This document shows positions 1-64,000 of a DNA stretch of 64,000 bases, piece by piece (position 1 is the first letter of the stretch; each line of letters starts with the position of its first letter). The notes under the pieces were generated by a model. The model did no database searches. It had not been told where the DNA came from and saw nothing but the letters and a program-made list of their open reading frames with translations. The DNA lies in NCBI GenBank assembly GCA_900542835.1, contig UQPB01000011.1:3668-67667 (forward strand), in the 5' to 3' direction. The stretch is from an uncultured Pelosinus sp. (GTDB taxonomy: Bacteria; Bacillota; Negativicutes; Sporomusales; Acetonemataceae). The position numbers were made by a program, and so were the translations under genes.

Positions 1-893
1 GGGAAGATCGAAAAAACGGCAGACTGCGCAGCAGCAGGCTTGGTGTTGATGCCGGCAAACTGATTCGCGCCGGTGCGCTGGCGCAATTCTTTGCCCTGTT
101 CATCGATCTGCAGCAGCATGCCGACCCACTGGCGGCGGTGCAGTCAATGGCGACGCTGTTCGCCGGCGAAGTCGCCGCTAATGCCGATTGTCTGGCGGTG
201 GCGGGCTCAGCCGCGGATATGGAGGCTAACCGCCGTCAGGGAAAGATATCCTGCTTTTTGACGTTGGAAGAGGGGGGGGCACTGGCGGGCCGGCTGGAAA
301 ACCTGCAGGTTGTCCGTGAGCTGGGCGTCAGACTGATCACCTTAACCTGGAATTATCCTAACGAGATTGGCTACCCCAATCATGAGTGGCAATACAGCCG
401 GCAGGGGCTGACCGCGTTTGGACGGGATGTTGTTGAGGAAATGAATCGGCTGGGACTGGTAGTTGACGTTTCTCATCTTTCCGACCAGGGTGTTTTTGAC
501 GTGGCCCGCATTTGCCGACGGCCGTTTATCGCTTCTCACTCCAATGCCCGGGCAATCGCTGTTCACAGCCGCAATTTGACTGATGAAATGATCAGGATTA
601 TTGCCGGAAGCGGCGGTGTTGTCGGACTTAATTTATGTCCCGAATTTTTAGGCGGCGACAGCGGGATCGGCGCAATGGTCAGCCATGTGCGCCACATCAT
701 CAATACCGGCGGCAGCGACTGCGCGGCGCTGGGGACCGATTTCGACGGTATTGAGCCGCCTCGCGAGCTTGCCGATATCGGACAGATTGGCAGGCTGGCG
801 CGGGCACTGGAGCAGGCGGGCTTGACGGAAACGGAGCGGGAAAAGTTTTTCTGGCGGAACGCGGCAAGAGTGATTTCTGACAGCATGGACTGA
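1..893 (+). CDS. Membrane dipeptidase (peptidase M19 / renal dipeptidase family), 5'-partial
   Basis: ORF 138..893 is open to the window start; HLSDQG...IASHSNARAI and surrounding motifs match the M19 dipeptidase fold; about 60 aa of the N-terminus lie outside the window. Confidence 0.7.
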   Translation, partial: EDRKNGRLRSSRLGVDAGKLIRAGALAQFFALFIDLQQHADPLAAVQSMATLFAGEVAANADCLAVAGSAADMEANRRQGKISCFLTLEEGGALAGRLENLQVVRELGVRLITLTWNYPNEIGYPNHEWQYSRQGLTAFGRDVVEEMNRLGLVVDVSHLSDQGVFDVARICRRPFIASHSNARAIAVHSRNLTDEMIRIIAGSGGVVGLNLCPEFLGGDSGIGAMVSHVRHIINTGGSDCAALGTDFDGIEPPRELADIGQIGRLARALEQAGLTETEREKFFWRNAARVISDSMD

Positions 894-1053
894 TCGCTGT
901 ATTGGTATATGTTATTTGCGGCCCTGACAGGAAAATATGGCCTGATATAAAAAATACAGAATTTTATGTTAAGAGTGAAAAGGGATTTTGCCGTAAATAG
1001 CGTATACAATATAAGGAGAAAACAATGAATTTTCTTAATTTAAGGAGGTACGT

Positions 1054-2370
1054 ATGAGCCGATTCAGTCGTTTCCTGACCGTTATGCTCGTTTTTGGTCT
1101 GTTGACAATTCTGACAGGCTGCGGCGGCAAGCAAGCACCGGCGCCGTCCGGCGATCAAAAGCTTGCCGGCAAGACTATCCGTGTATTGATGGCCAATCAT
1201 CCCTATCCGGAAGCGATTAAGCCGCTAATTGCCGAATTTGAAAAGAAAACCGGCGCTAAAGTCAATCTGGAAAGCTATACCGAAGATCAACTGACGCAGA
1301 AGCTGACGGTCGAATTCACCTCCGGCAAGTCAACTGTGGATGTGTTTATGACCCGGCCGCTTCAGGAAGGCCGGTTGTTCACAAAGAATAAATGGTATGA
1401 GCCGCTGAATGAGCGGATTGAAAAGGCGGCCGCCTGGGACTGGAAAGACTTTCCCAAGTCCACGGTTGATGCGGTGACCTATGGCGGCAGCATCAATTCC
1501 GTGCCGATTGTCACGGAATGGCAAACGCTTTTTTATCGTAAGGATTTATTCGAACAGGCCGGCCTGAAGCCGCCTACCAATCTGGATGAACTGGAAGCGG
1601 CGGCTAAGAAGCTGCATAATCCCGCCGCCGGCGTTTACGGTATCGTATCCCGCGGTCAGCGGGCCAACGCGGTTACCCAGTTATCAAGCTATCTGTACAA
1701 TTTTGGCGGCGACTGGATTAAGGACGGCAAAGCCGTCATCAACAGTCCGGAGGCGGTAAAGGCGTTCGCCTATTACGGCCGCCTGCTGCATGATTACGGC
1801 CCTCCCGGCGTGACAAACATGCATTGGCCGCAAGCGCAGGCGCTGATGGCCAGCGGCAAGGCCGCTATGTGGACAGACGCCAGCACCCTGCTGGAAGGCC
1901 TGATCAATCCCGCCAAATCACAGGTTGCCGATAAAATCGGCATTGCACAATTCCCGGCCGGACCTAACGGCAACCATCCGTTCCTGGTTGTACCCTGGGC
2001 GATGGCAGTCAGTGCTCAGTCGCAGCAAAAAGACGCTGCCTGGGAATTTTTGCAATGGGCCTCAAGCAAGGACATCATGGTGAAAGCGCAATTGGCAGGC
2101 AATACGACCTCCCGTACCTCCATTTGGGGTGATGCCGAGGTTGTGAAAAAGTTGTACCCCGGTTTAGCCGACGATTTCAAGAAAGTCGGCCCAATCGCCA
2201 CGCCTTATGACCGTCCGCCAATGACAGCGGTTGTCGAGGCCCGCGATGCGATCGGCGAGGTGATCGTAAAATCGATAGAGTCCGGCGGCAAGGCCGATCT
2301 GGCTGGCCTGGCGAATAAGGCCGCTGCCAAAGTCGATGAATTGTTGAATAAAGCCGGCGAAGGCAAGTAA
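1054..2370 (+). CDS. ABC transporter substrate-binding lipoprotein (solute-binding family 1, sugar/oligosaccharide type)
   Basis: 438 aa; lipobox LTGCGG after signal peptide; RBS aaggagg 7 nt upstream; first gene of a four-gene ABC operon. Confidence 0.75.
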   Translation: MSRFSRFLTVMLVFGLLTILTGCGGKQAPAPSGDQKLAGKTIRVLMANHPYPEAIKPLIAEFEKKTGAKVNLESYTEDQLTQKLTVEFTSGKSTVDVFMTRPLQEGRLFTKNKWYEPLNERIEKAAAWDWKDFPKSTVDAVTYGGSINSVPIVTEWQTLFYRKDLFEQAGLKPPTNLDELEAAAKKLHNPAAGVYGIVSRGQRANAVTQLSSYLYNFGGDWIKDGKAVINSPEAVKAFAYYGRLLHDYGPPGVTNMHWPQAQALMASGKAAMWTDASTLLEGLINPAKSQVADKIGIAQFPAGPNGNHPFLVVPWAMAVSAQSQQKDAAWEFLQWASSKDIMVKAQLAGNTTSRTSIWGDAEVVKKLYPGLADDFKKVGPIATPYDRPPMTAVVEARDAIGEVIVKSIESGGKADLAGLANKAAAKVDELLNKAGEGK

Positions 2371-2505
2371 TAGCCAGCGCCGCCGGCTGGCCGCTGATTA
2401 AATGGACCAGTCAGGATGTTGTGTGCATAATCAGCGGTTACCGGGGAAGAGCGTAAAGCGGCAGAGGGTTACGGCGAGTTGAGGGCAGGCAAGCCGTAAC
2501 CCTTT

Positions 2506-3411
2506 GTGACGCTACACCACAACATGGGGGTTGATTGCTTGAATGGAATGATTGAACGCCACTTGCGCTGGATTTTCCCGCTGCCATCGGTCCTTTTTAT
2601 TATGGCGATGATGGCGTTTCCGGTTTTGTTTACAATCGGCGTCAGTCTGACAGACTGGTCAATGACCAGCGGTGCCGATCCCCGCTTTATCGGACTGAAC
2701 AATTATCGCGATTTGCTGCAGGACAGCCGCTTCTACAATGCGGTTTGGCTGACTTTGTATTTTACCGTTCTGGCTGTGGGGGTCGAGACCGTCCTGGGTG
2801 TCGGCATGGCCCTGATTTTGAACCGGGAGTTCACCGGGAAAAGCCTGGTCAAGGGCCTGCTGTTGCTGCCGATGGTGGCTACTCCGGTCGCGATCGGACT
2901 GGCCTGGACGCTGTTTTATGAACCGTCGATCGGTTTGGCGAACTATGCCTTGACTTCCTTGGGGCTGCCTGCCTCAAGATGGCTGGCATCGCCGTCTTCC
3001 GTCATTCCGGCGCTGGCAATTGTTGATATCTGGCAATGGACGCCGATGATCGCGCTAATTGTAATGGCTGGCTTGGCTTCGCTGCCGCATGATCCCTTTG
3101 AGGCAGCCATGGTTGATGGCGCGACTCCCTTGCAGGTTTTTCGGTTCGTAACATTGCCGATGCTGATGCCGACCATTTTGGTGGCGGTAATCCTACGGGG
3201 AATTGACGCGTTTAAGACCTTTGATATTATTTTGACGATGACAGCGGGCGGACCTGGGTTTGCGTCCGAGACGCTGAATATATACGCCTACAACCTGGGG
3301 TTTGGCTATTTTCGCTTCGGCATGGCCTCAACCGCTCTGGTTGCACTGCTGGCGGTTGTCCTTGGCGGCAGTCTGCTGGTTTTATGGCTGCGCAACCGAT
3401 TTGATTATTGA
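2506..3411 (+). CDS. ABC transporter permease (MalF/UgpA-like)
   Basis: 6 predicted TM segments; EAA-loop-like EAAMVDGATPLQVFRFVTLP; start codon uncertain (internal ATG at 2548 is also possible). Confidence 0.75.
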   Translation: MTLHHNMGVDCLNGMIERHLRWIFPLPSVLFIMAMMAFPVLFTIGVSLTDWSMTSGADPRFIGLNNYRDLLQDSRFYNAVWLTLYFTVLAVGVETVLGVGMALILNREFTGKSLVKGLLLLPMVATPVAIGLAWTLFYEPSIGLANYALTSLGLPASRWLASPSSVIPALAIVDIWQWTPMIALIVMAGLASLPHDPFEAAMVDGATPLQVFRFVTLPMLMPTILVAVILRGIDAFKTFDIILTMTAGGPGFASETLNIYAYNLGFGYFRFGMASTALVALLAVVLGGSLLVLWLRNRFDY

Positions 3412-3431
3412 ATAAGCAGGGAAGTGACGCT

Positions 3432-4250
3432 ATGAATAACCGGAATGGATTGTCAAAACTTATCTGGTATGGTCTGGTTCTGGCGGTTGTGATTCCGTTT
3501 GTGTTTCCACTGGTCTGGATCATCGCCTCCTCATTCAAGACACAGGCGCAGATTGTCGCTTCGCCTCCGGTATGGCTGTTTACCCCGACCTTTGAAAATT
3601 ACCGCAACGTCTTTGTTGATCAGCAGTTCGGCCGCTTTCTCTGGAACAGCGCGGTCATTGCCGTTGGCTCGACGCTGCTGTCTCTGCTGATCGGTCTGCC
3701 GGCCGCCTACTCCATCTCGCGTTATGGCCAAAAGATCATTGGCGTCTTTATTTTGCTGGCCCGGGTTATGCCAGGCATTTCCTTTCTGATTCCCTGGTTT
3801 ATTCTCTTTTCCCGGCTGGGACTTATTGACACATTTACGTCGCTGATCGCCAGTCATATGATGGTAGGGCTGCCACTGATCGTTTGGATTATGATCAACT
3901 ACTTTGACAATTTTCCTCACGAATTGGAGGAAGCGGCGCAGGTTGACGGCTGTACCCTGCATGGCGCATTCTTTCGGATTGTACTGCCGCTGGCTGGCCC
4001 CGGCATCCTGACGGCCAGTACCTTATCGTTCCTGTTTTCCTGGAACAATTTTATGTTCTCGCTGGTGCTGAGCGCGCAACACACGAAGACGCTGCCGATC
4101 GCCATTTTTAACTTTGTCTCTTATGCAGAGGTCGGATGGGGCAATGTAATGGCTGCGGCCGTTGTCATAATTGCGCCTGCGATCATCCTGACTATGCTGT
4201 TCCAGCGCTATGTTATCAAGGGTCTGACAGCGGGAGCCGTTAAGGGCTGA
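3432..4250 (+). CDS. ABC transporter permease (MalG/UgpE-like)
   Basis: TM-rich; EAA loop EEAAQVDGCTLHGAFFRIVLP; RBS gggaag upstream of ATG 3432 (ORF track start 3408 overlaps the upstream stop). Confidence 0.75.
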   Translation: MNNRNGLSKLIWYGLVLAVVIPFVFPLVWIIASSFKTQAQIVASPPVWLFTPTFENYRNVFVDQQFGRFLWNSAVIAVGSTLLSLLIGLPAAYSISRYGQKIIGVFILLARVMPGISFLIPWFILFSRLGLIDTFTSLIASHMMVGLPLIVWIMINYFDNFPHELEEAAQVDGCTLHGAFFRIVLPLAGPGILTASTLSFLFSWNNFMFSLVLSAQHTKTLPIAIFNFVSYAEVGWGNVMAAAVVIIAPAIILTMLFQRYVIKGLTAGAVKG

Positions 4251-4306
4251 CGCATCTGTATTTTCAAAAAATCCAGCAGTGAAAATGAAGGAACGGAGTT
4301 GAGCGA

Positions 4307-5389
4307 ATGGGAACAGTGGTTTGTGAACATCTGCGCAAGGAATTTAGCGGCGGCGTTGTTGCCGTCGATGATTTTCATGTTGATTTCGGCGAGAATGAGT
4401 TTGTTGTCATCGTCGGACCGTCGGGCTGCGGCAAGTCAACCACGCTGCGGATGATTGCCGGACTGGAGGAACGCACCGCCGGCAATATTTATATTCAGGG
4501 GCGGCTTGTCAATGACGAGCCGCCGCGGAATCGCAATATTGCCATGGTTTTTCAGAATTACGCCCTGTATCCGCATATGAATGTATATGAAAATATGGCG
4601 TTTGGTTTAAAACTGAATCAGGTGCCAAAATCGGAAATTGAACAGCGGGTAAGGGAAGCTGCCGATATTTTGGGAATCAGCGGCTATCTTGCGCGCAAGC
4701 CCAAGGAATTGTCCGGCGGACAGCGGCAGCGGGTCGCGCTGGGCAGAGCGATTGTGCGCAATCCATCCGTATTTCTCATGGACGAGCCGCTGTCCAATCT
4801 TGATGCCAAGCTGCGGGTCCAGATGCGGGCGGAAATAATAAAACTGCATCGCCGGATTGGTGTATCCACTATTTATGTTACGCATGACCAGACAGAGGCA
4901 ATGACAATGGCTGATCGCATCATTGTCATGAAAGACGGCTTTGTCCACCAGATTGCCAGTCCGCAAGACTTGTATGACAAACCGGTTAACCGCTTTGTCG
5001 CCGGTTTTATCGGTACGCCGCCGATGAATTTTCTTGACGTGTCGGTAACCGGATTGGGAGAGGGTCTGGTGCTGACTGCCGATGATGTCGCGATTCCGGT
5101 TCCGGACGAATGGGCGGCCACGGTCAGATCGCTCGGCCTGCAGCGGGTCACGCTGGGGGTCCGGGCCGAGAATGCCTGCCCGGCGGCGGAGGGAACGGTC
5201 CGGGCGCTGGTGGAAGTTGTCGAACCGCTTGGCTCGGAAAATATTTTGAGCCTGAAGGCTGGCGGTCAGCCGCTTTTGGTCCGGGTGAGTCCCGACTATC
5301 GTCCCGCTGCCGGATCGGTTATCGGGCTGACAGTTGAAATGGCTAAAGCACATTTATTTGATTATGAAAGCGGGCACGCCTATTTTTAA
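4307..5389 (+). CDS. ABC transporter ATP-binding protein (MalK/UgpC-like with C-terminal TOBE-type regulatory domain)
   Basis: Walker [10 protein letters not shown], signature LSGGQRQR, Walker B FLMDEPLSNLD; 360 aa with C-terminal extension. Confidence 0.85.
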   Translation: MGTVVCEHLRKEFSGGVVAVDDFHVDFGENEFVVIVGPSGCGKSTTLRMIAGLEERTAGNIYIQGRLVNDEPPRNRNIAMVFQNYALYPHMNVYENMAFGLKLNQVPKSEIEQRVREAADILGISGYLARKPKELSGGQRQRVALGRAIVRNPSVFLMDEPLSNLDAKLRVQMRAEIIKLHRRIGVSTIYVTHDQTEAMTMADRIIVMKDGFVHQIASPQDLYDKPVNRFVAGFIGTPPMNFLDVSVTGLGEGLVLTADDVAIPVPDEWAATVRSLGLQRVTLGVRAENACPAAEGTVRALVEVVEPLGSENILSLKAGGQPLLVRVSPDYRPAAGSVIGLTVEMAKAHLFDYESGHAYF

Positions 5390-5480
5390 GCGCTGCCAAC
5401 GCAGTTTTTCCCGCGATGAGTGCAGGAATTGCCGGCTTTTGGGGAGTATATAACTATATTCGCATAATAGGAGGAGACTA

Positions 5481-6077
5481 ATGAAGAAACTATTGCTGCT
5501 AATTTCCATGGTCCTGTTCTCAGTGACTACCGGCTGCGCTGGCGGTCCGGCTCCGGAAAAAGCCAAACCTGCCGAACCGCCGGCTGAAGGACAAAATCAG
5601 GCTGCTGCGGACAAGAAAAACAGCATCGCCAAGTTTGAAACCTCGAAAGGCGTATTTAGCGTCGAATTGTTTGAGGACAAAGCGCCGATTACCACCGGCA
5701 ATTTTATTTCACTGGTTGGCAAGAAGTTTTATGACGGCGTTATTTTTCACCGGGTCATTGACGGATTTATGATCCAGGGGGGCGATCCGAAGGGAACCGG
5801 CACCGGCGGCCCGGGCTATACGATTCCCGATGAGTTTCATCCTGCCCTGAAGCATAGCGAACCCGGCATTTTGTCGATGGCTAACGCCGGGCCCAATACC
5901 GGCGGCTCTCAGTTCTTTATTACCCTTGCAGCCACTCCCTGGCTCGATAACCGGCATGCCATTTTTGGCAAAGTCATTGAAGGCATGGATGTGGTCGAAG
6001 CGATCGGCAAGGTAAAAACCGGTCCTATGGACCGGCCGGTCGAAGAAGTGGTTATAAAAAAGATTACCCTGCAATAA
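5481..6077 (+). CDS. Cyclophilin-type peptidyl-prolyl cis-trans isomerase, lipoprotein
   Basis: Signal peptide with lipobox TTGCAG; [14 protein letters not shown] and [17 protein letters not shown] cyclophilin motifs; RBS aggagg. Confidence 0.85.
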
Positions 6078-6086
6078 CAACTGAAA

Positions 6087-6278
6087 AACCTTATTGCAGG
6101 CCGTTCAGAAAGCGCTAGATACTAGGCGGACTCGTGAGCCCAGCAGCGACGCGTACGAAAAGGCACGCTAGCCAAGGGATCGCGAGTCCGTTGCGCAACT
6201 CTTGGCGCTTTAGCGCCTTAGTGTTGACGGCATCCCCCTTGCGGGGAACAACGTAGATAGGGCTTTATCAACGGCCTG
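6087..6278 (+). repeat. Stem-closed structured element, family S, copy 1 (192 bp; candidate small RNA) downstream of the PPIase gene
   Basis: CAGGCCGTT..GAAAGC...GCTTT..AACGGCCTG closing stem; conserved core GATACTAGGCGGACTCGyGAGCCCAGCAGCrACGCGTACGrAAAGGyACGCTAGC shared with copy at 63085. Confidence 0.7.
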
Positions 6279-6307
6279 AAAAAAACGCCCGCCCGGGCGT
6301 TTTTTTG
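6279..6307. terminator. Bidirectional rho-independent terminator (AAAAAAACGCCCGCCCGGGCGTTTTTTT) between PPIase and xth
   Basis: GC stem with A-run and T-run on either side. Confidence 0.7.
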
Positions 6308-6310
6308 TCG

Positions 6311-7099
6311 TCAGTCGAGGGTAAAGGTCGCCATGATCGGCGTATGGTCGGAAGGGCGGGGCAGGCGGCGCAGCGAAGTATCGATCACGGCACCGCTGGA
6401 ACGGGCCGCTAACGCCTCAGTTGCCCAGATATGGTCAATCCGCCAGCCCAGGCCCCGTTCCAGCGCATTTTTTACCCGGTAATCCCAAAAGGTGTAATGG
6501 CCCTTTTCCGGAACATGACGCCGAAAAACGTCGACAAAACCCCATTCCTTTACTTCCTCCAGAGCGGCATGTTCCTCGGGGTGGTAACCGACCCGTCCCA
6601 GCAGGCGGTCCGGGTCGTATATATCCAGCGGCTGCGGCGCTACATTGAAATCGCCCAGCCAGATGAGCGGCTGATCCGGCTGATAGTGGCGGCTGCAATA
6701 GTCCTTCATGTGCCGCAGCCATTGCAATTTGTATTGAAAATAATCAGTTCCAGGCTCCCGGCCCTGCGGTACATAGGTATTGATAACCGAGAAAGCGGCA
6801 AACCGGGCGGCAATTAGACGGGCTTCGCCCGGAAGACCCCATTCGTCAAGTCCGAACGATATCGCCAGCGGCTTTTCGCGGCTGAGGATGGCGACGCCAT
6901 TCTTACCCTTTTCACCGCGAAAGGCAACGTGGTAGCCGGCTTGCGTCAGCGGCTCCAGCGGGAAGTCGGCATCCTGAACCTTGGTTTCCTGCAGGCCGAC
7001 GATGGCGGGCGCTTCCCGCTCCAGCCACTGCAGCAGGTCTGTCATGCGGATGCGAACAGAATTAATATTGAAGCTGGCAATCTTCCAGAGTGATGACAT
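6311..7099 (-). CDS. xth: Exodeoxyribonuclease III (AP endonuclease)
   Basis: IASFNINSVR..GLQETK...WRIDHIW motifs of the ExoIII/EEP family; true start taken as internal Met (MSSLWKIA) at 7097-7099, not the 344-aa ORF-track start. Confidence 0.85.
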   Translation of the reverse strand: MSSLWKIASFNINSVRIRMTDLLQWLEREAPAIVGLQETKVQDADFPLEPLTQAGYHVAFRGEKGKNGVAILSREKPLAISFGLDEWGLPGEARLIAARFAAFSVINTYVPQGREPGTDYFQYKLQWLRHMKDYCSRHYQPDQPLIWLGDFNVAPQPLDIYDPDRLLGRVGYHPEEHAALEEVKEWGFVDVFRRHVPEKGHYTFWDYRVKNALERGLGWRIDHIWATEALAARSSGAVIDTSLRRLPRPSDHTPIMATFTLD

Positions 7100-7274
7100 G
7101 CGGCATTCCTCCTTGTTATCTCGCCCGGCTGCATTGCCCGGACAAACGACTGTGGCAATACGATTCGCTGGCGGCATTCTCGATTCCTGCTGCAGTGATG
7201 CCGGATCTGCGGTCTGGCAGATTTTTGCTGCTGCCTGTACGGCGGTTTTCGCGCCGGCCCGGAGAAATCCGTTT

Positions 7275-7303
7275 TGACTTGCGGACAGCGGCAGGGTACA
7301 ATA
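7275..7303 (+). promoter_or_regulatory. Sigma-A-type promoter of the DUF2156-Eis-NSS operon (TTGACT-N17-TACAAT)
   Basis: Hexamers read directly; ~40 nt upstream of ATG 7345. Confidence 0.5.
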
Positions 7304-7344
7304 GTAGAAGTGAAATTCAATAATGATGAATCCAGAGGTGGACA

Positions 7345-8244
7345 ATGATTCCCTTTCAACCGATTACACTTGCGGATAAGCCGCTGTTTGATTCTTTTTT
7401 TCGCGCCAAACGCTATGAGCAGTCTTCCTGTACCTTTACCAATTTGTATATGTGGCGCTGCTGCTACAATATTGTCTGGGCGGTGGTCGACGATTGCCTG
7501 TGTCTGCAGGTTACCTACGGCGGTGCAACTTACAGCCTGCCCCCGTTCGGACCGGACCAGGAGCGGTTCCGGTCGGCTCTTGCCAAGCTGGAACAGCATT
7601 ATCAGGAGTCGGGCCTGCCATTTGTCATGAAGTCGGCTACCACCGACATGGTGGAGTGGTGCGAGGCTGCCAAACCGGGTTATTTTGTGTTTGAGTCTGA
7701 TCGCGATAATTACGATTATGTCTATTCGACCCGGGACCTGATTGAATTGCAGGGACGTAAATTCCATATCAAGAAAAACCATCTCAACCGGTTCCGGAAA
7801 ATGTACAGTCAATATGAATACAAGCCGATTGATACTGCTTTGACAGAAGCCTGCATTGAGTATGAGCTGGAATGGTACGGCAAGCGGGAGGGCGAGCCGG
7901 ATCCTTCGCTGTTGTGTGAGCGCGACGCCATTATTGACGTTATGCGGCACTGGGACACTCTCGGCGTCAGCGGTGGTGTCATCCTGATTAATGGCCGGAT
8001 TGAGGCATTTACCTTTGGCGAGATGCTCAATGACGATACGGCTGTCATTCATGTGGAAAAAGGCAACGCCGATATTCGCGGTATTTATCAGGCGATTAAT
8101 CAGGAATTTTGCGAAAAAACCTGGAGCCAGGTTCCCTTCGTCAATCGCGAGGAGGATATGGGCATAGCGGGGATTCGCCGGGCGAAGGAATCGTATATGC
8201 CAGTCCGTATGATTGAAAAATACAATATTACGGTTAAAGCCTAG
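7345..8244 (+). CDS. DUF2156 protein (homolog of the C-terminal aminoacyl-tRNA-dependent transferase domain of MprF / lysyl-PG synthase; VlmA-like)
   Basis: 299 aa; conserved FTNLYMWR segment and overall length typical of standalone DUF2156/LPG_synthase_C proteins; sigma-A-like promoter TTGACT-N17-TACAAT ~40 nt upstream. Confidence 0.55.
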   Translation: MIPFQPITLADKPLFDSFFRAKRYEQSSCTFTNLYMWRCCYNIVWAVVDDCLCLQVTYGGATYSLPPFGPDQERFRSALAKLEQHYQESGLPFVMKSATTDMVEWCEAAKPGYFVFESDRDNYDYVYSTRDLIELQGRKFHIKKNHLNRFRKMYSQYEYKPIDTALTEACIEYELEWYGKREGEPDPSLLCERDAIIDVMRHWDTLGVSGGVILINGRIEAFTFGEMLNDDTAVIHVEKGNADIRGIYQAINQEFCEKTWSQVPFVNREEDMGIAGIRRAKESYMPVRMIEKYNITVKA

Positions 8245-8302
8245 GACCTTGCGTCAGCACTGGCTCCGGCCGGTCTCTAGCCGTTTAGGAGGGAGAAGCA
8301 AC

Positions 8303-9466
8303 ATGGAGTTCCGGATCGCGACCGCGACTGATTTTGACAGTGTAAAACGGCTGTGGGCCTACGCGTTTAATGGCGACGAGCCCTTTGCCAGCTGGTATTT
8401 TTCCCGGTTTTACAATCCGGACAATGCCCTGGGCTGCTGGCGGGACGGCCAATTGCTGGCTGTGCTGCACATGCATCCTTATCAGCTTTATCTTCGCGGC
8501 AGTGTTATTGACGCTTCTTACATTGTCGGGGTAGCTACCGATCCGGTGGCCAGGCGCTCGGGACTGACCGGTCCGCTGCTGGCTGAAGCACTGGCGGAAA
8601 TGCGCCGCCGCGGTCGCCCGGTTTCCATTTTAATGCCGTTTAAAGCAGGTTTTTATTACCCTTATGACTGGCGGCTGTGCTATCATCACCTGAAATACAA
8701 CCTGCAGCTTGAAGACCTGCGGCCGGTAGCGAAGCCAGCCGGTGATCTGCGGCCGGCTGGCCTCGCGGATATCGCTGCGTTTGAAGCGGTTTATCAGCGC
8801 TTTGTCACTGGCCGTCACGGCTACGTCGTACGTGCCGCCGGCGATTGGCGGCACCTGCTGGGCGAGCACGAGAACGACGGCGGCTACTGTTATCTGGCGG
8901 AGTTCGACGGTCTTCCGGCCGGTTATATTCTTTACCTGCTTCGCGATGGCAAAATCACCGTGCGGGAGATGGCTTACGCTAACACTACTGCGCAGCAGGC
9001 GTTGCTGGACTTTATTTATAACCACCGTTCGCACGCGCAAAGCGTGGAATGGGACGCGCCGTTTGATCCGGCGGATAAAGTGCTGTTTACGCTGTTTGAA
9101 GCCAAGCAGGATATCAGAGTCTTTCCGTTTATGACCGCCAGGCTGGCTGATATTGAGCAGGCATTGCGGCAAATACACTATCCGGACGGCCTGTGGGAGG
9201 TTGATCTGGCGTTGAGCGATGAACTGGCGGCATGGAATAACCGGGCAATTTCCCTGCAGGTCAGGGAGGGAAGGGCGCAGGTAACGGCGCTCCAGCGCCA
9301 AGCCGCTGCAACCATGACTGTCGGTGCCTTTACCCAATTGGTATTTGGCCGTCTGACAGCTGAAGAATTATGCAATCAGGGCGAACTGGCCGGATCGGAC
9401 GCCGCTGTCGGCGTGCTCGCGCGGTTGTTTCCCCGCTGCGACAATTATATTAACGAGTATTTCTGA
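8303..9466 (+). CDS. Eis-like GNAT N-acetyltransferase (tandem GNAT + SCP2-like C-domain)
   Basis: ~387 aa from ATG 8303 (RBS ggagggag); N-terminal GNAT motifs (VATDPVARRSGLTGPLLAEAL), architecture as in enhanced-intracellular-survival (Eis) proteins; overlaps upstream stop region, so probably translationally coupled. Confidence 0.6.
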   Translation: MEFRIATATDFDSVKRLWAYAFNGDEPFASWYFSRFYNPDNALGCWRDGQLLAVLHMHPYQLYLRGSVIDASYIVGVATDPVARRSGLTGPLLAEALAEMRRRGRPVSILMPFKAGFYYPYDWRLCYHHLKYNLQLEDLRPVAKPAGDLRPAGLADIAAFEAVYQRFVTGRHGYVVRAAGDWRHLLGEHENDGGYCYLAEFDGLPAGYILYLLRDGKITVREMAYANTTAQQALLDFIYNHRSHAQSVEWDAPFDPADKVLFTLFEAKQDIRVFPFMTARLADIEQALRQIHYPDGLWEVDLALSDELAAWNNRAISLQVREGRAQVTALQRQAAATMTVGAFTQLVFGRLTAEELCNQGELAGSDAAVGVLARLFPRCDNYINEYF

Positions 9467-9493
9467 TCGCCGAAGCAATAAGGAGGAGAGAAC

Positions 9494-10858
9494 TTGCAGG
9501 GGAAACCGCGGGAGACATTTTCATCAGGGCTGGCTGTTTTTCTGGCCACGCTGGGATCGGCTGTTGGTTTGGGGAATATCTGGAAATTTCCCTATCTAAC
9601 CGGCGAGAACGGCGGCGGTGCTTTTTTGTTGGTGTATGTTCTGTGTATTCTGCTGGTTGGTATTCCGGTCATGGCCTGCGAGTTTTACGCCGGCCGCAGA
9701 ACCCGCAAAAATGCGTTCGGCGCTTATCAGGAAATTAAGCCGGGGCCGGTTTGGAAGCATATCGGCACGCTTGGGGTCGGCAGTGCTTATTTTATCATGT
9801 TCTTTTACAGCTGCGTGGCCGGCTGGGTCTATTATTACCTGTTCAAGGCATTAAAGGGCGACTTTATCGGCGTCACCCTGGAAACAGCGAAAGCGGAGTT
9901 CGGCGCAACTGTGCTTGGGCCGTATGCGCCGATTGTCTGGCAGTTCGTTGTCCTGAGCGTTGTTTGCGCCATTTTAGCCGCAGGCGTGAAAAAGGGTATC
10001 GAGAAGATGACGAAAACGCTGATGCCGCTGTTGTTCCTGCTGATTCTGATTTGTGACTTGCGGGCTATCACTCTGCCGGGGGCGGCCCAGGGGCTGGCGT
10101 TCTTGTTTCATGTTGATTTTAGCAAGCTAACCGCCCCGGTTATCCTGACTGCTTTAGGGCTGGCGTTTTTTAAGTTGTCATTAGGCATGGGAACCATGAC
10201 GACCTATGCCAGTTATTTTACTCACGACAATAATATGCTGCGCACCGCGGCAAAAGTAGCTGTGGCCGATACGCTTGTCTCCCTGTTGGCGGGAATCGCT
10301 ATTTTTCCGACCGTATTTTCGTTTGGAATGGAAGCGGCGGCCGGACCGGGACTGCTGTTTATGACGATTCCACTGGTCTTTTCGCAAATGCCGCTGGGAA
10401 ATTTATTGCTGATCGCGTTTTTCTTTTTAACCTCCATTGCGGCAACCACGGCGATGCTGTCGCTGGTTGAGGTGCCAGTGGCTTATTTTGTCGAAGAAAA
10501 GGGCTATAGCCGCAAGCGGGCGGCTATTGTTAACGGTTGTATCATCTTCGCTTTCGGCATACTGGCCTCGCTTTCCGCCGACAAGGCGAGCCTGCTGGGA
10601 CATGTGACTGTTGGCGGCCGCGGTTTCTTTGACTGGTTCGATTATTTGTCGTCGAATATCATGCTGCCGCTGGGAGGACTGCTGATTGCCGTTCTGATCG
10701 GCTATTCCGTCAACCGCGACCAACTGCGCAAGGAGTTTTCCAATGATGGTCAGCTGCGGCAGGACGGTTTAATTAGCTGCTTTATTTTTATAATCCGTTA
10801 TATTACGCCGGCGCTTTTGATTATTGTCTTTTTGAATTCAATTGGAATTATCGGCTGA
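9494..10858 (+). CDS. Sodium-dependent transporter, neurotransmitter:sodium symporter (NSS/SNF) family
   Basis: GNIWKFPYLTGENGGGAFL signature N-terminus of NSS family; 11-12 TM; TTG start 16 nt after aaggagga RBS. Confidence 0.8.
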   Translation: MQGKPRETFSSGLAVFLATLGSAVGLGNIWKFPYLTGENGGGAFLLVYVLCILLVGIPVMACEFYAGRRTRKNAFGAYQEIKPGPVWKHIGTLGVGSAYFIMFFYSCVAGWVYYYLFKALKGDFIGVTLETAKAEFGATVLGPYAPIVWQFVVLSVVCAILAAGVKKGIEKMTKTLMPLLFLLILICDLRAITLPGAAQGLAFLFHVDFSKLTAPVILTALGLAFFKLSLGMGTMTTYASYFTHDNNMLRTAAKVAVADTLVSLLAGIAIFPTVFSFGMEAAAGPGLLFMTIPLVFSQMPLGNLLLIAFFFLTSIAATTAMLSLVEVPVAYFVEEKGYSRKRAAIVNGCIIFAFGILASLSADKASLLGHVTVGGRGFFDWFDYLSSNIMLPLGGLLIAVLIGYSVNRDQLRKEFSNDGQLRQDGLISCFIFIIRYITPALLIIVFLNSIGIIG

Positions 10859-10961
10859 TTCGTGCGGGGGAAGAGGCGACAAAGCGGTCGCCTTTTTCTT
10901 TTTTACCGGATTTTACCGCAAAAAAGTCCTGTTTTCTCTCCGGCCATATCGGTAAAGATGG

Positions 10962-10990
10962 TTTATATAGTATCGTGAATATGGTATAAT
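10962..10990 (+). promoter_or_regulatory. ftsZ promoter with extended -10 (TGgTATAAT) and weak -35 (TTTATA)
   Basis: Read directly in the AT-rich spacer after the NSS-gene terminator. Confidence 0.5.
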
Positions 10991-11041
10991 AAAAAATATT
11001 TAGTCTGTTTTTTGCGTATAAATAGTAAGGAGGAGCGTTTG

Positions 11042-12127
11042 ATGCTGGAATTGGATGTGCAAGACAACGCATTCTGTGTGATAAAAGTAATCGGCGTTGG
11101 CGGCGGGGGAAATAACGCGGTCAACCGGATGATTGCCGCCGGCGTAAAAAACGTTGAGTTTATTGTTGTAAACACGGATGCGCAGGCTTTGCAATCTTCT
11201 CAGGCTGCCTATCGCATCCAGATCGGTGAAAAACTGACCAAAGGATTAGGCGCGGGCGCGAATCCTGACATTGGAGAAAAAGCGGCCGAGGAAAGCCGTG
11301 AAGATATCATGAAGGCTGTGAGAGGCGCCGATATGGTCTTTATTACCGCCGGCATGGGCGGCGGCACAGGTACCGGCGCTGCTCCGGTCGTGGCTCAGTG
11401 TGCCCGCGATGTCGGGGCGTTGACTGTCGGCGTCGTTACCAAGCCCTTTACGTTCGAGGGCCGCAAGCGGCAGCAGCAGGCTGTTCGCGGTATGGAACGG
11501 CTGCGGGAAGCGGTGGACACGCTGATCACCATTCCCAATGATAAATTGCTACAGATTGCCAGCAAAAAAACAACCATGCTTGAGGCGTTTTCGATTGCCG
11601 ATGATGTACTGCGTCAGGGCGTACAGGGCATATCCGACCTGATCGCCGTTCCCGGTTTGATCAATTGTGATTTTGCCGATGTGCGGACAATCATGCAGAA
11701 TACCGGCTCAGCCATTATGAGTATTGGCCGCGGCTCCGGCGAGAACCGGGTTGAGGAAGCGGCGGAGGCCGCTATCCGCAGTCCGCTGCTGGAGGCGTCG
11801 ATGGAAGGGGCGCGCGGTGTCCTTATTAACGTCACCGGCGGTCTGCAGATGGGCATTATGGAAGTGAACGAGGTGGCCGGCCGGATTACCGATGCCGCCG
11901 ATCCTGAGGCCAATATCATTTTCGGTGCGGCTATTGATGAGACGCTGGGGGACGAGCTGCGGGTAACGGTTATTGCAACCGGCTTTGGCGCAGCGCCTGA
12001 GCCTGTTCATAAACCGGCCGCGCCGGTTAATCCGCTGAAAGATAAGCTGCCGCTGGAGCCAGTGCGGCGTTTTGGTCTTGATATCCCCGACTTTATGCGC
12101 GGGGCGGATCAGCGCAACAAGCGCTAA
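11042..12127 (+). CDS. ftsZ: Cell division GTPase FtsZ
   Basis: GGGTGTG tubulin signature, [16 protein letters not shown]-terminal DIPDFMRG tail; RBS aggagg; start at ATG 11042. Confidence 0.95.
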
Positions 12128-12137
12128 GATACCGGAT

Positions 12138-12170
12138 AAAGCCGCCGACCCCTTAAGGGGCGGCGGCTTT
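12138..12170. terminator. Bidirectional terminator after ftsZ (AAAGCCGCCGACCCCTTAAGGGGCGGCGGCTTT)
   Basis: Near-perfect 12-bp GC stem flanked by A/T runs. Confidence 0.75.
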
Positions 12171-12174
12171 GCAA

Positions 12175-12735
12175 TTATTGGCCCGGCGACAGGATATGCC
12201 GGGTTACGGCTTCATAAAGATTCGCTGCCCGCGGCGTTGTCGCAGCGACTTTTGACAGCTCGTGGCGTCCATGGCCGGTAAGGACAAACAGCGGCCTGAC
12301 GCCGGCGGCAATGCCGGCGGCGATATCGCTCTGGTGGTCTCCCACCAGCCAGCAGGCTTCAAGGTCAAGGGAAAAGTCGGCTGCCGCCTTTAGCAGCATG
12401 CCCGGCGCCGGTTTACGGCAATCGCATATTTGACGGTAGGGGGGAAGGCCGGCGGGGTGATGCGGGCAGTAGTAAAACGCATCAATATAAGCGCCTGCCG
12501 CGGCTAGCTGCTCATTGACCCAGCGGTGCAAGCTGTCGACAGCCTGCGGAGAGAAATGCCCGTGGGCGATGCCAGCCTGGTTAGAGACGACGATGACGCG
12601 GAAGCCGGCCTGGTTCAGTAAGCTGATGGCGGCGACAGCGCCTTCCTCGAAAATGAAATCTTCCCGGTTGACAATATAGCCGCGATCCTGATTAATCGTG
12701 CCGTCGCGGTCAAGAAAAACTGCTGACTGCTGCAT
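12175..12735 (-). CDS. HAD-IIIA family phosphatase (D,D-heptose 1,7-bisphosphate phosphatase GmhB-like / histidinol-phosphatase-like)
   Basis: FLDRDGTIN motif I and HAD motifs; start taken as internal Met MQQSAVF (12733-12735). Confidence 0.7.
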   Translation of the reverse strand: MQQSAVFLDRDGTINQDRGYIVNREDFIFEEGAVAAISLLNQAGFRVIVVSNQAGIAHGHFSPQAVDSLHRWVNEQLAAAGAYIDAFYYCPHHPAGLPPYRQICDCRKPAPGMLLKAAADFSLDLEACWLVGDHQSDIAAGIAAGVRPLFVLTGHGRHELSKVAATTPRAANLYEAVTRHILSPGQ

Positions 12736-12929
12736 CTTTGTCACTCCTCGCTGGCGTAATTGGCCGTATAGACAATAGTATAGCACGTTTACCCGGGCCG
12801 GTTGCAGAAAATGACGAAGCTTGCGCGGCAAGGCAGATATCCGGATTTTTTGTAAAAACCACTGGCTAAAGTGGCCCAATACTTGTTATGATATAAGTTA
12901 AACCGATACATAATGGAAGGCGATGCGAC

Positions 12930-13880
12930 ATGGGGCAAGTGCGGGGGCGGTTCGCTCCCAGCCCGAGCGGGGAGATGCATCTGGGCAACGCCTGGACGGC
13001 ACTGCTGGCCTGGCTGGCTGTCCGCCATGACAACGGTGTAATCATTCTGCGGATAGAGGATCTGGATCCCGACCGTTCCCGTCCCGAGTATAGCGAGCAG
13101 ATCATGGCTGATTTGCTTTGGCTGGGGTTGGACTGGGATGAGGGGCCCGGCCGCGGCGGCGCCTGCGGCCCTTACTATCAGGATGAGCGCCGGACGCTTT
13201 ATCAACAGGCAATTGACCGGTTAGCGGCGCGGGATTTATTGTATCCCTGCTTTTGCAGCCGGGCGCAGCTGCAGGCCGCGACGGCGCCGCACGCCGGCGA
13301 ACGCGAATGGCGCTGCCCCGGCCGCTGCCGCCGCTTAAGCCCGGCGGAGCGCCGGCAGCGGCTGGAGCAAGGCAGGCAGCCGCAGTTGCGGCTGTGCGTG
13401 CCCGATCGTGATATTGCCGTCACTGACCTGATTCAGGGCCGTTACAGTCAAAATCTGCAGCGTGATGCCGGCGATTTTGTTGTGCGGCGTTCTGATGGTG
13501 TTCATGCCTATCAACTCGCTGTTGTCGTTGACGACGCGCTGATGGGAGTGAATCAGGTGGTACGCGGCGCCGACCTGCTGCCGTCAACGCCGCGGCAACT
13601 CTATTTATATGAACTGCTGGAGCTGCCGCCGCCCCGCTTTGCGCACCCGCCGCTGCTTTGCGGCGGTGACGGACGGCGGCTGTCGAAGCGGCAGCAGGAT
13701 TTGTCACTGGCGGCATTGCGGAAGCGCGGCGTTACGCCGCAGTCTATTATCGGTTACCTGGCCTGGAAATCCGGTTTGATGGCCGTCAATGAACCGGTGG
13801 ACGCCGCCGAGCTGGTGGCCGCTTTTGACTTTTCCCGCATTGGCAAAGAGCCGGTGCTGCTGACTGCCGGCGAACTGTAA
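12930..13880 (+). CDS. gluQ: Glutamyl-Q tRNA(Asp) synthetase (truncated GluRS paralog)
   Basis: 316 aa, catalytic domain only; HIGH-like SPSGEMHLGNAW and KMSKS-like RLSKRQ motifs; no anticodon-binding domain. Confidence 0.8.
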   Translation: MGQVRGRFAPSPSGEMHLGNAWTALLAWLAVRHDNGVIILRIEDLDPDRSRPEYSEQIMADLLWLGLDWDEGPGRGGACGPYYQDERRTLYQQAIDRLAARDLLYPCFCSRAQLQAATAPHAGEREWRCPGRCRRLSPAERRQRLEQGRQPQLRLCVPDRDIAVTDLIQGRYSQNLQRDAGDFVVRRSDGVHAYQLAVVVDDALMGVNQVVRGADLLPSTPRQLYLYELLELPPPRFAHPPLLCGGDGRRLSKRQQDLSLAALRKRGVTPQSIIGYLAWKSGLMAVNEPVDAAELVAAFDFSRIGKEPVLLTAGEL

Positions 13881-13929
13881 GCAGGCATCTGCCGGAACCA
13901 TGCCGAAACAACAATAGCAAAACCGAATA

Positions 13930-14040
13930 GAGCCTGTGGAGGCTGCGGAGGGCGAGCGTCTTCTTCGCTGTTGGAGAAGCATACTTACACACTTTGCTTT
14001 TCGTTGCCCTCCGCTATGCCTCCGCAATCCGTGACCCAAG
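13930..14040 (+). repeat. Heptamer-array palindrome, family P, divergent member (between gluQ and PHP gene)
   Basis: Arms CTGTGGAGGCTGCGGAGGGCGAGCG / CGTTGCCCTCCGCTATGCCTCCGC around a 45-nt loop. Confidence 0.55.
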
Positions 14041-14076
14041 CGCTGCTGCCGCTTGTCACAGAAAAAGGAGGATGCC

Positions 14077-14703
14077 ATGCGAATCGATTGCCATACTCAT
14101 CCGCTGGCGCATCGCTATTATTATGATGGCCAGCCTCCGGAAGAATTGACCCGGAAAGATCAGGCTGATATTATCAGTGTGCTCAATATGGCGGTCGAAC
14201 GCGGCCTTGATGCCGTTGCCGTGACCGATCACGATCTGGCTTTATCCGGCCTCTGGGCCAGCTGTTACGCGCGGGCGAATTTACCGCGGCTGCGGGTGAT
14301 AGCCGGCTGTGAATGCGAGCTCTATTTTCAAAGCGAATGGGTCCATATTCTGGCCTTGGGGCTGCATTCCCCGCTTGCTTATACTCCATATACGGCTCCG
14401 GATGACTTAGCGGCGCAAATCCGTTTCCAGGGAGGTATCGCGGTACTGGCGCACCCTATGTGCTACAGTGAAGCCATTTACTATTCACTGAAAACAATTG
14501 TCGACGGCATTGAGTACCGCAATGGCGCCCAGGAATATGCAGGCCGCGAGTCCTATCAACGGATTTTGGATGCGGACGGTTATCGGGGGTTAAGGCTGCA
14601 CAACAGCGACTATCACTATCCCAGTCAGCCGGTGCCGTCGCAGTGGCAGGCGGCAACAGTTTTGTCTGATGCTGAATTTGCCCGCTGGTTCGGGCTTATA
14701 TAA
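14077..14703 (+). CDS. PHP-domain metal-dependent phosphoesterase
   Basis: MRIDCHTHP N-terminal His cluster and later H/D ligands typical of PHP (polymerase/histidinol phosphatase) fold; RBS aaggagg. Confidence 0.65.
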   Translation: MRIDCHTHPLAHRYYYDGQPPEELTRKDQADIISVLNMAVERGLDAVAVTDHDLALSGLWASCYARANLPRLRVIAGCECELYFQSEWVHILALGLHSPLAYTPYTAPDDLAAQIRFQGGIAVLAHPMCYSEAIYYSLKTIVDGIEYRNGAQEYAGRESYQRILDADGYRGLRLHNSDYHYPSQPVPSQWQAATVLSDAEFARWFGLI

Positions 14704-14736
14704 AATTGCTGAAATCATAAAACAGGAGGCAGATAA

Positions 14737-17700
14737 ATGCTCGAGCAACAAGTACGGCGCGTTTATACGGAAAAAAAGTCCCGCTATGCTGTCGAGGCGC
14801 AGCAGCTTTATGCGGATTTACGTTCACATCTCGGTCTGAAAAACCTGTCTGGAGTCAGGGTGATTAATCGCTATGATGTCTCAGGCCTGGATGAGCAGGC
14901 CTACCGGCTGAGCCTGACGACGGTGTTTTCCGAGCCGCCGGTCGATAATCTGTATCTGGAGGAATTGCCGCTGGCAGCCGGCGAGCAGGCTTTCGCCATG
15001 GAATACCTGCCTGGCCAGTATGATCAACGGGCCGATTCGGCGGCACAATGCCTGCAGATTCTGACGCAGCGGGAACGGCCGCTGCTGTTGGCCGCGAAGG
15101 TGGTTGTCCTGCAGGGGGATGTATCGGCTGCGGAGCTGGCGGCTGTCAAAGCCTACTGCATCAATCCGGTTGAATCGCGGGAAGCCTCTATGGACAAGCC
15201 GGCAATCCTTGCAACCGAAGCGCCGGCACCGCCGGATGTGGCAGTGCTCGACGGCTTTAGCGGCCTGTCTGCCGACGCTCTTGCCGCTCTGCACCGCCAG
15301 TTGGGGCTGGCGATGACGGAAGCTGATCTGCGGTTCTGCCAGACCTACTTTGCGGCTACGGAAAAACGCGACCCGACGATTACGGAAATCAGGGTTATTG
15401 ATACTTATTGGTCGGATCATTGCCGTCATACCACTTTCTTCAGTGAAATTGAGGATGTCGTCATGGAGCAAGGGCCCTACAGCCGGCCGATGCAGGCCGC
15501 CTACCGGGAATACCTTGAGGCCCGCCGGGCGGTTTATGGCAGCGAGGAGCGGGCGGTCAGCCTGATGGATGTCGCCGTTATGGCGATGAAGGAGCTGAAG
15601 CGGGCCGGGAAACTCGACGATCTTGATGAATCGGATGAGATTAATGCCTGCAGCATTGTGGCCGATATAAGTGTTGACTATGGCAATGGCCCGCAGCAGG
15701 AGCCCTGGCTGATCATGTTTAAAAATGAGACACACAACCATCCAACCGAGATTGAACCGTTTGGCGGCGCGGCCACCTGTCTTGGCGGCGCAATCCGTGA
15801 TCCGCTGTCAGGGCGTTCTTACGTATATCAGGCGATGCGTGTAAGCGGCAGCGGCGATCCGCGCACGCCGCTGGAAGCGACTCTGCCGGGCAAGCTGCCC
15901 CAGCGCAAGATTACCCTGGGCGCCTGGGCGGGTTACAGTTCCTACGGCAATCAGATTGGACTCGCTACCGGTCAGGTGGCGGAGGTCTATGATGAAGGCT
16001 TTATTGCCAAACGCATGGAAGTCGGCGCTGTTATTGGCGCTGCGCCCCGCTCTCATGTCCGGCGCAGCCAGCCGCAGCCGGGGGATGCGATCCTGCTGGT
16101 TGGCGGCCGTACCGGCCGCGACGGCTGCGGCGGCGCGACCGGTTCGTCCAAGGAGCATACGGAAGAATCGCTGGAAGCTTGCGGCGCCGAGGTGCAGAAA
16201 GGCAATCCCGTCACCGAACGCAAAATTCAGCGTTTGTTCCGCAATCCGGCAGTCAGCGCACTAATTAAAAAGTCCAATGACTTTGGCGCCGGCGGCGTGT
16301 CGGTTGCGGTCGGCGAGCTGGCCGACGGCCTGGTAATTGAGCTTGATGCGGTTCCCAAAAAATATGAGGGGCTGGATGGAACCGAACTGGCGATTTCCGA
16401 ATCCCAGGAACGGATGGCGGTTGTTGTTGCAGCCGCCGATGTTGAGGCGTTTATCGGTTATGCTGCTGAGGAGAATCTGGAGGCGACGGCAATAGCCGCC
16501 GTTACCGGCGACCGGCGGCTGCGCATGCGGTGGCGCGGTCAGCCGATTGTCGACGTCAGCCGGGATTTTCTCGATAGCAGCGGCGTACGGCAGACTGCCC
16601 GGGTGACGGTGGCACAGCCGCAGGCTGCGGATTATTTTGCGGCGGCAGCGGCGTCTGAGGCTGGAAAACCCTGGCGGCAGGCCTGGCAGGATACCCTGGC
16701 CGACCTGAATGTCTGCAGCCAGCGCGGCATGATAGAACGCTTCGACAGTACGATTGGCGGTGGCAGTGTACTGCTGCCGCTGGGAGGACGCTATCAGGAC
16801 ACGCCTGCCGAAGGCATGGCGGCTAAAATCCCGGTTCAAGCCGGTGAGACGTCCACCGCCAGCCTGATGAGCTATGGCTATAACCCCCGCATTGCCAAAT
16901 GGAGTCCGTTTCATGGCGCGGTGTACGCCGTTGTCGAAGCGGTGGCCAAAATTGCGGCCATGGGCGGCGACTACCGGCGGATTCGCCTAACGCTGCAGGA
17001 GTATTTTGAAAAGCTGGGCGCGGACCGGCTGCGTTGGGGCAAGCCGTTTGCCGCCCTGCTTGGCGCCTACTATGTGCAAAAGCGGCTGGAAATTGCGGCG
17101 ATTGGCGGCAAGGACAGCATGTCCGGTTCCTTTTTGGATCTCGATGTGCCGCCGACGCTGATTGCGTTTGCCGTGACGGTAGCCGATGCCGCGAAGGTGG
17201 TATCGCCGGAATTTAAAGCCGCCGGCAGCCAGGTGGTGTTGCTGCCGCTGTCGAGGGATGAAGCGGCTATGCCTGACTTTGCCGTTTTTGCCCGTAATCT
17301 GGCATTGACGCATGAACTGATCAACCGGGGGCTGGTACTGGCGGCTCAGACTGTCAGAACCGGCGGCATTGCCGCTGCGGTCAGCAAAATGTGCTTTGGC
17401 AACCGGTTCGGGTTCAGCTTTACCCAGCCGCTGCGTTCAGATGAACTGCTCAGCCCTGCGTATGGCTCGCTGCTGCTTGAGCTGCCGCAGGACGCTGACT
17501 TGTCCGCCTTGTTCGGCGACGCAGGCTACAGCTTGCTTGGCCGGACAACGGCGGAGCCGGTTATTCGCATGGGAGCGGATACGCTGGCAGTGGAAACCGC
17601 TTACCTTGCCTGGTCAAAACCGCTGGCGGAGGTGTTTCCGGTCGCCGCCGACCCGGTAGCGGGCGTGGCGGCAACTGCGCAGGCGGCTGCCGCCGTCCGG

Positions 17701-18519
17701 CGGAAAGCGGTAAAAGTGGCAAAACCGCGCATTTTAATTCCCGTGTTTCCAGGCACCAACTGCGAGACTGACTCGGCGCGGGCCTTTGAAAGAGCCGGCG
17801 GCTTGGTGGAAACCGTTATTATCCGCAATCTGACACCGGCTGATGTCGAGCAGTCGGTCAACCGGCTGGCGGCAGCGATTGGCCGGTCGCAGGCGATCAT
17901 GCTGCCCGGCGGCTTCAGCGCCGGCGATGAACCGGAAGGATCGGGCAAATTTATTGCTGTCATGTTCCGCAACCCGCGAATTACCGAAGCGGTACGTGAA
18001 CTGCTGCAACGGCGTGACGGCCTGATGCTGGGCATCTGCAACGGGTTTCAGGCCCTGATTAAGCTGGGTCTGGTGCCTTATGGCGATATTGTCGAGCCCC
18101 GCGCCGGCATGCCGACACTGACCTATAATACGATTGGCCGCCATATTTCACGCATGGTGCGGACACGGGTGACGTCGACCTTGTCTCCCTGGCTGGCAAA
18201 TACACAGCCGAGCGATATCCACGCCATTGCCGTATCGCATGGCGAAGGCCGCTTTGTCGCTGAGGAGGCGGAACTGGCTCAGCTCTTGCGTTCCGGCCAG
18301 GTCGCGGCTCAATATGTCGATTTTGCGGGCAATCCGTCGCATGACAGCGCATTTAATCCCAATGGCTCGATGGCTGCTGTCGAGGCTTTGACCAGCCCTG
18401 ACGGCAGGGTGCTGGGCAAGATGGGACATTCGGAGCGCCTGGGGCAGAATGTCGGTGTAAATGTACCGGGAGAAAAGGATCAACGCCTATTCGCCGCCGG
18501 TGTGGCTTATTTCAGTTAA
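14737..18519 (+). CDS. purL: Phosphoribosylformylglycinamidine (FGAM) synthase, large single-chain form
   Basis: 1260 aa with N-terminal PurS-like region, PurM-like duplicated core and C-terminal glutamine amidotransferase domain (GICNGFQAL). Confidence 0.95.
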   Translation: MLEQQVRRVYTEKKSRYAVEAQQLYADLRSHLGLKNLSGVRVINRYDVSGLDEQAYRLSLTTVFSEPPVDNLYLEELPLAAGEQAFAMEYLPGQYDQRADSAAQCLQILTQRERPLLLAAKVVVLQGDVSAAELAAVKAYCINPVESREASMDKPAILATEAPAPPDVAVLDGFSGLSADALAALHRQLGLAMTEADLRFCQTYFAATEKRDPTITEIRVIDTYWSDHCRHTTFFSEIEDVVMEQGPYSRPMQAAYREYLEARRAVYGSEERAVSLMDVAVMAMKELKRAGKLDDLDESDEINACSIVADISVDYGNGPQQEPWLIMFKNETHNHPTEIEPFGGAATCLGGAIRDPLSGRSYVYQAMRVSGSGDPRTPLEATLPGKLPQRKITLGAWAGYSSYGNQIGLATGQVAEVYDEGFIAKRMEVGAVIGAAPRSHVRRSQPQPGDAILLVGGRTGRDGCGGATGSSKEHTEESLEACGAEVQKGNPVTERKIQRLFRNPAVSALIKKSNDFGAGGVSVAVGELADGLVIELDAVPKKYEGLDGTELAISESQERMAVVVAAADVEAFIGYAAEENLEATAIAAVTGDRRLRMRWRGQPIVDVSRDFLDSSGVRQTARVTVAQPQAADYFAAAAASEAGKPWRQAWQDTLADLNVCSQRGMIERFDSTIGGGSVLLPLGGRYQDTPAEGMAAKIPVQAGETSTASLMSYGYNPRIAKWSPFHGAVYAVVEAVAKIAAMGGDYRRIRLTLQEYFEKLGADRLRWGKPFAALLGAYYVQKRLEIAAIGGKDSMSGSFLDLDVPPTLIAFAVTVADAAKVVSPEFKAAGSQVVLLPLSRDEAAMPDFAVFARNLALTHELINRGLVLAAQTVRTGGIAAAVSKMCFGNRFGFSFTQPLRSDELLSPAYGSLLLELPQDADLSALFGDAGYSLLGRTTAEPVIRMGADTLAVETAYLAWSKPLAEVFPVAADPVAGVAATAQAAAAVRRKAVKVAKPRILIPVFPGTNCETDSARAFERAGGLVETVIIRNLTPADVEQSVNRLAAAIGRSQAIMLPGGFSAGDEPEGSGKFIAVMFRNPRITEAVRELLQRRDGLMLGICNGFQALIKLGLVPYGDIVEPRAGMPTLTYNTIGRHISRMVRTRVTSTLSPWLANTQPSDIHAIAVSHGEGRFVAEEAELAQLLRSGQVAAQYVDFAGNPSHDSAFNPNGSMAAVEALTSPDGRVLGKMGHSERLGQNVGVNVPGEKDQRLFAAGVAYFS

Positions 18520-18668
18520 CCCGGCTTTACCCAAAGAGCGGAAAGGCCGGTTCAGCGGAAAATGGCGGGAGCGGCTGTCCCGGACTAACAAGGAATTTGC
18601 CAAATTTGTCTAGAATACTGTAGGCAATAGCGGCAGGCAAGCCATGTAGAATAGTAGGAGGGTTTTAA

Positions 18669-19709
18669 ATGAAAAAGTGGATATGGCTGTTAACAGGAAT
18701 TTTAACGGCGGCGCTGGCGGTTGCCGGCTGCGCCCGGCAGGAAGCGCCGCCGCAAGCGCCGGCGGCAAAGAAACTTAGTGTGGCAATGCTGAAGCTGACC
18801 AGTTCAGCGCCGTTGTTCATTGGTCTGGAAAAAGGCTTTTTTCAGGAACAGGGGCTTGAGCTTGATGTGCAATGGTTTGAAGCGGCGCACCCAATCGCGG
18901 TGGCTACCGCCTCGAATAAAGTCGATATCGGCGCTACCGGCATAACCGCCAGCCTGTTCAATCTGGTGGCCGGTGGCCAGCAGATTTCGATTGTCGCCGA
19001 TAAAGGCCGGGAACAAAGAGGTTATTCGTCGTCGGCGGTACTGGTCGGCACGGAGTTGTATCAAAGCGGCGTCAAATCGATCGACCAGCTGAAGGGCAAG
19101 CGGGTCGGCATTACCCAAACCGGCTCAACCTTCCATTATATGATTGGCCGTTTGCTGGAGAGCAAGGGGCTGACCCTGCAGGATGTCGAACTGGTGCCGC
19201 TGGGCAAGCTCGGGTCGCTGATGGCCGCGCTGGAAAGCAAACAGGTTGACGCCGTTATCCTCAACGAACCGAATATAACTAAAGTAGAAAAAGCCGGTTA
19301 CGGCAAGGTGCTGGTCCAGGCCGGCGATGTGATCGATTATCAGACGTCGGGGATTTTCTTTTCGCCGCAGCTGATGCAGGATCAGGATGCGGCTATCCGG
19401 TTCCTGAAAGGCTATATTAAAGCCAGCCGTTACTATTACGATGCCGCGCTGGTCAGGGAGAACGGCAAACCGGTGCCCGGTAAAAACTTTGACGAGACGG
19501 TACAGATCATTGCCAAGTATACGGGAGCGCCGGTGGAGGATATCAAGGCAGGTCTTCCGTACATGGACCGTGACGGTAAACTGCTGGCAGACGATATCGC
19601 TGTTCAGATCGATTGGTATGCTAAACATAAAATGATTGAAAAGCCGGTTGATGCCAAGCAGGTTGCCAATACCGCCCTGTTTGAGGAAGCACTGCGGCAA
19701 ATGCGGTAA
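18669..19709 (+). CDS. ABC transporter substrate-binding lipoprotein, NMT1/SsuA/TauA-like (sulfonate/nitrate/taurine type)
   Basis: Lipobox AVAGCARQ; 346 aa; followed by cognate ATPase and permease. Confidence 0.65.
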   Translation: MKKWIWLLTGILTAALAVAGCARQEAPPQAPAAKKLSVAMLKLTSSAPLFIGLEKGFFQEQGLELDVQWFEAAHPIAVATASNKVDIGATGITASLFNLVAGGQQISIVADKGREQRGYSSSAVLVGTELYQSGVKSIDQLKGKRVGITQTGSTFHYMIGRLLESKGLTLQDVELVPLGKLGSLMAALESKQVDAVILNEPNITKVEKAGYGKVLVQAGDVIDYQTSGIFFSPQLMQDQDAAIRFLKGYIKASRYYYDAALVRENGKPVPGKNFDETVQIIAKYTGAPVEDIKAGLPYMDRDGKLLADDIAVQIDWYAKHKMIEKPVDAKQVANTALFEEALRQMR

Positions 19710-19711
19710 GC

Positions 19712-20494
19712 GTGATGAGAATTGTTATAGACAATGTCGGAAAAACCTATAACGCCGGCGGCGGGACGCTTGTCGCGCTGGAGGCGATTAATCTTACGAT
19801 CAATCCGGAAGAGTTCGTCGTTCTTGTCGGCCCTTCCGGCTGCGGTAAATCGACACTGCTGAATATGGTGGGCGGACTGTTGAGTCCCAGCAGCGGCCAG
19901 ATTTATGTCGAGGGGCTGACCCGGGACCGCGATCCTGCCATTGGCGTCGTCTTTCAGGAAATCGGCCTGCTGCCATGGCGAACAATAGCTGAAAATATTT
20001 CTTTTGGCCTGGAGGAGCAAAACCTGACCGCGGCTGAGCGCCGTGACCGGCTGGAGCGCTATATGACACTCGTCGGCCTTGACGGCTTTGGCGGCAGCTA
20101 TCCGCATCAGCTTTCCGGCGGTATGCGGCAGCGGGTCGGTATTGCCCGGGCGCTGGCGATCGAACCGGATTTACTGCTGATGGATGAGCCGTTTTCAGCG
20201 CTTGACGCCCAAACACGGACGCTGATGCAGGAGGAACTGCTCGATATCTGGCAGAAAACGCGTCTTAGTACACTGTATGTAACCCACAACATTCAAGAGG
20301 CTGTTTATCTGGCTGACCGCGTTGTTGTGCTGTCGCGCCGTCCCGGCCGCATCAGCCGCATTATACCGATTGAGCTGCCGAAACGGGAACGGGGGCAGGC
20401 GGTGCACAGCGGCCGTTTTGCCGCTTATGCCGATGAAATCTGGGGCCTGATTCGTAAAGATGCCGAAGACGCCCTGCGGGAGGAGTTAAATTAA
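19712..20494 (+). CDS. ABC transporter ATP-binding protein (SsuB/TauB-like)
   Basis: Walker [18 protein letters not shown] signature; 260 aa. Confidence 0.85.
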   Translation: MMRIVIDNVGKTYNAGGGTLVALEAINLTINPEEFVVLVGPSGCGKSTLLNMVGGLLSPSSGQIYVEGLTRDRDPAIGVVFQEIGLLPWRTIAENISFGLEEQNLTAAERRDRLERYMTLVGLDGFGGSYPHQLSGGMRQRVGIARALAIEPDLLLMDEPFSALDAQTRTLMQEELLDIWQKTRLSTLYVTHNIQEAVYLADRVVVLSRRPGRISRIIPIELPKRERGQAVHSGRFAAYADEIWGLIRKDAEDALREELN

Positions 20495-21303
20495 TGCAGC
20501 AGACAAACACCTACCGCAGAAACGTCGTCAACCGGCTGGCTTTTTTGGCGGCGCCGCAGCCGGCTTGGGTTGCGCCGGCTTCCATTGCCGCTATTCTGGC
20601 ATTATGGGAAGTCATTTGCCGCAGTGGATTGGTTTCGCCGCTGTATTTGCCGTCGCCGTCGGCGGTCGTCGCCGCCGCGTTTGAAATGACCAGCAGTGGT
20701 GAGATGCTGGTCAATGCCAAGGCCAGCCTGTTGCGGATTGTTGCCGGACTGTTTCTGGGCAGCGCCGCCGGTATTTTAATTGGCCTGGCTACCGGATTTT
20801 CCCGTTTGGCCGAGGCGGTAGGCACACCGGTCATTCATGCTCTCTACCCGGTGCCAAAAATTGCTTTGCTGCCGTTGATAATTCTCTGGCTCGGCATCGG
20901 TGAGCTTTCTAAGATCACCATTATCAGCCTTGGCGTATTTTTTCCGGTTGTCATCAATACGCACTCCGGCGTTAAGAATGTCGATCCGCTGCTGCTAAAG
21001 GTCGCGGTCAGTTTCCGGACCAGCCGGCTCAATCTAATCCGCAAGGTGATTCTGCCGGGAGCGTTGCCGATGATTTTTGCCGGTTTAAAACTGGCGGCCG
21101 GCACTTCACTGCTGCTGCTGGTGGCTGCAGAGATGATTGCAGCCAAAGAAGGGCTGGGCGCAATGATTTTGCATTATGGCGATTTAATGTTAACCACTAA
21201 GCTGATGGCCGGCGTATTTAGTCTTTCCCTGCTGGGGCTGCTGTTCAATCACAGCCTGAACTGGATTGAAAGAAAGCTGATTCCCTGGCGGCATAATAGC
21301 TGA
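20494..21303 (+). CDS. ABC transporter permease (SsuC/TauC-like)
   Basis: 6 TM, ATGA start/stop overlap with upstream ATPase gene. Confidence 0.8.
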   Translation: MQQTNTYRRNVVNRLAFLAAPQPAWVAPASIAAILALWEVICRSGLVSPLYLPSPSAVVAAAFEMTSSGEMLVNAKASLLRIVAGLFLGSAAGILIGLATGFSRLAEAVGTPVIHALYPVPKIALLPLIILWLGIGELSKITIISLGVFFPVVINTHSGVKNVDPLLLKVAVSFRTSRLNLIRKVILPGALPMIFAGLKLAAGTSLLLLVAAEMIAAKEGLGAMILHYGDLMLTTKLMAGVFSLSLLGLLFNHSLNWIERKLIPWRHNS

Positions 21304-21322
21304 ATCGGCACGGAAAGGAACG

Positions 21323-21916
21323 ATGGCTTTGGATCGATTGGTTGGCGGAATGCGGCTGCTCAGACTGGCGCTGCTGCTGGCCGTGTTCGCCGGCCTGGCG
21401 CTAAGCGGACCGCGTCCGGCAGCGGCTGCGCCGCTGCGAGTCGCTGTGGTGCCCTATATTAATTCCTCGGGTGAAACCCGCAATGTAGTTGACGCAACTG
21501 TTAGCAGCAAACTGGAAGGCTATTTCCATTCCGGCTATTATGAGCAGGTCCCGCCAGGGGAAGTCGCTGATTTTCTCTGGCGCAGCGGTTACGGTCTGCC
21601 GCTGCGGCTGCTGCCGGAGAAAGAACTGCTGCAGTCGCTTGCCGCCGCTACCGGCGCCGACGCGGTGCTGGCGTTTGATTTCACCCGCATTCAGGCATGG
21701 CGCCGCTCTTCCTGGTTTTATGCCTATACCATTGGCGGCGTCAGCATGTATGTAAAGGCGTTGTCGGTGGCTGACAACAATTTTATTACTTTGCGGATTG
21801 AACGCGAGGAAAAACTGCGGGCATCCCGCTTTGGCCCCGGTGTCAGCGAACGGGTCGCGCTTGGCGCCGCTATCGAAGCCGGCATGGACGAAATGTTTTC
21901 CCGGCTGCCGTTTTAA
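21323..21916 (+). CDS. Hypothetical exported protein
   Basis: N-terminal signal peptide (LLLAVFAGLALSGPRPAAA); no recognisable catalytic motifs; strong rho-independent terminator follows. Confidence 0.45.
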   Translation: MALDRLVGGMRLLRLALLLAVFAGLALSGPRPAAAAPLRVAVVPYINSSGETRNVVDATVSSKLEGYFHSGYYEQVPPGEVADFLWRSGYGLPLRLLPEKELLQSLAAATGADAVLAFDFTRIQAWRRSSWFYAYTIGGVSMYVKALSVADNNFITLRIEREEKLRASRFGPGVSERVALGAAIEAGMDEMFSRLPF

Positions 21917-21960
21917 GCAGAGAGACTTGCAGGTCAGCCTGCAAGTCTCCTGCTTTTTTG
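21917..21960 (+). terminator. Rho-independent terminator (GCAGGAGACTTGCAGG..CCTGCAAGTCTCCTGC + TTTTTTG)
   Basis: 16-bp stem, T6 tail. Confidence 0.7.
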
Positions 21961-22017
21961 TTGGCGTTGTACCCTTCACGTAATGGAGTGTGGGCCAAGA
22001 AGAGCGGAAAGCGCTGC

Positions 22018-22100
22018 CTGCAGTGGCATTTTCCCGATGGGAACCTCTCCCCAGAGGACACCGAGGGACACAGAGGGACACAGTGGAAGCTGCTTACAGG
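22018..22100 (+). repeat. Family P partial copy (left arm only: CCAGAGGACACCGAGGGACACAGAGGGACACAGTGG) upstream of the DHA2 MFS gene
   Basis: Aligns with unit start and left arm of the tandem copies at 25880-26226. Confidence 0.55.
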
Positions 22101-22205
22101 ATTGCTCTGGCTCATAGTAACAGGCGGCTGCGCATACACTAAGAGGACTTTTCCTAGTGGATAACGAATTTTGTTTATAGTTATTACGTTCCTGGAGGGT
22201 TTCGT

Positions 22206-23588
22206 TTGGAGCAGGCTGATAATGCCCGGCGGCGATGGCTGATATTTGCGATTACGGCTGTCGGGACTTTCATGGCAACGCTTGACAGCAGCATTGTTAA
22301 TGTGGCGATGCCGTCACTTGCCGCTGAGCTGGCGGTAGGAATTGATACGGCACAATGGGTCGTTACCGCCTATCTGCTGACAATCACCGCCTTGCTGCTG
22401 CCATTGGGCCGGCTGGGCGATATGCTTGGACGGCGTACACTGTATGCGCTGGGATTTCTGGTGTTTACCGCCGGCTCGGCGTTGTGCGCCGCTGCCGGCG
22501 GTATCGCTTCCCTGGTTGCTGCACGCATGGTGCAGGCCGCCGGTGCGGCAATGTTGATGGCTGGCGCTCCGGCGATTATAACGCTGACGTTTCCGCCGTC
22601 AGGACGGGGCCGGGCTCTGGGCATGACCGGAGCAGTGGTTTCCTTAGGTTCCATGACCGGACCTGCCCTGGGCGGAGTACTGGTCGGCATGTTCGGCTGG
22701 GAAGCGGTGTTTACGATCAATTTGCCGATTGGACTGGCGGGCGCGTTACTGGCCTGGCTGCTGCTGCCGCCGGAGCCTTTACGCCGCTGCGAACCGTTTG
22801 ACGCTGCCGGCGCGGCTTTATTCGCGCTGGCGACGACAGCGCTGCTGCTGGCGGTCAGCCTGGGACACCGTCTGGGCTGGCTGTCGCTGCCGGTTGGCGG
22901 CGGGCTGACTCTGGCGGGCGCGCTGATCTGGCTGTTTATCCGGCGGCAGCAGACTGCCGGCTATCCGCTGCTGGCGCTGTCCTTGTTCCAAAACCGGCTG
23001 TTTACGGTCGGTTTGCTGGCAGGGATGCTTTCGTTTATGGCCGGATTCTCCAATGTATTTTTGCTGCCGTTTTTTCTCGATTTGGTGCTGCGGCTGGATC
23101 CGTCGACAATTGGGCTGCTGCTGACTCCGTTTCCGCTGGCCATGGCTATCGTCGCCCCGGTCAGCGGCCGGCTGTCGGAAAAAGGCAAGCCGGCCCTTCT
23201 GACAACCGCCGGTTTACTGGTGCTGACTGCCGGACTCTGGCTGCAGGCAGGGCTGACGGCAGAGGCATCCGTTTGGCGGGTTGCGGCGGGTCAGGCAGTG
23301 CTGGGGGTGGGAAACGGCTTGTTTCAGTCTCCGAACAATAACAGTGTGATGAGCGCCGTGCCCCGGGATCAAGTCGGTGTTGCCGGCGGCATCAATGCAT
23401 TGGTGCGCAATTTGGGAATGGTGCTGGGAACAGCGATCGCGGTAACGGCTTATGAGAGTGTGCGCCAAGGGGCGGACGCCGAAGCCGCGGTTGTTGCCGG
23501 ATACCGGGCGGCCTTGCTGCTGGGGTCTCTGTTTTCGCTGCTGGCTGCCGGCCTGTCAGTCCGGCGCGGCCAACGGCAAACAAGTTAG
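22206..23588 (+). CDS. MFS transporter, DHA2 (14-TM, EmrB/QacA-like) family
   Basis: 460 aa, 14 hydrophobic segments, MFS motif A GRLGDMLGRR. Confidence 0.75.
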   Translation: MEQADNARRRWLIFAITAVGTFMATLDSSIVNVAMPSLAAELAVGIDTAQWVVTAYLLTITALLLPLGRLGDMLGRRTLYALGFLVFTAGSALCAAAGGIASLVAARMVQAAGAAMLMAGAPAIITLTFPPSGRGRALGMTGAVVSLGSMTGPALGGVLVGMFGWEAVFTINLPIGLAGALLAWLLLPPEPLRRCEPFDAAGAALFALATTALLLAVSLGHRLGWLSLPVGGGLTLAGALIWLFIRRQQTAGYPLLALSLFQNRLFTVGLLAGMLSFMAGFSNVFLLPFFLDLVLRLDPSTIGLLLTPFPLAMAIVAPVSGRLSEKGKPALLTTAGLLVLTAGLWLQAGLTAEASVWRVAAGQAVLGVGNGLFQSPNNNSVMSAVPRDQVGVAGGINALVRNLGMVLGTAIAVTAYESVRQGADAEAAVVAGYRAALLLGSLFSLLAAGLSVRRGQRQTS

Positions 23589-23603
23589 ATGGGGGTGTTG
23601 ACA

Positions 23604-25145
23604 ATGAAGGAGCTATCGCGTTTTTTTGTATGTGATGACGCCAGGGAAGAGTTGTGCATTGAGGCAAAAACAGATCCCTGCGGCGTTGTCATTTTCGGTG
23701 CCTCCGGTGATTTGACTCATCGCAAGCTGGTTCCGGCCTTGTTTGAACAATTTCAGCGGCGGCTGCTGCCGCCAGCGTTCTTTATTCTTGGCTGCGCCCG
23801 CAGTGAATTAACGGAAGTGGAATTTCGTGACAGCTTCCTGCAGGATATACGGAGCCGGGAAAACGAGAGCGGCGCGGCGGCAGAGTTTTTAGGCCATATC
23901 TATTACCTGTCCGGCAGCTATGAGGATGAAGCCTTGTACCGGCGGCTGGCGGCAAGACTGGAGGAGCTGGCCGCCGAGGAGGGAACCGCCGGCAACTGCC
24001 TGTATTATTTGGCAACGCCGCCAAGTCTGTATACCGCAATTGCCGCCGGCCTGGGACGGGCCGGGCTGACTGCCGAGACGGGACAGCGCTGGGCCCGTCT
24101 GGTGGTGGAGAAGCCGTTTGGCCATGATCTGGCCAGCAGCCGGCAATTGGACGACGCGCTGCATCAGTGGCTGCGCGAGAAGCAGATTTATCGGATTGAT
24201 CATTACCTGGGCAAGGAAACGGTACAGAATATTTTTATTCTGCGGTTTGCCAATGTCATATTTGAGCCGGTCTGGAATCGCCGCTATATCGATCACGTTC
24301 AGATCACGGTTGCCGAAGCCCTGGGGGTGGAAAACCGCGCCGGCTATTATGAACAGGCGGGCGCACTGCGCGATATGTTTCAAAATCATATGCTGGAAAT
24401 GCTGTCGCTGGTGGCGATGGAGCCGCCGGCCAGCTTTGAGGCAGACCGTCACCGCGACGAGAAAGTCAAGCTGCTGCGGTCAATCCGGCCTTTTCCCGAT
24501 ACCGATCTGGCGGAATGGCTGGTCAGAGGACAATATGCGGCGGGAGTGGCCGGCGACCGCCCTTTGCCGGCCTATCGTCAGGAAAAAGGGGTTAGTCCGG
24601 CTTCCTTAACTGAAACCTATGTAGCGATGAAGGTCATGATTGACAATTGGCGCTGGCAGGGCGTGCCGTTTTACTTGCGTTCCGGCAAGCGTCTGGCCAA
24701 GCAGGTCAGTGAAATTGCCATTACGTTCAAACCGGTGCCGCACTCGATTTTTGCTCAAATCGCGCCGGAACAATTGCAGCCGAATGTGCTGACGCTGAAG
24801 ATTCAGCCGGAGGAAGGGATTGCGCTGACGATGGAAGCGAAGCGGCCGGGGCCGCGCATGTGCATGAGCAGCCTGACGTTGAATTTTTCCTATCGTGATG
24901 CATTTGGCGAGCGTTCGGGTAATGCCTATGAACGGCTGCTGCTTGACTGCATGGCCGGTGATCAGACGCTGTTTGTTCGCCATGACGGCGCGGAAGTAGC
25001 CTGGAAAGTGCTGGAGCCGGTATTGGCGAATTGGCTGGCTGCAGCAGATGATTGCCCGCTGCAGCTTTACCCCGCCGGCGGCGACGGGCCGGCGGCAGCC
25101 GACGGCTTGCTGGCGCGGGACGGACGGAGGTGGCGGCCGTTATGA
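23604..25145 (+). CDS. zwf: Glucose-6-phosphate 1-dehydrogenase
   Basis: VIFGASGDLTHRKL NADP-binding N-terminus, RIDHYLGKE active-site motif. Confidence 0.9.
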   Translation: MKELSRFFVCDDAREELCIEAKTDPCGVVIFGASGDLTHRKLVPALFEQFQRRLLPPAFFILGCARSELTEVEFRDSFLQDIRSRENESGAAAEFLGHIYYLSGSYEDEALYRRLAARLEELAAEEGTAGNCLYYLATPPSLYTAIAAGLGRAGLTAETGQRWARLVVEKPFGHDLASSRQLDDALHQWLREKQIYRIDHYLGKETVQNIFILRFANVIFEPVWNRRYIDHVQITVAEALGVENRAGYYEQAGALRDMFQNHMLEMLSLVAMEPPASFEADRHRDEKVKLLRSIRPFPDTDLAEWLVRGQYAAGVAGDRPLPAYRQEKGVSPASLTETYVAMKVMIDNWRWQGVPFYLRSGKRLAKQVSEIAITFKPVPHSIFAQIAPEQLQPNVLTLKIQPEEGIALTMEAKRPGPRMCMSSLTLNFSYRDAFGERSGNAYERLLLDCMAGDQTLFVRHDGAEVAWKVLEPVLANWLAAADDCPLQLYPAGGDGPAAADGLLARDGRRWRPL

Positions 25146-25864
25146 GTATGGATTACCGGGTCTGGCCGTCGCCGCACAGTCTGGCCGTTGCCGCGGCCGA
25201 ACTGGTGGCGGCCGCTATCAGGACGGCAGTGGCGGCGCGAGGCCGCTGCCGTCTGGCGCTCGCCGGCGGCAGCACACCGGTTCTGCTGCTGCGGGAACTG
25301 AGCCGGCCGTCTTATCAGCAGCTGCCCTGGCAGTCAGTGAGCCTCTTCTGGAGTGATGAGCGGTTCGTGGCTCCGGATCATCCGGACTCTAATTTTCGCA
25401 TGGTCAGGGAGAATCTATTGGCTGCATTAGCGGTTAAACCGGAAATTTATCCGATCAGCACTGCTTTTGACTCGCCGGCAACTGCCGCGAGGGCGTATGA
25501 AACGGTAATTGACAGCGCCTTTGCCGCAGCGGACAGAGAAGACAACTGGCCGGTTTTTGACTGCATTCTGCTGGGGGTGGGAACGGACGGGCATACGGCG
25601 TCGCTATTCCCTGGCGATGAGGCGCTGGCGGAAATCCGTCGCTGGACCGCTGCCGGCCGCGCTCCGGACGGCAGTCCGCGGGTCACCCTGACCTTGCCGC
25701 TGCTGAACGCGGCAAGGCAAGTACTGTTTTTGGCCAGTGGCAGCGGCAAGGCGGCCATCATTGCTGCGCTTGCCGGCGGTGCTGACCTGCCGGCAGCCAG
25801 GGTAAAGGCGGCAAAGGTTTTGTGGCTGCTGGATGCCGCCGCCGCAGCGCACTTGCCGGTCTGA
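25142..25864 (+). CDS. pgl: 6-phosphogluconolactonase
   Basis: Overlaps the zwf stop codon by 4 nt (ATGA); LGVGTDGHTASLFPG motif. Confidence 0.85.
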   Translation: MSMDYRVWPSPHSLAVAAAELVAAAIRTAVAARGRCRLALAGGSTPVLLLRELSRPSYQQLPWQSVSLFWSDERFVAPDHPDSNFRMVRENLLAALAVKPEIYPISTAFDSPATAARAYETVIDSAFAAADREDNWPVFDCILLGVGTDGHTASLFPGDEALAEIRRWTAAGRAPDGSPRVTLTLPLLNAARQVLFLASGSGKAAIIAALAGGADLPAARVKAAKVLWLLDAAAAAHLPV

Positions 25865-25879
25865 AAGCCAGAGCGGGCG

Positions 25880-26226
25880 GAAGCCCTGAGCGACGGGAGA
25901 AAGACGATTCCACGGAGTACACAGAGGATACACGGAGGGCACAGAGGAAAAGAGGGAATTTGAACCCTCTGTATACCTCTGTGCCCCTCGGCGTCCTCTG
26001 TGGAAAAAGTCCCGTGTGTCCGCCGTGAAACTCCGTGCCCTCCGTGGTTCGTCATTCCAGGCGGGAACCTTGAGCGACGGGGAGAAAGACGATTCCACGG
26101 AGTACACAGAGGACACACGGAGGGCACGGAGGCAAAGAGGGAATTTGAACCCTCTGTGTGCCTCTGTGCCCCTCGGCGTCCGCTGTGGCAAAAGTCCCTA
26201 TGTCCTCGTGGCTCGTCAAGCTGGTT
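25880..26226 (+). repeat. Family P tandem duplication: two ~186-bp units, each a long imperfect palindrome of CACRGAG(G) heptamers, filling the pgl / metallophosphoesterase convergent intergenic region
   Basis: Unit: GAGCGACGGGAGAAAGACGATTCCACGGAGTACACAGAGGATACACGGAGGGCACAGAGG - AAAAGAGGGAATTTGAACCCTCT - GTATACCTCTGTGCCCCTCGGCGTCCTCTGTGG; second unit ~93% identical. Confidence 0.8.
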
Positions 26227-27162
26227 TTAGTGTCCAAAGGTGATATAGACATCCAGCAGTTCCGGGCGGTTGCCGATCCGGAACGGCGGCCCCCAGGTGC
26301 CATAGCCGCAGGAAACAATGAGCTGGAATGTCTCCTGACGCAGGTAACCCCAGTCGGTTTCGAACATGGCGGCGGTAATCAGCTGGTTGGGAAATAGCTG
26401 GCCGCGGTGGGTATGACCGGAAAACTGCAGGTCAACGCGGTTTTGCCGCGATTCGTCAAGATCAAGCGGCTGGTGATCCAACAGGATCAGCGGCAGGGCC
26501 GGATTGACACCGGCTAAGATGGCAGACAGCGGCGACCGGGCACTGCCGCCGTAATTAAGGCGGGAGCGGTCGTCGCGGCCGGCAATAACCAGGCTGCCGG
26601 CAATTATTGCCTTGTCATCGCGCAGAATGGTGACGCCCGCCTCCTGTAAAGCGGCAATAATTCCCTCCGTCTCACCGCCGATATATTCATGATTGCCCAG
26701 AACCGCATAGGTTCCCAGCGGCGGCTGCAGCCGTTGCAGCACCGGGCCCATATTTTCATCCAGAAACGGCTTCAGTTCCGCGTCAATGATGTCGCCGGGC
26801 AGCAGGACAACATCAGGCTGCAGCCGGTTGACCGTTGTCACCAGCTGCTCCAGGCGGTTGGCGCCGATCAGGTTTCCCAGATGAATGTCGGAGACAACGA
26901 CGGCATGTACTTGTTTAAAATGACCGCCGGATTTTTCAATGTGGATATCGTAGCGGTTGATAACCGGGTGGCGCGCATTCCAGAAGCCATAAGCAAGGAC
27001 GCCGCCTACCAGCAGTATTGCCGCCAGGCCGGCCCAATGCGGCTGCTGCTTCAGGACTGACGGCAGAAAGGGAATTGCCCGATCAAGCAGCCGGGCTATA
27101 TCGATCAGCATTGTCAGCAAAAAGCCGTAATAGACTACGGCCATCCAAATCGCGCCGATCAT
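26227..27162 (-). CDS. Membrane-anchored calcineurin-like metallophosphoesterase (YkuE/YpbG-like)
   Basis: VVSDIHLG, GDIID, GNHEY, GHTH motifs; N-terminal TM helices; the in-frame 75 codons upstream look coding but lack a start (see findings). Confidence 0.7.
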   Translation of the reverse strand: MIGAIWMAVVYYGFLLTMLIDIARLLDRAIPFLPSVLKQQPHWAGLAAILLVGGVLAYGFWNARHPVINRYDIHIEKSGGHFKQVHAVVVSDIHLGNLIGANRLEQLVTTVNRLQPDVVLLPGDIIDAELKPFLDENMGPVLQRLQPPLGTYAVLGNHEYIGGETEGIIAALQEAGVTILRDDKAIIAGSLVIAGRDDRSRLNYGGSARSPLSAILAGVNPALPLILLDHQPLDLDESRQNRVDLQFSGHTHRGQLFPNQLITAAMFETDWGYLRQETFQLIVSCGYGTWGPPFRIGNRPELLDVYITFGH

Positions 27163-27530
27163 AGTCAGCGTCAGGTCGACCGGCGCCGGCAGCAGCTGCT
27201 TGCTGGCCCGGGCTATCAGGTAGGAAAGTGCGCAAAAGCTGATGGCAAGGCCATAGACCCAGACGGAGCCCTCCGGCAGCAGGGGGCCGAAGGCTTGCCA
27301 GCCTCTCCGGCCGATATAGTAATTGGCGGTTCCGTAAACCGCAAAGAACAGGATAAGAAACCAATACAGACGACCACGTCCTTTCTGTCAGGCTGGAATA
27401 AAATAAGGTACAGGCGTGCCACAAGCTATTTTTTGCCTGTTCAATTTCACCATTGCTATCTGCAGCGTTTTTTGCTATTGTATTGTTGATATATTTTCAG
27501 TTCAGCAATCGGTTGCTAAAGGAGACGAAC

Positions 27531-28355
27531 ATGGAAGTAAAAGCAATTAAAAAATTGAAGTTGTACGGCTTTAACAACCTGACTAAGACGCTGAGCTTTA
27601 ACATGTATGACCTTTGCTATGCGAAAAGTCCTCAGCATGGCCAAGAATATATTGCCTACATCGACGAAGAATACAACGCGCAGCGGTTGACCGATATTCT
27701 GACCAAAGTGGCGGATATTATCGGCGCCAATGTTTTAAACATTGCCAAACAGGACTACGATCCGCAGGGCGCCAGTGTAACGATGCTGATATCGGAAGGA
27801 CCGATCGAATGTCATGGCGACAACGAGGACAGTATTGTCTGTCGTGAGATGTACCCCGATGCGGTTGTCGCCCATCTGGATAAAAGCCACATTACTGTTC
27901 ACACCTATCCCGAGACCCATCCCGACAAGGGCATCAGCACGTTTCGAGCCGATATCGACGTGTCTACCTGCGGTCATATTTCACCGCTGAAGGCGCTGAA
28001 CTTTTTGATTTCCAGCTTTAGCGCCGATATCGCGATTGTCGATTACCGGGTCAGAGGCTTTACCCGTGACGTTGATGGCAAGAAGTATTTTATTGACCAC
28101 AAAATTAATTCAATCCAGAATTATATTGCCAGTGAAACCCGTGACCTGTATCAAATGATTGATGTCAATGTCTATCAGGAGAATATCTTTCATACCAAGA
28201 TGCTGCTGAAAGAGTTTGACCTGGATAATTATTTGTTTGGCACTGCCAAAAAAGAACTGCTGCCCGGTGAGAAAAAGAAAATCAAGCAGCGGCTGAAGAA
28301 AGAAATGCTTGAAATCTTTTCCGGCAAGAATATTCCTAAGGTTAGCATTAAGTAG
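27531..28355 (+). CDS. speD: S-adenosylmethionine decarboxylase proenzyme, E. coli SpeD-type (class 1B)
   Basis: [20 protein letters not shown]...VHTYPE and whole-length similarity to enterobacterial SpeD; RBS aaaggag; start at internal ATG 27531. Confidence 0.8.
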
Positions 28356-28379
28356 AACGATTACGATCAAGCGGGCTGG

Positions 28380-28446
28380 AGCCGCTTTCAAGTACGCGAC
28401 CGGATTGGAAATCCGCCGGTCTCAGGCTTGAAAGCGGCTTTTTATT
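28380..28446. terminator. Compound hairpin (AGCCGCTTTCAAG...CTTGAAAGCGGCT enclosing a second stem) + TTTTT between speD and the convergent MFS gene
   Basis: 13-bp outer inverted repeat read directly. Confidence 0.6.
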
Positions 28447-29635
28447 GTCCGGTCTGGACCTCGCGATTACGGGTGAGACGGCTGAGATGAAGCATCAGCA
28501 GCAAAAAAGCGACGCCTGAAGCAATAATAATTGCGGTGACCGGAACGGCGGCCCAGGTGGCCAGCGAGTAGATACCGGTCGCCAGCAGCATGCAGCTGTT
28601 CTCGGCAAAGTTTTGGACGGCGATACCACGGCCGGCGCCGATACTGGCCTCGCCAACGCTCTCATTGAGCGTATTTACCGGTACAATATACAATCCGCTC
28701 AATACGCCGCTGGCCAGCATCAGCAGCAGCGTAAGCGGCAGCGATGTTGTGAAGGCCAGCAGGATCATCATCATACCGATGGCCGAGCCAAACCAAAGTG
28801 CGCGGCGATAGGTTGCGATCGATACGACATGGGGCGCGGCGAAAGCGCCGATGGCAATGCCGACCCCGATCAGGGCGATCAGCATGCTGACAGGGGTGTT
28901 GCCGGTCAGGCCCAGAGCCAGTGGCGCCCAAATAAAGATCGCCAGCCGCAGAATCGATGTGACCGACCAGAAATAAGCTGAGCCTAAAACCGAAAAGCAG
29001 CCGGCGGGATGTGAAAAGAAGAAACGGAGATCGCTAAAGAAACTGCTGCCTGCCTGCGTAAAAGGCACCTGCGGCTTGACCGGATTACCGGGTATCTGCA
29101 GGTTGAGCAGGAGGGAGACACAATAGATGGCGACGGCGGTTAAAGACGCAATCCCCACCGACAGGTCTGACAACCAGCCACCGGCCAGAGAGCCGCCCAA
29201 TACGGCGATGATCGTTGTGCTCTCAAGATGGCTGTTAGCTTTCAGCAGTTCCCGCTCTGATGTCGTCAACACCGGCAGAATACCGTATTTACCAGGACTG
29301 TAAACGACGGAGCCGAGCCCGAAGCAGAGGTAGCCGGCGGCGGGATTGACCGACAGCAGCATCAGGACGGGGGCTGCGAGCTTCATCAGGTTGCCGGTCA
29401 GCAGAACGCGGGCTTTGGGAACACTGTCGGCGTACAGGCCAACCCAGGGGGAAGCCAAAATATAGGAGAGCAGATACATGCTTTGCACCATTGATAGGTA
29501 GTAAGCCGGATACTGGTCTCGGAGAATAAGCGCCTGCGCGATGAACAGCAGCATATTGTCTGCAAAGGCAGATAAAAACTGCATCGACAGCAGTGCCTGC
29601 AAGGGGGTGAGACATATAGGCAAAAAAAGAGCCAC
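28442..29635 (-). CDS. MFS transporter (lysophospholipid transporter LplT-like)
   Basis: 397 aa, 12 TM; start may be the internal Met MQFLSAF. Confidence 0.55.
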   Translation of the reverse strand: MALFLPICLTPLQALLSMQFLSAFADNMLLFIAQALILRDQYPAYYLSMVQSMYLLSYILASPWVGLYADSVPKARVLLTGNLMKLAAPVLMLLSVNPAAGYLCFGLGSVVYSPGKYGILPVLTTSERELLKANSHLESTTIIAVLGGSLAGGWLSDLSVGIASLTAVAIYCVSLLLNLQIPGNPVKPQVPFTQAGSSFFSDLRFFFSHPAGCFSVLGSAYFWSVTSILRLAIFIWAPLALGLTGNTPVSMLIALIGVGIAIGAFAAPHVVSIATYRRALWFGSAIGMMMILLAFTTSLPLTLLLMLASGVLSGLYIVPVNTLNESVGEASIGAGRGIAVQNFAENSCMLLATGIYSLATWAAVPVTAIIIASGVAFLLLMLHLSRLTRNREVQTGQ

Positions 29636-29672
29636 CCTTCAAATCCAGAATACCGTAGTGGTGCGGCAAGAT

Positions 29673-30080
29673 TTAATTTTGCGCCAGGTCTAAAATCGTT
29701 TGCCAGTCGGTTGCGGAGACCGGCATGACCGACAGCCGCGACTGCGTTACCAGTTCCCAGTTGTCAAATTGGCGATTGGCTTTTATTTCTTTTAAGCTGA
29801 CCGGTCGCGGCAGTGCCTGCCGGGGAATAAAATCGGCGACAATAAAGCGGGAATCCTCGGCTTCGGGATCAGGATAAGGCTGTGAAACGACTTCGGCAAT
29901 GCCGACAATCGCCTTTTCCTTGCCGGTATGATAAATAAACACCTGGTCGCCTGGATGCATATTGCCAATATGACGCAAAGCGGTAAAATTGCGCACGCCA
30001 TTCCAGCGATCTCTGCCAAGCTTCACAAGATCAGCGTAGCTGAAGCTGTCCGGCTCGGTTTTTGCCAGCCAATAGGCCAT
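29673..30080 (-). CDS. EVE (PUA-like) domain protein
   Basis: 135 aa from MAYWLAKTEPDSF; typical standalone EVE/ASCH-like beta-barrel; RBS aggaggg. Confidence 0.6.
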   Translation of the reverse strand: MAYWLAKTEPDSFSYADLVKLGRDRWNGVRNFTALRHIGNMHPGDQVFIYHTGKEKAIVGIAEVVSQPYPDPEAEDSRFIVADFIPRQALPRPVSLKEIKANRQFDNWELVTQSRLSVMPVSATDWQTILDLAQN

Positions 30081-30199
30081 GATAGTCCCTCCTGTGTTCG
30101 TTGGCGTCAGGCCGGATGCAGCCGCATGAGGCCCTGTCCTAAAGGTTCTCGCCTGAAGCGAAAAATCCTGCCGCCGGTAAACGGCGTTAGCGGCTGGGA

Positions 30200-30339
30200 T
30201 AAGCACTGATTAATGTCCGCCGCGCAGTTTGAGCGCGTCAGCCAGTCCTTGCAAGAGTGCTGCTATTGCTGCGGTCTTGCTTACTTGCCAGGAAAAAAAT
30301 CCCGCGTCAATTTGTCCGTTTCATTCAATCAGCGCTTAC
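30200..30339 (-). repeat. MITE-like structured element, family L, copy 3 (in the 5' leader of the EVE-domain gene, sense orientation)
   Basis: Reverse complement aligns with copies at 40450 and 59298: shared TIR-like ends TAAGyGCTGATTrAATGAA ... TTAATCAGTGCTTA, internal TTTTTT(T)C, CTGGCAAG(G/T)AAG, GCAG(G/C)AATAGCA, CTCTTGCAAGGACTGGCTGACGC blocks. Confidence 0.75.
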
Positions 30340-30437
30340 CCTAGTATTGCCGGGCTTATCTTTTTCTACAACGTGCGTGGCAATCCTGGCGGCAGGCAAT
30401 TATTTTTCATTGGGCCTGCATAAAGTACCGCGACGCT

Positions 30438-31499
30438 ATGCAAACTATTGCCGGAGGTGGGATTGTGCGCGGTAAAAATCAAACAACTATCGCTGTTGTC
30501 ATCGCTGCCATCGTTTTGGTGATCATTGCAGGACTGTATTCACTCTTGCGCCCTCCCGCCCCTAAACCGGCACCGGCGCCTGAGCCGCCGCAACAGCAGC
30601 AGCAGTCCCGGCCTGAAAAGCAGCAGGCGCCGCAGCCGATAAAAGGGGTACCGCAGTTAGATGTTTCCAAATATAAGACAGAGCCGAGCGTGACTGTCTG
30701 GCTGGCGGATAAGGGGCAGCGCGACAGAATGATGCTGGAAAAATATATTGAAGGTGTTATCGCTCAGGAGATGCAGCCAGACTGGCCGCTGGAAGCCTTG
30801 AAGGCCCAGGCGATCTGCTCGCGGACGCTGACATTGATTGCCATGGAGGCGGGAACCATCCGCCGCTTGCACCAGACTGACGTATCGACAGCCAAGGAAG
30901 AGCTGCAGGCATTTGCGCCGGAAAAGGTTAATGACACGGTCAGGGAAGCGGTACGAGCGACGCGGGGACAGGTTTTGCTGTACGCCGGCGGCTTGGTTAA
31001 CTCCATTTACAGTTCTTGTAATGGCCAGATCGCAGCCACCAGAGAGGAAAGCTTTCCGACCGAGATCCCGCATGAAACGCCCTATTTTCAGCCTGTAACC
31101 GATACCTGTTTTCAATATGCGCCGGCTAACATTCAACGCTGGACGGCGGTTATCCCCGCTTCGCAGGTAGCCAATGCCATCGGCTACCGGGGAAATCCGG
31201 CCGATATCCGCATCCTGCAGAAAGGACCGTCCGGGCGCATCCTTTATATTGGCGCCGGCGATAAAAAGATGTATGGATCAGATTTTCGCCGCGCTGTCGG
31301 CTATGACCGGCTGAAGTCGACGCTGGTGACGGAAATGCGTTATGCCAACGGCAGCTTCCACTTCACAGGCCTGGGCTGGGGCAACGGTGTGGGACTTTGC
31401 CAATGGGGCGCCTATACCTTTGCCAAACAAGGCAAAAAGGCGGAAGCGATGCTGAATCACTATTATCCGGGAGCCGAAATTAAACCCCTTTGGAAATAG
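30438..31499 (+). CDS. spoIID: Stage II sporulation protein D (SpoIID/LytB amidase-enhancer domain)
   Basis: N-terminal signal anchor, Pro/Gln-rich linker, SpoIID domain (LCQWGAYTFAKQG); alternative GTG start 30465 has better RBS spacing. Confidence 0.8.
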   Translation: MQTIAGGGIVRGKNQTTIAVVIAAIVLVIIAGLYSLLRPPAPKPAPAPEPPQQQQQSRPEKQQAPQPIKGVPQLDVSKYKTEPSVTVWLADKGQRDRMMLEKYIEGVIAQEMQPDWPLEALKAQAICSRTLTLIAMEAGTIRRLHQTDVSTAKEELQAFAPEKVNDTVREAVRATRGQVLLYAGGLVNSIYSSCNGQIAATREESFPTEIPHETPYFQPVTDTCFQYAPANIQRWTAVIPASQVANAIGYRGNPADIRILQKGPSGRILYIGAGDKKMYGSDFRRAVGYDRLKSTLVTEMRYANGSFHFTGLGWGNGVGLCQWGAYTFAKQGKKAEAMLNHYYPGAEIKPLWK

Positions 31500-31502
31500 A
31501 AA

Positions 31503-31540
31503 GAAAAAACATTTCGCCATCCCGGCGGAATGTTTTTTTC
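31503..31540 (+). terminator. Terminator after spoIID (ACATTTCGCC-ATCCC-GGCGGAATGT + T7)
   Basis: Stem-loop followed by TTTTTTT. Confidence 0.7.
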
Positions 31541-31599
31541 TTTTGCCGCGGCTTGAAAAACTTTGGCGAAATATCCTCTGTTTTTGACGGCAACCTATG

Positions 31600-31628
31600 T
31601 TGGCAATTCGACCTGATTCGGCTATAAT
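31600..31628 (+). promoter_or_regulatory. Sigma-A-type promoter for ywiB-like/argS (TTGGCA-N17-TATAAT)
   Basis: Hexamers read directly, downstream of the spoIID terminator. Confidence 0.5.
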
Positions 31629-31680
31629 ATATTGGTATATTGCTGCGCGCCGGTTCGGCGCGCTTAATTGGGAGAAAGCC

Positions 31681-32112
31681 ATGCAAGCTGTTATTGTCAA
31701 GGTGACGGGAACCCAGCAAGGGGCCGACGGCGAGATCGAAACGATTGAGCTGACCGCCACAGGAAGCTGCCGGCGACAAAACGGGACAACCTATATTACC
31801 TATAAGGAAGAGTTGACCGGACTCGACGGCGCTTCAACCCTGCTGAAGCTGTATCCGAACCATATATGCCTCGTCAGGCTGGGCGCTTATCAACAGAAGC
31901 AGGAGTTTATTCCCGGGCGTAAGACCTACAGCAATTATGTCACGCCTCATGGCAGCCTGATGCTGGGTGTGACCACGCGATCCTTGGCGTTCACTCCGAT
32001 TGACGAGAATGATCCGTCTGCCGGGCAGACTGTTGCGATTAACTACGAATTGGAAGTGGAGGGACAATGGCAGAGCAGCAATACGCTGCGATTGTCCTTT
32101 ACGAAGGCATGA
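31681..32112 (+). CDS. DUF1934 (YwiB-like) beta-barrel protein
   Basis: 143 aa; located immediately upstream of argS as ywiB is in Bacillus; RBS gggag. Confidence 0.55.
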   Translation: MQAVIVKVTGTQQGADGEIETIELTATGSCRRQNGTTYITYKEELTGLDGASTLLKLYPNHICLVRLGAYQQKQEFIPGRKTYSNYVTPHGSLMLGVTTRSLAFTPIDENDPSAGQTVAINYELEVEGQWQSSNTLRLSFTKA

Positions 32113-32129
32113 ATGAGAGGAAGAATAGC

Positions 32130-33797
32130 ATGGATATGAAGGGCCTGCTCTCCGGGGCTGTCCTGGCGGCCGCCGAGGCTGCCGTACAGGCCGGTGAACT
32201 GAAGCTGGACGAACTGGGGCCGGTGCAGTTGGAGGTGCCGCCGCAAAAGGAATTCGGCGATTACGCAACTAATTTCGCGATGCAGACGGCAAAAGCGGCC
32301 CGGATGAATCCACGGGTGCTGGCGCAGACAATTGCCGCAAGGCTTCAGGAGCCATGGCTGGAAAAAATTGAAATTGCCGGACCGGGATTCATGAATTTTT
32401 ATTTAAAACCCGACTGGCTGTATGAAACGCTTGATCGCGTGATCAAAGCGGGTGACGGGTGGGGGAATCTGACTGCCGAGCAACCGCAGAAAATACAGGT
32501 CGAATTTGTCAGCGCTAATCCGACCGGTCCGCTGCATGTCGGGCATGGCCGGGGAGCGGCGCTGGGCAGTGCACTTGTCAATTTGCTGCGGGCGGCGGGG
32601 CACGCGGTGGAAGCGGAGTATTATATCAATGATGCCGGCAACCAAATTGATAATTTGGCTGCTTCTGTTAATACCCGCTACCTGGAACTGCTGGGGCAGC
32701 CGGCTGTGTTTCCCGAGGATGGCTATCACGGCGGCGATATTATTGAAACGGCGAAGCGGATTATTACCCGTGATGGCGACCGTTATCTGAAGGCAGCCGA
32801 CGATGAACGGATGGCTGTGTTTAAAGAACTGGCGCTGACGGAGAAGCTGGCGGCGCTGCGGGAAGACCTGGAAGCTTTCAGAGTAACGTTTGACGTCTGG
32901 TTTTCCGAACGCAGCCTGCACCGGCAAAACGCCATTGACACCACCTGTGAATTATTAACGGAAAAAGGCGATATGTACCGGCAGGACGGCGCTCTCTGGC
33001 TGAAGTCGACCGCCTATGGCGATGATAAGGATCGCGTCGTTATTCGTGATAATGGCGTTCCCACCTATCTGGCTGCCGATATTGCCTATCATCGTGATAA
33101 ACTGGAGCGCGGTTTTGATACGATTATCAATATCTGGGGAGCCGATCATCATGGCTATATTCCCCGGGTCCGGGCCGCGATCGCGGCTATGGGTTATGAC
33201 CCGCAGCGTCTGGAAGTCCTGATTCTGCAAATGGTCAGCCTTTACCAAAACGGTGAGCTGGTAAAAATGTCTAAGCGAACCGGCCAGGGCGTGACGCTTA
33301 CTGAACTAATGGAAGAGGTCGGAGTCGACGCCGCCCGTTTTTTCTTTATTATGCGTTCAGCCGACAGCCAGCTTGACTTTGATCTGGATTTGGCGAAGTC
33401 ACGCACCAATGAGAACCCGGTCTACTATATTCAATATGCGCATGCCCGCATTGCCAGCATCTTCCGCCAGGCGGCGGAAGCCGGCGTTGCGGCAACGCTG
33501 CCGGAAAGTCCGGCAGCGTTGGCGGTTTTGACACAGGAAGCGGAAATCGATCTGATTAAAAAGCTGGGGAGCTACCCCGGCGAGATTGCCGCTGCGGCCA
33601 AAGAGCGCGCTCCGCACCGTATCGCGCGGTTTGCGCATGAACTGGCCGGTTTATTCCATACCTTTTATAATCAATGCCGGATCATCGGCGTTGAGCCCGA
33701 ACTGCAGGCCGCCCGCCTGGCGCTGGTTGGAGCCGTGCAGTCGACAATCCGTCATTCGCTGGCGGTTCTGGGTGTTAGCGCGCCCGAAAAAATGTGA
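32130..33797 (+). CDS. argS: Arginine--tRNA ligase
   Basis: SANPTGPLHVGHGR (HIGH), class-I core, DALR anticodon-binding C-terminus; RBS gagaggaag. Confidence 0.9.
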   Translation: MDMKGLLSGAVLAAAEAAVQAGELKLDELGPVQLEVPPQKEFGDYATNFAMQTAKAARMNPRVLAQTIAARLQEPWLEKIEIAGPGFMNFYLKPDWLYETLDRVIKAGDGWGNLTAEQPQKIQVEFVSANPTGPLHVGHGRGAALGSALVNLLRAAGHAVEAEYYINDAGNQIDNLAASVNTRYLELLGQPAVFPEDGYHGGDIIETAKRIITRDGDRYLKAADDERMAVFKELALTEKLAALREDLEAFRVTFDVWFSERSLHRQNAIDTTCELLTEKGDMYRQDGALWLKSTAYGDDKDRVVIRDNGVPTYLAADIAYHRDKLERGFDTIINIWGADHHGYIPRVRAAIAAMGYDPQRLEVLILQMVSLYQNGELVKMSKRTGQGVTLTELMEEVGVDAARFFFIMRSADSQLDFDLDLAKSRTNENPVYYIQYAHARIASIFRQAAEAGVAATLPESPAALAVLTQEAEIDLIKKLGSYPGEIAAAAKERAPHRIARFAHELAGLFHTFYNQCRIIGVEPELQAARLALVGAVQSTIRHSLAVLGVSAPEKM

Positions 33798-33830
33798 GTC
33801 GCAGTTTAATTATTTCGCGGAGGGAATTAC

Positions 33831-34202
33831 ATGTCTACTAAGGAAATCGGATCAGAAGCCGATATCGCTTACCAAATCCTGCGGCAGGCAGGCGCGCCGA
33901 TGCATTTTCGCGATTTGATCAATCAGGTTCTGGTTGAGAAGGGCGGTCCCGTCTATTCGCGCGGACATGCCATGGCGGAGGTTCACACCCAGGTAAATAT
34001 TGACAGTCGCTTTTTTCATGTTGGCAAAGGCGAATGGGGACTGGTGGAATGGACGCCGCAGCGGGTATCCGGCCGTATGTCTGAGGAACCGGCCGATAAA
34101 TCGTATCAAACGAATTTGCGCAGGGAGAAGCTGTTGGAGGAAATTCAGCAGGATTATGTGAAAGTACCGGCCGAACCGGAAGAACTGGATGAGAATCCCT
34201 GA
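33831..34202 (+). CDS. rpoE: DNA-directed RNA polymerase subunit delta (HARE-HTH domain)
   Basis: N-terminal HARE-HTH with GEWGL motif, acidic C-tail; immediately upstream of pyrG as in Bacillus. Confidence 0.6.
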   Translation: MSTKEIGSEADIAYQILRQAGAPMHFRDLINQVLVEKGGPVYSRGHAMAEVHTQVNIDSRFFHVGKGEWGLVEWTPQRVSGRMSEEPADKSYQTNLRREKLLEEIQQDYVKVPAEPEELDENP

Positions 34203-34255
34203 CAGGCAAAATACGCGTAAAGAAAACCGGCGGCAGCCGGTTATAGGAGGAGTAA

Positions 34256-35866
<1,611 letters not shown>

Positions 35867-35870
35867 CGTA

Positions 35871-35900
35871 TTCGGACTGTTGAGTAATCAACAGTCCGAA
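35871..35900 (+). terminator. Perfect 13-bp hairpin TTCGGACTGTTGA-GTAA-TCAACAGTCCGAA after pyrG, without U-tract
   Basis: Read directly; GNRA-like GTAA loop; function (terminator, stabiliser or processing site) unclear. Confidence 0.4.
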
Positions 35901-35922
35901 TTGCTAACAGGAGGTGCAGCGG

Positions 35923-36834
35923 ATGTATAAAAAAGCAGTCATGGTTGTCATTCTGGCCGTGGTCGCGCTGTCGCTGGCGGCGCTGTCCCTGCTGGCCGGC
36001 CGACAGGAGGCCGCCGGTGGCAAGATTGCCTTGATTTATGTCGAGGGCGTTATTGCCGGCGGCCGTGGCCAAACGTCGCTCTTTGCCGATGGCGGCGGCA
36101 CCGACGCCCTGATGAAACAATTGCGGCAGGCTAAGGACGATCCCTCGGTCCGCGCGGTCGTACTGCGGATCAACAGTCCGGGCGGCAGCGCTCCGGCAGC
36201 CCAGGAAGTGGGCGAAGAAGTTAAACGGCTGCGCCAGGCGGGCAAACCAGTGGTTGCCTCAATGGGTGATGTCGCCGCATCCGGCGGTTACTGGCTGGCG
36301 GCTGTCAGTGACAAGATATACGCCAACCCCGCTTCGCTGACCGGCAGTATCGGCGTTTATATTCCCTATACAAACTGGGAGCAGTTAATGAATAAGCTCG
36401 GCGTTCATTCGGAAAAAATCAAAAGCGGCCCTTACAAGGACATTTTGTCGCCTGACCGCGGCCTGACCGCGGCGGAGCGGGACATCATCCAGACCATGGT
36501 GGATGAGCTGTATGAGCAATTTGTCGCCGTTGTAGCCGAAGGCCGCAATCTGGATAAGGAAACTGTCCGTAAGCTGGCTGACGGCCGTGTTTACACCGGC
36601 AGTCAGGCGAAAGCGGCCGGTCTGGTCGATGAACTGGGGAATTTATATGATGCCATTGACGGCGCCAGAGAACTGGCGGGACTGGACGCCGATGCGCCGC
36701 TGATCGAGTTTGGCCGCGGCACTCCGTGGGAGGCCCTGTTTGAAAGCCGCTCTGACTGGCGGCAGCTGCTGCGGCAGCAAACGGAAAGCCTTTTGGCGCC
36801 GTTGGCTGTTTCACCGCTGCGGCAGGTGGAATGA
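35923..36834 (+). CDS. sppA: Signal peptide peptidase SppA (36K type, S49 family)
   Basis: N-terminal TM anchor; MGDVAASGGYWLA catalytic Ser region; RBS aggagg. Confidence 0.85.
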   Translation: MYKKAVMVVILAVVALSLAALSLLAGRQEAAGGKIALIYVEGVIAGGRGQTSLFADGGGTDALMKQLRQAKDDPSVRAVVLRINSPGGSAPAAQEVGEEVKRLRQAGKPVVASMGDVAASGGYWLAAVSDKIYANPASLTGSIGVYIPYTNWEQLMNKLGVHSEKIKSGPYKDILSPDRGLTAAERDIIQTMVDELYEQFVAVVAEGRNLDKETVRKLADGRVYTGSQAKAAGLVDELGNLYDAIDGARELAGLDADAPLIEFGRGTPWEALFESRSDWRQLLRQQTESLLAPLAVSPLRQVE

Positions 36835-37415
36835 TGACAGAGATAGCCGATAAAAAAACTCTCATCTGGGAGATCTGGTATGATGTCCTGTTCGACCCTG
36901 CCGCGGCCATGCGTTCTGTGGCTGCTGCGCCGCGAAAAGGTCCGGCGCTGTTCAGCCTGATCAGCGGGCTTCTGCCGCCCTGGGCTTTGTATTTCGCAGT
37001 TGGCGGAACGGGCAGTGATTTGGCTGGCGCACTTTTGCCGCTGTGGATTGTCCTGGCGATTGGCTTCTGGTTTGCCGCTGCCGCCCTGCTGCACCTGGCC
37101 GCGGTGCTGGCCGGAGGACGCGGCGATGCCTCTGTTCTGCTGTGCGCGCTGGGTTATGTCCTGCTGCCGCAGTTCTTCCTCATTCCGGCGGCGGCCTTTG
37201 CCTGGGGCCTGCCGCCAGGGGCTCGTATGGCTGGCTTTATTGCCGGCCCGGCTCTGCTGCTGTGCTGGTCGCTGCGGCTTAGCCTGCTGGCGCTGCGGCA
37301 GGGGTACGGACTTACGGCAGCAAAAGCGGCGCTGGTTTTACTCGTGCCGATTTTCCTGCCTGCCGGCATTTTCCTGTTGGCAGTAGCAGCTTTGGGCTTT
37401 GGCATTTTTTTATAG
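36831..37415 (+). CDS. Integral membrane protein (Yip1-domain-like)
   Basis: 194 aa, 4-5 TM; ATGA overlap with sppA stop; strong terminator follows. Confidence 0.4.
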   Translation: MMTEIADKKTLIWEIWYDVLFDPAAAMRSVAAAPRKGPALFSLISGLLPPWALYFAVGGTGSDLAGALLPLWIVLAIGFWFAAAALLHLAAVLAGGRGDASVLLCALGYVLLPQFFLIPAAAFAWGLPPGARMAGFIAGPALLLCWSLRLSLLALRQGYGLTAAKAALVLLVPIFLPAGIFLLAVAALGFGIFL

Positions 37416-37449
37416 TAGCGGTGGCCGCAGGGCATGCTAATAACGGACT

Positions 37450-37491
37450 GGCAGCGGGCGGCAGTATGCTGCCCGCCAGCGGGTGATTTTT
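37450..37491 (+). terminator. Terminator after the Yip1-like gene (GC-rich hairpin + GATTTTTTGG)
   Basis: Read directly. Confidence 0.65.
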
Positions 37492-37551
37492 TGGAATTAT
37501 AGCAAAACAATCTACAAAAAACAAAATAAGAACCAAATTTTCCCATAGTGC

Positions 37552-37580
37552 AGCAGGAAAATGGCGTTAGAGTCCGAATA
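37552..37580 (+). promoter_or_regulatory. Sigma-H-type promoter for spo0F (gcAGGAAAA - 11 nt - tccGAATat)
   Basis: Matches RnAGGAwww-N11-12-RnnGAATww sigma-H consensus; a Spo0A-box-like TTGTCGC lies at the start codon. Confidence 0.45.
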
Positions 37581-37663
37581 TGTAGAATAGTAAAGCCACC
37601 GTGTATCCGGCTGATAGAGGAGTAAGCTTTTAGTAAAGCAATATCGATATGGAGTGATCGAAA

Positions 37664-38062
37664 TTGTCGCTTTCACAGGCAACGATACTAATTGTTGACG
37701 ACCAGCCCGGGATCAGGAGACTGTTGTTGGAAGTGCTATCTGAAAACGGATACGCTGTCGAAACTGCCGCCAATGGCTATGAAGGGCTGCAAAAAGCGCG
37801 GGAAGTGAATCCGGAACTGCTGCTGATGGATATGAAGATGCCGGGATTGGACGGGATCGAAACCTTGCGCGAATTGCGGCGGATCGGTCTGGATTCCAAG
37901 GTGATCATGATGACCGCTTACGGCGAACTGGACATGATTAATGAAGCGAAGGAACTGGGAGCGCTCGCCTATATCACTAAACCGTTCGACATTCTCTCGC
38001 TATGTCAGCTTGTGGAACAAAATGTAAAGGACAGCTCGCTGCTGCGTCTGCGCAGCGGTTAA
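37664..38062 (+). CDS. spo0F: Sporulation initiation phosphotransferase F (single-domain response regulator)
   Basis: Receiver domain alone; near-identity in key segments to B. subtilis Spo0F (IVDDQ.GIR.LL.EV, MTAYGELDMI.E.KELGAL, KPFDI); sigma-H-type promoter upstream; TTG start. Confidence 0.75.
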   Translation: MSLSQATILIVDDQPGIRRLLLEVLSENGYAVETAANGYEGLQKAREVNPELLLMDMKMPGLDGIETLRELRRIGLDSKVIMMTAYGELDMINEAKELGALAYITKPFDILSLCQLVEQNVKDSSLLRLRSG

Positions 38063-38141
38063 GCCCAAGCGTTCCGTCAAGGCTGCCGGCAGGAATTTCC
38101 TAGCTGCCGGCGAATGTGTTTATTGGGAAGGAGGGCAGGTT

Positions 38142-38768
38142 ATGGTGCTTGCTGCCACTACCACTCTTGCGCTCTATTGTTCGCATTGCGGTAAAATCCA
38201 TTTACATACGGTTTGCCGTTTCGAATTACACGCCTTAAAAACGGCGGAGTTATGCTGCAGCTGTGGTCATGTGCAGGCCAGGGTCGCTCCTGCCCGTAAT
38301 GGCCAGTTTTTTCTCACCCTTTATTGTCAATTGTGCCGCAAACAGCACGTTTTGTGCGTCAGCTACCGCCATAATGGCGCTGTTGAACCGCGCAAACTTT
38401 ATTGTGCCGATAATAATCTGGAATTAGGGCTGGCCGGCGAACGCCAACTGCTTGAGCAGACGCTGGACCGGCATCGCTATGCGGTTAATCATGCCTCCCA
38501 GGATCCGACGGGAGCCGAGTCCGAGAATTCGCAGGTACTGCTTGACGTACTGAATAAAGTCCATGATATTGCCGAAAACGGCGGCGTTCATTGCAGCTGC
38601 GGCAGCTCGGCGATCCGGGCCAGAGTGCTGACTGCCTGCATTGAACTGCGCTGCCTCGCCTGCGGTGCTGCTGCCACCCTGGCGGCTCGCAATGAAACGG
38701 ATCTGGCGCGGCTGGCGGATATGAAAACCATTGATTTATCCCGGTCCTGTCATTCGCGAACTCATTGA
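38142..38768 (+). CDS. Cysteine-rich hypothetical protein (tandem CxxC / CCxC clusters, possible double zinc ribbon)
   Basis: 208 aa; Cys pairs in both halves (YCSHCG...CCSCGH...CQLC...; VHCSCGSS...CLACG); RBS ggaaggaggg; occupies the position of fbaA between spo0F and tal. Confidence 0.5.
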   Translation: MVLAATTTLALYCSHCGKIHLHTVCRFELHALKTAELCCSCGHVQARVAPARNGQFFLTLYCQLCRKQHVLCVSYRHNGAVEPRKLYCADNNLELGLAGERQLLEQTLDRHRYAVNHASQDPTGAESENSQVLLDVLNKVHDIAENGGVHCSCGSSAIRARVLTACIELRCLACGAAATLAARNETDLARLADMKTIDLSRSCHSRTH

Positions 38769-38794
38769 CTGAATTTTAGAATGGAGGGGCTTTT

Positions 38795-39439
38795 ATGAAG
38801 TTTTTTCTCGACAGCGCCAATATCGCAGACGTAGAGGCTGCGTTCCAGCTTGGTGTCATTGACGGTGTGACGACAAATCCTTCGCTGATCGCAAAGGAAA
38901 AGCAGGATATTAAGGCGGTCGTAAAAGAGATTGCCCGCATTGTTCCCGGTCCGGTCAGCGCCGAGGTGATCAGCGACCGTTATGAGCTGATGCTGCCGGA
39001 AGCCCGTGAATTGGCTAAATTAGCCGACAATATTGTCATCAAGGTGCCGATCGGCGTCGAGGGCTTAAAGACGGTCAGCGCTCTTCGCGCCGAGGGGATT
39101 AAAACCAATGTCACGCTGATTTTTTCCGCCAATCAGGCACTATTGGCGGCGCGGGCCGGCGCCGCTTTTGTCAGTCCGTTTATCGGCCGGCTGGATGATA
39201 TCAGCGAGGATGGCGTGCAGCTTGTGGGCAGCATTGCCGATATCTTTCAAATCCATGCGATTGAAACCGAAATTATTGCCGCCAGCGTCAGGCATCCGCT
39301 GCATGTGACCCAGGCCGCTCTGGCCGGGGCCCATATCGCCACAGTTCCTTACTCGGTATTGCTGTCACTGCTGGCGCATCCCTTGACCGATGCCGGGATA
39401 AAACGGTTTTATGATGACTGGAAGAGCGCCGCTGGCTGA
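38795..39439 (+). CDS. tal: Transaldolase (short Fsa/TalC-type, 214 aa)
   Basis: [14 protein letters not shown]...GVTTNPSL N-terminus and active-site Lys region of class-I aldolase TalC/Fsa subfamily. Confidence 0.85.
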
Positions 39440-39477
39440 GTTTTGTATTTGCCGAGAATAGGGAGTAGAGGTGCAAA

Positions 39478-40449
39478 ATGGATATAGATCGCGAGTTAGC
39501 CATGGAGTTTGTCCGGGTAACCGAGGCAGCCGCTATTGCCTGCGGCCGCTGGATGGGAAAAGGCGATAAAATTGCTGCTGATCAGGCTGCCGTTGACGCG
39601 ATGCGGAGCATGTTCGATACTGTCAATATCAGTGGTACTGTCGTTATCGGCGAGGGGGAAATGGACGAGGCCCCTATGCTGTATATCGGTGAGCAGGTCG
39701 GAGCCGGCGGCCTCGAGGTTGATATCGCTGTTGACCCGCTTGAGGGTACTAATCTGGTGGCCAAAGGGCTGCCGGGTGCTATCGCGGTGCTGGCGATTGC
39801 CCCCAAGGGCGGCTTGCTGCACGCTCCCGACATGTATATGGATAAAATTGCCGTTGGACCGAAAGCGGCCGGAAAAGTTCATATCGACGCTCCGGTTAAA
39901 GACAATCTGAAAGCGGTGGCATCCGCGCTCGACCGCCGGGTTGAGGATCTGACCGTCGTTATTCTCGACCGTCCGCGGCACGCGGGAATCATTCAGGAAG
40001 TCCGCGACGCCGGCGCCCGCATTAAACTGATCTCAGATGGTGATGTGTCGCCGGCGATCAATGTCGGCATTGAGGGAACCGGCATTCATATGATGCTGGG
40101 CGTGGGTGGCGCCCCGGAAGGCGTTATTGCCGCCGCTGCGCTGAAGTGCCTGGGCGGCGATATGCAGGGTAAGTTATGGCCGGAAAACGACGCCGATACG
40201 GCACGGGCCCAAAAGATGGGGATTCATGATATTAATAAGGTTCTGACGATTAATGATTTGGTCAGCGGCCAGGACGTCATCTTTGCGGCCACTGCCATCA
40301 CCCAGGGGGATTTGTTGAACCCGCTGCGCTATTTTGGCGGCGGCGTCCGCAGTCACTCGATTGTCATGCGCCACAGTTCAGGAACCGTGCGATTTATCGA
40401 CGCTATTCATACCTATGACCGCACGCCGCTGTTTATTAAGCGGGCCTAG
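39478..40449 (+). CDS. glpX: Fructose-1,6-bisphosphatase class II
   Basis: 323 aa; GlpX family motifs (VIGEGEMDEAPMLYIGE, DPLEGT). Confidence 0.9.
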   Translation: MDIDRELAMEFVRVTEAAAIACGRWMGKGDKIAADQAAVDAMRSMFDTVNISGTVVIGEGEMDEAPMLYIGEQVGAGGLEVDIAVDPLEGTNLVAKGLPGAIAVLAIAPKGGLLHAPDMYMDKIAVGPKAAGKVHIDAPVKDNLKAVASALDRRVEDLTVVILDRPRHAGIIQEVRDAGARIKLISDGDVSPAINVGIEGTGIHMMLGVGGAPEGVIAAAALKCLGGDMQGKLWPENDADTARAQKMGIHDINKVLTINDLVSGQDVIFAATAITQGDLLNPLRYFGGGVRSHSIVMRHSSGTVRFIDAIHTYDRTPLFIKRA

Positions 40450-40612
40450 GTAAGTGCTGATTAAATGAACCCGTCAGATTGACGAGAGATTTTTTCGACT
40501 GGCAAGGAAGAAGCCAGACCGCAGGAATAGCAACGCTCTTGCAAGGACTGGCTGACGCCGCCAGGCGGAAAAAGATCCGTCAAGCTGCGTTGCGTAAATT
40601 AATCAGTGCTTA
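40450..40612 (+). repeat. MITE-like structured element, family L, copy 1 (between glpX and the small membrane-protein/fin genes)
   Basis: See family L description; flanked by CTAGG on both sides; followed by a GC hairpin (40665-40706). Confidence 0.75.
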
Positions 40613-40773
40613 ACTAGGTATACAGATTTCTAGCACCACGAAAAGAATTCGATACGCAAGCATCCACAGCCCCGGAGTCTGCCACAGCAGCCGTCCGGGG
40701 CTGTGGCGCGTTTAAACGTATAGGTTACGGCTGAAACGGCAATAATCAGGTAAAAAGCCGGGAGGAAGACGGT

Positions 40774-41163
40774 TTGGCATACGTAATTGCCTGTCTGGCA
40801 GCAGCGGGAGCTTTTCTGCTCAACCGATTGCTGCTGGAGCGGCTGGGCGCGAAGGTCATCGTTACCGTTAGTCCGTTGGTGGAGGAGACGCTGAAAACAC
40901 TGCCTGCGTTTTATGCCGCCGCCGATATCCTATCCTGTCATCTTGGATTTGGCGTAATTGAGGCTGTTTATGACTGGCGGCAAAGCCGGAATAACGCCGC
41001 TGCGGCCGCGCTCATGAGCGTGGCCGGCCATGGATTGTTTGGCCTGGTTACGCTGGTGTGCGCCGGACCGGCGGGAATTTATGTCGGTCTGGCGGCAGGC
41101 ATGATTGCCCATCTGCTGTGGAATACGATTCTGCTGCGATGGACTGCCGGCAAGGTAGAATAA
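40774..41163 (+). CDS. Small integral membrane protein (possible minimal CPBP/CAAX-protease-like fold)
   Basis: 129 aa, 4 TM; EExxxK, H and AHLLWN (HxxxN) residues reminiscent of CPBP motifs; TTG start with RBS gggaggaag. Confidence 0.4.
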   Translation: MAYVIACLAAAGAFLLNRLLLERLGAKVIVTVSPLVEETLKTLPAFYAAADILSCHLGFGVIEAVYDWRQSRNNAAAAALMSVAGHGLFGLVTLVCAGPAGIYVGLAAGMIAHLLWNTILLRWTAGKVE

Positions 41164-41173
41164 GGAGGATGAC

Positions 41174-41413
41174 ATGCGGCTGATTTATATTTGCTCGCAA
41201 TGCGGCGCTGAGTTTGAACGCCTCTATGTCCGCGAGCTTGACGAATCGGCATTCGGTTTTGACAGCCTGGACGCGGAGCAGCGGCGGCAGCTGCTGCATT
41301 TTGACCCGCAGCAGAACAGTCTGACTGTGCAGTCTCTGTGTGACCGTTGTGTCGAGGAACTGGGCTTGGAAGAAGAAAAAGAAGCGCCGGCGGCGCGGCA
41401 TTGGCTGCACTGA
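41174..41413 (+). CDS. fin: Anti-sigma-F factor Fin (YabK-like zinc-binding protein)
   Basis: 79 aa; CxxC near N-terminus (YICSQCG) and CxxC near the C-terminal part (LCDRC); position immediately upstream of mfd, as yabK/fin in Bacillus. Confidence 0.6.
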   Translation: MRLIYICSQCGAEFERLYVRELDESAFGFDSLDAEQRRQLLHFDPQQNSLTVQSLCDRCVEELGLEEEKEAPAARHWLH

Positions 41414-41477
41414 CCCAGCGCCTGCCAACACGGAGGCAGCGGCCGGAGTTTGCTGCTTTTACCACGTCTGGGAAAAG

Positions 41478-41626
41478 AAGCGGAGACGGTTCCACTGAGG
41501 ACCCGGAGGAACTCCGGAGGGCACAGCGGGAAAACAAGCGTTTTCCGTAATTCTCTGTGACCTCTGCGAACCTCGGTGTCCTCTGTGGAAAAGTTCTCCC
41601 TTTTCCTTCGTGGAAGGGTCCTCCAC
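41478..41626 (+). repeat. Family P copy between fin and mfd
   Basis: CCACTGAGGACCCGGAGGAACTCCGGAGGGCACAGCGG - loop - CTCTGTGACCTCTGCGAACCTCGGTGTCCTCTGTGG. Confidence 0.7.
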
Positions 41627-41756
41627 TAAATCAGTATTGCCGTCACGGGTATTTCATGGTATTGTTAGGAATAGACTATAACAGCAATAGATGATGATGA
41701 GCCGCCGCCAATCGCTTGGCGGTCATTTCTGCTTGCCTGAAAATACTGAGGTGTAT

Positions 41757-44700
41757 ATGTGCTACTTAGTTGATTATCTTGCTCAGGACCATGCCTTTGC
41801 CAGGGCCGCAGCCGCTTACGAAACGGCATGTTCGCAAACGCTGGTTTACGGTTTGAGCGGTTCACCCAAAAGCGCGCTGCTGGCTTGCGGTTTTAACCGC
41901 AAGCCGCGCGCTACTTTGTTGATTGCCGGTTCGCAGGAAACGCTGGAGCAATACCGGCTGGATTTGGCGACGCTGCTGCCCCAGACAACCGTTCTGGAAC
42001 TGCCGGCAACCGATATTGTCACGTTTGCCGCCGATGCCAAAAGTCAGGAGATCGCGGCGCGGCGGATGCGGGTTCTAAGCCTGATTGCTTCCGGCGATCC
42101 GGTTATTGTGTTGACAACCGGTGAAGCGTTGATGCAGAAGCTGATCCCGCTGGCCGATTTTTTAAACAACCGGCTGCTTTTGGCTGACCAGGGTCTGCTG
42201 GATCGCGACAGGCTGCTGACCACACTGGTCAGTTTTGGCTATGAACGCACTGATGAGGTAAACGCCGCCGGTCAATTTGCCGCCCGCGGCGGTATTATTG
42301 ATATTTTTCCCTTAAACCGTGACTGGCCGGTGCGCCTGGAGCTGTTCGGCGATGAGGTCGATTCGCTGCGGGAGTTTGACCCGCAAAGCCAGCGCTCGAT
42401 CGCGGCGTTGACCGGAGTGGAAATCCTGCCGGTCATTGAGCCGGAGCCGAGCGGCGTACTGACTACGCTGTTTTCGTATCTGCCGCAGCCGTCGGCAGTT
42501 TTATTCGATGAGCCGGCCAGGATCCGTGAGCAGTTGTCGAGGCTGCAGCGCGAAAATCCGGCGATTAAACGGCAGGTCTGGGACTGGCAGCGGCTGGTTG
42601 GCGATGCCCGCAAGCATAATGTGCTGTATTTATCGCTCATGGTACAGAAATTGCCTCACATTGAACCGGCTGAAGTTATCAGCTTTATGATGCGCAGTGT
42701 AGCCCCTTATCACCGTCAGTTGGACCTCCTTACAGAGGATTTGCGGGAATGGCGGGAAAAAGGCGTCAGCGTAACCGTTTTTCTGTCTTCAGCCGATAAG
42801 GCTGCTGCTTTTCGGCAGTCTCTGGGTGAAGAGGAGCTAACCGCATCGGTTGATGCCGCCAAGCCGGCGCCGGGATCTATTCTGCTTGTGACCGGCAGCA
42901 TCAGCGGCGGCTTTGAACTGCCGCAGGCGAAGGCGGTCTGGCTGGCGGAAAAGGATATTTTTGGCCGCCAAAAACAAAAGCGCCGCATGCGCGTCGCCAA
43001 AGACAGACAGATTCAATATTTTCGCGATATTCGTGTGGGCGATTATGTCGTACACGTTAATCATGGCATCGGCAGATATGTCGGTGTAGAAACACTGGTT
43101 GTGGACGGTGTTCATAAGGATTACCTGTTCATCCGCTATGCCGGGGAAGATAAGCTTTACTTGCCGACCGATCAGGTGCATCTGCTGCAAAAATATATTG
43201 GTTCTGAAGGTGAAGCGCCCCGCTTGAGCAAGATGGGCGGCAGCGACTGGCTGAAAGCCAAGAGCAGAGCCAAGGCGGCGGTCGCTGATATTGCCAGAGA
43301 GCTTTTAGCTTTATACGCCGAGCGGCAGCTGGCCGCGGGCTTTGCTTTTCAGCCGGATACGCCATGGCAGGCAGAGTTTGAGGATGCGTTTGCCTTTGAG
43401 GAGACGCCGGACCAATTGACGGCCCTGACGGAAGTCAAGGCCGATATGGAAAAGGCACAGCCAATGGACCGGCTGTTGTGCGGCGATGTCGGCTTCGGCA
43501 AGACCGAAGTCGCAATCAGAGCTGCGTTTAAAGCCGTTGTCGGCGGTAAGCAGGTGGCGGTGCTTGTGCCTACTACCGTGCTGGCACAGCAGCATTTTCA
43601 GACCTTCAGCGCCCGCTTTGCCGGCTTCGGGCCGGTTGTAGACGTAATCAGCCGTTTCCGCAGCGTTAAACAGCAAAAGGCGACGATTGCCAAGCTGGCT
43701 GCCGGCCGGGTTGACATTCTGATCGGCACCCACCGTATTTTACAGTCAGATGTGACGTTTAAGGATTTGGGGCTGCTGATTGTTGATGAGGAGCAGCGGT
43801 TCGGCGTTTCACAGAAAGAACAGTTGAAGCGCTGGCGGGCCAATGTCGATGTGCTGACACTGACAGCCACGCCGATTCCCCGTACGCTGCATATGTCCTT
43901 GTCCGGCGCCCGGGATATGAGCATCATCGAGACACCGCCAGAGGACCGCTTCCCGGTGCAAACCTATGTGCTTGAGTACGAGGAATCGGTTATTCGTGAG
44001 GCTTTGCGCCGTGAATTGAAACGGGGCGGCCAGGCATACTTTGTCTATAACCGGGTACAGACAATTGATAAAATGCACGAACAATTGAGCCAGATGCTGC
44101 CGGATGCGCGTATTCGCACTGCGCACGGGCAAATGCCAGAGGAACTGCTGGAACAGGTTATGTTCGATTTCTATGAAGGCGAATTTGACATTCTTTTGTG
44201 TACCAGTATTATTGAAAATGGTCTTGATGTTGCCAATGCCAATACGATTATTGTTTATGACGCCGACTATTTCGGTTTGTCGCAGCTGTATCAGATGCGC
44301 GGCCGCGTTGGCCGCTCCCACCGCACGGCTTTTGCCTACTTCAGCTACCGCCGCGATAAGGTTCTGACCGAGGTGGCGGAAAAGCGGCTGCAGGCGATTA
44401 AAGAGTTTGCCGAGCTGGGGGCTGGCTTCAAAATTGCCATGCGCGATCTTGAAATCCGCGGCGCCGGCAATTTGCTGGGGGCGCAGCAGCACGGGCATAT
44501 TGCCAGCGTCGGTTTTGAACTGTACTGCCGGCTGCTGGAAGAAACGGTACAGGAATTGAAGGGAGGCGGCCCGCTAGCCGAAAAGCCGCCTGATCCGGTT
44601 CTGGAACTGAACGCTGAGGCCTATCTGAGCGGCGAATATATTGCCGATCCCATGCATAAAATGGAAATATATCAGCGCATTGCCGCTGTACGTACGCAGG

Positions 44701-45059
44701 AACAGGTTGCCGATCTTGTTGATGAACTGGTAGACCGTTTCGGCGATATGCCGCAGCCGGTGCTGAACCTGCTGTCGGTAGCCAGAATTAAAAATTGGGC
44801 CCGTTTTTGCGGCGTCCGTTCATTGATTGAACGCAGAGACAGTGTGGAAATCCAATTTACGGCCAAGCCTAATGTTAACCCAGACGCAATTATGGAGCTG
44901 AAAGCCGCTTATCCCGGGCGAATTAATCTCTTGCCAGGACCGCCGCCCGCTATCCGCTTGAAGACGCTAAAACTGAATCTGCCGGTGCTTGCCTGGCTGG
45001 AAAAACTACTGGCGGCAATGGGCAATTCGCGCCAGGAAATGGTTGAATCGATTCCATAA
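41757..45059 (+). CDS. mfd: Transcription-repair coupling factor
   Basis: UvrB-homology N-domains, RNAP-interacting domain, superfamily-2 helicase motifs (GDVGFGKTEVA, DEEQRFG), TRG motif; RBS gaggtg. Confidence 0.95.
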   Translation: MCYLVDYLAQDHAFARAAAAYETACSQTLVYGLSGSPKSALLACGFNRKPRATLLIAGSQETLEQYRLDLATLLPQTTVLELPATDIVTFAADAKSQEIAARRMRVLSLIASGDPVIVLTTGEALMQKLIPLADFLNNRLLLADQGLLDRDRLLTTLVSFGYERTDEVNAAGQFAARGGIIDIFPLNRDWPVRLELFGDEVDSLREFDPQSQRSIAALTGVEILPVIEPEPSGVLTTLFSYLPQPSAVLFDEPARIREQLSRLQRENPAIKRQVWDWQRLVGDARKHNVLYLSLMVQKLPHIEPAEVISFMMRSVAPYHRQLDLLTEDLREWREKGVSVTVFLSSADKAAAFRQSLGEEELTASVDAAKPAPGSILLVTGSISGGFELPQAKAVWLAEKDIFGRQKQKRRMRVAKDRQIQYFRDIRVGDYVVHVNHGIGRYVGVETLVVDGVHKDYLFIRYAGEDKLYLPTDQVHLLQKYIGSEGEAPRLSKMGGSDWLKAKSRAKAAVADIARELLALYAERQLAAGFAFQPDTPWQAEFEDAFAFEETPDQLTALTEVKADMEKAQPMDRLLCGDVGFGKTEVAIRAAFKAVVGGKQVAVLVPTTVLAQQHFQTFSARFAGFGPVVDVISRFRSVKQQKATIAKLAAGRVDILIGTHRILQSDVTFKDLGLLIVDEEQRFGVSQKEQLKRWRANVDVLTLTATPIPRTLHMSLSGARDMSIIETPPEDRFPVQTYVLEYEESVIREALRRELKRGGQAYFVYNRVQTIDKMHEQLSQMLPDARIRTAHGQMPEELLEQVMFDFYEGEFDILLCTSIIENGLDVANANTIIVYDADYFGLSQLYQMRGRVGRSHRTAFAYFSYRRDKVLTEVAEKRLQAIKEFAELGAGFKIAMRDLEIRGAGNLLGAQQHGHIASVGFELYCRLLEETVQELKGGGPLAEKPPDPVLELNAEAYLSGEYIADPMHKMEIYQRIAAVRTQEQVADLVDELVDRFGDMPQPVLNLLSVARIKNWARFCGVRSLIERRDSVEIQFTAKPNVNPDAIMELKAAYPGRINLLPGPPPAIRLKTLKLNLPVLAWLEKLLAAMGNSRQEMVESIP

Positions 45060-45064
45060 GCCAA

Positions 45065-45095
45065 TGAATAAAACCCTCCGCAGGGATATATACTA
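45065..45095 (+). promoter_or_regulatory. Sigma-G-type forespore promoter for spoVT (TGAATA-N18-TATACTA)
   Basis: Matches -35 GnATA / -10 CATnnTA-type sigma-G consensus; spoVT is sigma-G-dependent in Bacillus. Confidence 0.5.
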
Positions 45096-45132
45096 TCACT
45101 GAACAGCTGTAAAAAACTGTAGAAAAGGGGGG

Positions 45133-45708
45133 ATGCTGGTGAAAGCGACTGGAATTGTGAGAAGAATCGATGATTTAGGCAGAGTAGTGATTCCGAAAGA
45201 GATTAGGCGCACCCTGCGGATCCGCGAAGGCGATCCTTTGGAAATATATGTGGATCGCGAAGGTGAGGTCATTCTCAAGAAGTATTCGCCTGTAGGAGAA
45301 TTGGGCGATTTCGCCAAAGAGTACGCAGATTCCTTGTTTGAAGCCGTCGGTCATATTATCCTGATTGCTGACCGAGACAATATAGTCGCCGTCGCTGGTG
45401 CGTCTAAAAAGGAATTTCTCAACAAGCCGATTGGACAATTGGTCGAGAAGGTGATGGAAGACCGTAAGGCAATTTTGATCAACAATCCTGGCGAACGCAA
45501 AAATGCCAAGAACGGTTCGATTATTGACACTGATGACGATGAGCCCTGCAAGTTTACGGCTGAGGTTTTGGCGCCGATCATCGTTGAGGGAGACGCTATT
45601 GGCGCGGTTATTATTTGTTCCCGTGAGTCCAATGTGCAAATGGCCGAAATGGAACAGAAACTTGCTGAAACCGCGGCCGGTTTCCTGGCGAAACAAATGG
45701 CTCAATAA
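45133..45708 (+). CDS. spoVT: Stage V sporulation protein T (AbrB-N domain + GAF)
   Basis: KATGIVRRIDDLGRVVIPKEIRRTLRIREGDPLEI almost identical to Bacillus SpoVT swapped-hairpin domain; sigma-G promoter upstream; GTG 45139 is an alternative start. Confidence 0.9.
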   Translation: MLVKATGIVRRIDDLGRVVIPKEIRRTLRIREGDPLEIYVDREGEVILKKYSPVGELGDFAKEYADSLFEAVGHIILIADRDNIVAVAGASKKEFLNKPIGQLVEKVMEDRKAILINNPGERKNAKNGSIIDTDDDEPCKFTAEVLAPIIVEGDAIGAVIICSRESNVQMAEMEQKLAETAAGFLAKQMAQ

Positions 45709-45735
45709 ATGCTGATGAAATGATGTAACAGGAAG

Positions 45736-45768
45736 AAGTAGCGGACCTCACGTTCGCTACTTTTCTAT
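45736..45768 (+). terminator. Terminator after spoVT (AAGTAGCG-N11-CGCTACTT + TTCT)
   Basis: Read directly. Confidence 0.65.
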
Positions 45769-45811
45769 TGCCGCGACGGACACGCCCTGCCGCCTGTTCG
45801 CGGCCGGAGAG

Positions 45812-46003
45812 GGAACGGGAGGAGGCGATTCCACGGAGACGGGCGAGGCAGCGAGCTGCCGCCATGAGGGCGGAAAAGGCAAAGCGAAAAAGAACGATTC
45901 CACGAAGGACACGGAGGATACACGGAGGCCACAGAAGGAGAACGGAATTCTTAGATAAAGCAAAACCTCGGCGGCCCTCCGTGTCTCGTGCCTGGGCTCC
46001 CTG
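45812..46003 (+). repeat. Family P copy (1.3 units) between spoVT and the yabM-like gene
   Basis: GATTCCACGAAGGACACGGAGGATACACGGAGGCCACAGAAGG - loop - CCTCGGCGGCCCTCCGTGTCTCGTGCC plus an upstream fragment GAGGAGGCGATTCCACGGAGACGGG. Confidence 0.7.
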
Positions 46004-46058
46004 CTCCTGCCGCTTGACGGCGGTTCTCCGGCCGGACTGGACCGGCAGGGGGAAAAGG

Positions 46059-46088
46059 TTGGAAACGCTGTTGGGATTCTGCTATAAT
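46059..46088 (+). promoter_or_regulatory. Sigma-A promoter for yabM-like gene (TTGGAA-N18-TATAAT)
   Basis: Read directly. Confidence 0.5.
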
Positions 46089-46164
46089 AATAACGATCAG
46101 TTGAATGCGGCGGTACCGTTCGCTTGCAACGCTACCGGCCGGCTCAGGCGACTGTAAGGAGAGG

Positions 46165-47775
46165 ATGACTCGATTGAGCAGGGATACATTTTTAAAGGGA
46201 GCGCTGATCCTGACTGCGGCCGGTGTCATCGTCAAAATCATCGGCTCGGTGAGCCGGATTTTGTTGTCGCGTCTCTTGGGCGGTGAAGGCATCGGCCTTT
46301 ACCAGATGGCCTATCCGATTTATCTGCTGGCGCTCAGCATTTCATCAGCGGGGATTCCGATTGCGATCTCGATTATTGTCGCTGAAAAGATTGCCTTACG
46401 TGACTATCGCGGTGCCAATCGGGTATTCCGGATTTCACTGGCATTGCTTACGGCCACCGGCATTGGCTTCACCCTGCTGCTGTATAACGGCGCTTCCTGG
46501 CTGATCGATCACCAGTTTGTCCGCGATCCCCGCGCTTATTACGCAATTGCCTCTCTGGCGCCGGCAATATTTTTCGTTACGGTTCTGTCCAGTTTTCGCG
46601 GTTATTTTCAGGGGATGCAGATGATGACGCCGACCGCAGTCTCGCAGATTGCCGAACAGCTTTTCCGGGTGGCGACCATGATTTTATTCGCCTATTTGCT
46701 ACTGCCGCGGGGGCTGGAATTTGCCGCGGCCGGGGCCAGCTTCGGCGCCGGTCCGGGGGCAGTGGCGGCGCTGCTGGTGCTGATTGCTTTTTATTGGCGC
46801 TACCGTCCGCGACTGAAAGGCCAGATTGCCTGTCAACCGGCCATCAGACAGGAATCAAGCTTAAGTATTATCCGGCGCATGGTTATTCTCGCCCTGCCGG
46901 TTTCGCTCTCAAATATTATGATACCGGTGGTTTCGAACATTGATTTGTTCATTGTCCCGGCCAGACTGGAGGCGGCGGGCTATACGGTTGAGCAGGCGAC
47001 AGAGCTGTTTGGCTATCTGACCGGTATGGCTGTGCCGCTAGTCAATATGGCGACAATTTTAACCTCTTCCCTGGCGGCCAGCCTGGTGCCGGCAGTTTCC
47101 GAGGCTCATACGCTGGGTGACCGGCAAACGATATACCAGCGTACCTCGACGGCGATGCGGATTGCCAATCTGATCACCATCCCCAGCTTCGCCGGCTTAT
47201 GTCTGCTGTCCACACCGATTTCGCAGATGCTCTACGGCACGCCGAACGCCGGACCTTCCATTGCCGTCATGTCTATGGGCATATTCCTGCTGGGCGTGCA
47301 CCAGGTGACCACCGGCGTATTACAGGGGCTGGGGCACACCGCGATTCCTGTCGTCAATATGATAATATCGGCGGTGGTAAAAACGGTGCTAAGCTGGGTG
47401 CTGACCGCAATGCCGGCAATGGGGATTATGGGGGCGGCCTGGGCGACCAACGCTGATTTTGGTGTTGCCGCCGCATTGAATGTGTATTTTGTCTACCGTT
47501 ATGTCGGCTTTGGCGTCGGCGTCAGGGATTTATTGAAAATTGGCGCCGCAACCGCGGCCATGGGCGGAGCGGTGCTGCTCGTCTATGATCTGGTTATGGT
47601 GCAGTTTCTTTATAACACCGCGGCGACACTGGCGGCAATTCTCGCCGGCGGCGCCGTCTATGGAATCGTGCTGCTCCTGCTAGGCGGCATCAGCGCTCGC
47701 GATGTCGAGCGGGTACCGAAACTGGGGGGCATGCTGGCAAAAATCATCCGGATATTAGGATTGTCGAGGCGATAA
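46165..47775 (+). CDS. MOP-superfamily (MurJ/Wzx-like) flippase, YabM / SpoVB-like
   Basis: 536 aa, 14 TM; synteny mfd-spoVT-yabM-yabN as in Bacillus; sigma-A promoter TTGGAA-N18-TATAAT upstream. Confidence 0.75.
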   Translation: MTRLSRDTFLKGALILTAAGVIVKIIGSVSRILLSRLLGGEGIGLYQMAYPIYLLALSISSAGIPIAISIIVAEKIALRDYRGANRVFRISLALLTATGIGFTLLLYNGASWLIDHQFVRDPRAYYAIASLAPAIFFVTVLSSFRGYFQGMQMMTPTAVSQIAEQLFRVATMILFAYLLLPRGLEFAAAGASFGAGPGAVAALLVLIAFYWRYRPRLKGQIACQPAIRQESSLSIIRRMVILALPVSLSNIMIPVVSNIDLFIVPARLEAAGYTVEQATELFGYLTGMAVPLVNMATILTSSLAASLVPAVSEAHTLGDRQTIYQRTSTAMRIANLITIPSFAGLCLLSTPISQMLYGTPNAGPSIAVMSMGIFLLGVHQVTTGVLQGLGHTAIPVVNMIISAVVKTVLSWVLTAMPAMGIMGAAWATNADFGVAAALNVYFVYRYVGFGVGVRDLLKIGAATAAMGGAVLLVYDLVMVQFLYNTAATLAAILAGGAVYGIVLLLLGGISARDVERVPKLGGMLAKIIRILGLSRR

Positions 47776-47778
47776 GAA

Positions 47779-49224
47779 ATGGGTATTACAATTGCAGGTC
47801 TGGGGCCGGGGCCGTTGTCTCTGGTCAGCCTGGACACCTGGGCGCGGATACAGGCCGCGGATGCGCTGCTGCTGCGCACCGCGCGTCATCCCGCCGCCGA
47901 AGATCTGACAGCGCAGGGAATTACCTTTACGGCTTTTGATGAGCTGTATGAATCCCTGCCCACCTTTGATGCGGTTTATCAGGCGATCGCCGAAGCGGTG
48001 GTTGAGCGGGCAAGGCAGCGGCAGCGGCTTGTCTTTGCCGTTCCCGGCAGTCCGATGGTGGCCGAGAGAACGGTGCCGCTGATTAAGGAGCTGGCGGCTG
48101 CCGCCGGGATTGCCGTAACAGTACTGCCGGCAATGAGTTTTCTCGATCTCTTATATGCCAGGCTGGAGATCGATCCGCAAATCGGACTGACCATTATTGA
48201 CGCCGCCGAAATCGAGCGCCTGCCCAAGGCGGATGCGGCTTTGATTGTTACGCAGATGTACGACCGCCAGGTCGCATCGGAAGCAAAGCTGTCGTTGATG
48301 GAGCTGCTGCCTGACGATCATGAGGTCGTGCTTTGCTCACGGCTGGGACTTGCCGGCGAGAGTATCCGCCGGTTGCCGCTGTATGAGCTGGACCGCCAGG
48401 CGGATATTGACCATCTGACCAGTGTCTATGTGCCGCCGTATTGCCGGTCTCGCCCCTTCACGCTTTCGCCGCTGCTGGCCGTGATGCGGCGGCTGCGTTC
48501 ACCAGGCGGCTGTGTCTGGGATATCGAGCAAACCCACCGCAGCCTCAGGCGCTATCTGGTGGAAGAAGTCTATGAGGTTCTGGAGGCCATTGATGAGGCC
48601 GATGCGGACAAGCTGTGCGAGGAATTGGGCGATCTTTTGCTGCAAATTGTTTTTCATGCCCGCATGGCGGAAGAAAGTGGCGTATTTAGTATGCAGGATG
48701 TTGTCAATACTGTTACTGAGAAGATGGTTCGCCGCCATCCGCACGTGTTTGGCGAGATTTCAGTGCGCGATGCCGCTGAGGTTGTCGTTAACTGGGACAA
48801 GATCAAGCAGCAGGAGAAGCGGGGCGAACGAACTTCCGTGCTTGACGGCGTTCCCCAGGGCCTTCCCGGTTTGATGGCGGCCTACAAACTGCAGGCGAAG
48901 GCGGCAAAGGTGGGATTTGACTGGCCGGAGGCAGCTCCTGTCTGGAAGAAGCTTGACGAAGAACTGGCGGAACTGCGGGAGGCGCTTGCAGCCAATGATT
49001 CTGAGCAATCCGAGGCGGAGCTGGGCGATGTGCTGTTCTCCGTGATCAATCTCGCACGTAAATTCAACATTGACGGCGAGGTCGCGTTGAATCGCACCAA
49101 TCGGAAATTCAGCCGGCGGTTCCGCTACCTGGAAGAAAGGGTCAAAGCCAGCGGCGGCGCTTGGCAGGACTACAGTCTGGCTGAACTTGACAAATTATGG
49201 GAAGAAGCTAAGCTGAAAGAGTGA
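47779..49224 (+). CDS. Bifunctional tetrapyrrole-methylase-domain / MazG nucleoside triphosphate pyrophosphohydrolase (YabN-like)
   Basis: N-terminal SAM-dependent methylase-like (TP_methylase) domain, then two MazG EExxE/D repeats (EEVYEVLEAIDE, ELGDLLLQI; AELGDVLFSV). Confidence 0.85.
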   Translation: MGITIAGLGPGPLSLVSLDTWARIQAADALLLRTARHPAAEDLTAQGITFTAFDELYESLPTFDAVYQAIAEAVVERARQRQRLVFAVPGSPMVAERTVPLIKELAAAAGIAVTVLPAMSFLDLLYARLEIDPQIGLTIIDAAEIERLPKADAALIVTQMYDRQVASEAKLSLMELLPDDHEVVLCSRLGLAGESIRRLPLYELDRQADIDHLTSVYVPPYCRSRPFTLSPLLAVMRRLRSPGGCVWDIEQTHRSLRRYLVEEVYEVLEAIDEADADKLCEELGDLLLQIVFHARMAEESGVFSMQDVVNTVTEKMVRRHPHVFGEISVRDAAEVVVNWDKIKQQEKRGERTSVLDGVPQGLPGLMAAYKLQAKAAKVGFDWPEAAPVWKKLDEELAELREALAANDSEQSEAELGDVLFSVINLARKFNIDGEVALNRTNRKFSRRFRYLEERVKASGGAWQDYSLAELDKLWEEAKLKE

Positions 49225-49347
49225 CAAGGGTGGCAAAACGGCGAGAAAACGCGGAAAAATGGGATTTTTTTTTCAACGGGGAAGGAATAAAAAGACAAGC
49301 AGCGAATTATGCTAAACGTAACAAATAGCACAAGGAGGCAAATTTTA

Positions 49348-49623
49348 ATGAATAAGACAGAATTAGTGGCCAGCGTTGCCGAAAAAGCGGGTATTACCAA
49401 GAAAGACGCTGAAAAGACGGTTACGGCATTCCTGGACAGCATTCAGGAAGCGCTTGCCAACAACGAGAAAGTTCAATTGATTGGCTTTGGTACCTTTGAG
49501 ACCAGAGAGCGCGCCGCCAGAACCGGCCGCAACCCGCAGACCGGTAAAGAAATCACCATTGAAGCTTCCAAGTCGCCGGTCTTTAAAGCAGGCAAAGCCT
49601 TGAAGGATGCCATTAACAACTAA
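49348..49623 (+). CDS. hup: DNA-binding protein HU
   Basis: [23 protein letters not shown]...[21 protein letters not shown] signature; RBS aaggagg. Confidence 0.9.
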
Positions 49624-49694
49624 TTCTTTTTATGGATAAACCAAGGCCAGGTTGATTTCAACCTGGCCTTTCAGTACATGTTGGGGGGACGGAA

Positions 49695-50387
49695 ATGCCG
49701 GGAAAAATTTTAATTGTTGATGATGAGGCGTCCATTCGCGAATTGCTTAAATTCAATCTGGAAAAGGCGGGGTTTTCCGTCGCTGAATGCGGTGATGGCA
49801 ATGAAGCCCTGCAACTAGTCAAATCGCACGCTCCCGAACTGCTGGTGCTTGATCTGATGCTGCCCGGACTTGACGGCATTGAGGTCTGCCGGACGCTGAA
49901 AAGCCATCGCGACACCTCGGGAATCCCCATCATCATGCTGACCGCCAAAAATGAGGAAATCGACAAGATTATTGGTCTGGAGATGGGCGCTGATGATTAC
50001 CTGACCAAGCCGTTCAGCCCACGCGAGCTGGTTGCCCGGGTTAAAGCGGTTCTTCGTCGCAGTCAGATGGGCAGCCCTCAGGAAGGGGAGCTGGTCATTG
50101 GCAAGCTGAAGATGAATTTTAGCCGTTACGAGGTTTTCCTCGGCAATGAAAAACTGGAACTGACGCCAAAAGAATACGAGCTGCTCAAGCTGTTTGTTAC
50201 CAATAGCGGCCGGGTATTCAGCCGTGAAAAACTGTTGGAAAAGATCTGGGGCTATGAATATTTTGGCGATACCCGCACTGTCGATGTCCATGTCCGCCAT
50301 ATCCGGGCCAAACTGGAGCAGGAGCCGGAAATCGCCGAGGCAATCGAGACGGTGCGCGGCGTTGGTTACCGCATGCGGGAGTTTTAA
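49695..50387 (+). CDS. OmpR/PhoB-family response regulator (PhoP/PhoB-like)
   Basis: Receiver (LIVDDE..D..MLPGLDG..K) + winged-helix (RTVDVHVRHIRAKLE); sits directly upstream of pstB-phoU. Confidence 0.85.
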   Translation: MPGKILIVDDEASIRELLKFNLEKAGFSVAECGDGNEALQLVKSHAPELLVLDLMLPGLDGIEVCRTLKSHRDTSGIPIIMLTAKNEEIDKIIGLEMGADDYLTKPFSPRELVARVKAVLRRSQMGSPQEGELVIGKLKMNFSRYEVFLGNEKLELTPKEYELLKLFVTNSGRVFSREKLLEKIWGYEYFGDTRTVDVHVRHIRAKLEQEPEIAEAIETVRGVGYRMREF

Positions 50388-50394
50388 CAAAAAC

Positions 50395-50438
50395 TTAACC
50401 TGGCGTTAACAATGCGGCGGTGGCGAACGTGGTATAGT
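50395..50438 (+). promoter_or_regulatory. Pho-box-like direct repeats (TTAACC-N5-TTAACA) plus extended -10 TGgTATAGT upstream of pstB-phoU
   Basis: Hexamer repeats with 11-bp periodicity as in Bacillus PhoP boxes [TT(A/T/C)ACA]. Confidence 0.5.
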
Positions 50439-50467
50439 ACCTGCAGAGACCCCGCAGGAGGAACAGC

Positions 50468-51223
50468 ATGGACATAAAAATACAGGCTAGTAAACTGAAA
50501 CTATATTATGGCGAAACACTCGCACTGAAGAAAATTTCGCTGGATGTGGAAAAAAACCATGTTCTGGCGCTGATCGGCCCTTCCGGCTGCGGCAAATCGA
50601 CGTTTCTCCGCACGCTGAACCGGATGAACGACCTGATTCCAGGCGTGAAGATCGAAGGCGAAGTGCTGATTGACGGCGAGAATGTCTACCATCCGAATAC
50701 GGATGTGGTTATGCTGCGCAAACGCGTCGGCATGGTCTTTCAGCGCCCCAATCCGTTTCCCATGTCAATTTATGAAAATGTGGTTTATGGCCCCCGCATC
50801 CATGGCCAAAGCTCCCGGCAGAAACTGGACGAGATTGTCGAAAAAAGCCTGACTGCGGCGGCTATCTGGGATGAGGTCAAGGACCGCCTGCGCAGTTCGG
50901 CAATGGGCCTTTCCGGCGGTCAGCAGCAGCGGTTGTGCATCGCCCGGCTGCTGGCGGTCGAGCCGGAAGTCCTGTTGATGGACGAACCGTGTTCGGCGCT
51001 TGATCCGATTTCGACGATGAAGATTGAAGAACTGGTCACAGAGTTGAAACAAAAGTATACGATTGTCATGGTTACCCACAATATGCAGCAGGCCGCCCGG
51101 GTATCGGATCATACAGCTTTTTTCCTGAATGGCGATTTAGTGGAATGCGGCCGCACCGACTCGATGTTCACCAGGCCGCATGATAAGCGTACCGAAGATT
51201 ATATTACCGGCAGATTCGGCTAG
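50468..51223 (+). CDS. pstB: Phosphate ABC transporter ATP-binding protein
   Basis: [22 protein letters not shown], typical PstB length 251 aa; Pho-box-like direct repeats upstream. Confidence 0.9.
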
Positions 51224-51225
51224 GA

Positions 51226-51897
51226 GTGATCACTATGAGTGTGAGGCAAAGTTATGATCATGAATTGGAATCGCTGCGCCAGGATCTGTTGGCTATGGGC
51301 ACGGTTGTCGGTACCGCGATCCAGCAGGCGGTGCAGGCTTTAACCAGCCAGAACACCGATCTGGCCAAGCGGATTATTGCCGGTGACGACCTGGTTGATG
51401 ATATGGAGATCGCCATTGAGGATAAATGCATGGTACTGATTGCCACGCAGCAGCCGCTGGCGCGTGACTTGCGGATTATCGGCGCGGCGATGAAAATCAG
51501 CACCGATCTTGAGCGGATGGGCGATCACGCCTATGATATCGCCAAGGTTGCCTGCCGGCTGGCGGATAAGCCGCCGCTGAAAAAGTTTATCGTCATACCC
51601 CGGATGGCGGAAGTGACCCAGCAAATGCTCAGTCAGGCGCTGGATGCCTACGTCCGGCTGGACACGCTGCTGGCCGAGCAAGTCTGCCGCACGGACGACG
51701 AGGTCGACAGGCTCTATGAGCATGTATTCCGTGAACTGCTGACCTATATGATGGAAGATCCGCGCAATATCTCTCACGCCGCCCAGCTGTTATTTGTGGC
51801 CCGTTATCTGGAGCGGATTGCCGATCATGTGACCAATATTTGCGAGTGGACGATTTTTCTGGCGACCGGACAGCGTATGCGCAAACCCGGCAACTGA
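51226..51897 (+). CDS. phoU: Phosphate transport system regulator PhoU
   Basis: Two PhoU repeats with conserved Asp/Glu (DDxVD, ERMGDHA; ERIADH); ATG 51235 is a better-spaced alternative start. Confidence 0.85.
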   Translation: MITMSVRQSYDHELESLRQDLLAMGTVVGTAIQQAVQALTSQNTDLAKRIIAGDDLVDDMEIAIEDKCMVLIATQQPLARDLRIIGAAMKISTDLERMGDHAYDIAKVACRLADKPPLKKFIVIPRMAEVTQQMLSQALDAYVRLDTLLAEQVCRTDDEVDRLYEHVFRELLTYMMEDPRNISHAAQLLFVARYLERIADHVTNICEWTIFLATGQRMRKPGN

Positions 51898-51946
51898 ACC
51901 GGTTAAGAAGAGGGCCCTGGATTGCCAGCAATCCAGGGCCCTCTTC

Positions 51947-53731
51947 TTATTGTTGCTGTTTGGCCAGCGGCAGGGTAAAGGTAAACGTCGTTCCTTCGTT
52001 GAGTTTGCTCTTGGCCCAGATGCGACCGCCCAGCGCCTCGACAATGAACCGGACGATAGCCAGTCCGAGACCGGTTCCGCCGGCCGAACGGGATCTCGCC
52101 TTCTCAACCCGGTAGAAGCGCTCAAAGATCAGCGGCAGGTCGCCGGCGGGAATGCCGATGCCGGTGTCGCTGACCGAGACCTGGGCCGTTTCGCCGTCCA
52201 ACTGACTGCGGACGGTTATGCTGCCGCCGGCTGGCGTATATTTAATTGCATTGTCCAGCAGGTTCAGCAGCACCTGCTTTAGCCAGTCGGCATTGGCCAA
52301 TACGGTTAGTTCCCCGGCGGGCTCAACTGTCAGTGCCAGTCCCTTGCTCTGCCAGCGCGGCGCCAGTTCCCGGACAATCGTGTCAATAAACCGGTTCAGC
52401 TCGACAGGCTCCAGCCGGACCTGATGACGGTAGTCGCTCGAATCCAGCTTGGCCAGCTGCAGCAGGTCGCCTACCAACCGCTGCATCCGTTCGGCTTCGG
52501 CATGAATAATCTGAAGAAACTTTTGGCTAAGCTCCTGATCGGATAGTGCCCCGTCAAGCAGTGTTTCGGCAAAGCCCTTGATCGCCGTAAGCGGCGTTGC
52601 CAGTTCATGCGAAGCGTTGGCGACGAATTCCACCTGACGCTCATGCACTTCCTGCAAGGCGGTAATATCATGAAAAACGCACAGTACACCGTTGGCTTCG
52701 GTTTCGCCGGCGATGGGAGCCAGTGCGATCTGGAACACCCGTTTTTTGCCGCGCAATTCGTTCTTCATTTCAATGGATTGATGCCTGTTGGAGGCGACGG
52801 TCTCCTGCAGGGAACGGTCAAATGCCGTATTGGCGATGATCTGGATATTGTGCTTGCCGAGCATGGCAGGCGTAACGCCAAAGGTGGTAGCTGCCATTTC
52901 ATTATAGGTTTCCATCCGGCCATAGCGGTCAAACAAAATGACGGCATTATCCATATGGGCCAGAATCAGCTCCAGCTTGCGTTTTTCCGCCAGGGTTTCG
53001 TTTACCGTATCGTCAAGACTGGATGCCAGCTTATTCAACGTATGCGCCAGCAGCTCAATTTCATCGCCGGTATGGATATGCACCCGCTTATCAAGGTGTC
53101 CCTGGGCCATTTCCTGGGCAACGCGGGTGATCTCCTCCAGCGGCGAGGTAAATTTTCCAGCCAGACGGATACTGATCAAGACCGCCAGCAGCGAGGTCAG
53201 CGCGAACGCCGCCAGCAGCACGGAGCGGATATTGGCAAAGCTGGCCTCCAGCGGCGTCAGACTGCTGGCGACGCGGACAACGCCGGCCACGCGGCCCTGT
53301 TGCAGCAGCGGTACGGCGGTATAAAGGAAGTTCTCGCTCAGCGTCGCGCTGTAGCGGATGAAGCTGCCTGTATTTCCCGACAGGGCGGCGGCTACCTCCG
53401 GCCGGTCGTGGTGGTTGTCGAAGATTTCCGGCGGTTCATAGGAGTCGGCAATTACCTGACCTTCGGCGGTAATGATCGTGATCCGCAGCGGAATTTGCTG
53501 ATGCAGTTCCTTGACTTTTTCATCCAGCTGCGGCCGGCTTAACGGTGATAGATAATAGTCGCGGACCAGCTCTTCGGTGATGCGGGCCTGTGTGATCAGC
53601 TGTGTTGTCAGGCTGGCGACATTGGTGCGGTGAAAATACCAGAGAATATAGGCGCCCAGCGTTGCCAGCGCTCCCACTGTCAACAGCAGCAGTGTAATGA
53701 TTAACCGGGTTCTGATGCTTTGCGTCAGCAT
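51947..53731 (-). CDS. Sensor histidine kinase, PhoR-like (TM - extracytoplasmic domain - HAMP - PAS - HisKA - HATPase)
   Basis: HisKA H-box VANASHELATPLTAIKG, N/G1/G2 boxes; start at internal Met MLTQSIR (53729-53731) with RBS aaaggagcgg. Confidence 0.8.
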   Translation of the reverse strand: MLTQSIRTRLIITLLLLTVGALATLGAYILWYFHRTNVASLTTQLITQARITEELVRDYYLSPLSRPQLDEKVKELHQQIPLRITIITAEGQVIADSYEPPEIFDNHHDRPEVAAALSGNTGSFIRYSATLSENFLYTAVPLLQQGRVAGVVRVASSLTPLEASFANIRSVLLAAFALTSLLAVLISIRLAGKFTSPLEEITRVAQEMAQGHLDKRVHIHTGDEIELLAHTLNKLASSLDDTVNETLAEKRKLELILAHMDNAVILFDRYGRMETYNEMAATTFGVTPAMLGKHNIQIIANTAFDRSLQETVASNRHQSIEMKNELRGKKRVFQIALAPIAGETEANGVLCVFHDITALQEVHERQVEFVANASHELATPLTAIKGFAETLLDGALSDQELSQKFLQIIHAEAERMQRLVGDLLQLAKLDSSDYRHQVRLEPVELNRFIDTIVRELAPRWQSKGLALTVEPAGELTVLANADWLKQVLLNLLDNAIKYTPAGGSITVRSQLDGETAQVSVSDTGIGIPAGDLPLIFERFYRVEKARSRSAGGTGLGLAIVRFIVEALGGRIWAKSKLNEGTTFTFTLPLAKQQQ

Positions 53732-54034
53732 AATCCGCTCCTTTAGTTCGTATTGTTTAGGGCAGTCGCTTATGACAGTCTTCTGAACTGCAAACAGGCG
53801 TGAGGTTGAAAATGTGTAAACCGGAAACACTATAGTCAGCCATTCCGCATTGGCGGCGCACCTGCTTGTACAGATGCACTAGGGACTGCTTCTGGTTCAG
53901 CACAGCTTTTTCCTGTTCCGGATAGCACGGCTCAGCATTATTCCAATAAACAAATGAGTCCGATTATCTTAACAGTAGAGGATATTTGCCAGAAATACAA
54001 GATGCTGCTACAATATATCCTGTTGCCCGGCGAT

Positions 54035-54062
54035 TTAACTAAATGAAAATATAGCGTTAACA
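54035..54062 (+). promoter_or_regulatory. Pho-box-like repeats (TTAACT-N5-AAAATA-N5-TTAACA) upstream of the glycosyltransferase-PLC pair
   Basis: 11-bp-periodic TTAACA-type hexamers in the divergent region shared with the PhoR-like kinase gene. Confidence 0.4.
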
Positions 54063-54118
54063 AACGCCTGCAGGATAGTTGATAAACTGAAGTCAGCGAA
54101 AGCAAAAGGGGTGAGACT

Positions 54119-55255
54119 GTGTCGCAGCGACGTAGGACCATATTGCTGGCGTCGGCTTCGATCGGTTCCGGCCACATGCAGGCCGCGAAGGCGATCGAGA
54201 CCGCCTGGCGGGAGGCCTTTCCCGCGGACGAAGTCATTGTCGCCGATTCCATGGATGGCGGCAGTTCCTATGTACAGCATGTGCTTAAGGAAACCTACCT
54301 CAAAATGATTGCCGTAACACCGTTTCTTTATGACACGCTGTACCATCTTTCCCAGGGGCTGAGTCCGGGTTCGCGCGGGCAAAGCCTGTTTTCCTGGTTT
54401 ATGCAAAAGACCATGCAGCAGTTGTACAGCCGGCATCAGCCGGACCTGGTCATTTGTACCCACCCATTCCCCTGTGCGGCCATGGCTTATTTAAAACGCC
54501 ACCACCGTATCAGCGCCCCCCTTGCCGGGGTAATCACCGATTTTGCCGTTCATGGCACCTGGATCTACCCGGAGACGGATTTATATACGGTAGCCGCCGA
54601 CGAGCTAAAAGCAGAGCTGGTTGGGCGGGGCATCGCCGCCGACCGTATCGATGCCTGCGGCATCCCCGTGCAGCCGCCGCTGCCGCCGGCAGCAGCCGAT
54701 TATCAAAAGCTGGGGCTGCAGCCCGGATTGCCTGTCGTTATGCTGATGGGAGGCGGTCTTGGCCTTGGTCCGCTGCGGGAAGTGCTGCTTGCACTTGATT
54801 CAGTTGCGGTACCGCTGCAGATTGCCGCTGTCGCCGGCAATAATTCCGGCCTGCAGCAGGAACTCAGTGCGGCTGCTGCCGGGCTGCGCCATCAGACCAC
54901 TGTTTTCGGCTATACGCCATATGTGCGGGAACTGATGCAAGCCGCCGCTCTTTTGATCACCAAGCCGGGGGCGCTGACAATCAGCGAAGCTCTGGCTGCA
55001 GGACTGCCGATGCTGTTGTTTCAATCCTTTCCCGGTCAGGAGACGGACAATGCTGCTTTCTTGCTTGAGCGGGGCGCTGCCGGCTGGTTTGAGCCGGACG
55101 GGGCGGAACAGATCGTCCGGCTTCTGACAGACAGCGGCGAGCGCCGCCAGGCTCTTGCCGCGATCAACCGGATTGCCCGGCCCGCTTCTGCCAAAGCGGC
55201 TGTGGCGGCTATCGCCGCCCGGCTGCTGCCAGCGGGGCAGGCCGCAGGTATGTAG
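54119..55255 (+). CDS. Glycosyltransferase, MGDG-synthase / UgtP-like (GT28 family) diacylglycerol glycosyltransferase
   Basis: N-terminal RTILLASASIGSGHMQAAKAI (MGDG synthase N-domain) and C-terminal GT-B nucleotide-binding half; GTG start; Pho-box-like repeats upstream. Confidence 0.7.
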   Translation: MSQRRRTILLASASIGSGHMQAAKAIETAWREAFPADEVIVADSMDGGSSYVQHVLKETYLKMIAVTPFLYDTLYHLSQGLSPGSRGQSLFSWFMQKTMQQLYSRHQPDLVICTHPFPCAAMAYLKRHHRISAPLAGVITDFAVHGTWIYPETDLYTVAADELKAELVGRGIAADRIDACGIPVQPPLPPAAADYQKLGLQPGLPVVMLMGGGLGLGPLREVLLALDSVAVPLQIAAVAGNNSGLQQELSAAAAGLRHQTTVFGYTPYVRELMQAAALLITKPGALTISEALAAGLPMLLFQSFPGQETDNAAFLLERGAAGWFEPDGAEQIVRLLTDSGERRQALAAINRIARPASAKAAVAAIAARLLPAGQAAGM

Positions 55256-55273
55256 CGTAAAGGAGATGGCTGT

Positions 55274-55999
55274 ATGCAACTGCAGGAGATCGCGGAGGCT
55301 TCCATGGTCGGCGGCGTCAAGCTGCTGCTGGCGACAGCGGCACCGCTGCAGACATTGTTTGATAAACCCTGCGTTACACATGTGTTCTGCAACCGTCAGG
55401 CAATAACGATCCTGTCGGCAGATGGTTTTTATGACAGCGCCGCTTTTTACTTGCGCTACCTTGAGGCGCTGAACGCTGGCGTAGCCTGGGCTGATCAGGG
55501 GTGGAAGAACGTCAATCATTATTTTTCCCCCGACTCACGTCAGGGCTTGTGGTATTTCTCCACCGCTGTTGCCGAATTCAACCGTTATTTTAACCACAGC
55601 ATTCGCTGCATGCGGCGGGCCGATCCGGCCGGAGCCTGCTTTCTGCTTGGAGCGGCGGCGCATTTACTGCAGGATCTGTGTGTGCCGCATCATGCCAGAG
55701 GCAAAGTGTTCTGCGGCCACAAACAATATGAGGATTGGGCGGGACGGCATTACAGCCGCTTTGCTGCCGGCAGCGGCGGCATATACCGCCCCGGCCGTGC
55801 CGAATCCCTGCTGCTTGCCAATGCCGCGGTCAGCGCCGATTTGTTCAGCCAGGTCGCCAGTGAGCATGACGAAGCCTCCTATCAGGCGGCGACAGCGATC
55901 CTGCTGCCGCTGGCGCAGCGGACAACAGCGGGGCTGCTGCTGCGTTTTTATCAGCAAATGTGCCAGAGAATGCCCAGCCACGCGGTCTTTGTTGCCTAG
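55274..55999 (+). CDS. Zinc-dependent phospholipase C domain protein (cytoplasmic or membrane-associated, no signal peptide)
   Basis: THVFCNRQAI and LQDLCVPHHARG align with the Zn-ligand segments of B. cereus PLC / C. perfringens alpha-toxin N-domain; 18-nt gap after the glycosyltransferase gene. Confidence 0.6.
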   Translation: MQLQEIAEASMVGGVKLLLATAAPLQTLFDKPCVTHVFCNRQAITILSADGFYDSAAFYLRYLEALNAGVAWADQGWKNVNHYFSPDSRQGLWYFSTAVAEFNRYFNHSIRCMRRADPAGACFLLGAAAHLLQDLCVPHHARGKVFCGHKQYEDWAGRHYSRFAAGSGGIYRPGRAESLLLANAAVSADLFSQVASEHDEASYQAATAILLPLAQRTTAGLLLRFYQQMCQRMPSHAVFVA

Positions 56000-56045
56000 T
56001 AATACGTCAGGTATTGCCGGCAACCGCACCGCGTGGCTGTTTTTA

Positions 56046-56099
56046 TTAACAAAAACGTAACAATCGCTTAACATATCGGCATTGGCGATGCGGTAATAT
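56046..56099 (+). promoter_or_regulatory. Triple Pho box (TTAACA-N5-GTAACA-N5-TTAACA) and -10 TAATAT upstream of pstS
   Basis: Three hexamers at exact 11-bp spacing, -10 about 20 nt downstream. Confidence 0.55.
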
Positions 56100-56144
56100 A
56101 GACCTTGGAAAGACAAGACAAGCAAAAATAGGAGGAGTTCATTA

Positions 56145-57002
56145 ATGAATTTCAAAAAAGTTATTGCTTTCGCCGCGGTTGCCGCTTTATCCGCCGGTCT
56201 GATTGCCGGCTGCGGCGGCTCCAAGGAGGCGCCGAAACAGGCAGCCCAGCCGCAGGGTATTGAAGGCAAGGTATCCGCATCCGGGTCCAGCGCGCTGCTG
56301 CCGCTGCTAAAAGCCGCCCAGGAAGATTTTCAGAAAAAGAATGCCAAGGTTACGGTTAATATTTCCGCCGGCGGTTCGTTTACCGGTCAAAACCAGGTAG
56401 CGTCCGGCGCTGTTGATATCGGTAACTCTGATGTTGCCCTGCAGGACAGTCTGAAGGACAAAGGCCTGATTGAACATAAGCTGGTCGGTATTCCGTTTGT
56501 CTTTATTGCTAATCCTTCTGTAAGTGTCGATTCGCTGACCGAACAGCAATATGTGGATATCCTGACCGGTAAAATTACCAACTGGAAGGATGTCGGCGGC
56601 AAAGACGAGAAAATTACGATCCTCAGCCGGGCTAAATCATCCGGTTCGCGGGCGACCATCGAGCAAGTTGTACTCAAAGGCAAATCGATTACCGATAATG
56701 TTGTCATTCAGGATTCCAACGGCGCGCTCCGGACCGCGGTTGCCACAACTCCCGGTTCTATCGGCTACGTTGACGCCGCCTACGTGGATAAAACTGTAAA
56801 AGGCCTGAAATACAATGGTGTGGAGTATTCGATCGATAACGTTACCGGCGGCAAGTATCCGGTATTCTCCTTTGGCCGCATGTTTACCAAAGGACAGCCG
56901 GCAGGCGCGGTGAAGGCGTTTATCGATTACGCGACCAGCAAGGAATTCCAGGAAGCCTTTGCTGAAAAGAACGGCTTTATTCCGGTTACGAAAATGAAAT
57001 AG
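56145..57002 (+). CDS. pstS: Phosphate ABC transporter substrate-binding lipoprotein
   Basis: Lipobox LIAGCGGS; PstS/PBP family-2 phosphate-binding motifs (SGSSA, GYVD); three PhoP-type boxes upstream. Confidence 0.85.
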   Translation: MNFKKVIAFAAVAALSAGLIAGCGGSKEAPKQAAQPQGIEGKVSASGSSALLPLLKAAQEDFQKKNAKVTVNISAGGSFTGQNQVASGAVDIGNSDVALQDSLKDKGLIEHKLVGIPFVFIANPSVSVDSLTEQQYVDILTGKITNWKDVGGKDEKITILSRAKSSGSRATIEQVVLKGKSITDNVVIQDSNGALRTAVATTPGSIGYVDAAYVDKTVKGLKYNGVEYSIDNVTGGKYPVFSFGRMFTKGQPAGAVKAFIDYATSKEFQEAFAEKNGFIPVTKMK

Positions 57003-57043
57003 TGTTTTTGCTCCCTGCGTAGGGAGAGGATTTCCGCCTTGAG

Positions 57044-57107
57044 CAGCCTCCGGCTAATTGCCCGCATACACCTGTATACGGCGACGGGCCGGAGGCTGTG
57101 GTGTTTT
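57044..57107 (+). terminator. Terminator/attenuator after pstS (CAGCCTCCGG...CCGGAGGCTG + TGGTGTTTTT), preceded by a small hairpin CTCCCT-GCGT-AGGGAG
   Basis: 10-bp stem with large internal loop and T-run; typical partial terminator separating pstS from downstream pst genes. Confidence 0.65.
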
Positions 57108-57133
57108 TGAATAAACAAGAAAATAGGTGTCGT

Positions 57134-58915
57134 ATGAACCGTAAACTAAACCAAGCCTGGCTAACGATAAGGCAGTGGCGGCTTGTCCCGCCGGCAGTGT
57201 TTCAATTGGCGAAGATTAGTTTGCAAAAAAAGATGCTTCTGGTTGTCGGTCTGCTTACCTGTGTCTCTATTTGTGTGGCGATTGTTGGCCTGCGGGGCAT
57301 TGCGACAGCTAACGACCGGCTGCGCGAGACCTACCAGCTGCGGATTGTTCCTTTTACCGAATTGAAGGCAGTTAATGATAATTATGTGATGATCATTGAT
57401 ACTACCCACAAGCTTAGGAATGGCAACATGACCTGGCAGGTTGCCGGTGAACGGCTGGAGGCTGCGACCAGGGCGATCGAGCTGCACTGGGCCAACTATC
57501 AGGCAAAGGGCGGCAGCGGCGAGCGGCAGTTAATCGCTCAGATTGAAATGCAGTTTGGTATTGCCAACACGGAGTTAGAAAATCTTAAACGGATTGTCGG
57601 CAGTCAGGATATGAATGCGCTGGCTGATTTTATGATTAATGTCATGTATTCGGGCATAGAACCGATTTCGGTGCAAATATCCGCCCTGATTGACTGGGAG
57701 CTGCAGGCGGCGCGTGAGGATTACGAGGCTGCTCAGGAACATTACCGGCTGCAGGCGGGATTGTTTATCGCCCTCGTCGCCGCCGGACTTGTGCCGGCAC
57801 TTGGCTTTTCCCTTGCCGTTATCCGGCTGACGCTGCTGCCGATACGGGAAATGGTAACGGCAGTAGAACAGATCGCTGTCGGCAACCTGGCAGTCAACCG
57901 GATGGAAGTTGTCAGTAACGACGAGGTCGGCCGCCTGGGAGCCGCTATCAATACGATGCTGGGCAATCTTAACCGGCTGGTCGAGCAGGTACGGCTTTCG
58001 GCCGGTAAGGTTGCCGCGGCTTCGGCGGAGACAGTCGCCGCTGCCGGCGGCGTGGAACAGACCGCAGCCGGCCTGCTTGACGGCAGCCGGCAACTGCACC
58101 GGCATGCCAATGAGGGCAGCGGTTCAATTGTGGAAGTAGCAAAGGTACTGGTTGAATTGTCCTCCTTGCTGGAAATTGCCCGCATCCGCGCCGAATCGAC
58201 TGCTGAAAAGGCGGTTGAGACAACACAGGCCACGCTGGAAGGCAAAACCGCTGTGGCTGCGACTGTTATGCGGATGCAGGAAATCGAACGGAAAACAGTT
58301 GATACCGAAAGCCGCATACAGACCCTGGAAGAGTACTCCCGCCAGATTGCGCTGATTAACCAGACCATTACCGGGATTGCCGCCCAGACAAATCTACTGG
58401 CACTTAACGCGGCGATCGAGGCGGCGCGAGCAGGGGAGGCCGGCCGCGGCTTTGCCGTTGTCGCCCGCGAGGTGACGAGCCTTGCCGAGCAATCCCGCAG
58501 CGGGGCTAGACAGGTTTCCGAACTGGTGGAAAAAATTTCGCAGGGAACCGCCGCCGTTGTCTGCGGCATCGATGAAAGCCGCCAGCTGGCGGCTGAGGGC
58601 GTGGAACTGGCGGCCGCGGCCGGCGGCCGGCTTGATCATATTGTGCAAACCGTTGGCGCCAGCAGCCGGGAAATCAACGGCGTTCTGGAAGTAACGCAGG
58701 AAGATGTGGCTCAATCGGAGCGTATCATCGAACTCATCGATTCGCTGGCGACGATTATTGAAAGCACAGCGACCAATGCCCGGCAGGTAACTGCGGCTGC
58801 GCAGCAGACCTCGACCATAATGGCTTCGCTGACCGCGGCGGCGGAGGAATCCAATTCGCTGGCGGCCGGTCTGCGTTCAGAGATTGGCTATTTCCAGACA
58901 GAACAGGAGGCTTAA
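57134..58915 (+). CDS. Methyl-accepting chemotaxis protein with 4-helix-bundle (4HB_MCP) sensor, HAMP and MA domains
   Basis: Two TM segments flanking a ~170-aa periplasmic domain; HAMP; highly conserved MA signalling domain ([24 protein letters not shown]). Confidence 0.85.
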
Positions 58916-58917
58916 CG

Positions 58918-59229
58918 ATGGATGTAACCGTAGAAGACGGCCGGGCAGTCATGCGCATAGCCGGCGAGTTTCAGGGAAAAAACGCCGCTGACGTGCGCGA
59001 CGCGCTGCTCGCATGCCTGCAGGATGGCCATCGTCATGTTGTGATCGATCTGAGTGGCGTCAGCCTGATCAATGCCACCGGAATCGGCGTTCTGGTCAGC
59101 GTCCAGCAGCGCTTGGAGGCGCTGGGAGGCAAGCTGAGCCTGTATGGTCTGGAGCAGCCGGTCGGCCAGGTGCTCGAGCGAACCCGGCTTCACCGCAGCT
59201 TCGATAGTGAACCGCCGGCCGAATCTTAA
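58918..59229 (+). CDS. STAS-domain protein (anti-sigma-factor antagonist, SpoIIAA/RsbV-like)
   Basis: 103 aa; DLSGVSLINATGIGVL matches the SpoIIAA phospho-loop region (Thr instead of Ser); ATG 3 nt after the MCP stop codon, RBS inside the MCP 3' end. Confidence 0.7.
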   Translation: MDVTVEDGRAVMRIAGEFQGKNAADVRDALLACLQDGHRHVVIDLSGVSLINATGIGVLVSVQQRLEALGGKLSLYGLEQPVGQVLERTRLHRSFDSEPPAES

Positions 59230-59249
59230 CAAAAAATTAACATGAAATT

Positions 59250-59282
59250 AATAGAATCGGAATTGTTGTCCATTATAATTCT
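59250..59282 (+). promoter_or_regulatory. Putative internal promoter (-10 TATAAT at ~59274, AT-rich UP-like tract) upstream of the leader element and pstC
   Basis: TATAAT read directly; -35 weak; lies in the 265-nt gap between the STAS gene and pstC. Confidence 0.35.
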
Positions 59283-59297
59283 TGTGAAGAGTCTTGG

Positions 59298-59452
59298 TAA
59301 GCGATGATTAAATGAACCGGTCAGGCAGGCGAAAATTTTTTCACCTGGCAAGGAAGCGAGAGCGCAGGAAGAGCAGCTCTTTCAAGGTCTTGCTGACGCA
59401 GCCAGACGGCAACAGCTCCGCCAGCTTGGGCTGCGTGACTTAATCAGTGCTG
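59298..59452 (+). repeat. MITE-like structured element, family L, copy 2 (leader of pstC-pstA-EAL/GGDEF inside the pst operon)
   Basis: See family L description; ends 42 nt before the pstC ATG; TATAAT 20 nt upstream. Confidence 0.75.
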
Positions 59453-59494
59453 ACCTTGCGCTTGTGTCAATGCGAATAAGGATGTGAACATTTA

Positions 59495-60388
59495 ATGCCG
59501 GCAATCGATCAGGGAAGCAGCCACAAACTGAAGCTGATGTATGACAACTATATCCGGATGCTGTTTGTGGCTTCCGCTGCGTTAATGGCAGTGATTATTT
59601 TTGCGATCATTTTGTTTATCGGCCAGCAGGGGCTGCTGACCTTTAAAGAAGTCACGCCGCTGGAGTTTTTCCTGTCAGCAAAATGGGACCCGACTGACGG
59701 CCGTTACGGCGCCTTAAGCTTTATTCTCGGCTCAATCTGTACGACCTTTCTCGCCGTGCTCATCGGTGCGCCGCTGGGACTGGCGGGAGCGGTTTTCCTG
59801 GCTAAGATCGCTCCCCAGAGCGTCAGACGGTTCATGCGCCCGGCAACGGATTTATATGTAGCCGTGCCGTCAGTTGTTTACGGCTATATCGGGCTTACCG
59901 TTCTTATTCCGTTTATCCGCGTGCATTTTGACGCCGGATCGGGATTTGGACTGCTGGCAGCATCGCTGATACTGGCGGTTATGATTCTGCCGACCGTTAT
60001 TACTATTTCCGAGGACGCCATTCGTTCTGTGCCGGCAAATCTGGAGGAAGCGTCGCTGGCTCTCGGCGCTACCCGCTGGCAGACTGTTCGCCGCGTCCTG
60101 CTGCCGGCGGCGGCTCCCGGCATTCTAACGGCGATTATCCTGGCTATGGCCAGGGCGATTGGCGAAACAATGGCGGTGCAGATGGTAATCGGCAACACGC
60201 CGCTGCTGCCCAAGTCGCTGCTGACACCGACCGCAACCCTTACCAGTGAAATTGTTGTTGAGATGGGCAATACGCCGTTTGGGTCGACCTGGGGCAACTC
60301 CCTGTTCTTAATGGCGCTGGTCCTGCTGGCTATTTCCTTATTGATGATTGTGTGCATCCGTCATATCGGCAAGAGGAGGTTTGCCTGA
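59495..60388 (+). CDS. pstC: Phosphate ABC transporter permease
   Basis: 6 TM, EAA-like loop EEASLALGATRWQTVRRVLLP; typical PstC. Confidence 0.9.
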   Translation: MPAIDQGSSHKLKLMYDNYIRMLFVASAALMAVIIFAIILFIGQQGLLTFKEVTPLEFFLSAKWDPTDGRYGALSFILGSICTTFLAVLIGAPLGLAGAVFLAKIAPQSVRRFMRPATDLYVAVPSVVYGYIGLTVLIPFIRVHFDAGSGFGLLAASLILAVMILPTVITISEDAIRSVPANLEEASLALGATRWQTVRRVLLPAAAPGILTAIILAMARAIGETMAVQMVIGNTPLLPKSLLTPTATLTSEIVVEMGNTPFGSTWGNSLFLMALVLLAISLLMIVCIRHIGKRRFA

Positions 60389-61245
60389 TGTCGCCTCGGT
60401 TTAGCGATAAATTAGCAACTGCAGTCATGTGGCTTGCGGCGTTGCTGATTCTTGGCATCCTGTTCTGCTTTTTGGGGTATATGCTGATCCAAGGCCTGCC
60501 GGTTCTGTCCTGGAATTTCATTTTCGGCATGTCGAGCGATACTCAGGCCGGCGGCGGCGTCGGTCCGCAGCTGTTCAATTCGTTTTATATCCTGATCCTA
60601 TCGCTGGCGTTTGCCATTCCTGTGGCTGTCGGTGCCGGCATTTATCTGGCTGAATACGCCTCGGACAACTGGCTGACCAATCTGGTCCGGCTCAGCACGG
60701 AAAGCCTGGCTACCGTTCCGTCCATCGTACTCGGTCTGTTCGGAATGATCGTATTTGTCAATATAGCCGGCTTTGGTATCAGCATTATTGCCGGCTCGCT
60801 GTCACTGATGCTGTTAAACCTGCCGGTACTGGTACGGGTAACGGAAGAATCGCTGCGGACGGTTCCGGCTTCTTTCCGTGAAGCCAGCCTGGCGCTGGGG
60901 GCGACCAAGTGGCAAACCATCTGGCGTGTCATTCTGCCTAATGCCCTGCCGGGAATTATTACCGGTGTAACCCTGACTGCCGGCAGGGCCCTGGGCGAAA
61001 CCGCCATTCTTATTTTTACCGCCGGCACCACCGTGTCGCGCAATTTGCCTGATATCGACCTGCTAGCCTCGGGCGAGACGCTGGCTGTGCATATGTGGTA
61101 TGTCATGGCGCTAGGCCTGGTGCCTGACCGGCTGGATATCGCCAACGGCATTGGCGCACTGCTGATTATTGTAGTGCTGCTGTTTAATCTCGCACTGACT
61201 GTGCCTGCTGAATTGATGCGGCGCCGCATGGGCGGCGGCCGTTGA
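60388..61245 (+). CDS. pstA: Phosphate ABC transporter permease
   Basis: TGATG overlap with pstC stop; EAA loop REASLALGATKWQTIWRVILP. Confidence 0.9.
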   Translation: MSPRFSDKLATAVMWLAALLILGILFCFLGYMLIQGLPVLSWNFIFGMSSDTQAGGGVGPQLFNSFYILILSLAFAIPVAVGAGIYLAEYASDNWLTNLVRLSTESLATVPSIVLGLFGMIVFVNIAGFGISIIAGSLSLMLLNLPVLVRVTEESLRTVPASFREASLALGATKWQTIWRVILPNALPGIITGVTLTAGRALGETAILIFTAGTTVSRNLPDIDLLASGETLAVHMWYVMALGLVPDRLDIANGIGALLIIVVLLFNLALTVPAELMRRRMGGGR

Positions 61246-61259
61246 CAGGAGAGAGAAAT

Positions 61260-63050
61260 ATGCCTGGCGATTTTACAATACCTGACCCTGATTCGCACAC
61301 GGATTCCGTGGAGGCTGAACTACGGTCAATTATCGCCAATCGCGATATTTATACCGTGTTTCAGCCGATTGTTTCGCTGACTGACGCCACGATTATCGGC
61401 TACGAAGCGTTAAGCCGCGGCCCTGCGGGTTCGTCGCTGGAGCAGCCCGACCGTCTGTTTGCCGCTGCCGCCGCTTTGGACCTGCTGTGGGAACTGGATC
61501 TCTTATGCCGCTTCCGGGCGTTGGAGACGGCCAACGGCCTGCTGGAAAACTATCTGCTGTTCATCAATGTCGACCCCAAGATCATCAATGACCCGCGGTT
61601 TCAGAAAGGCTTGACCCGCGGCTATTTAAACGCCGCCGCGCATGATATTCTGGGCATTGTCTTTGAAATCACCGAGAAGACGGCGGTGCAGGATTATAAA
61701 GCATTTCGCCGCATTCTCGACAATTATACCAGTCAGGGCTATCAGATTGCGCTTGATGATACCGGTTCCGGTTATTCCGGCCTCACCTTGCTGGCAGAGA
61801 CTCGGCCGCAGTATGTCAAGCTGGATATGGAGCTGGTCAGGCATATTGACAAGGATTCGCTGAAGCAGGCCCTGATCCGCTCTCTGTGCCAGTTTGCCGA
61901 CGCCAGCAATATTAAGCTGATCGCCGAAGGCATTGAGACTGTCAACGAGCTGGAGTGCCTGATCGACATCGGTGTTCATTATGGTCAGGGCTTTTTTCTG
62001 CAGCGGCCGGCCGCCGGACCTATTGCTCTCAATGCGGCTATGGTACTGCATATCCGCGAGCGGAATGACGCAAAGCAAAGGCAAATGTTCTGTCCGACTC
62101 TATCTGTTCCTATCGGTGAGATCGCCCGCCGTGATCCCTCGTTTCCGCCGCAGGCGTCGGGCCAGGAAATGATTGCTTATTTTAATCGCAATCCGGCGGT
62201 ACAGGGAATTCCGATTGTTGAGAACGGCAGGCCGCTGGGATTATTATCAAAGCATAAGTTTCTTGGCCACCTGGCTACGCAATACGGTGTCGCCATTTAT
62301 ATGAACCGCCCGGTACATCTTCTGATGGATAAAAATCCGTTGATTGTCGACTGGAGTACGCCGCTGGAGCAGGTGAGCACATTTGCCGTGGCCCGTTCGG
62401 ACGAACGCCTGTATGATTATATCATTGTCACCCAGGATAACGCCTATTACGGCATAACCACCGTAAAAGCGCTGCTGGAAAAAACCACTCAGTTAGAAGT
62501 TACCCGGGCGAAATACGCAAATCCCCTGACCGGGCTGCCAGGCAACTTTCTGATTGAGCAGGAATTGAAGCGGGCTGTCTGCGACGGTCAGGATTATGCG
62601 GTGCTGTATTTTGACCTGGATAATTTCAAGGCCTATAATGACCTATATGGATTTGAGAATGGTGATAAAATTCTTATCTTTACAGCGCAGACAATTCAAG
62701 CCGGCCTGGACCAATATCAGCCGTCCGGGGCTTTTTTGGGCCATATCGGCGGCGATGATTTTGTTGCTGTAATCAAGAATGATAACGCAGCCGGCTTATG
62801 TGAAGCGATTATTGCCGCATTTGACCGCCAGATAGGCGCTTTTTACAGTGAGCGAGACCGTGAGCAGGGATTTGTTATCTCCAAGAACCGGCATGGCAGT
62901 GACGAACAGTTCCCTTTGATTTCGATCTCAATCGGTGTGGTTACCGGCCGTCGCAATCGCTTTACCAGCCATCTGCAGATTGGCGAAGCCGCCAGCCTGG
63001 TCAAGAAGGAGTGCAAGCTGACCTGGCAGAGCTGCTATCATATCGCCTGA
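61260..63050 (+). CDS. c-di-GMP phosphodiesterase-type protein: EAL domain - CBS pair - degenerate GGDEF (GGDDF) domain
   Basis: EAL motifs intact (EALSR, DDTGSGYSG, EGIET, QGFFLQRP); central tandem CBS-like segments; GGDEF domain with NPLTGLPGN, DLDNFKAYND but active-site GGDDF; begins 12 nt after the pstA stop. Confidence 0.85.
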   Translation: MPGDFTIPDPDSHTDSVEAELRSIIANRDIYTVFQPIVSLTDATIIGYEALSRGPAGSSLEQPDRLFAAAAALDLLWELDLLCRFRALETANGLLENYLLFINVDPKIINDPRFQKGLTRGYLNAAAHDILGIVFEITEKTAVQDYKAFRRILDNYTSQGYQIALDDTGSGYSGLTLLAETRPQYVKLDMELVRHIDKDSLKQALIRSLCQFADASNIKLIAEGIETVNELECLIDIGVHYGQGFFLQRPAAGPIALNAAMVLHIRERNDAKQRQMFCPTLSVPIGEIARRDPSFPPQASGQEMIAYFNRNPAVQGIPIVENGRPLGLLSKHKFLGHLATQYGVAIYMNRPVHLLMDKNPLIVDWSTPLEQVSTFAVARSDERLYDYIIVTQDNAYYGITTVKALLEKTTQLEVTRAKYANPLTGLPGNFLIEQELKRAVCDGQDYAVLYFDLDNFKAYNDLYGFENGDKILIFTAQTIQAGLDQYQPSGAFLGHIGGDDFVAVIKNDNAAGLCEAIIAAFDRQIGAFYSERDREQGFVISKNRHGSDEQFPLISISIGVVTGRRNRFTSHLQIGEAASLVKKECKLTWQSCYHIA

Positions 63051-63056
63051 TCCTTA

Positions 63057-63083
63057 CAGACGCGCAAGCGTCTTGTTTTGTTG
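63057..63083 (+). terminator. Terminator hairpin AGACGC-GCAA-GCGTCT + TGTTTTGTT after the EAL-GGDEF gene (copy 1 of a 26-bp direct repeat)
   Basis: Read directly; an identical copy is at 63221-63247. Confidence 0.6.
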
Positions 63084-63084
63084 A

Positions 63085-63220
63085 AACCTTATTTTCAGGC
63101 CGTTCAGAAAGCCCCGGATACTAGGCGGACTCGCGAGCCCAGCAGCAACGCGTACGGAAAGGTACGCTAGCAATGGGATTGCCGAGGCAACAACGTAAGT
63201 GGGGCTTTATCAACGGCCTG
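63085..63220 (+). repeat. Stem-closed structured element, family S, copy 2 (136 bp) flanked by a duplicated terminator
   Basis: Same ends and core as copy 1; compensatory changes in closing stem (GCTA/TAGG vs CCCG/GGGG); 26-bp direct repeats on both sides. Confidence 0.7.
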
Positions 63221-63247
63221 CAGACGCGCAAGCGTCTTGTTTTGTTT
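63221..63247 (+). terminator. Second identical copy of the terminator hairpin (direct repeat flanking the inserted element)
   Basis: 26/26 nt identical to 63057-63082. Confidence 0.6.
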
Positions 63248-63262
63248 GGCCTGCGCCCGCTG

Positions 63263-63293
63263 CGCATGAGCCGGCCCTTTTTCCGCCATACTA
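63263..63293 (+). promoter_or_regulatory. Forespore-type (sigma-F/G-like) promoter candidate GCATGA-N18-CATACTA for the second SpoIID paralog
   Basis: -10 CATACTA matches CATnnTA; -35 GCATG resembles GnATA; low certainty. Confidence 0.3.
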
Positions 63294-63317
63294 GTAAAAA
63301 CGGATGGGGGAATGGAT

Positions 63318-64000
63318 ATGCGTTTGATGAGATGGCGACTGGTAATCGCCGTTCTTGTTATGCTGTCGTTGGGCCTGAGCGGCTGCAATTTATTCAAATC
63401 ACCGCAGCAGAAGCCGCTGACGCCGCAGCCGCAGCAGGAAGCACAGGCAAAGGAGCCGGATATTACTGTCTACATGCATGAAACCGGCGAAAAAAAGACA
63501 ATGAAAATGGAGGACTACATTGCCGGCGTAGTCGCCGGTGAAATGAAGCCTGACTGGCCGGTAACGGCGCTGGCGGCTCAGGCAATTATCGCCAGAACCT
63601 TTACCCTGGAAGCAATTGAGACAAAGGGTGGCGTCAAGGAGCGCGGCACGCAGGCTTCGACCGATATTAAAGAGTTTCAGGCTTATAACGGCAAGGCTGT
63701 CAATGATAATATCCGCAAAGCTGTGGAGATGACGCGCGGCATGGTTGCGGTTTATCAGGGCAAACCGATCAAGGCCTGGTTCCATGCCAGCGCCGGCGGA
63801 CAGACGGCGTCGGCTAAGGAGGGGCTGGCGTACAATGAAGCCGAACCGCCGTATATCCGGCCGGTGCAGTCGCCGGATGATCTGGCTCCTGCGGATATAA
63901 AAAATTGGGAAGCCCGCTTTACCAAGGAGGAAGTGATCGCCGCCTTGCAGAAAAGCGGCAAGCAGGTTAATGATATTGCCAGTATGAGTATTGCCGAAAA
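63318..64000 (+). CDS. SpoIID/LytB-domain protein (second SpoIID paralog), 3'-partial
   Basis: Signal peptide/lipobox (LSGCN), Gln/Pro-rich linker, SpoIID domain motifs (PDWPVTALAAQAIIARTF, AWFHASAGGQTAS); runs off the window end. Confidence 0.7.
   Translation, partial: MRLMRWRLVIAVLVMLSLGLSGCNLFKSPQQKPLTPQPQQEAQAKEPDITVYMHETGEKKTMKMEDYIAGVVAGEMKPDWPVTALAAQAIIARTFTLEAIETKGGVKERGTQASTDIKEFQAYNGKAVNDNIRKAVEMTRGMVAVYQGKPIKAWFHASAGGQTASAKEGLAYNEAEPPYIRPVQSPDDLAPADIKNWEARFTKEEVIAALQKSGKQVNDIASMSIAE

Follow-up and report, generated by a model that had tools for sequence, protein, structure and literature searches.

A RapA/PA3258-family EAL-CBS-GGDDF gene downstream of pstA in Sporomusaceae and its probable membership of the Pho regulon

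Gene organization and flanking sequence

The window, a 64,000-nucleotide stretch of Sporomusaceae DNA, carries directly downstream of pstA a gene whose 596-aa product combines an EAL domain, a CBS pair and a GGDEF-fold domain with the motif GGDDF (Table 1). The open reading frame recognised there by the initial annotation is real, its product being 100% identical to a deposited protein from a Sporomusaceae metagenome-assembled genome, and the naming of the upstream gene as pstA was supported by a TIGR00974 match above cut-off. The pstA stop codon (61243-61245) is separated from the ATG at 61260 by 14 nt, rather than the 12 nt first given, and within this gap lies the gene's own ribosome-binding site, AGGAGAGAG, as had been proposed. 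Translation is not taken to begin at a TTG at 61242, since the identical deposited protein and all homologues start at the ATG and the ribosome-binding site precedes that codon. No strong terminator was found between pstA and the EAL-CBS-GGDDF gene, and a terminator-like hairpin follows it. Because of the 14-nt gap and this placement of terminators, it is plausible that pstC, pstA and the EAL-CBS-GGDDF gene share one transcript. A strong sigma-70-like match at 62611-62639, within the coding sequence, was dismissed as a promoter: it reflects the codons for the conserved FDLDNFKAYND motif, and no in-frame Met lies downstream. An Rfam search of both strands from 59200 to 64000 detected no riboswitch or other known RNA around the gene, the c-di-GMP riboswitch included.

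The gene is part of a Pho island that encodes a PhoB-like regulator, PstB, PhoU, a PnpS/PhoR-like kinase, an MGDG synthase, a Zn phospholipase C, PstS, an MCP, a STAS protein, PstC and PstA; a chemoreceptor gene is found in the same cluster as the pst genes. The regulator has PhoB (TIGR02154) as its top NCBIfam match, at 270 bits just below the cut-off of 296. A triple TTAACA repeat with 5-nt spacing occurs three times in the 64 kb, against 0.01 expected, in each case on the forward strand and upstream of pst genes. These repeats resemble the Bacillus PhoP consensus, and on that resemblance, together with their placement only before pst genes, we take them to be candidate Pho boxes. A TATAAT -10 hexamer (59274-59279) is located 20 nt downstream of the box that precedes pstC.

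Table 1. Positions of the EAL-CBS-GGDDF gene, its domains and the associated Pho features in the window.
Feature	Position	Strand	Evidence and remarks
PhoB/PhoP-like OmpR-family response regulator	49695-50387	+	Pfam, NCBIfam; putative regulator of the boxes
Candidate Pho box (third)	50384-50411	+	Upstream of pstB-phoU (50468-51897)
PhoR/PnpS-like sensor histidine kinase	51947-53830	-	NF046044 (PnpS), 412.6 bits, cut-off 400
Candidate Pho box (second)	56046-56073	+	Upstream of pstS (56145-57002)
Candidate Pho box, TTAACA AAAAA TTAACA TGAAA TTAATA	59226-59253	+	PhoP-type; putative promoter of a pstC-pstA-EAL/CBS/GGDDF operon
pstC, phosphate ABC transporter permease	59495-60388	+	TIGR02138, 292.6 bits, cut-off 196
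pstA, phosphate ABC transporter permease	60352-61245	+	TIGR00974, 261.7 bits, cut-off 193
Ribosome-binding site, AGGAGAGAG	61247-61255	+	Inside the pstA-to-ATG gap; read from the sequence
EAL-CBS pair-GGDDF gene	61260-63050	+	596 aa from ATG; RapA/PA3258 family
EAL domain, aa 20-250	61317-62009	+	Pfam E 8e-49; catalytic set complete
CBS pair (Bateman module), aa ~285-412	62112-62495	+	First CBS by Pfam; AlphaFold model
GGDEF-fold domain, GGDDF clade, aa 421-596	62520-63047	+	Complete, without RxxD I-site; Pfam, model, conservation
GGDDF motif, aa 497-501	62748-62762	+	D500 in place of the canonical fourth-position Glu
Terminator-like hairpin, AGACGCGCAAGCGTCT, then T-run	63058-63082	+	Intrinsic type; 8 nt past the stop codon

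Domain architecture and relationship to RapA and PA3258

Pfam searches and structure models of the CBS and GGDEF parts bore out the proposed order of EAL, CBS-like and GGDEF domains over about 600 aa, and chance matches are excluded because of the E-values of the Pfam and structure searches. NCBIfam names such as RimA, DibA and PdeR were rejected, since all fell far under their cut-offs and reflect the EAL domain only; the top match, RimA, scored 152.7 bits against an equivalog cut-off of 430 and covered that domain alone. BLASTP demonstrated end-to-end similarity between the 596-aa protein and Pseudomonas aeruginosa PA3258 (34% identity over 571 aa, E 1e-111, 94% coverage), and both contain the motif GHIGGDDF. 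The PA3258 locus was recognised by its neighbours prc, fklB and rdgC. PA3258 is an EAL-CBS-GGDEF protein that has been described either as homologous to P. fluorescens RapA or as its putative orthologue (PMC12900916, PMC9394441); transposon and overexpression screens in P. aeruginosa revealed no phenotype for it (cited in PMC12900916). RapA is controlled by a Pho box, is induced at low phosphate and converts c-di-GMP to pGpG (PMC3032545); it has been called a verified c-di-GMP phosphodiesterase (PMC3032545; bioRxiv 10.1101/198481). Orthology to RapA of strain Pf0-1 was drawn from the literature and from P. koreensis-group loci such as L052, the sequence compared being that of PA3258. By architecture, end-to-end homology to PA3258 and the common GHIGGDDF motif, sequence comparison places the 596-aa protein in the RapA/PA3258 family.

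Pf0-1 RapA and PA3258 have the same EAL-CBS pair-GGDDF architecture as the window protein, which would also be RapA-like in its predicted Pho-box control and predicted net c-di-GMP hydrolysis. They belong to another phylum, the window being from the Negativicutes (Sporomusaceae), and their genes stand alone behind their own boxes, whereas the window gene is joined into the pstC-pstA operon. The boxes also differ in type, CTGTCAT for RapA and PA3258 and the Gram-positive PhoP type (TTAACA repeats) in the window, and the Lap adhesin output of RapA is not expected for the window protein.

The EAL domain

The solved structure closest to the EAL domain is that of a Vibrio EAL phosphodiesterase, 6ifq. 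All motifs that the initial annotation had listed as intact (EAL, DDTGSGYSG, EGIET and QGFFLQRP) are present, and the full catalytic signature, comprising the E of EAL, R, N, ExxE, DD, K, EGxE and Q together with the loop-6 DDxGxGYS, is complete. Residues E49, R53, N103, E136, E139, D166, D167, K187, E223, E226 and Q243 are invariant among 122 family sequences. This invariance of the catalytic residues, together with the phosphodiesterase activity reported for the relative RapA, makes it very likely that the EAL domain is an active c-di-GMP phosphodiesterase, in line with the earlier prediction.

GGDEF-EAL proteins with altered motifs are often receptors. The Bordetella homologue DdpB (BB2957), which like the window protein has two CBS between EAL-type and GGDEF-type domains and carries GGDDF, has ESL at the EAL position and is not reported to be active (PMC12805831). 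The window protein, in contrast, retains EAL together with all catalytic residues, and the invariance of these residues and of the loop-6 motif makes it extremely improbable that the protein is a catalytically inactive receptor or scaffold for c-di-GMP of the LapD or FimX kind.

The CBS pair

The CBS region spans aa ~285-412 and not aa ~330-450 as first placed. The claim of a CBS pair between the EAL and GGDEF domains held for the first CBS by Pfam (aa 285-338, E 2e-6, exceeding the gathering score); Pfam detected no second CBS, which comes from the AlphaFold model. The model of aa 265-415 (pLDDT 84.6) matches entire CBS-pair structures over ~131-137 columns (TM 0.65-0.70, E ~1e-8), and HHalign of the first against the second CBS half gave only a 13-column match (probability 62%). 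As modelled, two tandem CBS folds form one Bateman module. Its resemblance to the AMP/ADP/ATP-binding Bateman modules AcuB and CBSX is one of fold only.

The GGDDF domain

The reading of the motif in the initial annotation was accurate, GHIGGDDFVAV being encoded at 62739-62771. The Pfam GGDEF match extends over aa 422-513 (E 2e-15) and only profile positions 5-96 of 161. When aa 412-596 were modelled (pLDDT 89.4), Foldseek aligned the result with solved diguanylate cyclases over ~185 columns, with TM 0.67-0.73 against WspR, DgcB, SiaD and PleD; on the model, the GGDEF fold is complete despite the partial Pfam coverage. Active cyclases canonically carry the motif [G/A/S]G[D/E]E[F/Y], whose fourth residue is Glu, and commonly, but not obligatorily, an RxxD inhibitory I-site five residues before it. 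The window protein departs from the canonical motif at that Glu: in a profile alignment GGDDF lies against the GGEEF/GGDEF of solved cyclases, and D500 occupies the position of their fourth-position Glu. There is no RxxD at positions 487-490, which vary. The metal, guanine and phosphate positions D452, K457, N460, D469, D499, K582 and K586 are invariant and match solved cyclases.

GGDDF was invariant in 120 of 120 close homologues and is also found in PA3258 and a Ralstonia homologue. Among 150 unbiased representatives of 50%-identity clusters found by HMMER, 145 had GGDDF and none had GGDEF or GGEEF. About 1,200 such clusters carry the domain, in REC-GGDDF, CBS-GGDDF and EAL-CBS-GGDDF forms; the first two have no EAL partner, and GGDDF is the sole output domain of the REC-GGDDF proteins, Thermincola L055 among them. 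NPLTGLPGN and an NRHG..E insert are conserved features specific to the clade. The initial annotation had called the domain degenerate, a description not borne out by a motif that is invariant across the clade, retains its GTP and metal positions and occurs without EAL. Judged by this conservation, GGDDF is a hallmark of the family and not decay.

The role of the domain in the EAL protein was weighed under three readings. The first, advanced by the initial annotation, is a phosphodiesterase in which a dead, GTP-binding GGDEF domain activates EAL allosterically while the CBS pair senses adenylates. It is consistent with the retained guanine- and phosphate-binding residues, the lack of an I-site and the match of the CBS-pair fold to nucleotide-binding AcuB and CBSX. 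Precedent is provided by Caulobacter CC3396 (PdeA), a GTP-activated phosphodiesterase in which a GEDEF-EAL protein has phosphodiesterase activity only (cited in PMC8835794); by analogy, the window protein likewise sets an altered GGDEF motif beside an active EAL domain, and its GGDEF-like domain would plausibly bind GTP. CC3396 has the order GGDEF-EAL and lacks a CBS pair, unlike the EAL-CBS-GGDDF protein, and its degenerate domain does not come from a conserved stand-alone clade. This reading also leaves unexplained why, in more than 1000 clusters, the acidic residues of metal-binding and of catalytic type do not vary, and why some GGDDF domains have no EAL partner, and we regard it as possible but doubtful.

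A bifunctional enzyme, with an active GGDDF cyclase, an active EAL phosphodiesterase and a CBS pair that sets which dominates according to a metabolite, is likewise a tentative proposal. In its favor are the invariance of GGDDF and of all canonical substrate and metal positions, their alignment with solved active cyclases, the complete fold with solved diguanylate cyclases as nearest structures, and the REC-GGDDF proteins with no other output. Asp retains the carboxylate of the catalytic-base Glu; the fourth-position Glu serves as a cross-dimer catalytic base, however, and the shorter Asp may fall short (PMC8835794). The GGDDF domain of Geobacter GSU1937 is active in vivo (PMC8835794), and PA3258 with its phosphodiesterase disabled showed apparent residual cyclase activity, seen as cyclase phenotypes in Salmonella (PMC12900916). 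In P. aeruginosa, on the other hand, PA3258 neither raised c-di-GMP nor gave cyclase phenotypes (cited in PMC8835794), and RapA is a net phosphodiesterase in vivo (PMC3032545). Our literature search found no biochemical assay for any member of the GGDDF clade; for proteins of EAL-CBS-GGDEF architecture it likewise found nothing biochemical beyond the PA3258 phenotypes. The initial annotation had held that cyclase activity with GGDDF would count against it, and the published in-vivo data may in part represent such activity.

It is improbable that the product or ligand of the clade is some nucleotide other than c-di-GMP, which would make the protein a link between two messenger systems. The substitution in the motif does not vary and is confined to the clade, NPLTGLPGN and the NRHG..E insert are conserved features of the clade, and Pfam gave weak matches to the Cas10 palm domain for the 596-aa protein (E 0.27) and for a Bacillus CBS-GGDDF homologue (E 0.0011), both under threshold. 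GSU1937, which shares GGDDF with the window protein, contributes to cGAMP synthesis (PMC8835794). GSU1937 is of the Hypr type, with a base-specifying Ser and without EAL or CBS, whereas the window protein has at that position the canonical guanine-type Asp, D469, which is invariant.

Genomic context and Pho boxes across the family

Gene order in Anaerosporomusa is the same as in the window, with the same Pho box at the equivalent place (L003:6109). The Pelosinus gene is flanked by a kinase gene and pstS, with a Pho box of its own at L005:7877-7904; that of Dendrosporobacter lies between a phospholipase C gene and pstS, with no Pho box directly upstream. Outside Sporomusaceae, pst linkage was rejected as a general feature, being found at only ~5 of 80 distant loci, which indicates that the family-wide link is regulatory, through the boxes, and not positional.

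Of the 32 proteobacterial loci, 20 had a CTGTCAT-type box upstream, compared with a rate of 1.3% in control windows (binomial p 4e-30), and 8 of 47 non-proteobacterial loci had a TTAACA-type box, compared with 0.7% (p 2e-9); the loci include many related Pseudomonas species and are not independent observations. Every locus with a box has the EAL-CBS-GGDDF architecture. A Pho-type box, or pst genes within 10 kb, accompanied 33 of 50 EAL-CBS-GGDDF loci from many phyla, 1 of 13 CBS-GGDDF loci and none of 22 REC-GGDDF loci; about a third of the EAL-CBS-GGDDF loci had neither at the thresholds used.

These data bear on whether the position next to pstA is fortuitous and the gene an ordinary housekeeping c-di-GMP enzyme with no phosphate regulation. 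Many genomes contain numerous, scattered GGDEF and EAL genes, and the Dendrosporobacter gene is without an adjacent box. Against this, the pho/pst linkage survives rearrangement in three other genera, the Pelosinus gene has a box of its own, family members from different phyla show strong upstream enrichment of Pho boxes, and RapA provides an experimental precedent (PMC3032545). We therefore consider coincidence very unlikely. Probable membership of the Pho regulon, together with RapA-family identity, is the main point that the initial annotation missed.

Proposed role and implications

We propose, as the probable explanation, that the gene represents the RapA/PA3258 family in Sporomusaceae and acts within the phosphate-starvation (Pho) regulon as a phosphodiesterase that lowers c-di-GMP. 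Under phosphate scarcity, the PhoR-like kinase and PhoP-like regulator would switch on the TTAACA-repeat promoter at 59226, yielding a single transcript of pstC, pstA and the EAL-CBS-GGDDF gene. The EAL domain would then convert c-di-GMP to pGpG and cellular c-di-GMP would fall, which by analogy with RapA may lead to less attachment and more motility or foraging. Together, the CBS pair and GGDDF domain would act as one conserved module at the C-terminus, binding a guanine nucleotide and adjusting net c-di-GMP output, or perhaps contributing catalytic activity of its own. The bifunctional reading is compatible with Pho control and departs from the proposed role only in what the C-terminal module does; were GGDDF an active cyclase, net activity could be synthesis and not hydrolysis.

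Pho-regulon control of c-di-GMP turnover is also known from the PhoB-regulated enzymes AcgA and AcgB of Vibrio cholerae, whose domain families and architecture are unrelated to those of the window protein and which have no full-length homology to it. The link between phosphate starvation and c-di-GMP worked out in Pseudomonas with RapA now extends to the Negativicutes and, through the Pho-box survey, to many other lineages, suggesting broad conservation of the EAL-CBS-GGDDF protein as an output of the Pho regulon. GGDDF marks a conserved clade, and annotation as a dead GGDEF domain is unwarranted; members now named "GGDEF domain-containing protein" could instead be annotated as RapA-family, Pho-associated phosphodiesterases. 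More speculatively, and with rather less than even confidence, the GGDDF domain may mark a branch within the GGDEF superfamily that is catalytically active and so far uncharacterised; its EAL-containing form would be an ancient cross-phylum phosphate-starvation switch, with the CBS pair setting whether c-di-GMP is made or broken down in response to a metabolite that signals phosphate or energy status.

Gene, domains and family assignment

The plus-strand reading frame ending at 63050 in the window's ORF list encodes, from the ATG at 61260, a protein of 596 aa that is 100% identical to a deposited Sporomusaceae MAG protein. The initial annotation named pstA as the upstream gene, which its NCBIfam equivalog match confirms, and gave a 12-nt gap; the gap, which includes AGGAGAGAG, is 14 nt (pstA stop 61243-61245). 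Pfam likewise bears out the proposed EAL, CBS and GGDEF content, including a profile match for the CBS region, and the GGDDF motif was read correctly. A sigma-70-like match inside the gene (TTGACC-17-TATAAT, 11/12 consensus, 62611-62639) is probably not a promoter: it reflects the codons of the conserved FDLDNFKAYND motif, and no in-frame Met comes after it.

Features of the window and of the 596-aa protein, and survey loci by architecture
Feature	Position or loci	Remark
PhoB-like regulator	49695-50387	
pstB, phoU	50468-51897	
PnpS/PhoR-like kinase	51947-53830	minus strand
MGDG synthase, Zn phospholipase C	54119-55999	
pstS	56145-57002	
MCP, STAS protein	57098-59229	
pstC, pstA	59495-61245	both pass NCBIfam equivalog cut-offs
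EAL	aa 20-250	Pfam E 8e-49
CBS (one)	aa 285-338	Pfam E 2e-6
GGDEF	aa 422-513	Pfam E 2e-15, profile positions 5-96 of 161
GHIGGDDFVAV coding stretch	62739-62771	
Terminator-like hairpin CAGACGCGCAAGCGTCTTGTTTTGTT	63057-63082 and 63221-63246	
REC-GGDDF	L025-L036, L040-L043, L055, L076, L080, L084, L085	
CBS-GGDDF	L007, L010, L013, L014, L017, L020, L027, L038, L072, L077	

Searching plasmid records with tblastn gave proteobacterial matches over the full length. In one P. aeruginosa record the gene's neighbours are prc, fklB and rdgC, identifying the PA3258 locus. This record (CP075839.1, "plasmid pPALO11", comparison locus L001) holds the chromosomal prc - PA3258 - fklB - rdgC neighbourhood and seems to be a piece of chromosome, mislabelled or chimeric. 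The 596-aa protein aligns end-to-end with PA3258 (34% identity over 571 aa, E 1e-111), sharing ANPLT.LPGN and GHIGGDDF. PA3258 is an EAL-CBS-GGDEF protein whose P. fluorescens homologue RapA, a putative orthologue (PMC9394441), depletes c-di-GMP upon phosphate starvation (PMC12900916). In low phosphate RapA is expressed from a Pho box bound by PhoB, and it converts c-di-GMP to pGpG, triggering loss of the LapA adhesin via LapD/LapG (PMC3032545). Bordetella DdpB, with GGDDF and ESL, is a further relative (PMC12805831). The literature search turned up two papers naming the EAL-CBS-GGDEF architecture and three relevant ones with GGDDF in c-di-GMP proteins. Every sequence-level test of membership places our protein in the RapA/PA3258 family, and the best-supported reading of its role is as a RapA-family phosphodiesterase, predicted to be Pho-induced and to act on c-di-GMP.

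Conservation and role of the CBS-GGDDF module

The query was aligned with PA3258, one Ralstonia homologue and 119 further homologues of 50-83% identity. Across these 122 sequences, the EAL catalytic residues E49, R53, N103, E136, E139, D166, D167, K187, E223, E226 and Q243 are invariant, as are the GGDEF-like residues D452, K457, N460, D469, G497-F501, K582 and K586. The base-specifying Asp, D469, argues for a preference for guanine over adenine nucleotides. An RxxD I-site is absent from the 596-aa protein, and the corresponding positions vary across the alignment.

With GGDDF, the protein falls outside the canonical GG[D/E]EF pattern, and the initial annotation called the domain degenerate. 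GGDDF is nevertheless present in 120/120 best homologues. A motif-independent HMMER search of 1.84 billion cluster representatives, with aa 262-596 as query, yielded 1193 at E <= 1e-30; among the best 150 of these, 145 carry GGDDF and none carries GGDEF or GGEEF. Such retention marks GGDDF as a clade signature under selection rather than decay.

An AlphaFold model of the CBS region (aa 265-415, from 25 family sequences, pLDDT 84.6) matches complete CBS pairs, among them AcuB, Arabidopsis CBSX1/2 and human CBS, over ~131-137 columns (TM 0.65-0.70, E ~1e-8). Together with Pfam, this places a predicted Bateman module at aa ~285-412, instead of the earlier aa ~330-450. The aa 412-596 model (pLDDT 89.4) matches solved diguanylate cyclases, including WspR, DgcB, SiaD, PleD and the Idiomarina phytochrome cyclase, over ~185 columns, indicating a complete predicted GGDEF fold; the Pfam match is partial because of a family-specific insert, NRHG..E. 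When the family profile is aligned with solved active cyclases, GHIGGDDF falls on GrvGGEEF / RlGGDEF, and FDLDNFKAYNDxYGxxxGD on the canonical DxDxFKxxNDxxGHxxGD.

The invariance of all catalytic-type residues, and the EAL-less proteins in which GGDDF is the sole output domain, make simple decay of the domain unlikely. In-vivo results from the literature agree with this: the GGDDF domain of GSU1937 is active (PMC8835794), and PA3258 with a disabled PDE has apparent cyclase phenotypes (PMC12900916). The GSU1937 authors remark that catalysis across the dimer uses the Glu at position four as its base, and that an Asp there retains a carboxylate (PMC8835794). Against an active cyclase stand the lack of a cyclase phenotype for PA3258 in P. 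aeruginosa, as cited in PMC8835794, and the net PDE behaviour of RapA. Given these conflicting data, we assign roughly equal weight to CBS-GGDDF as a regulatory GTP-binding module and as an active cyclase in a bifunctional protein.

The phosphate island

The 64-kb window contains just three instances (0.01 expected) of the triple direct repeat TTAACA-N5-TTAACA-N5-TTAACA (<=3 mismatches); all lie on the plus strand, directly upstream of pstB, pstS and pstC, with a -10-like hexamer ~20 nt after each. The repeat fits the Bacillus PhoP box (TT(A/T/C)ACA repeats, 11-bp periodicity). From the box at 59226, the short pstA-to-gene gap and a hairpin with a T-run 3' of the gene (from 63058), we infer a single pstC-pstA-gene transcription unit; this predicted operonic fusion to pstCA in Negativicutes, like the wide reach of Pho control suggested by the survey below, adds to what is known.

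The pst system is split (49695-61245): pstB-phoU lies ~5 kb upstream of pstS beside the regulator gene, the MCP and STAS genes separate pstS from pstC-pstA, and each of the three pst pieces has its own Pho box. The pairing of an MGDG-synthase-like glycosyltransferase with a Zn-dependent phospholipase C is kept in the pho islands of related genomes, suggesting replacement of phospholipids by glycolipids during phosphate starvation. A gene for a methyl-accepting chemotaxis protein (MCP) lies within the pst cluster of four Sporomusaceae genomes (window 57098-59229, a range that includes the STAS gene 3' of it; L003, Anaerosporomusa; L004:13091-15205; L005:10919-13042, Pelosinus), with its own TTAACA Pho box in Anaerosporomusa (L003:3901-3950). 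The MCP may be a chemoreceptor induced by phosphate starvation, possibly PstS-dependent.

Between the two exact copies of the 26-nt hairpin lies a ~140-nt structured element (63083-63222; long closing helix, fold z -3.0), for which Rfam gave no match. A second copy (6086-6278, 88% identity, ~60-nt insertion) also directly follows a stop codon, and by eye Anaerosporomusa has the element at the same place in opposite orientation (L003:9792-10000). It may represent either a MITE/REP-like repeat or a family of small RNAs.

Distribution and Pho linkage of the family

Anaerosporomusa subterranea has an identical gene order, with a 17-nt pstA-to-gene gap. In Dendrosporobacter quercicolus the gene is flanked by the phospholipase C gene and pstS, and in a Pelosinus genome by the kinase gene and pstS. 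The Pelosinus copy has its own box, TTAACAAAAAGATAACCTAGGCTTAACA, with TAAAAT 20 nt on. From these differing positions, the tie to the pho cluster survives rearrangement.

Scanning one genome per species with a CBS2-GGDDF profile returned at least 80 loci; GHIGGDDF was one scan pattern, which biases motif frequency in this set but leaves its architectures informative. Among the loci listed plus the five fetched earlier (L001-L005), ~50 are EAL-CBS-GGDDF, 22 REC-GGDDF and 13 CBS-GGDDF (Bacillus, Lysinibacillus, Paenibacillus, Cohnella), the latter two architectures being confirmed by Pfam. The EAL-less GHIGGDDF response regulators (REC-GGDDF, ~310-330 aa) occur in Clostridia, Thermincola, Elusimicrobia and Omnitrophota. 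Extra N-terminal modules occur in some family members: Desulfitobacterium L060:8534-10723 (730 aa) has an additional short GGDDF-containing segment N-terminal to EAL, and Aromatoleum L073:7433-10822 (1130 aa) appears to be either a fusion or a tandem pair of EAL-CBS-GGDDF units.

Four of the distant loci listed have clear pst genes no more than 10 kb away, and another two have weak matches; in Paenibacillus (L038) the family gene follows pstSCAB-phoU, and in Desulfitobacterium (L060) the pst operon is divergent from a phospholipase C gene and the family gene. A CTGTCAT-N4-CTGTCAT-like site, often with three half-sites, lies upstream in 20/32 proteobacterial loci listed, against 1.3% of control windows (p 4e-30), in taxa including P. 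aeruginosa, P. koreensis, Pseudoalteromonas, Methylophilaceae, Thiomicrorhabdus, Janthinobacterium, Rheinheimera and Billgrantia. TTAACA-type repeats precede 8/47 non-proteobacterial loci listed (0.7% of control windows, p 2e-9). These statistics are to be read with the Pseudomonas loci mutually related and boxes scored by simple mismatch counts. All box-bearing loci listed have an EAL-containing architecture, and the upstream regions of the REC-GGDDF and CBS-GGDDF genes listed gave no Pho box. A box or pst linkage accompanies 33/50 EAL-CBS-GGDDF, 0/22 REC-GGDDF and 1/13 CBS-GGDDF loci listed.

Under the proposed mechanism, phosphate starvation would lead to Pho induction of the phosphodiesterase, which would then act on c-di-GMP. 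The survey suggests that Pho control of the EAL-CBS-GGDDF architecture is widespread across phyla.
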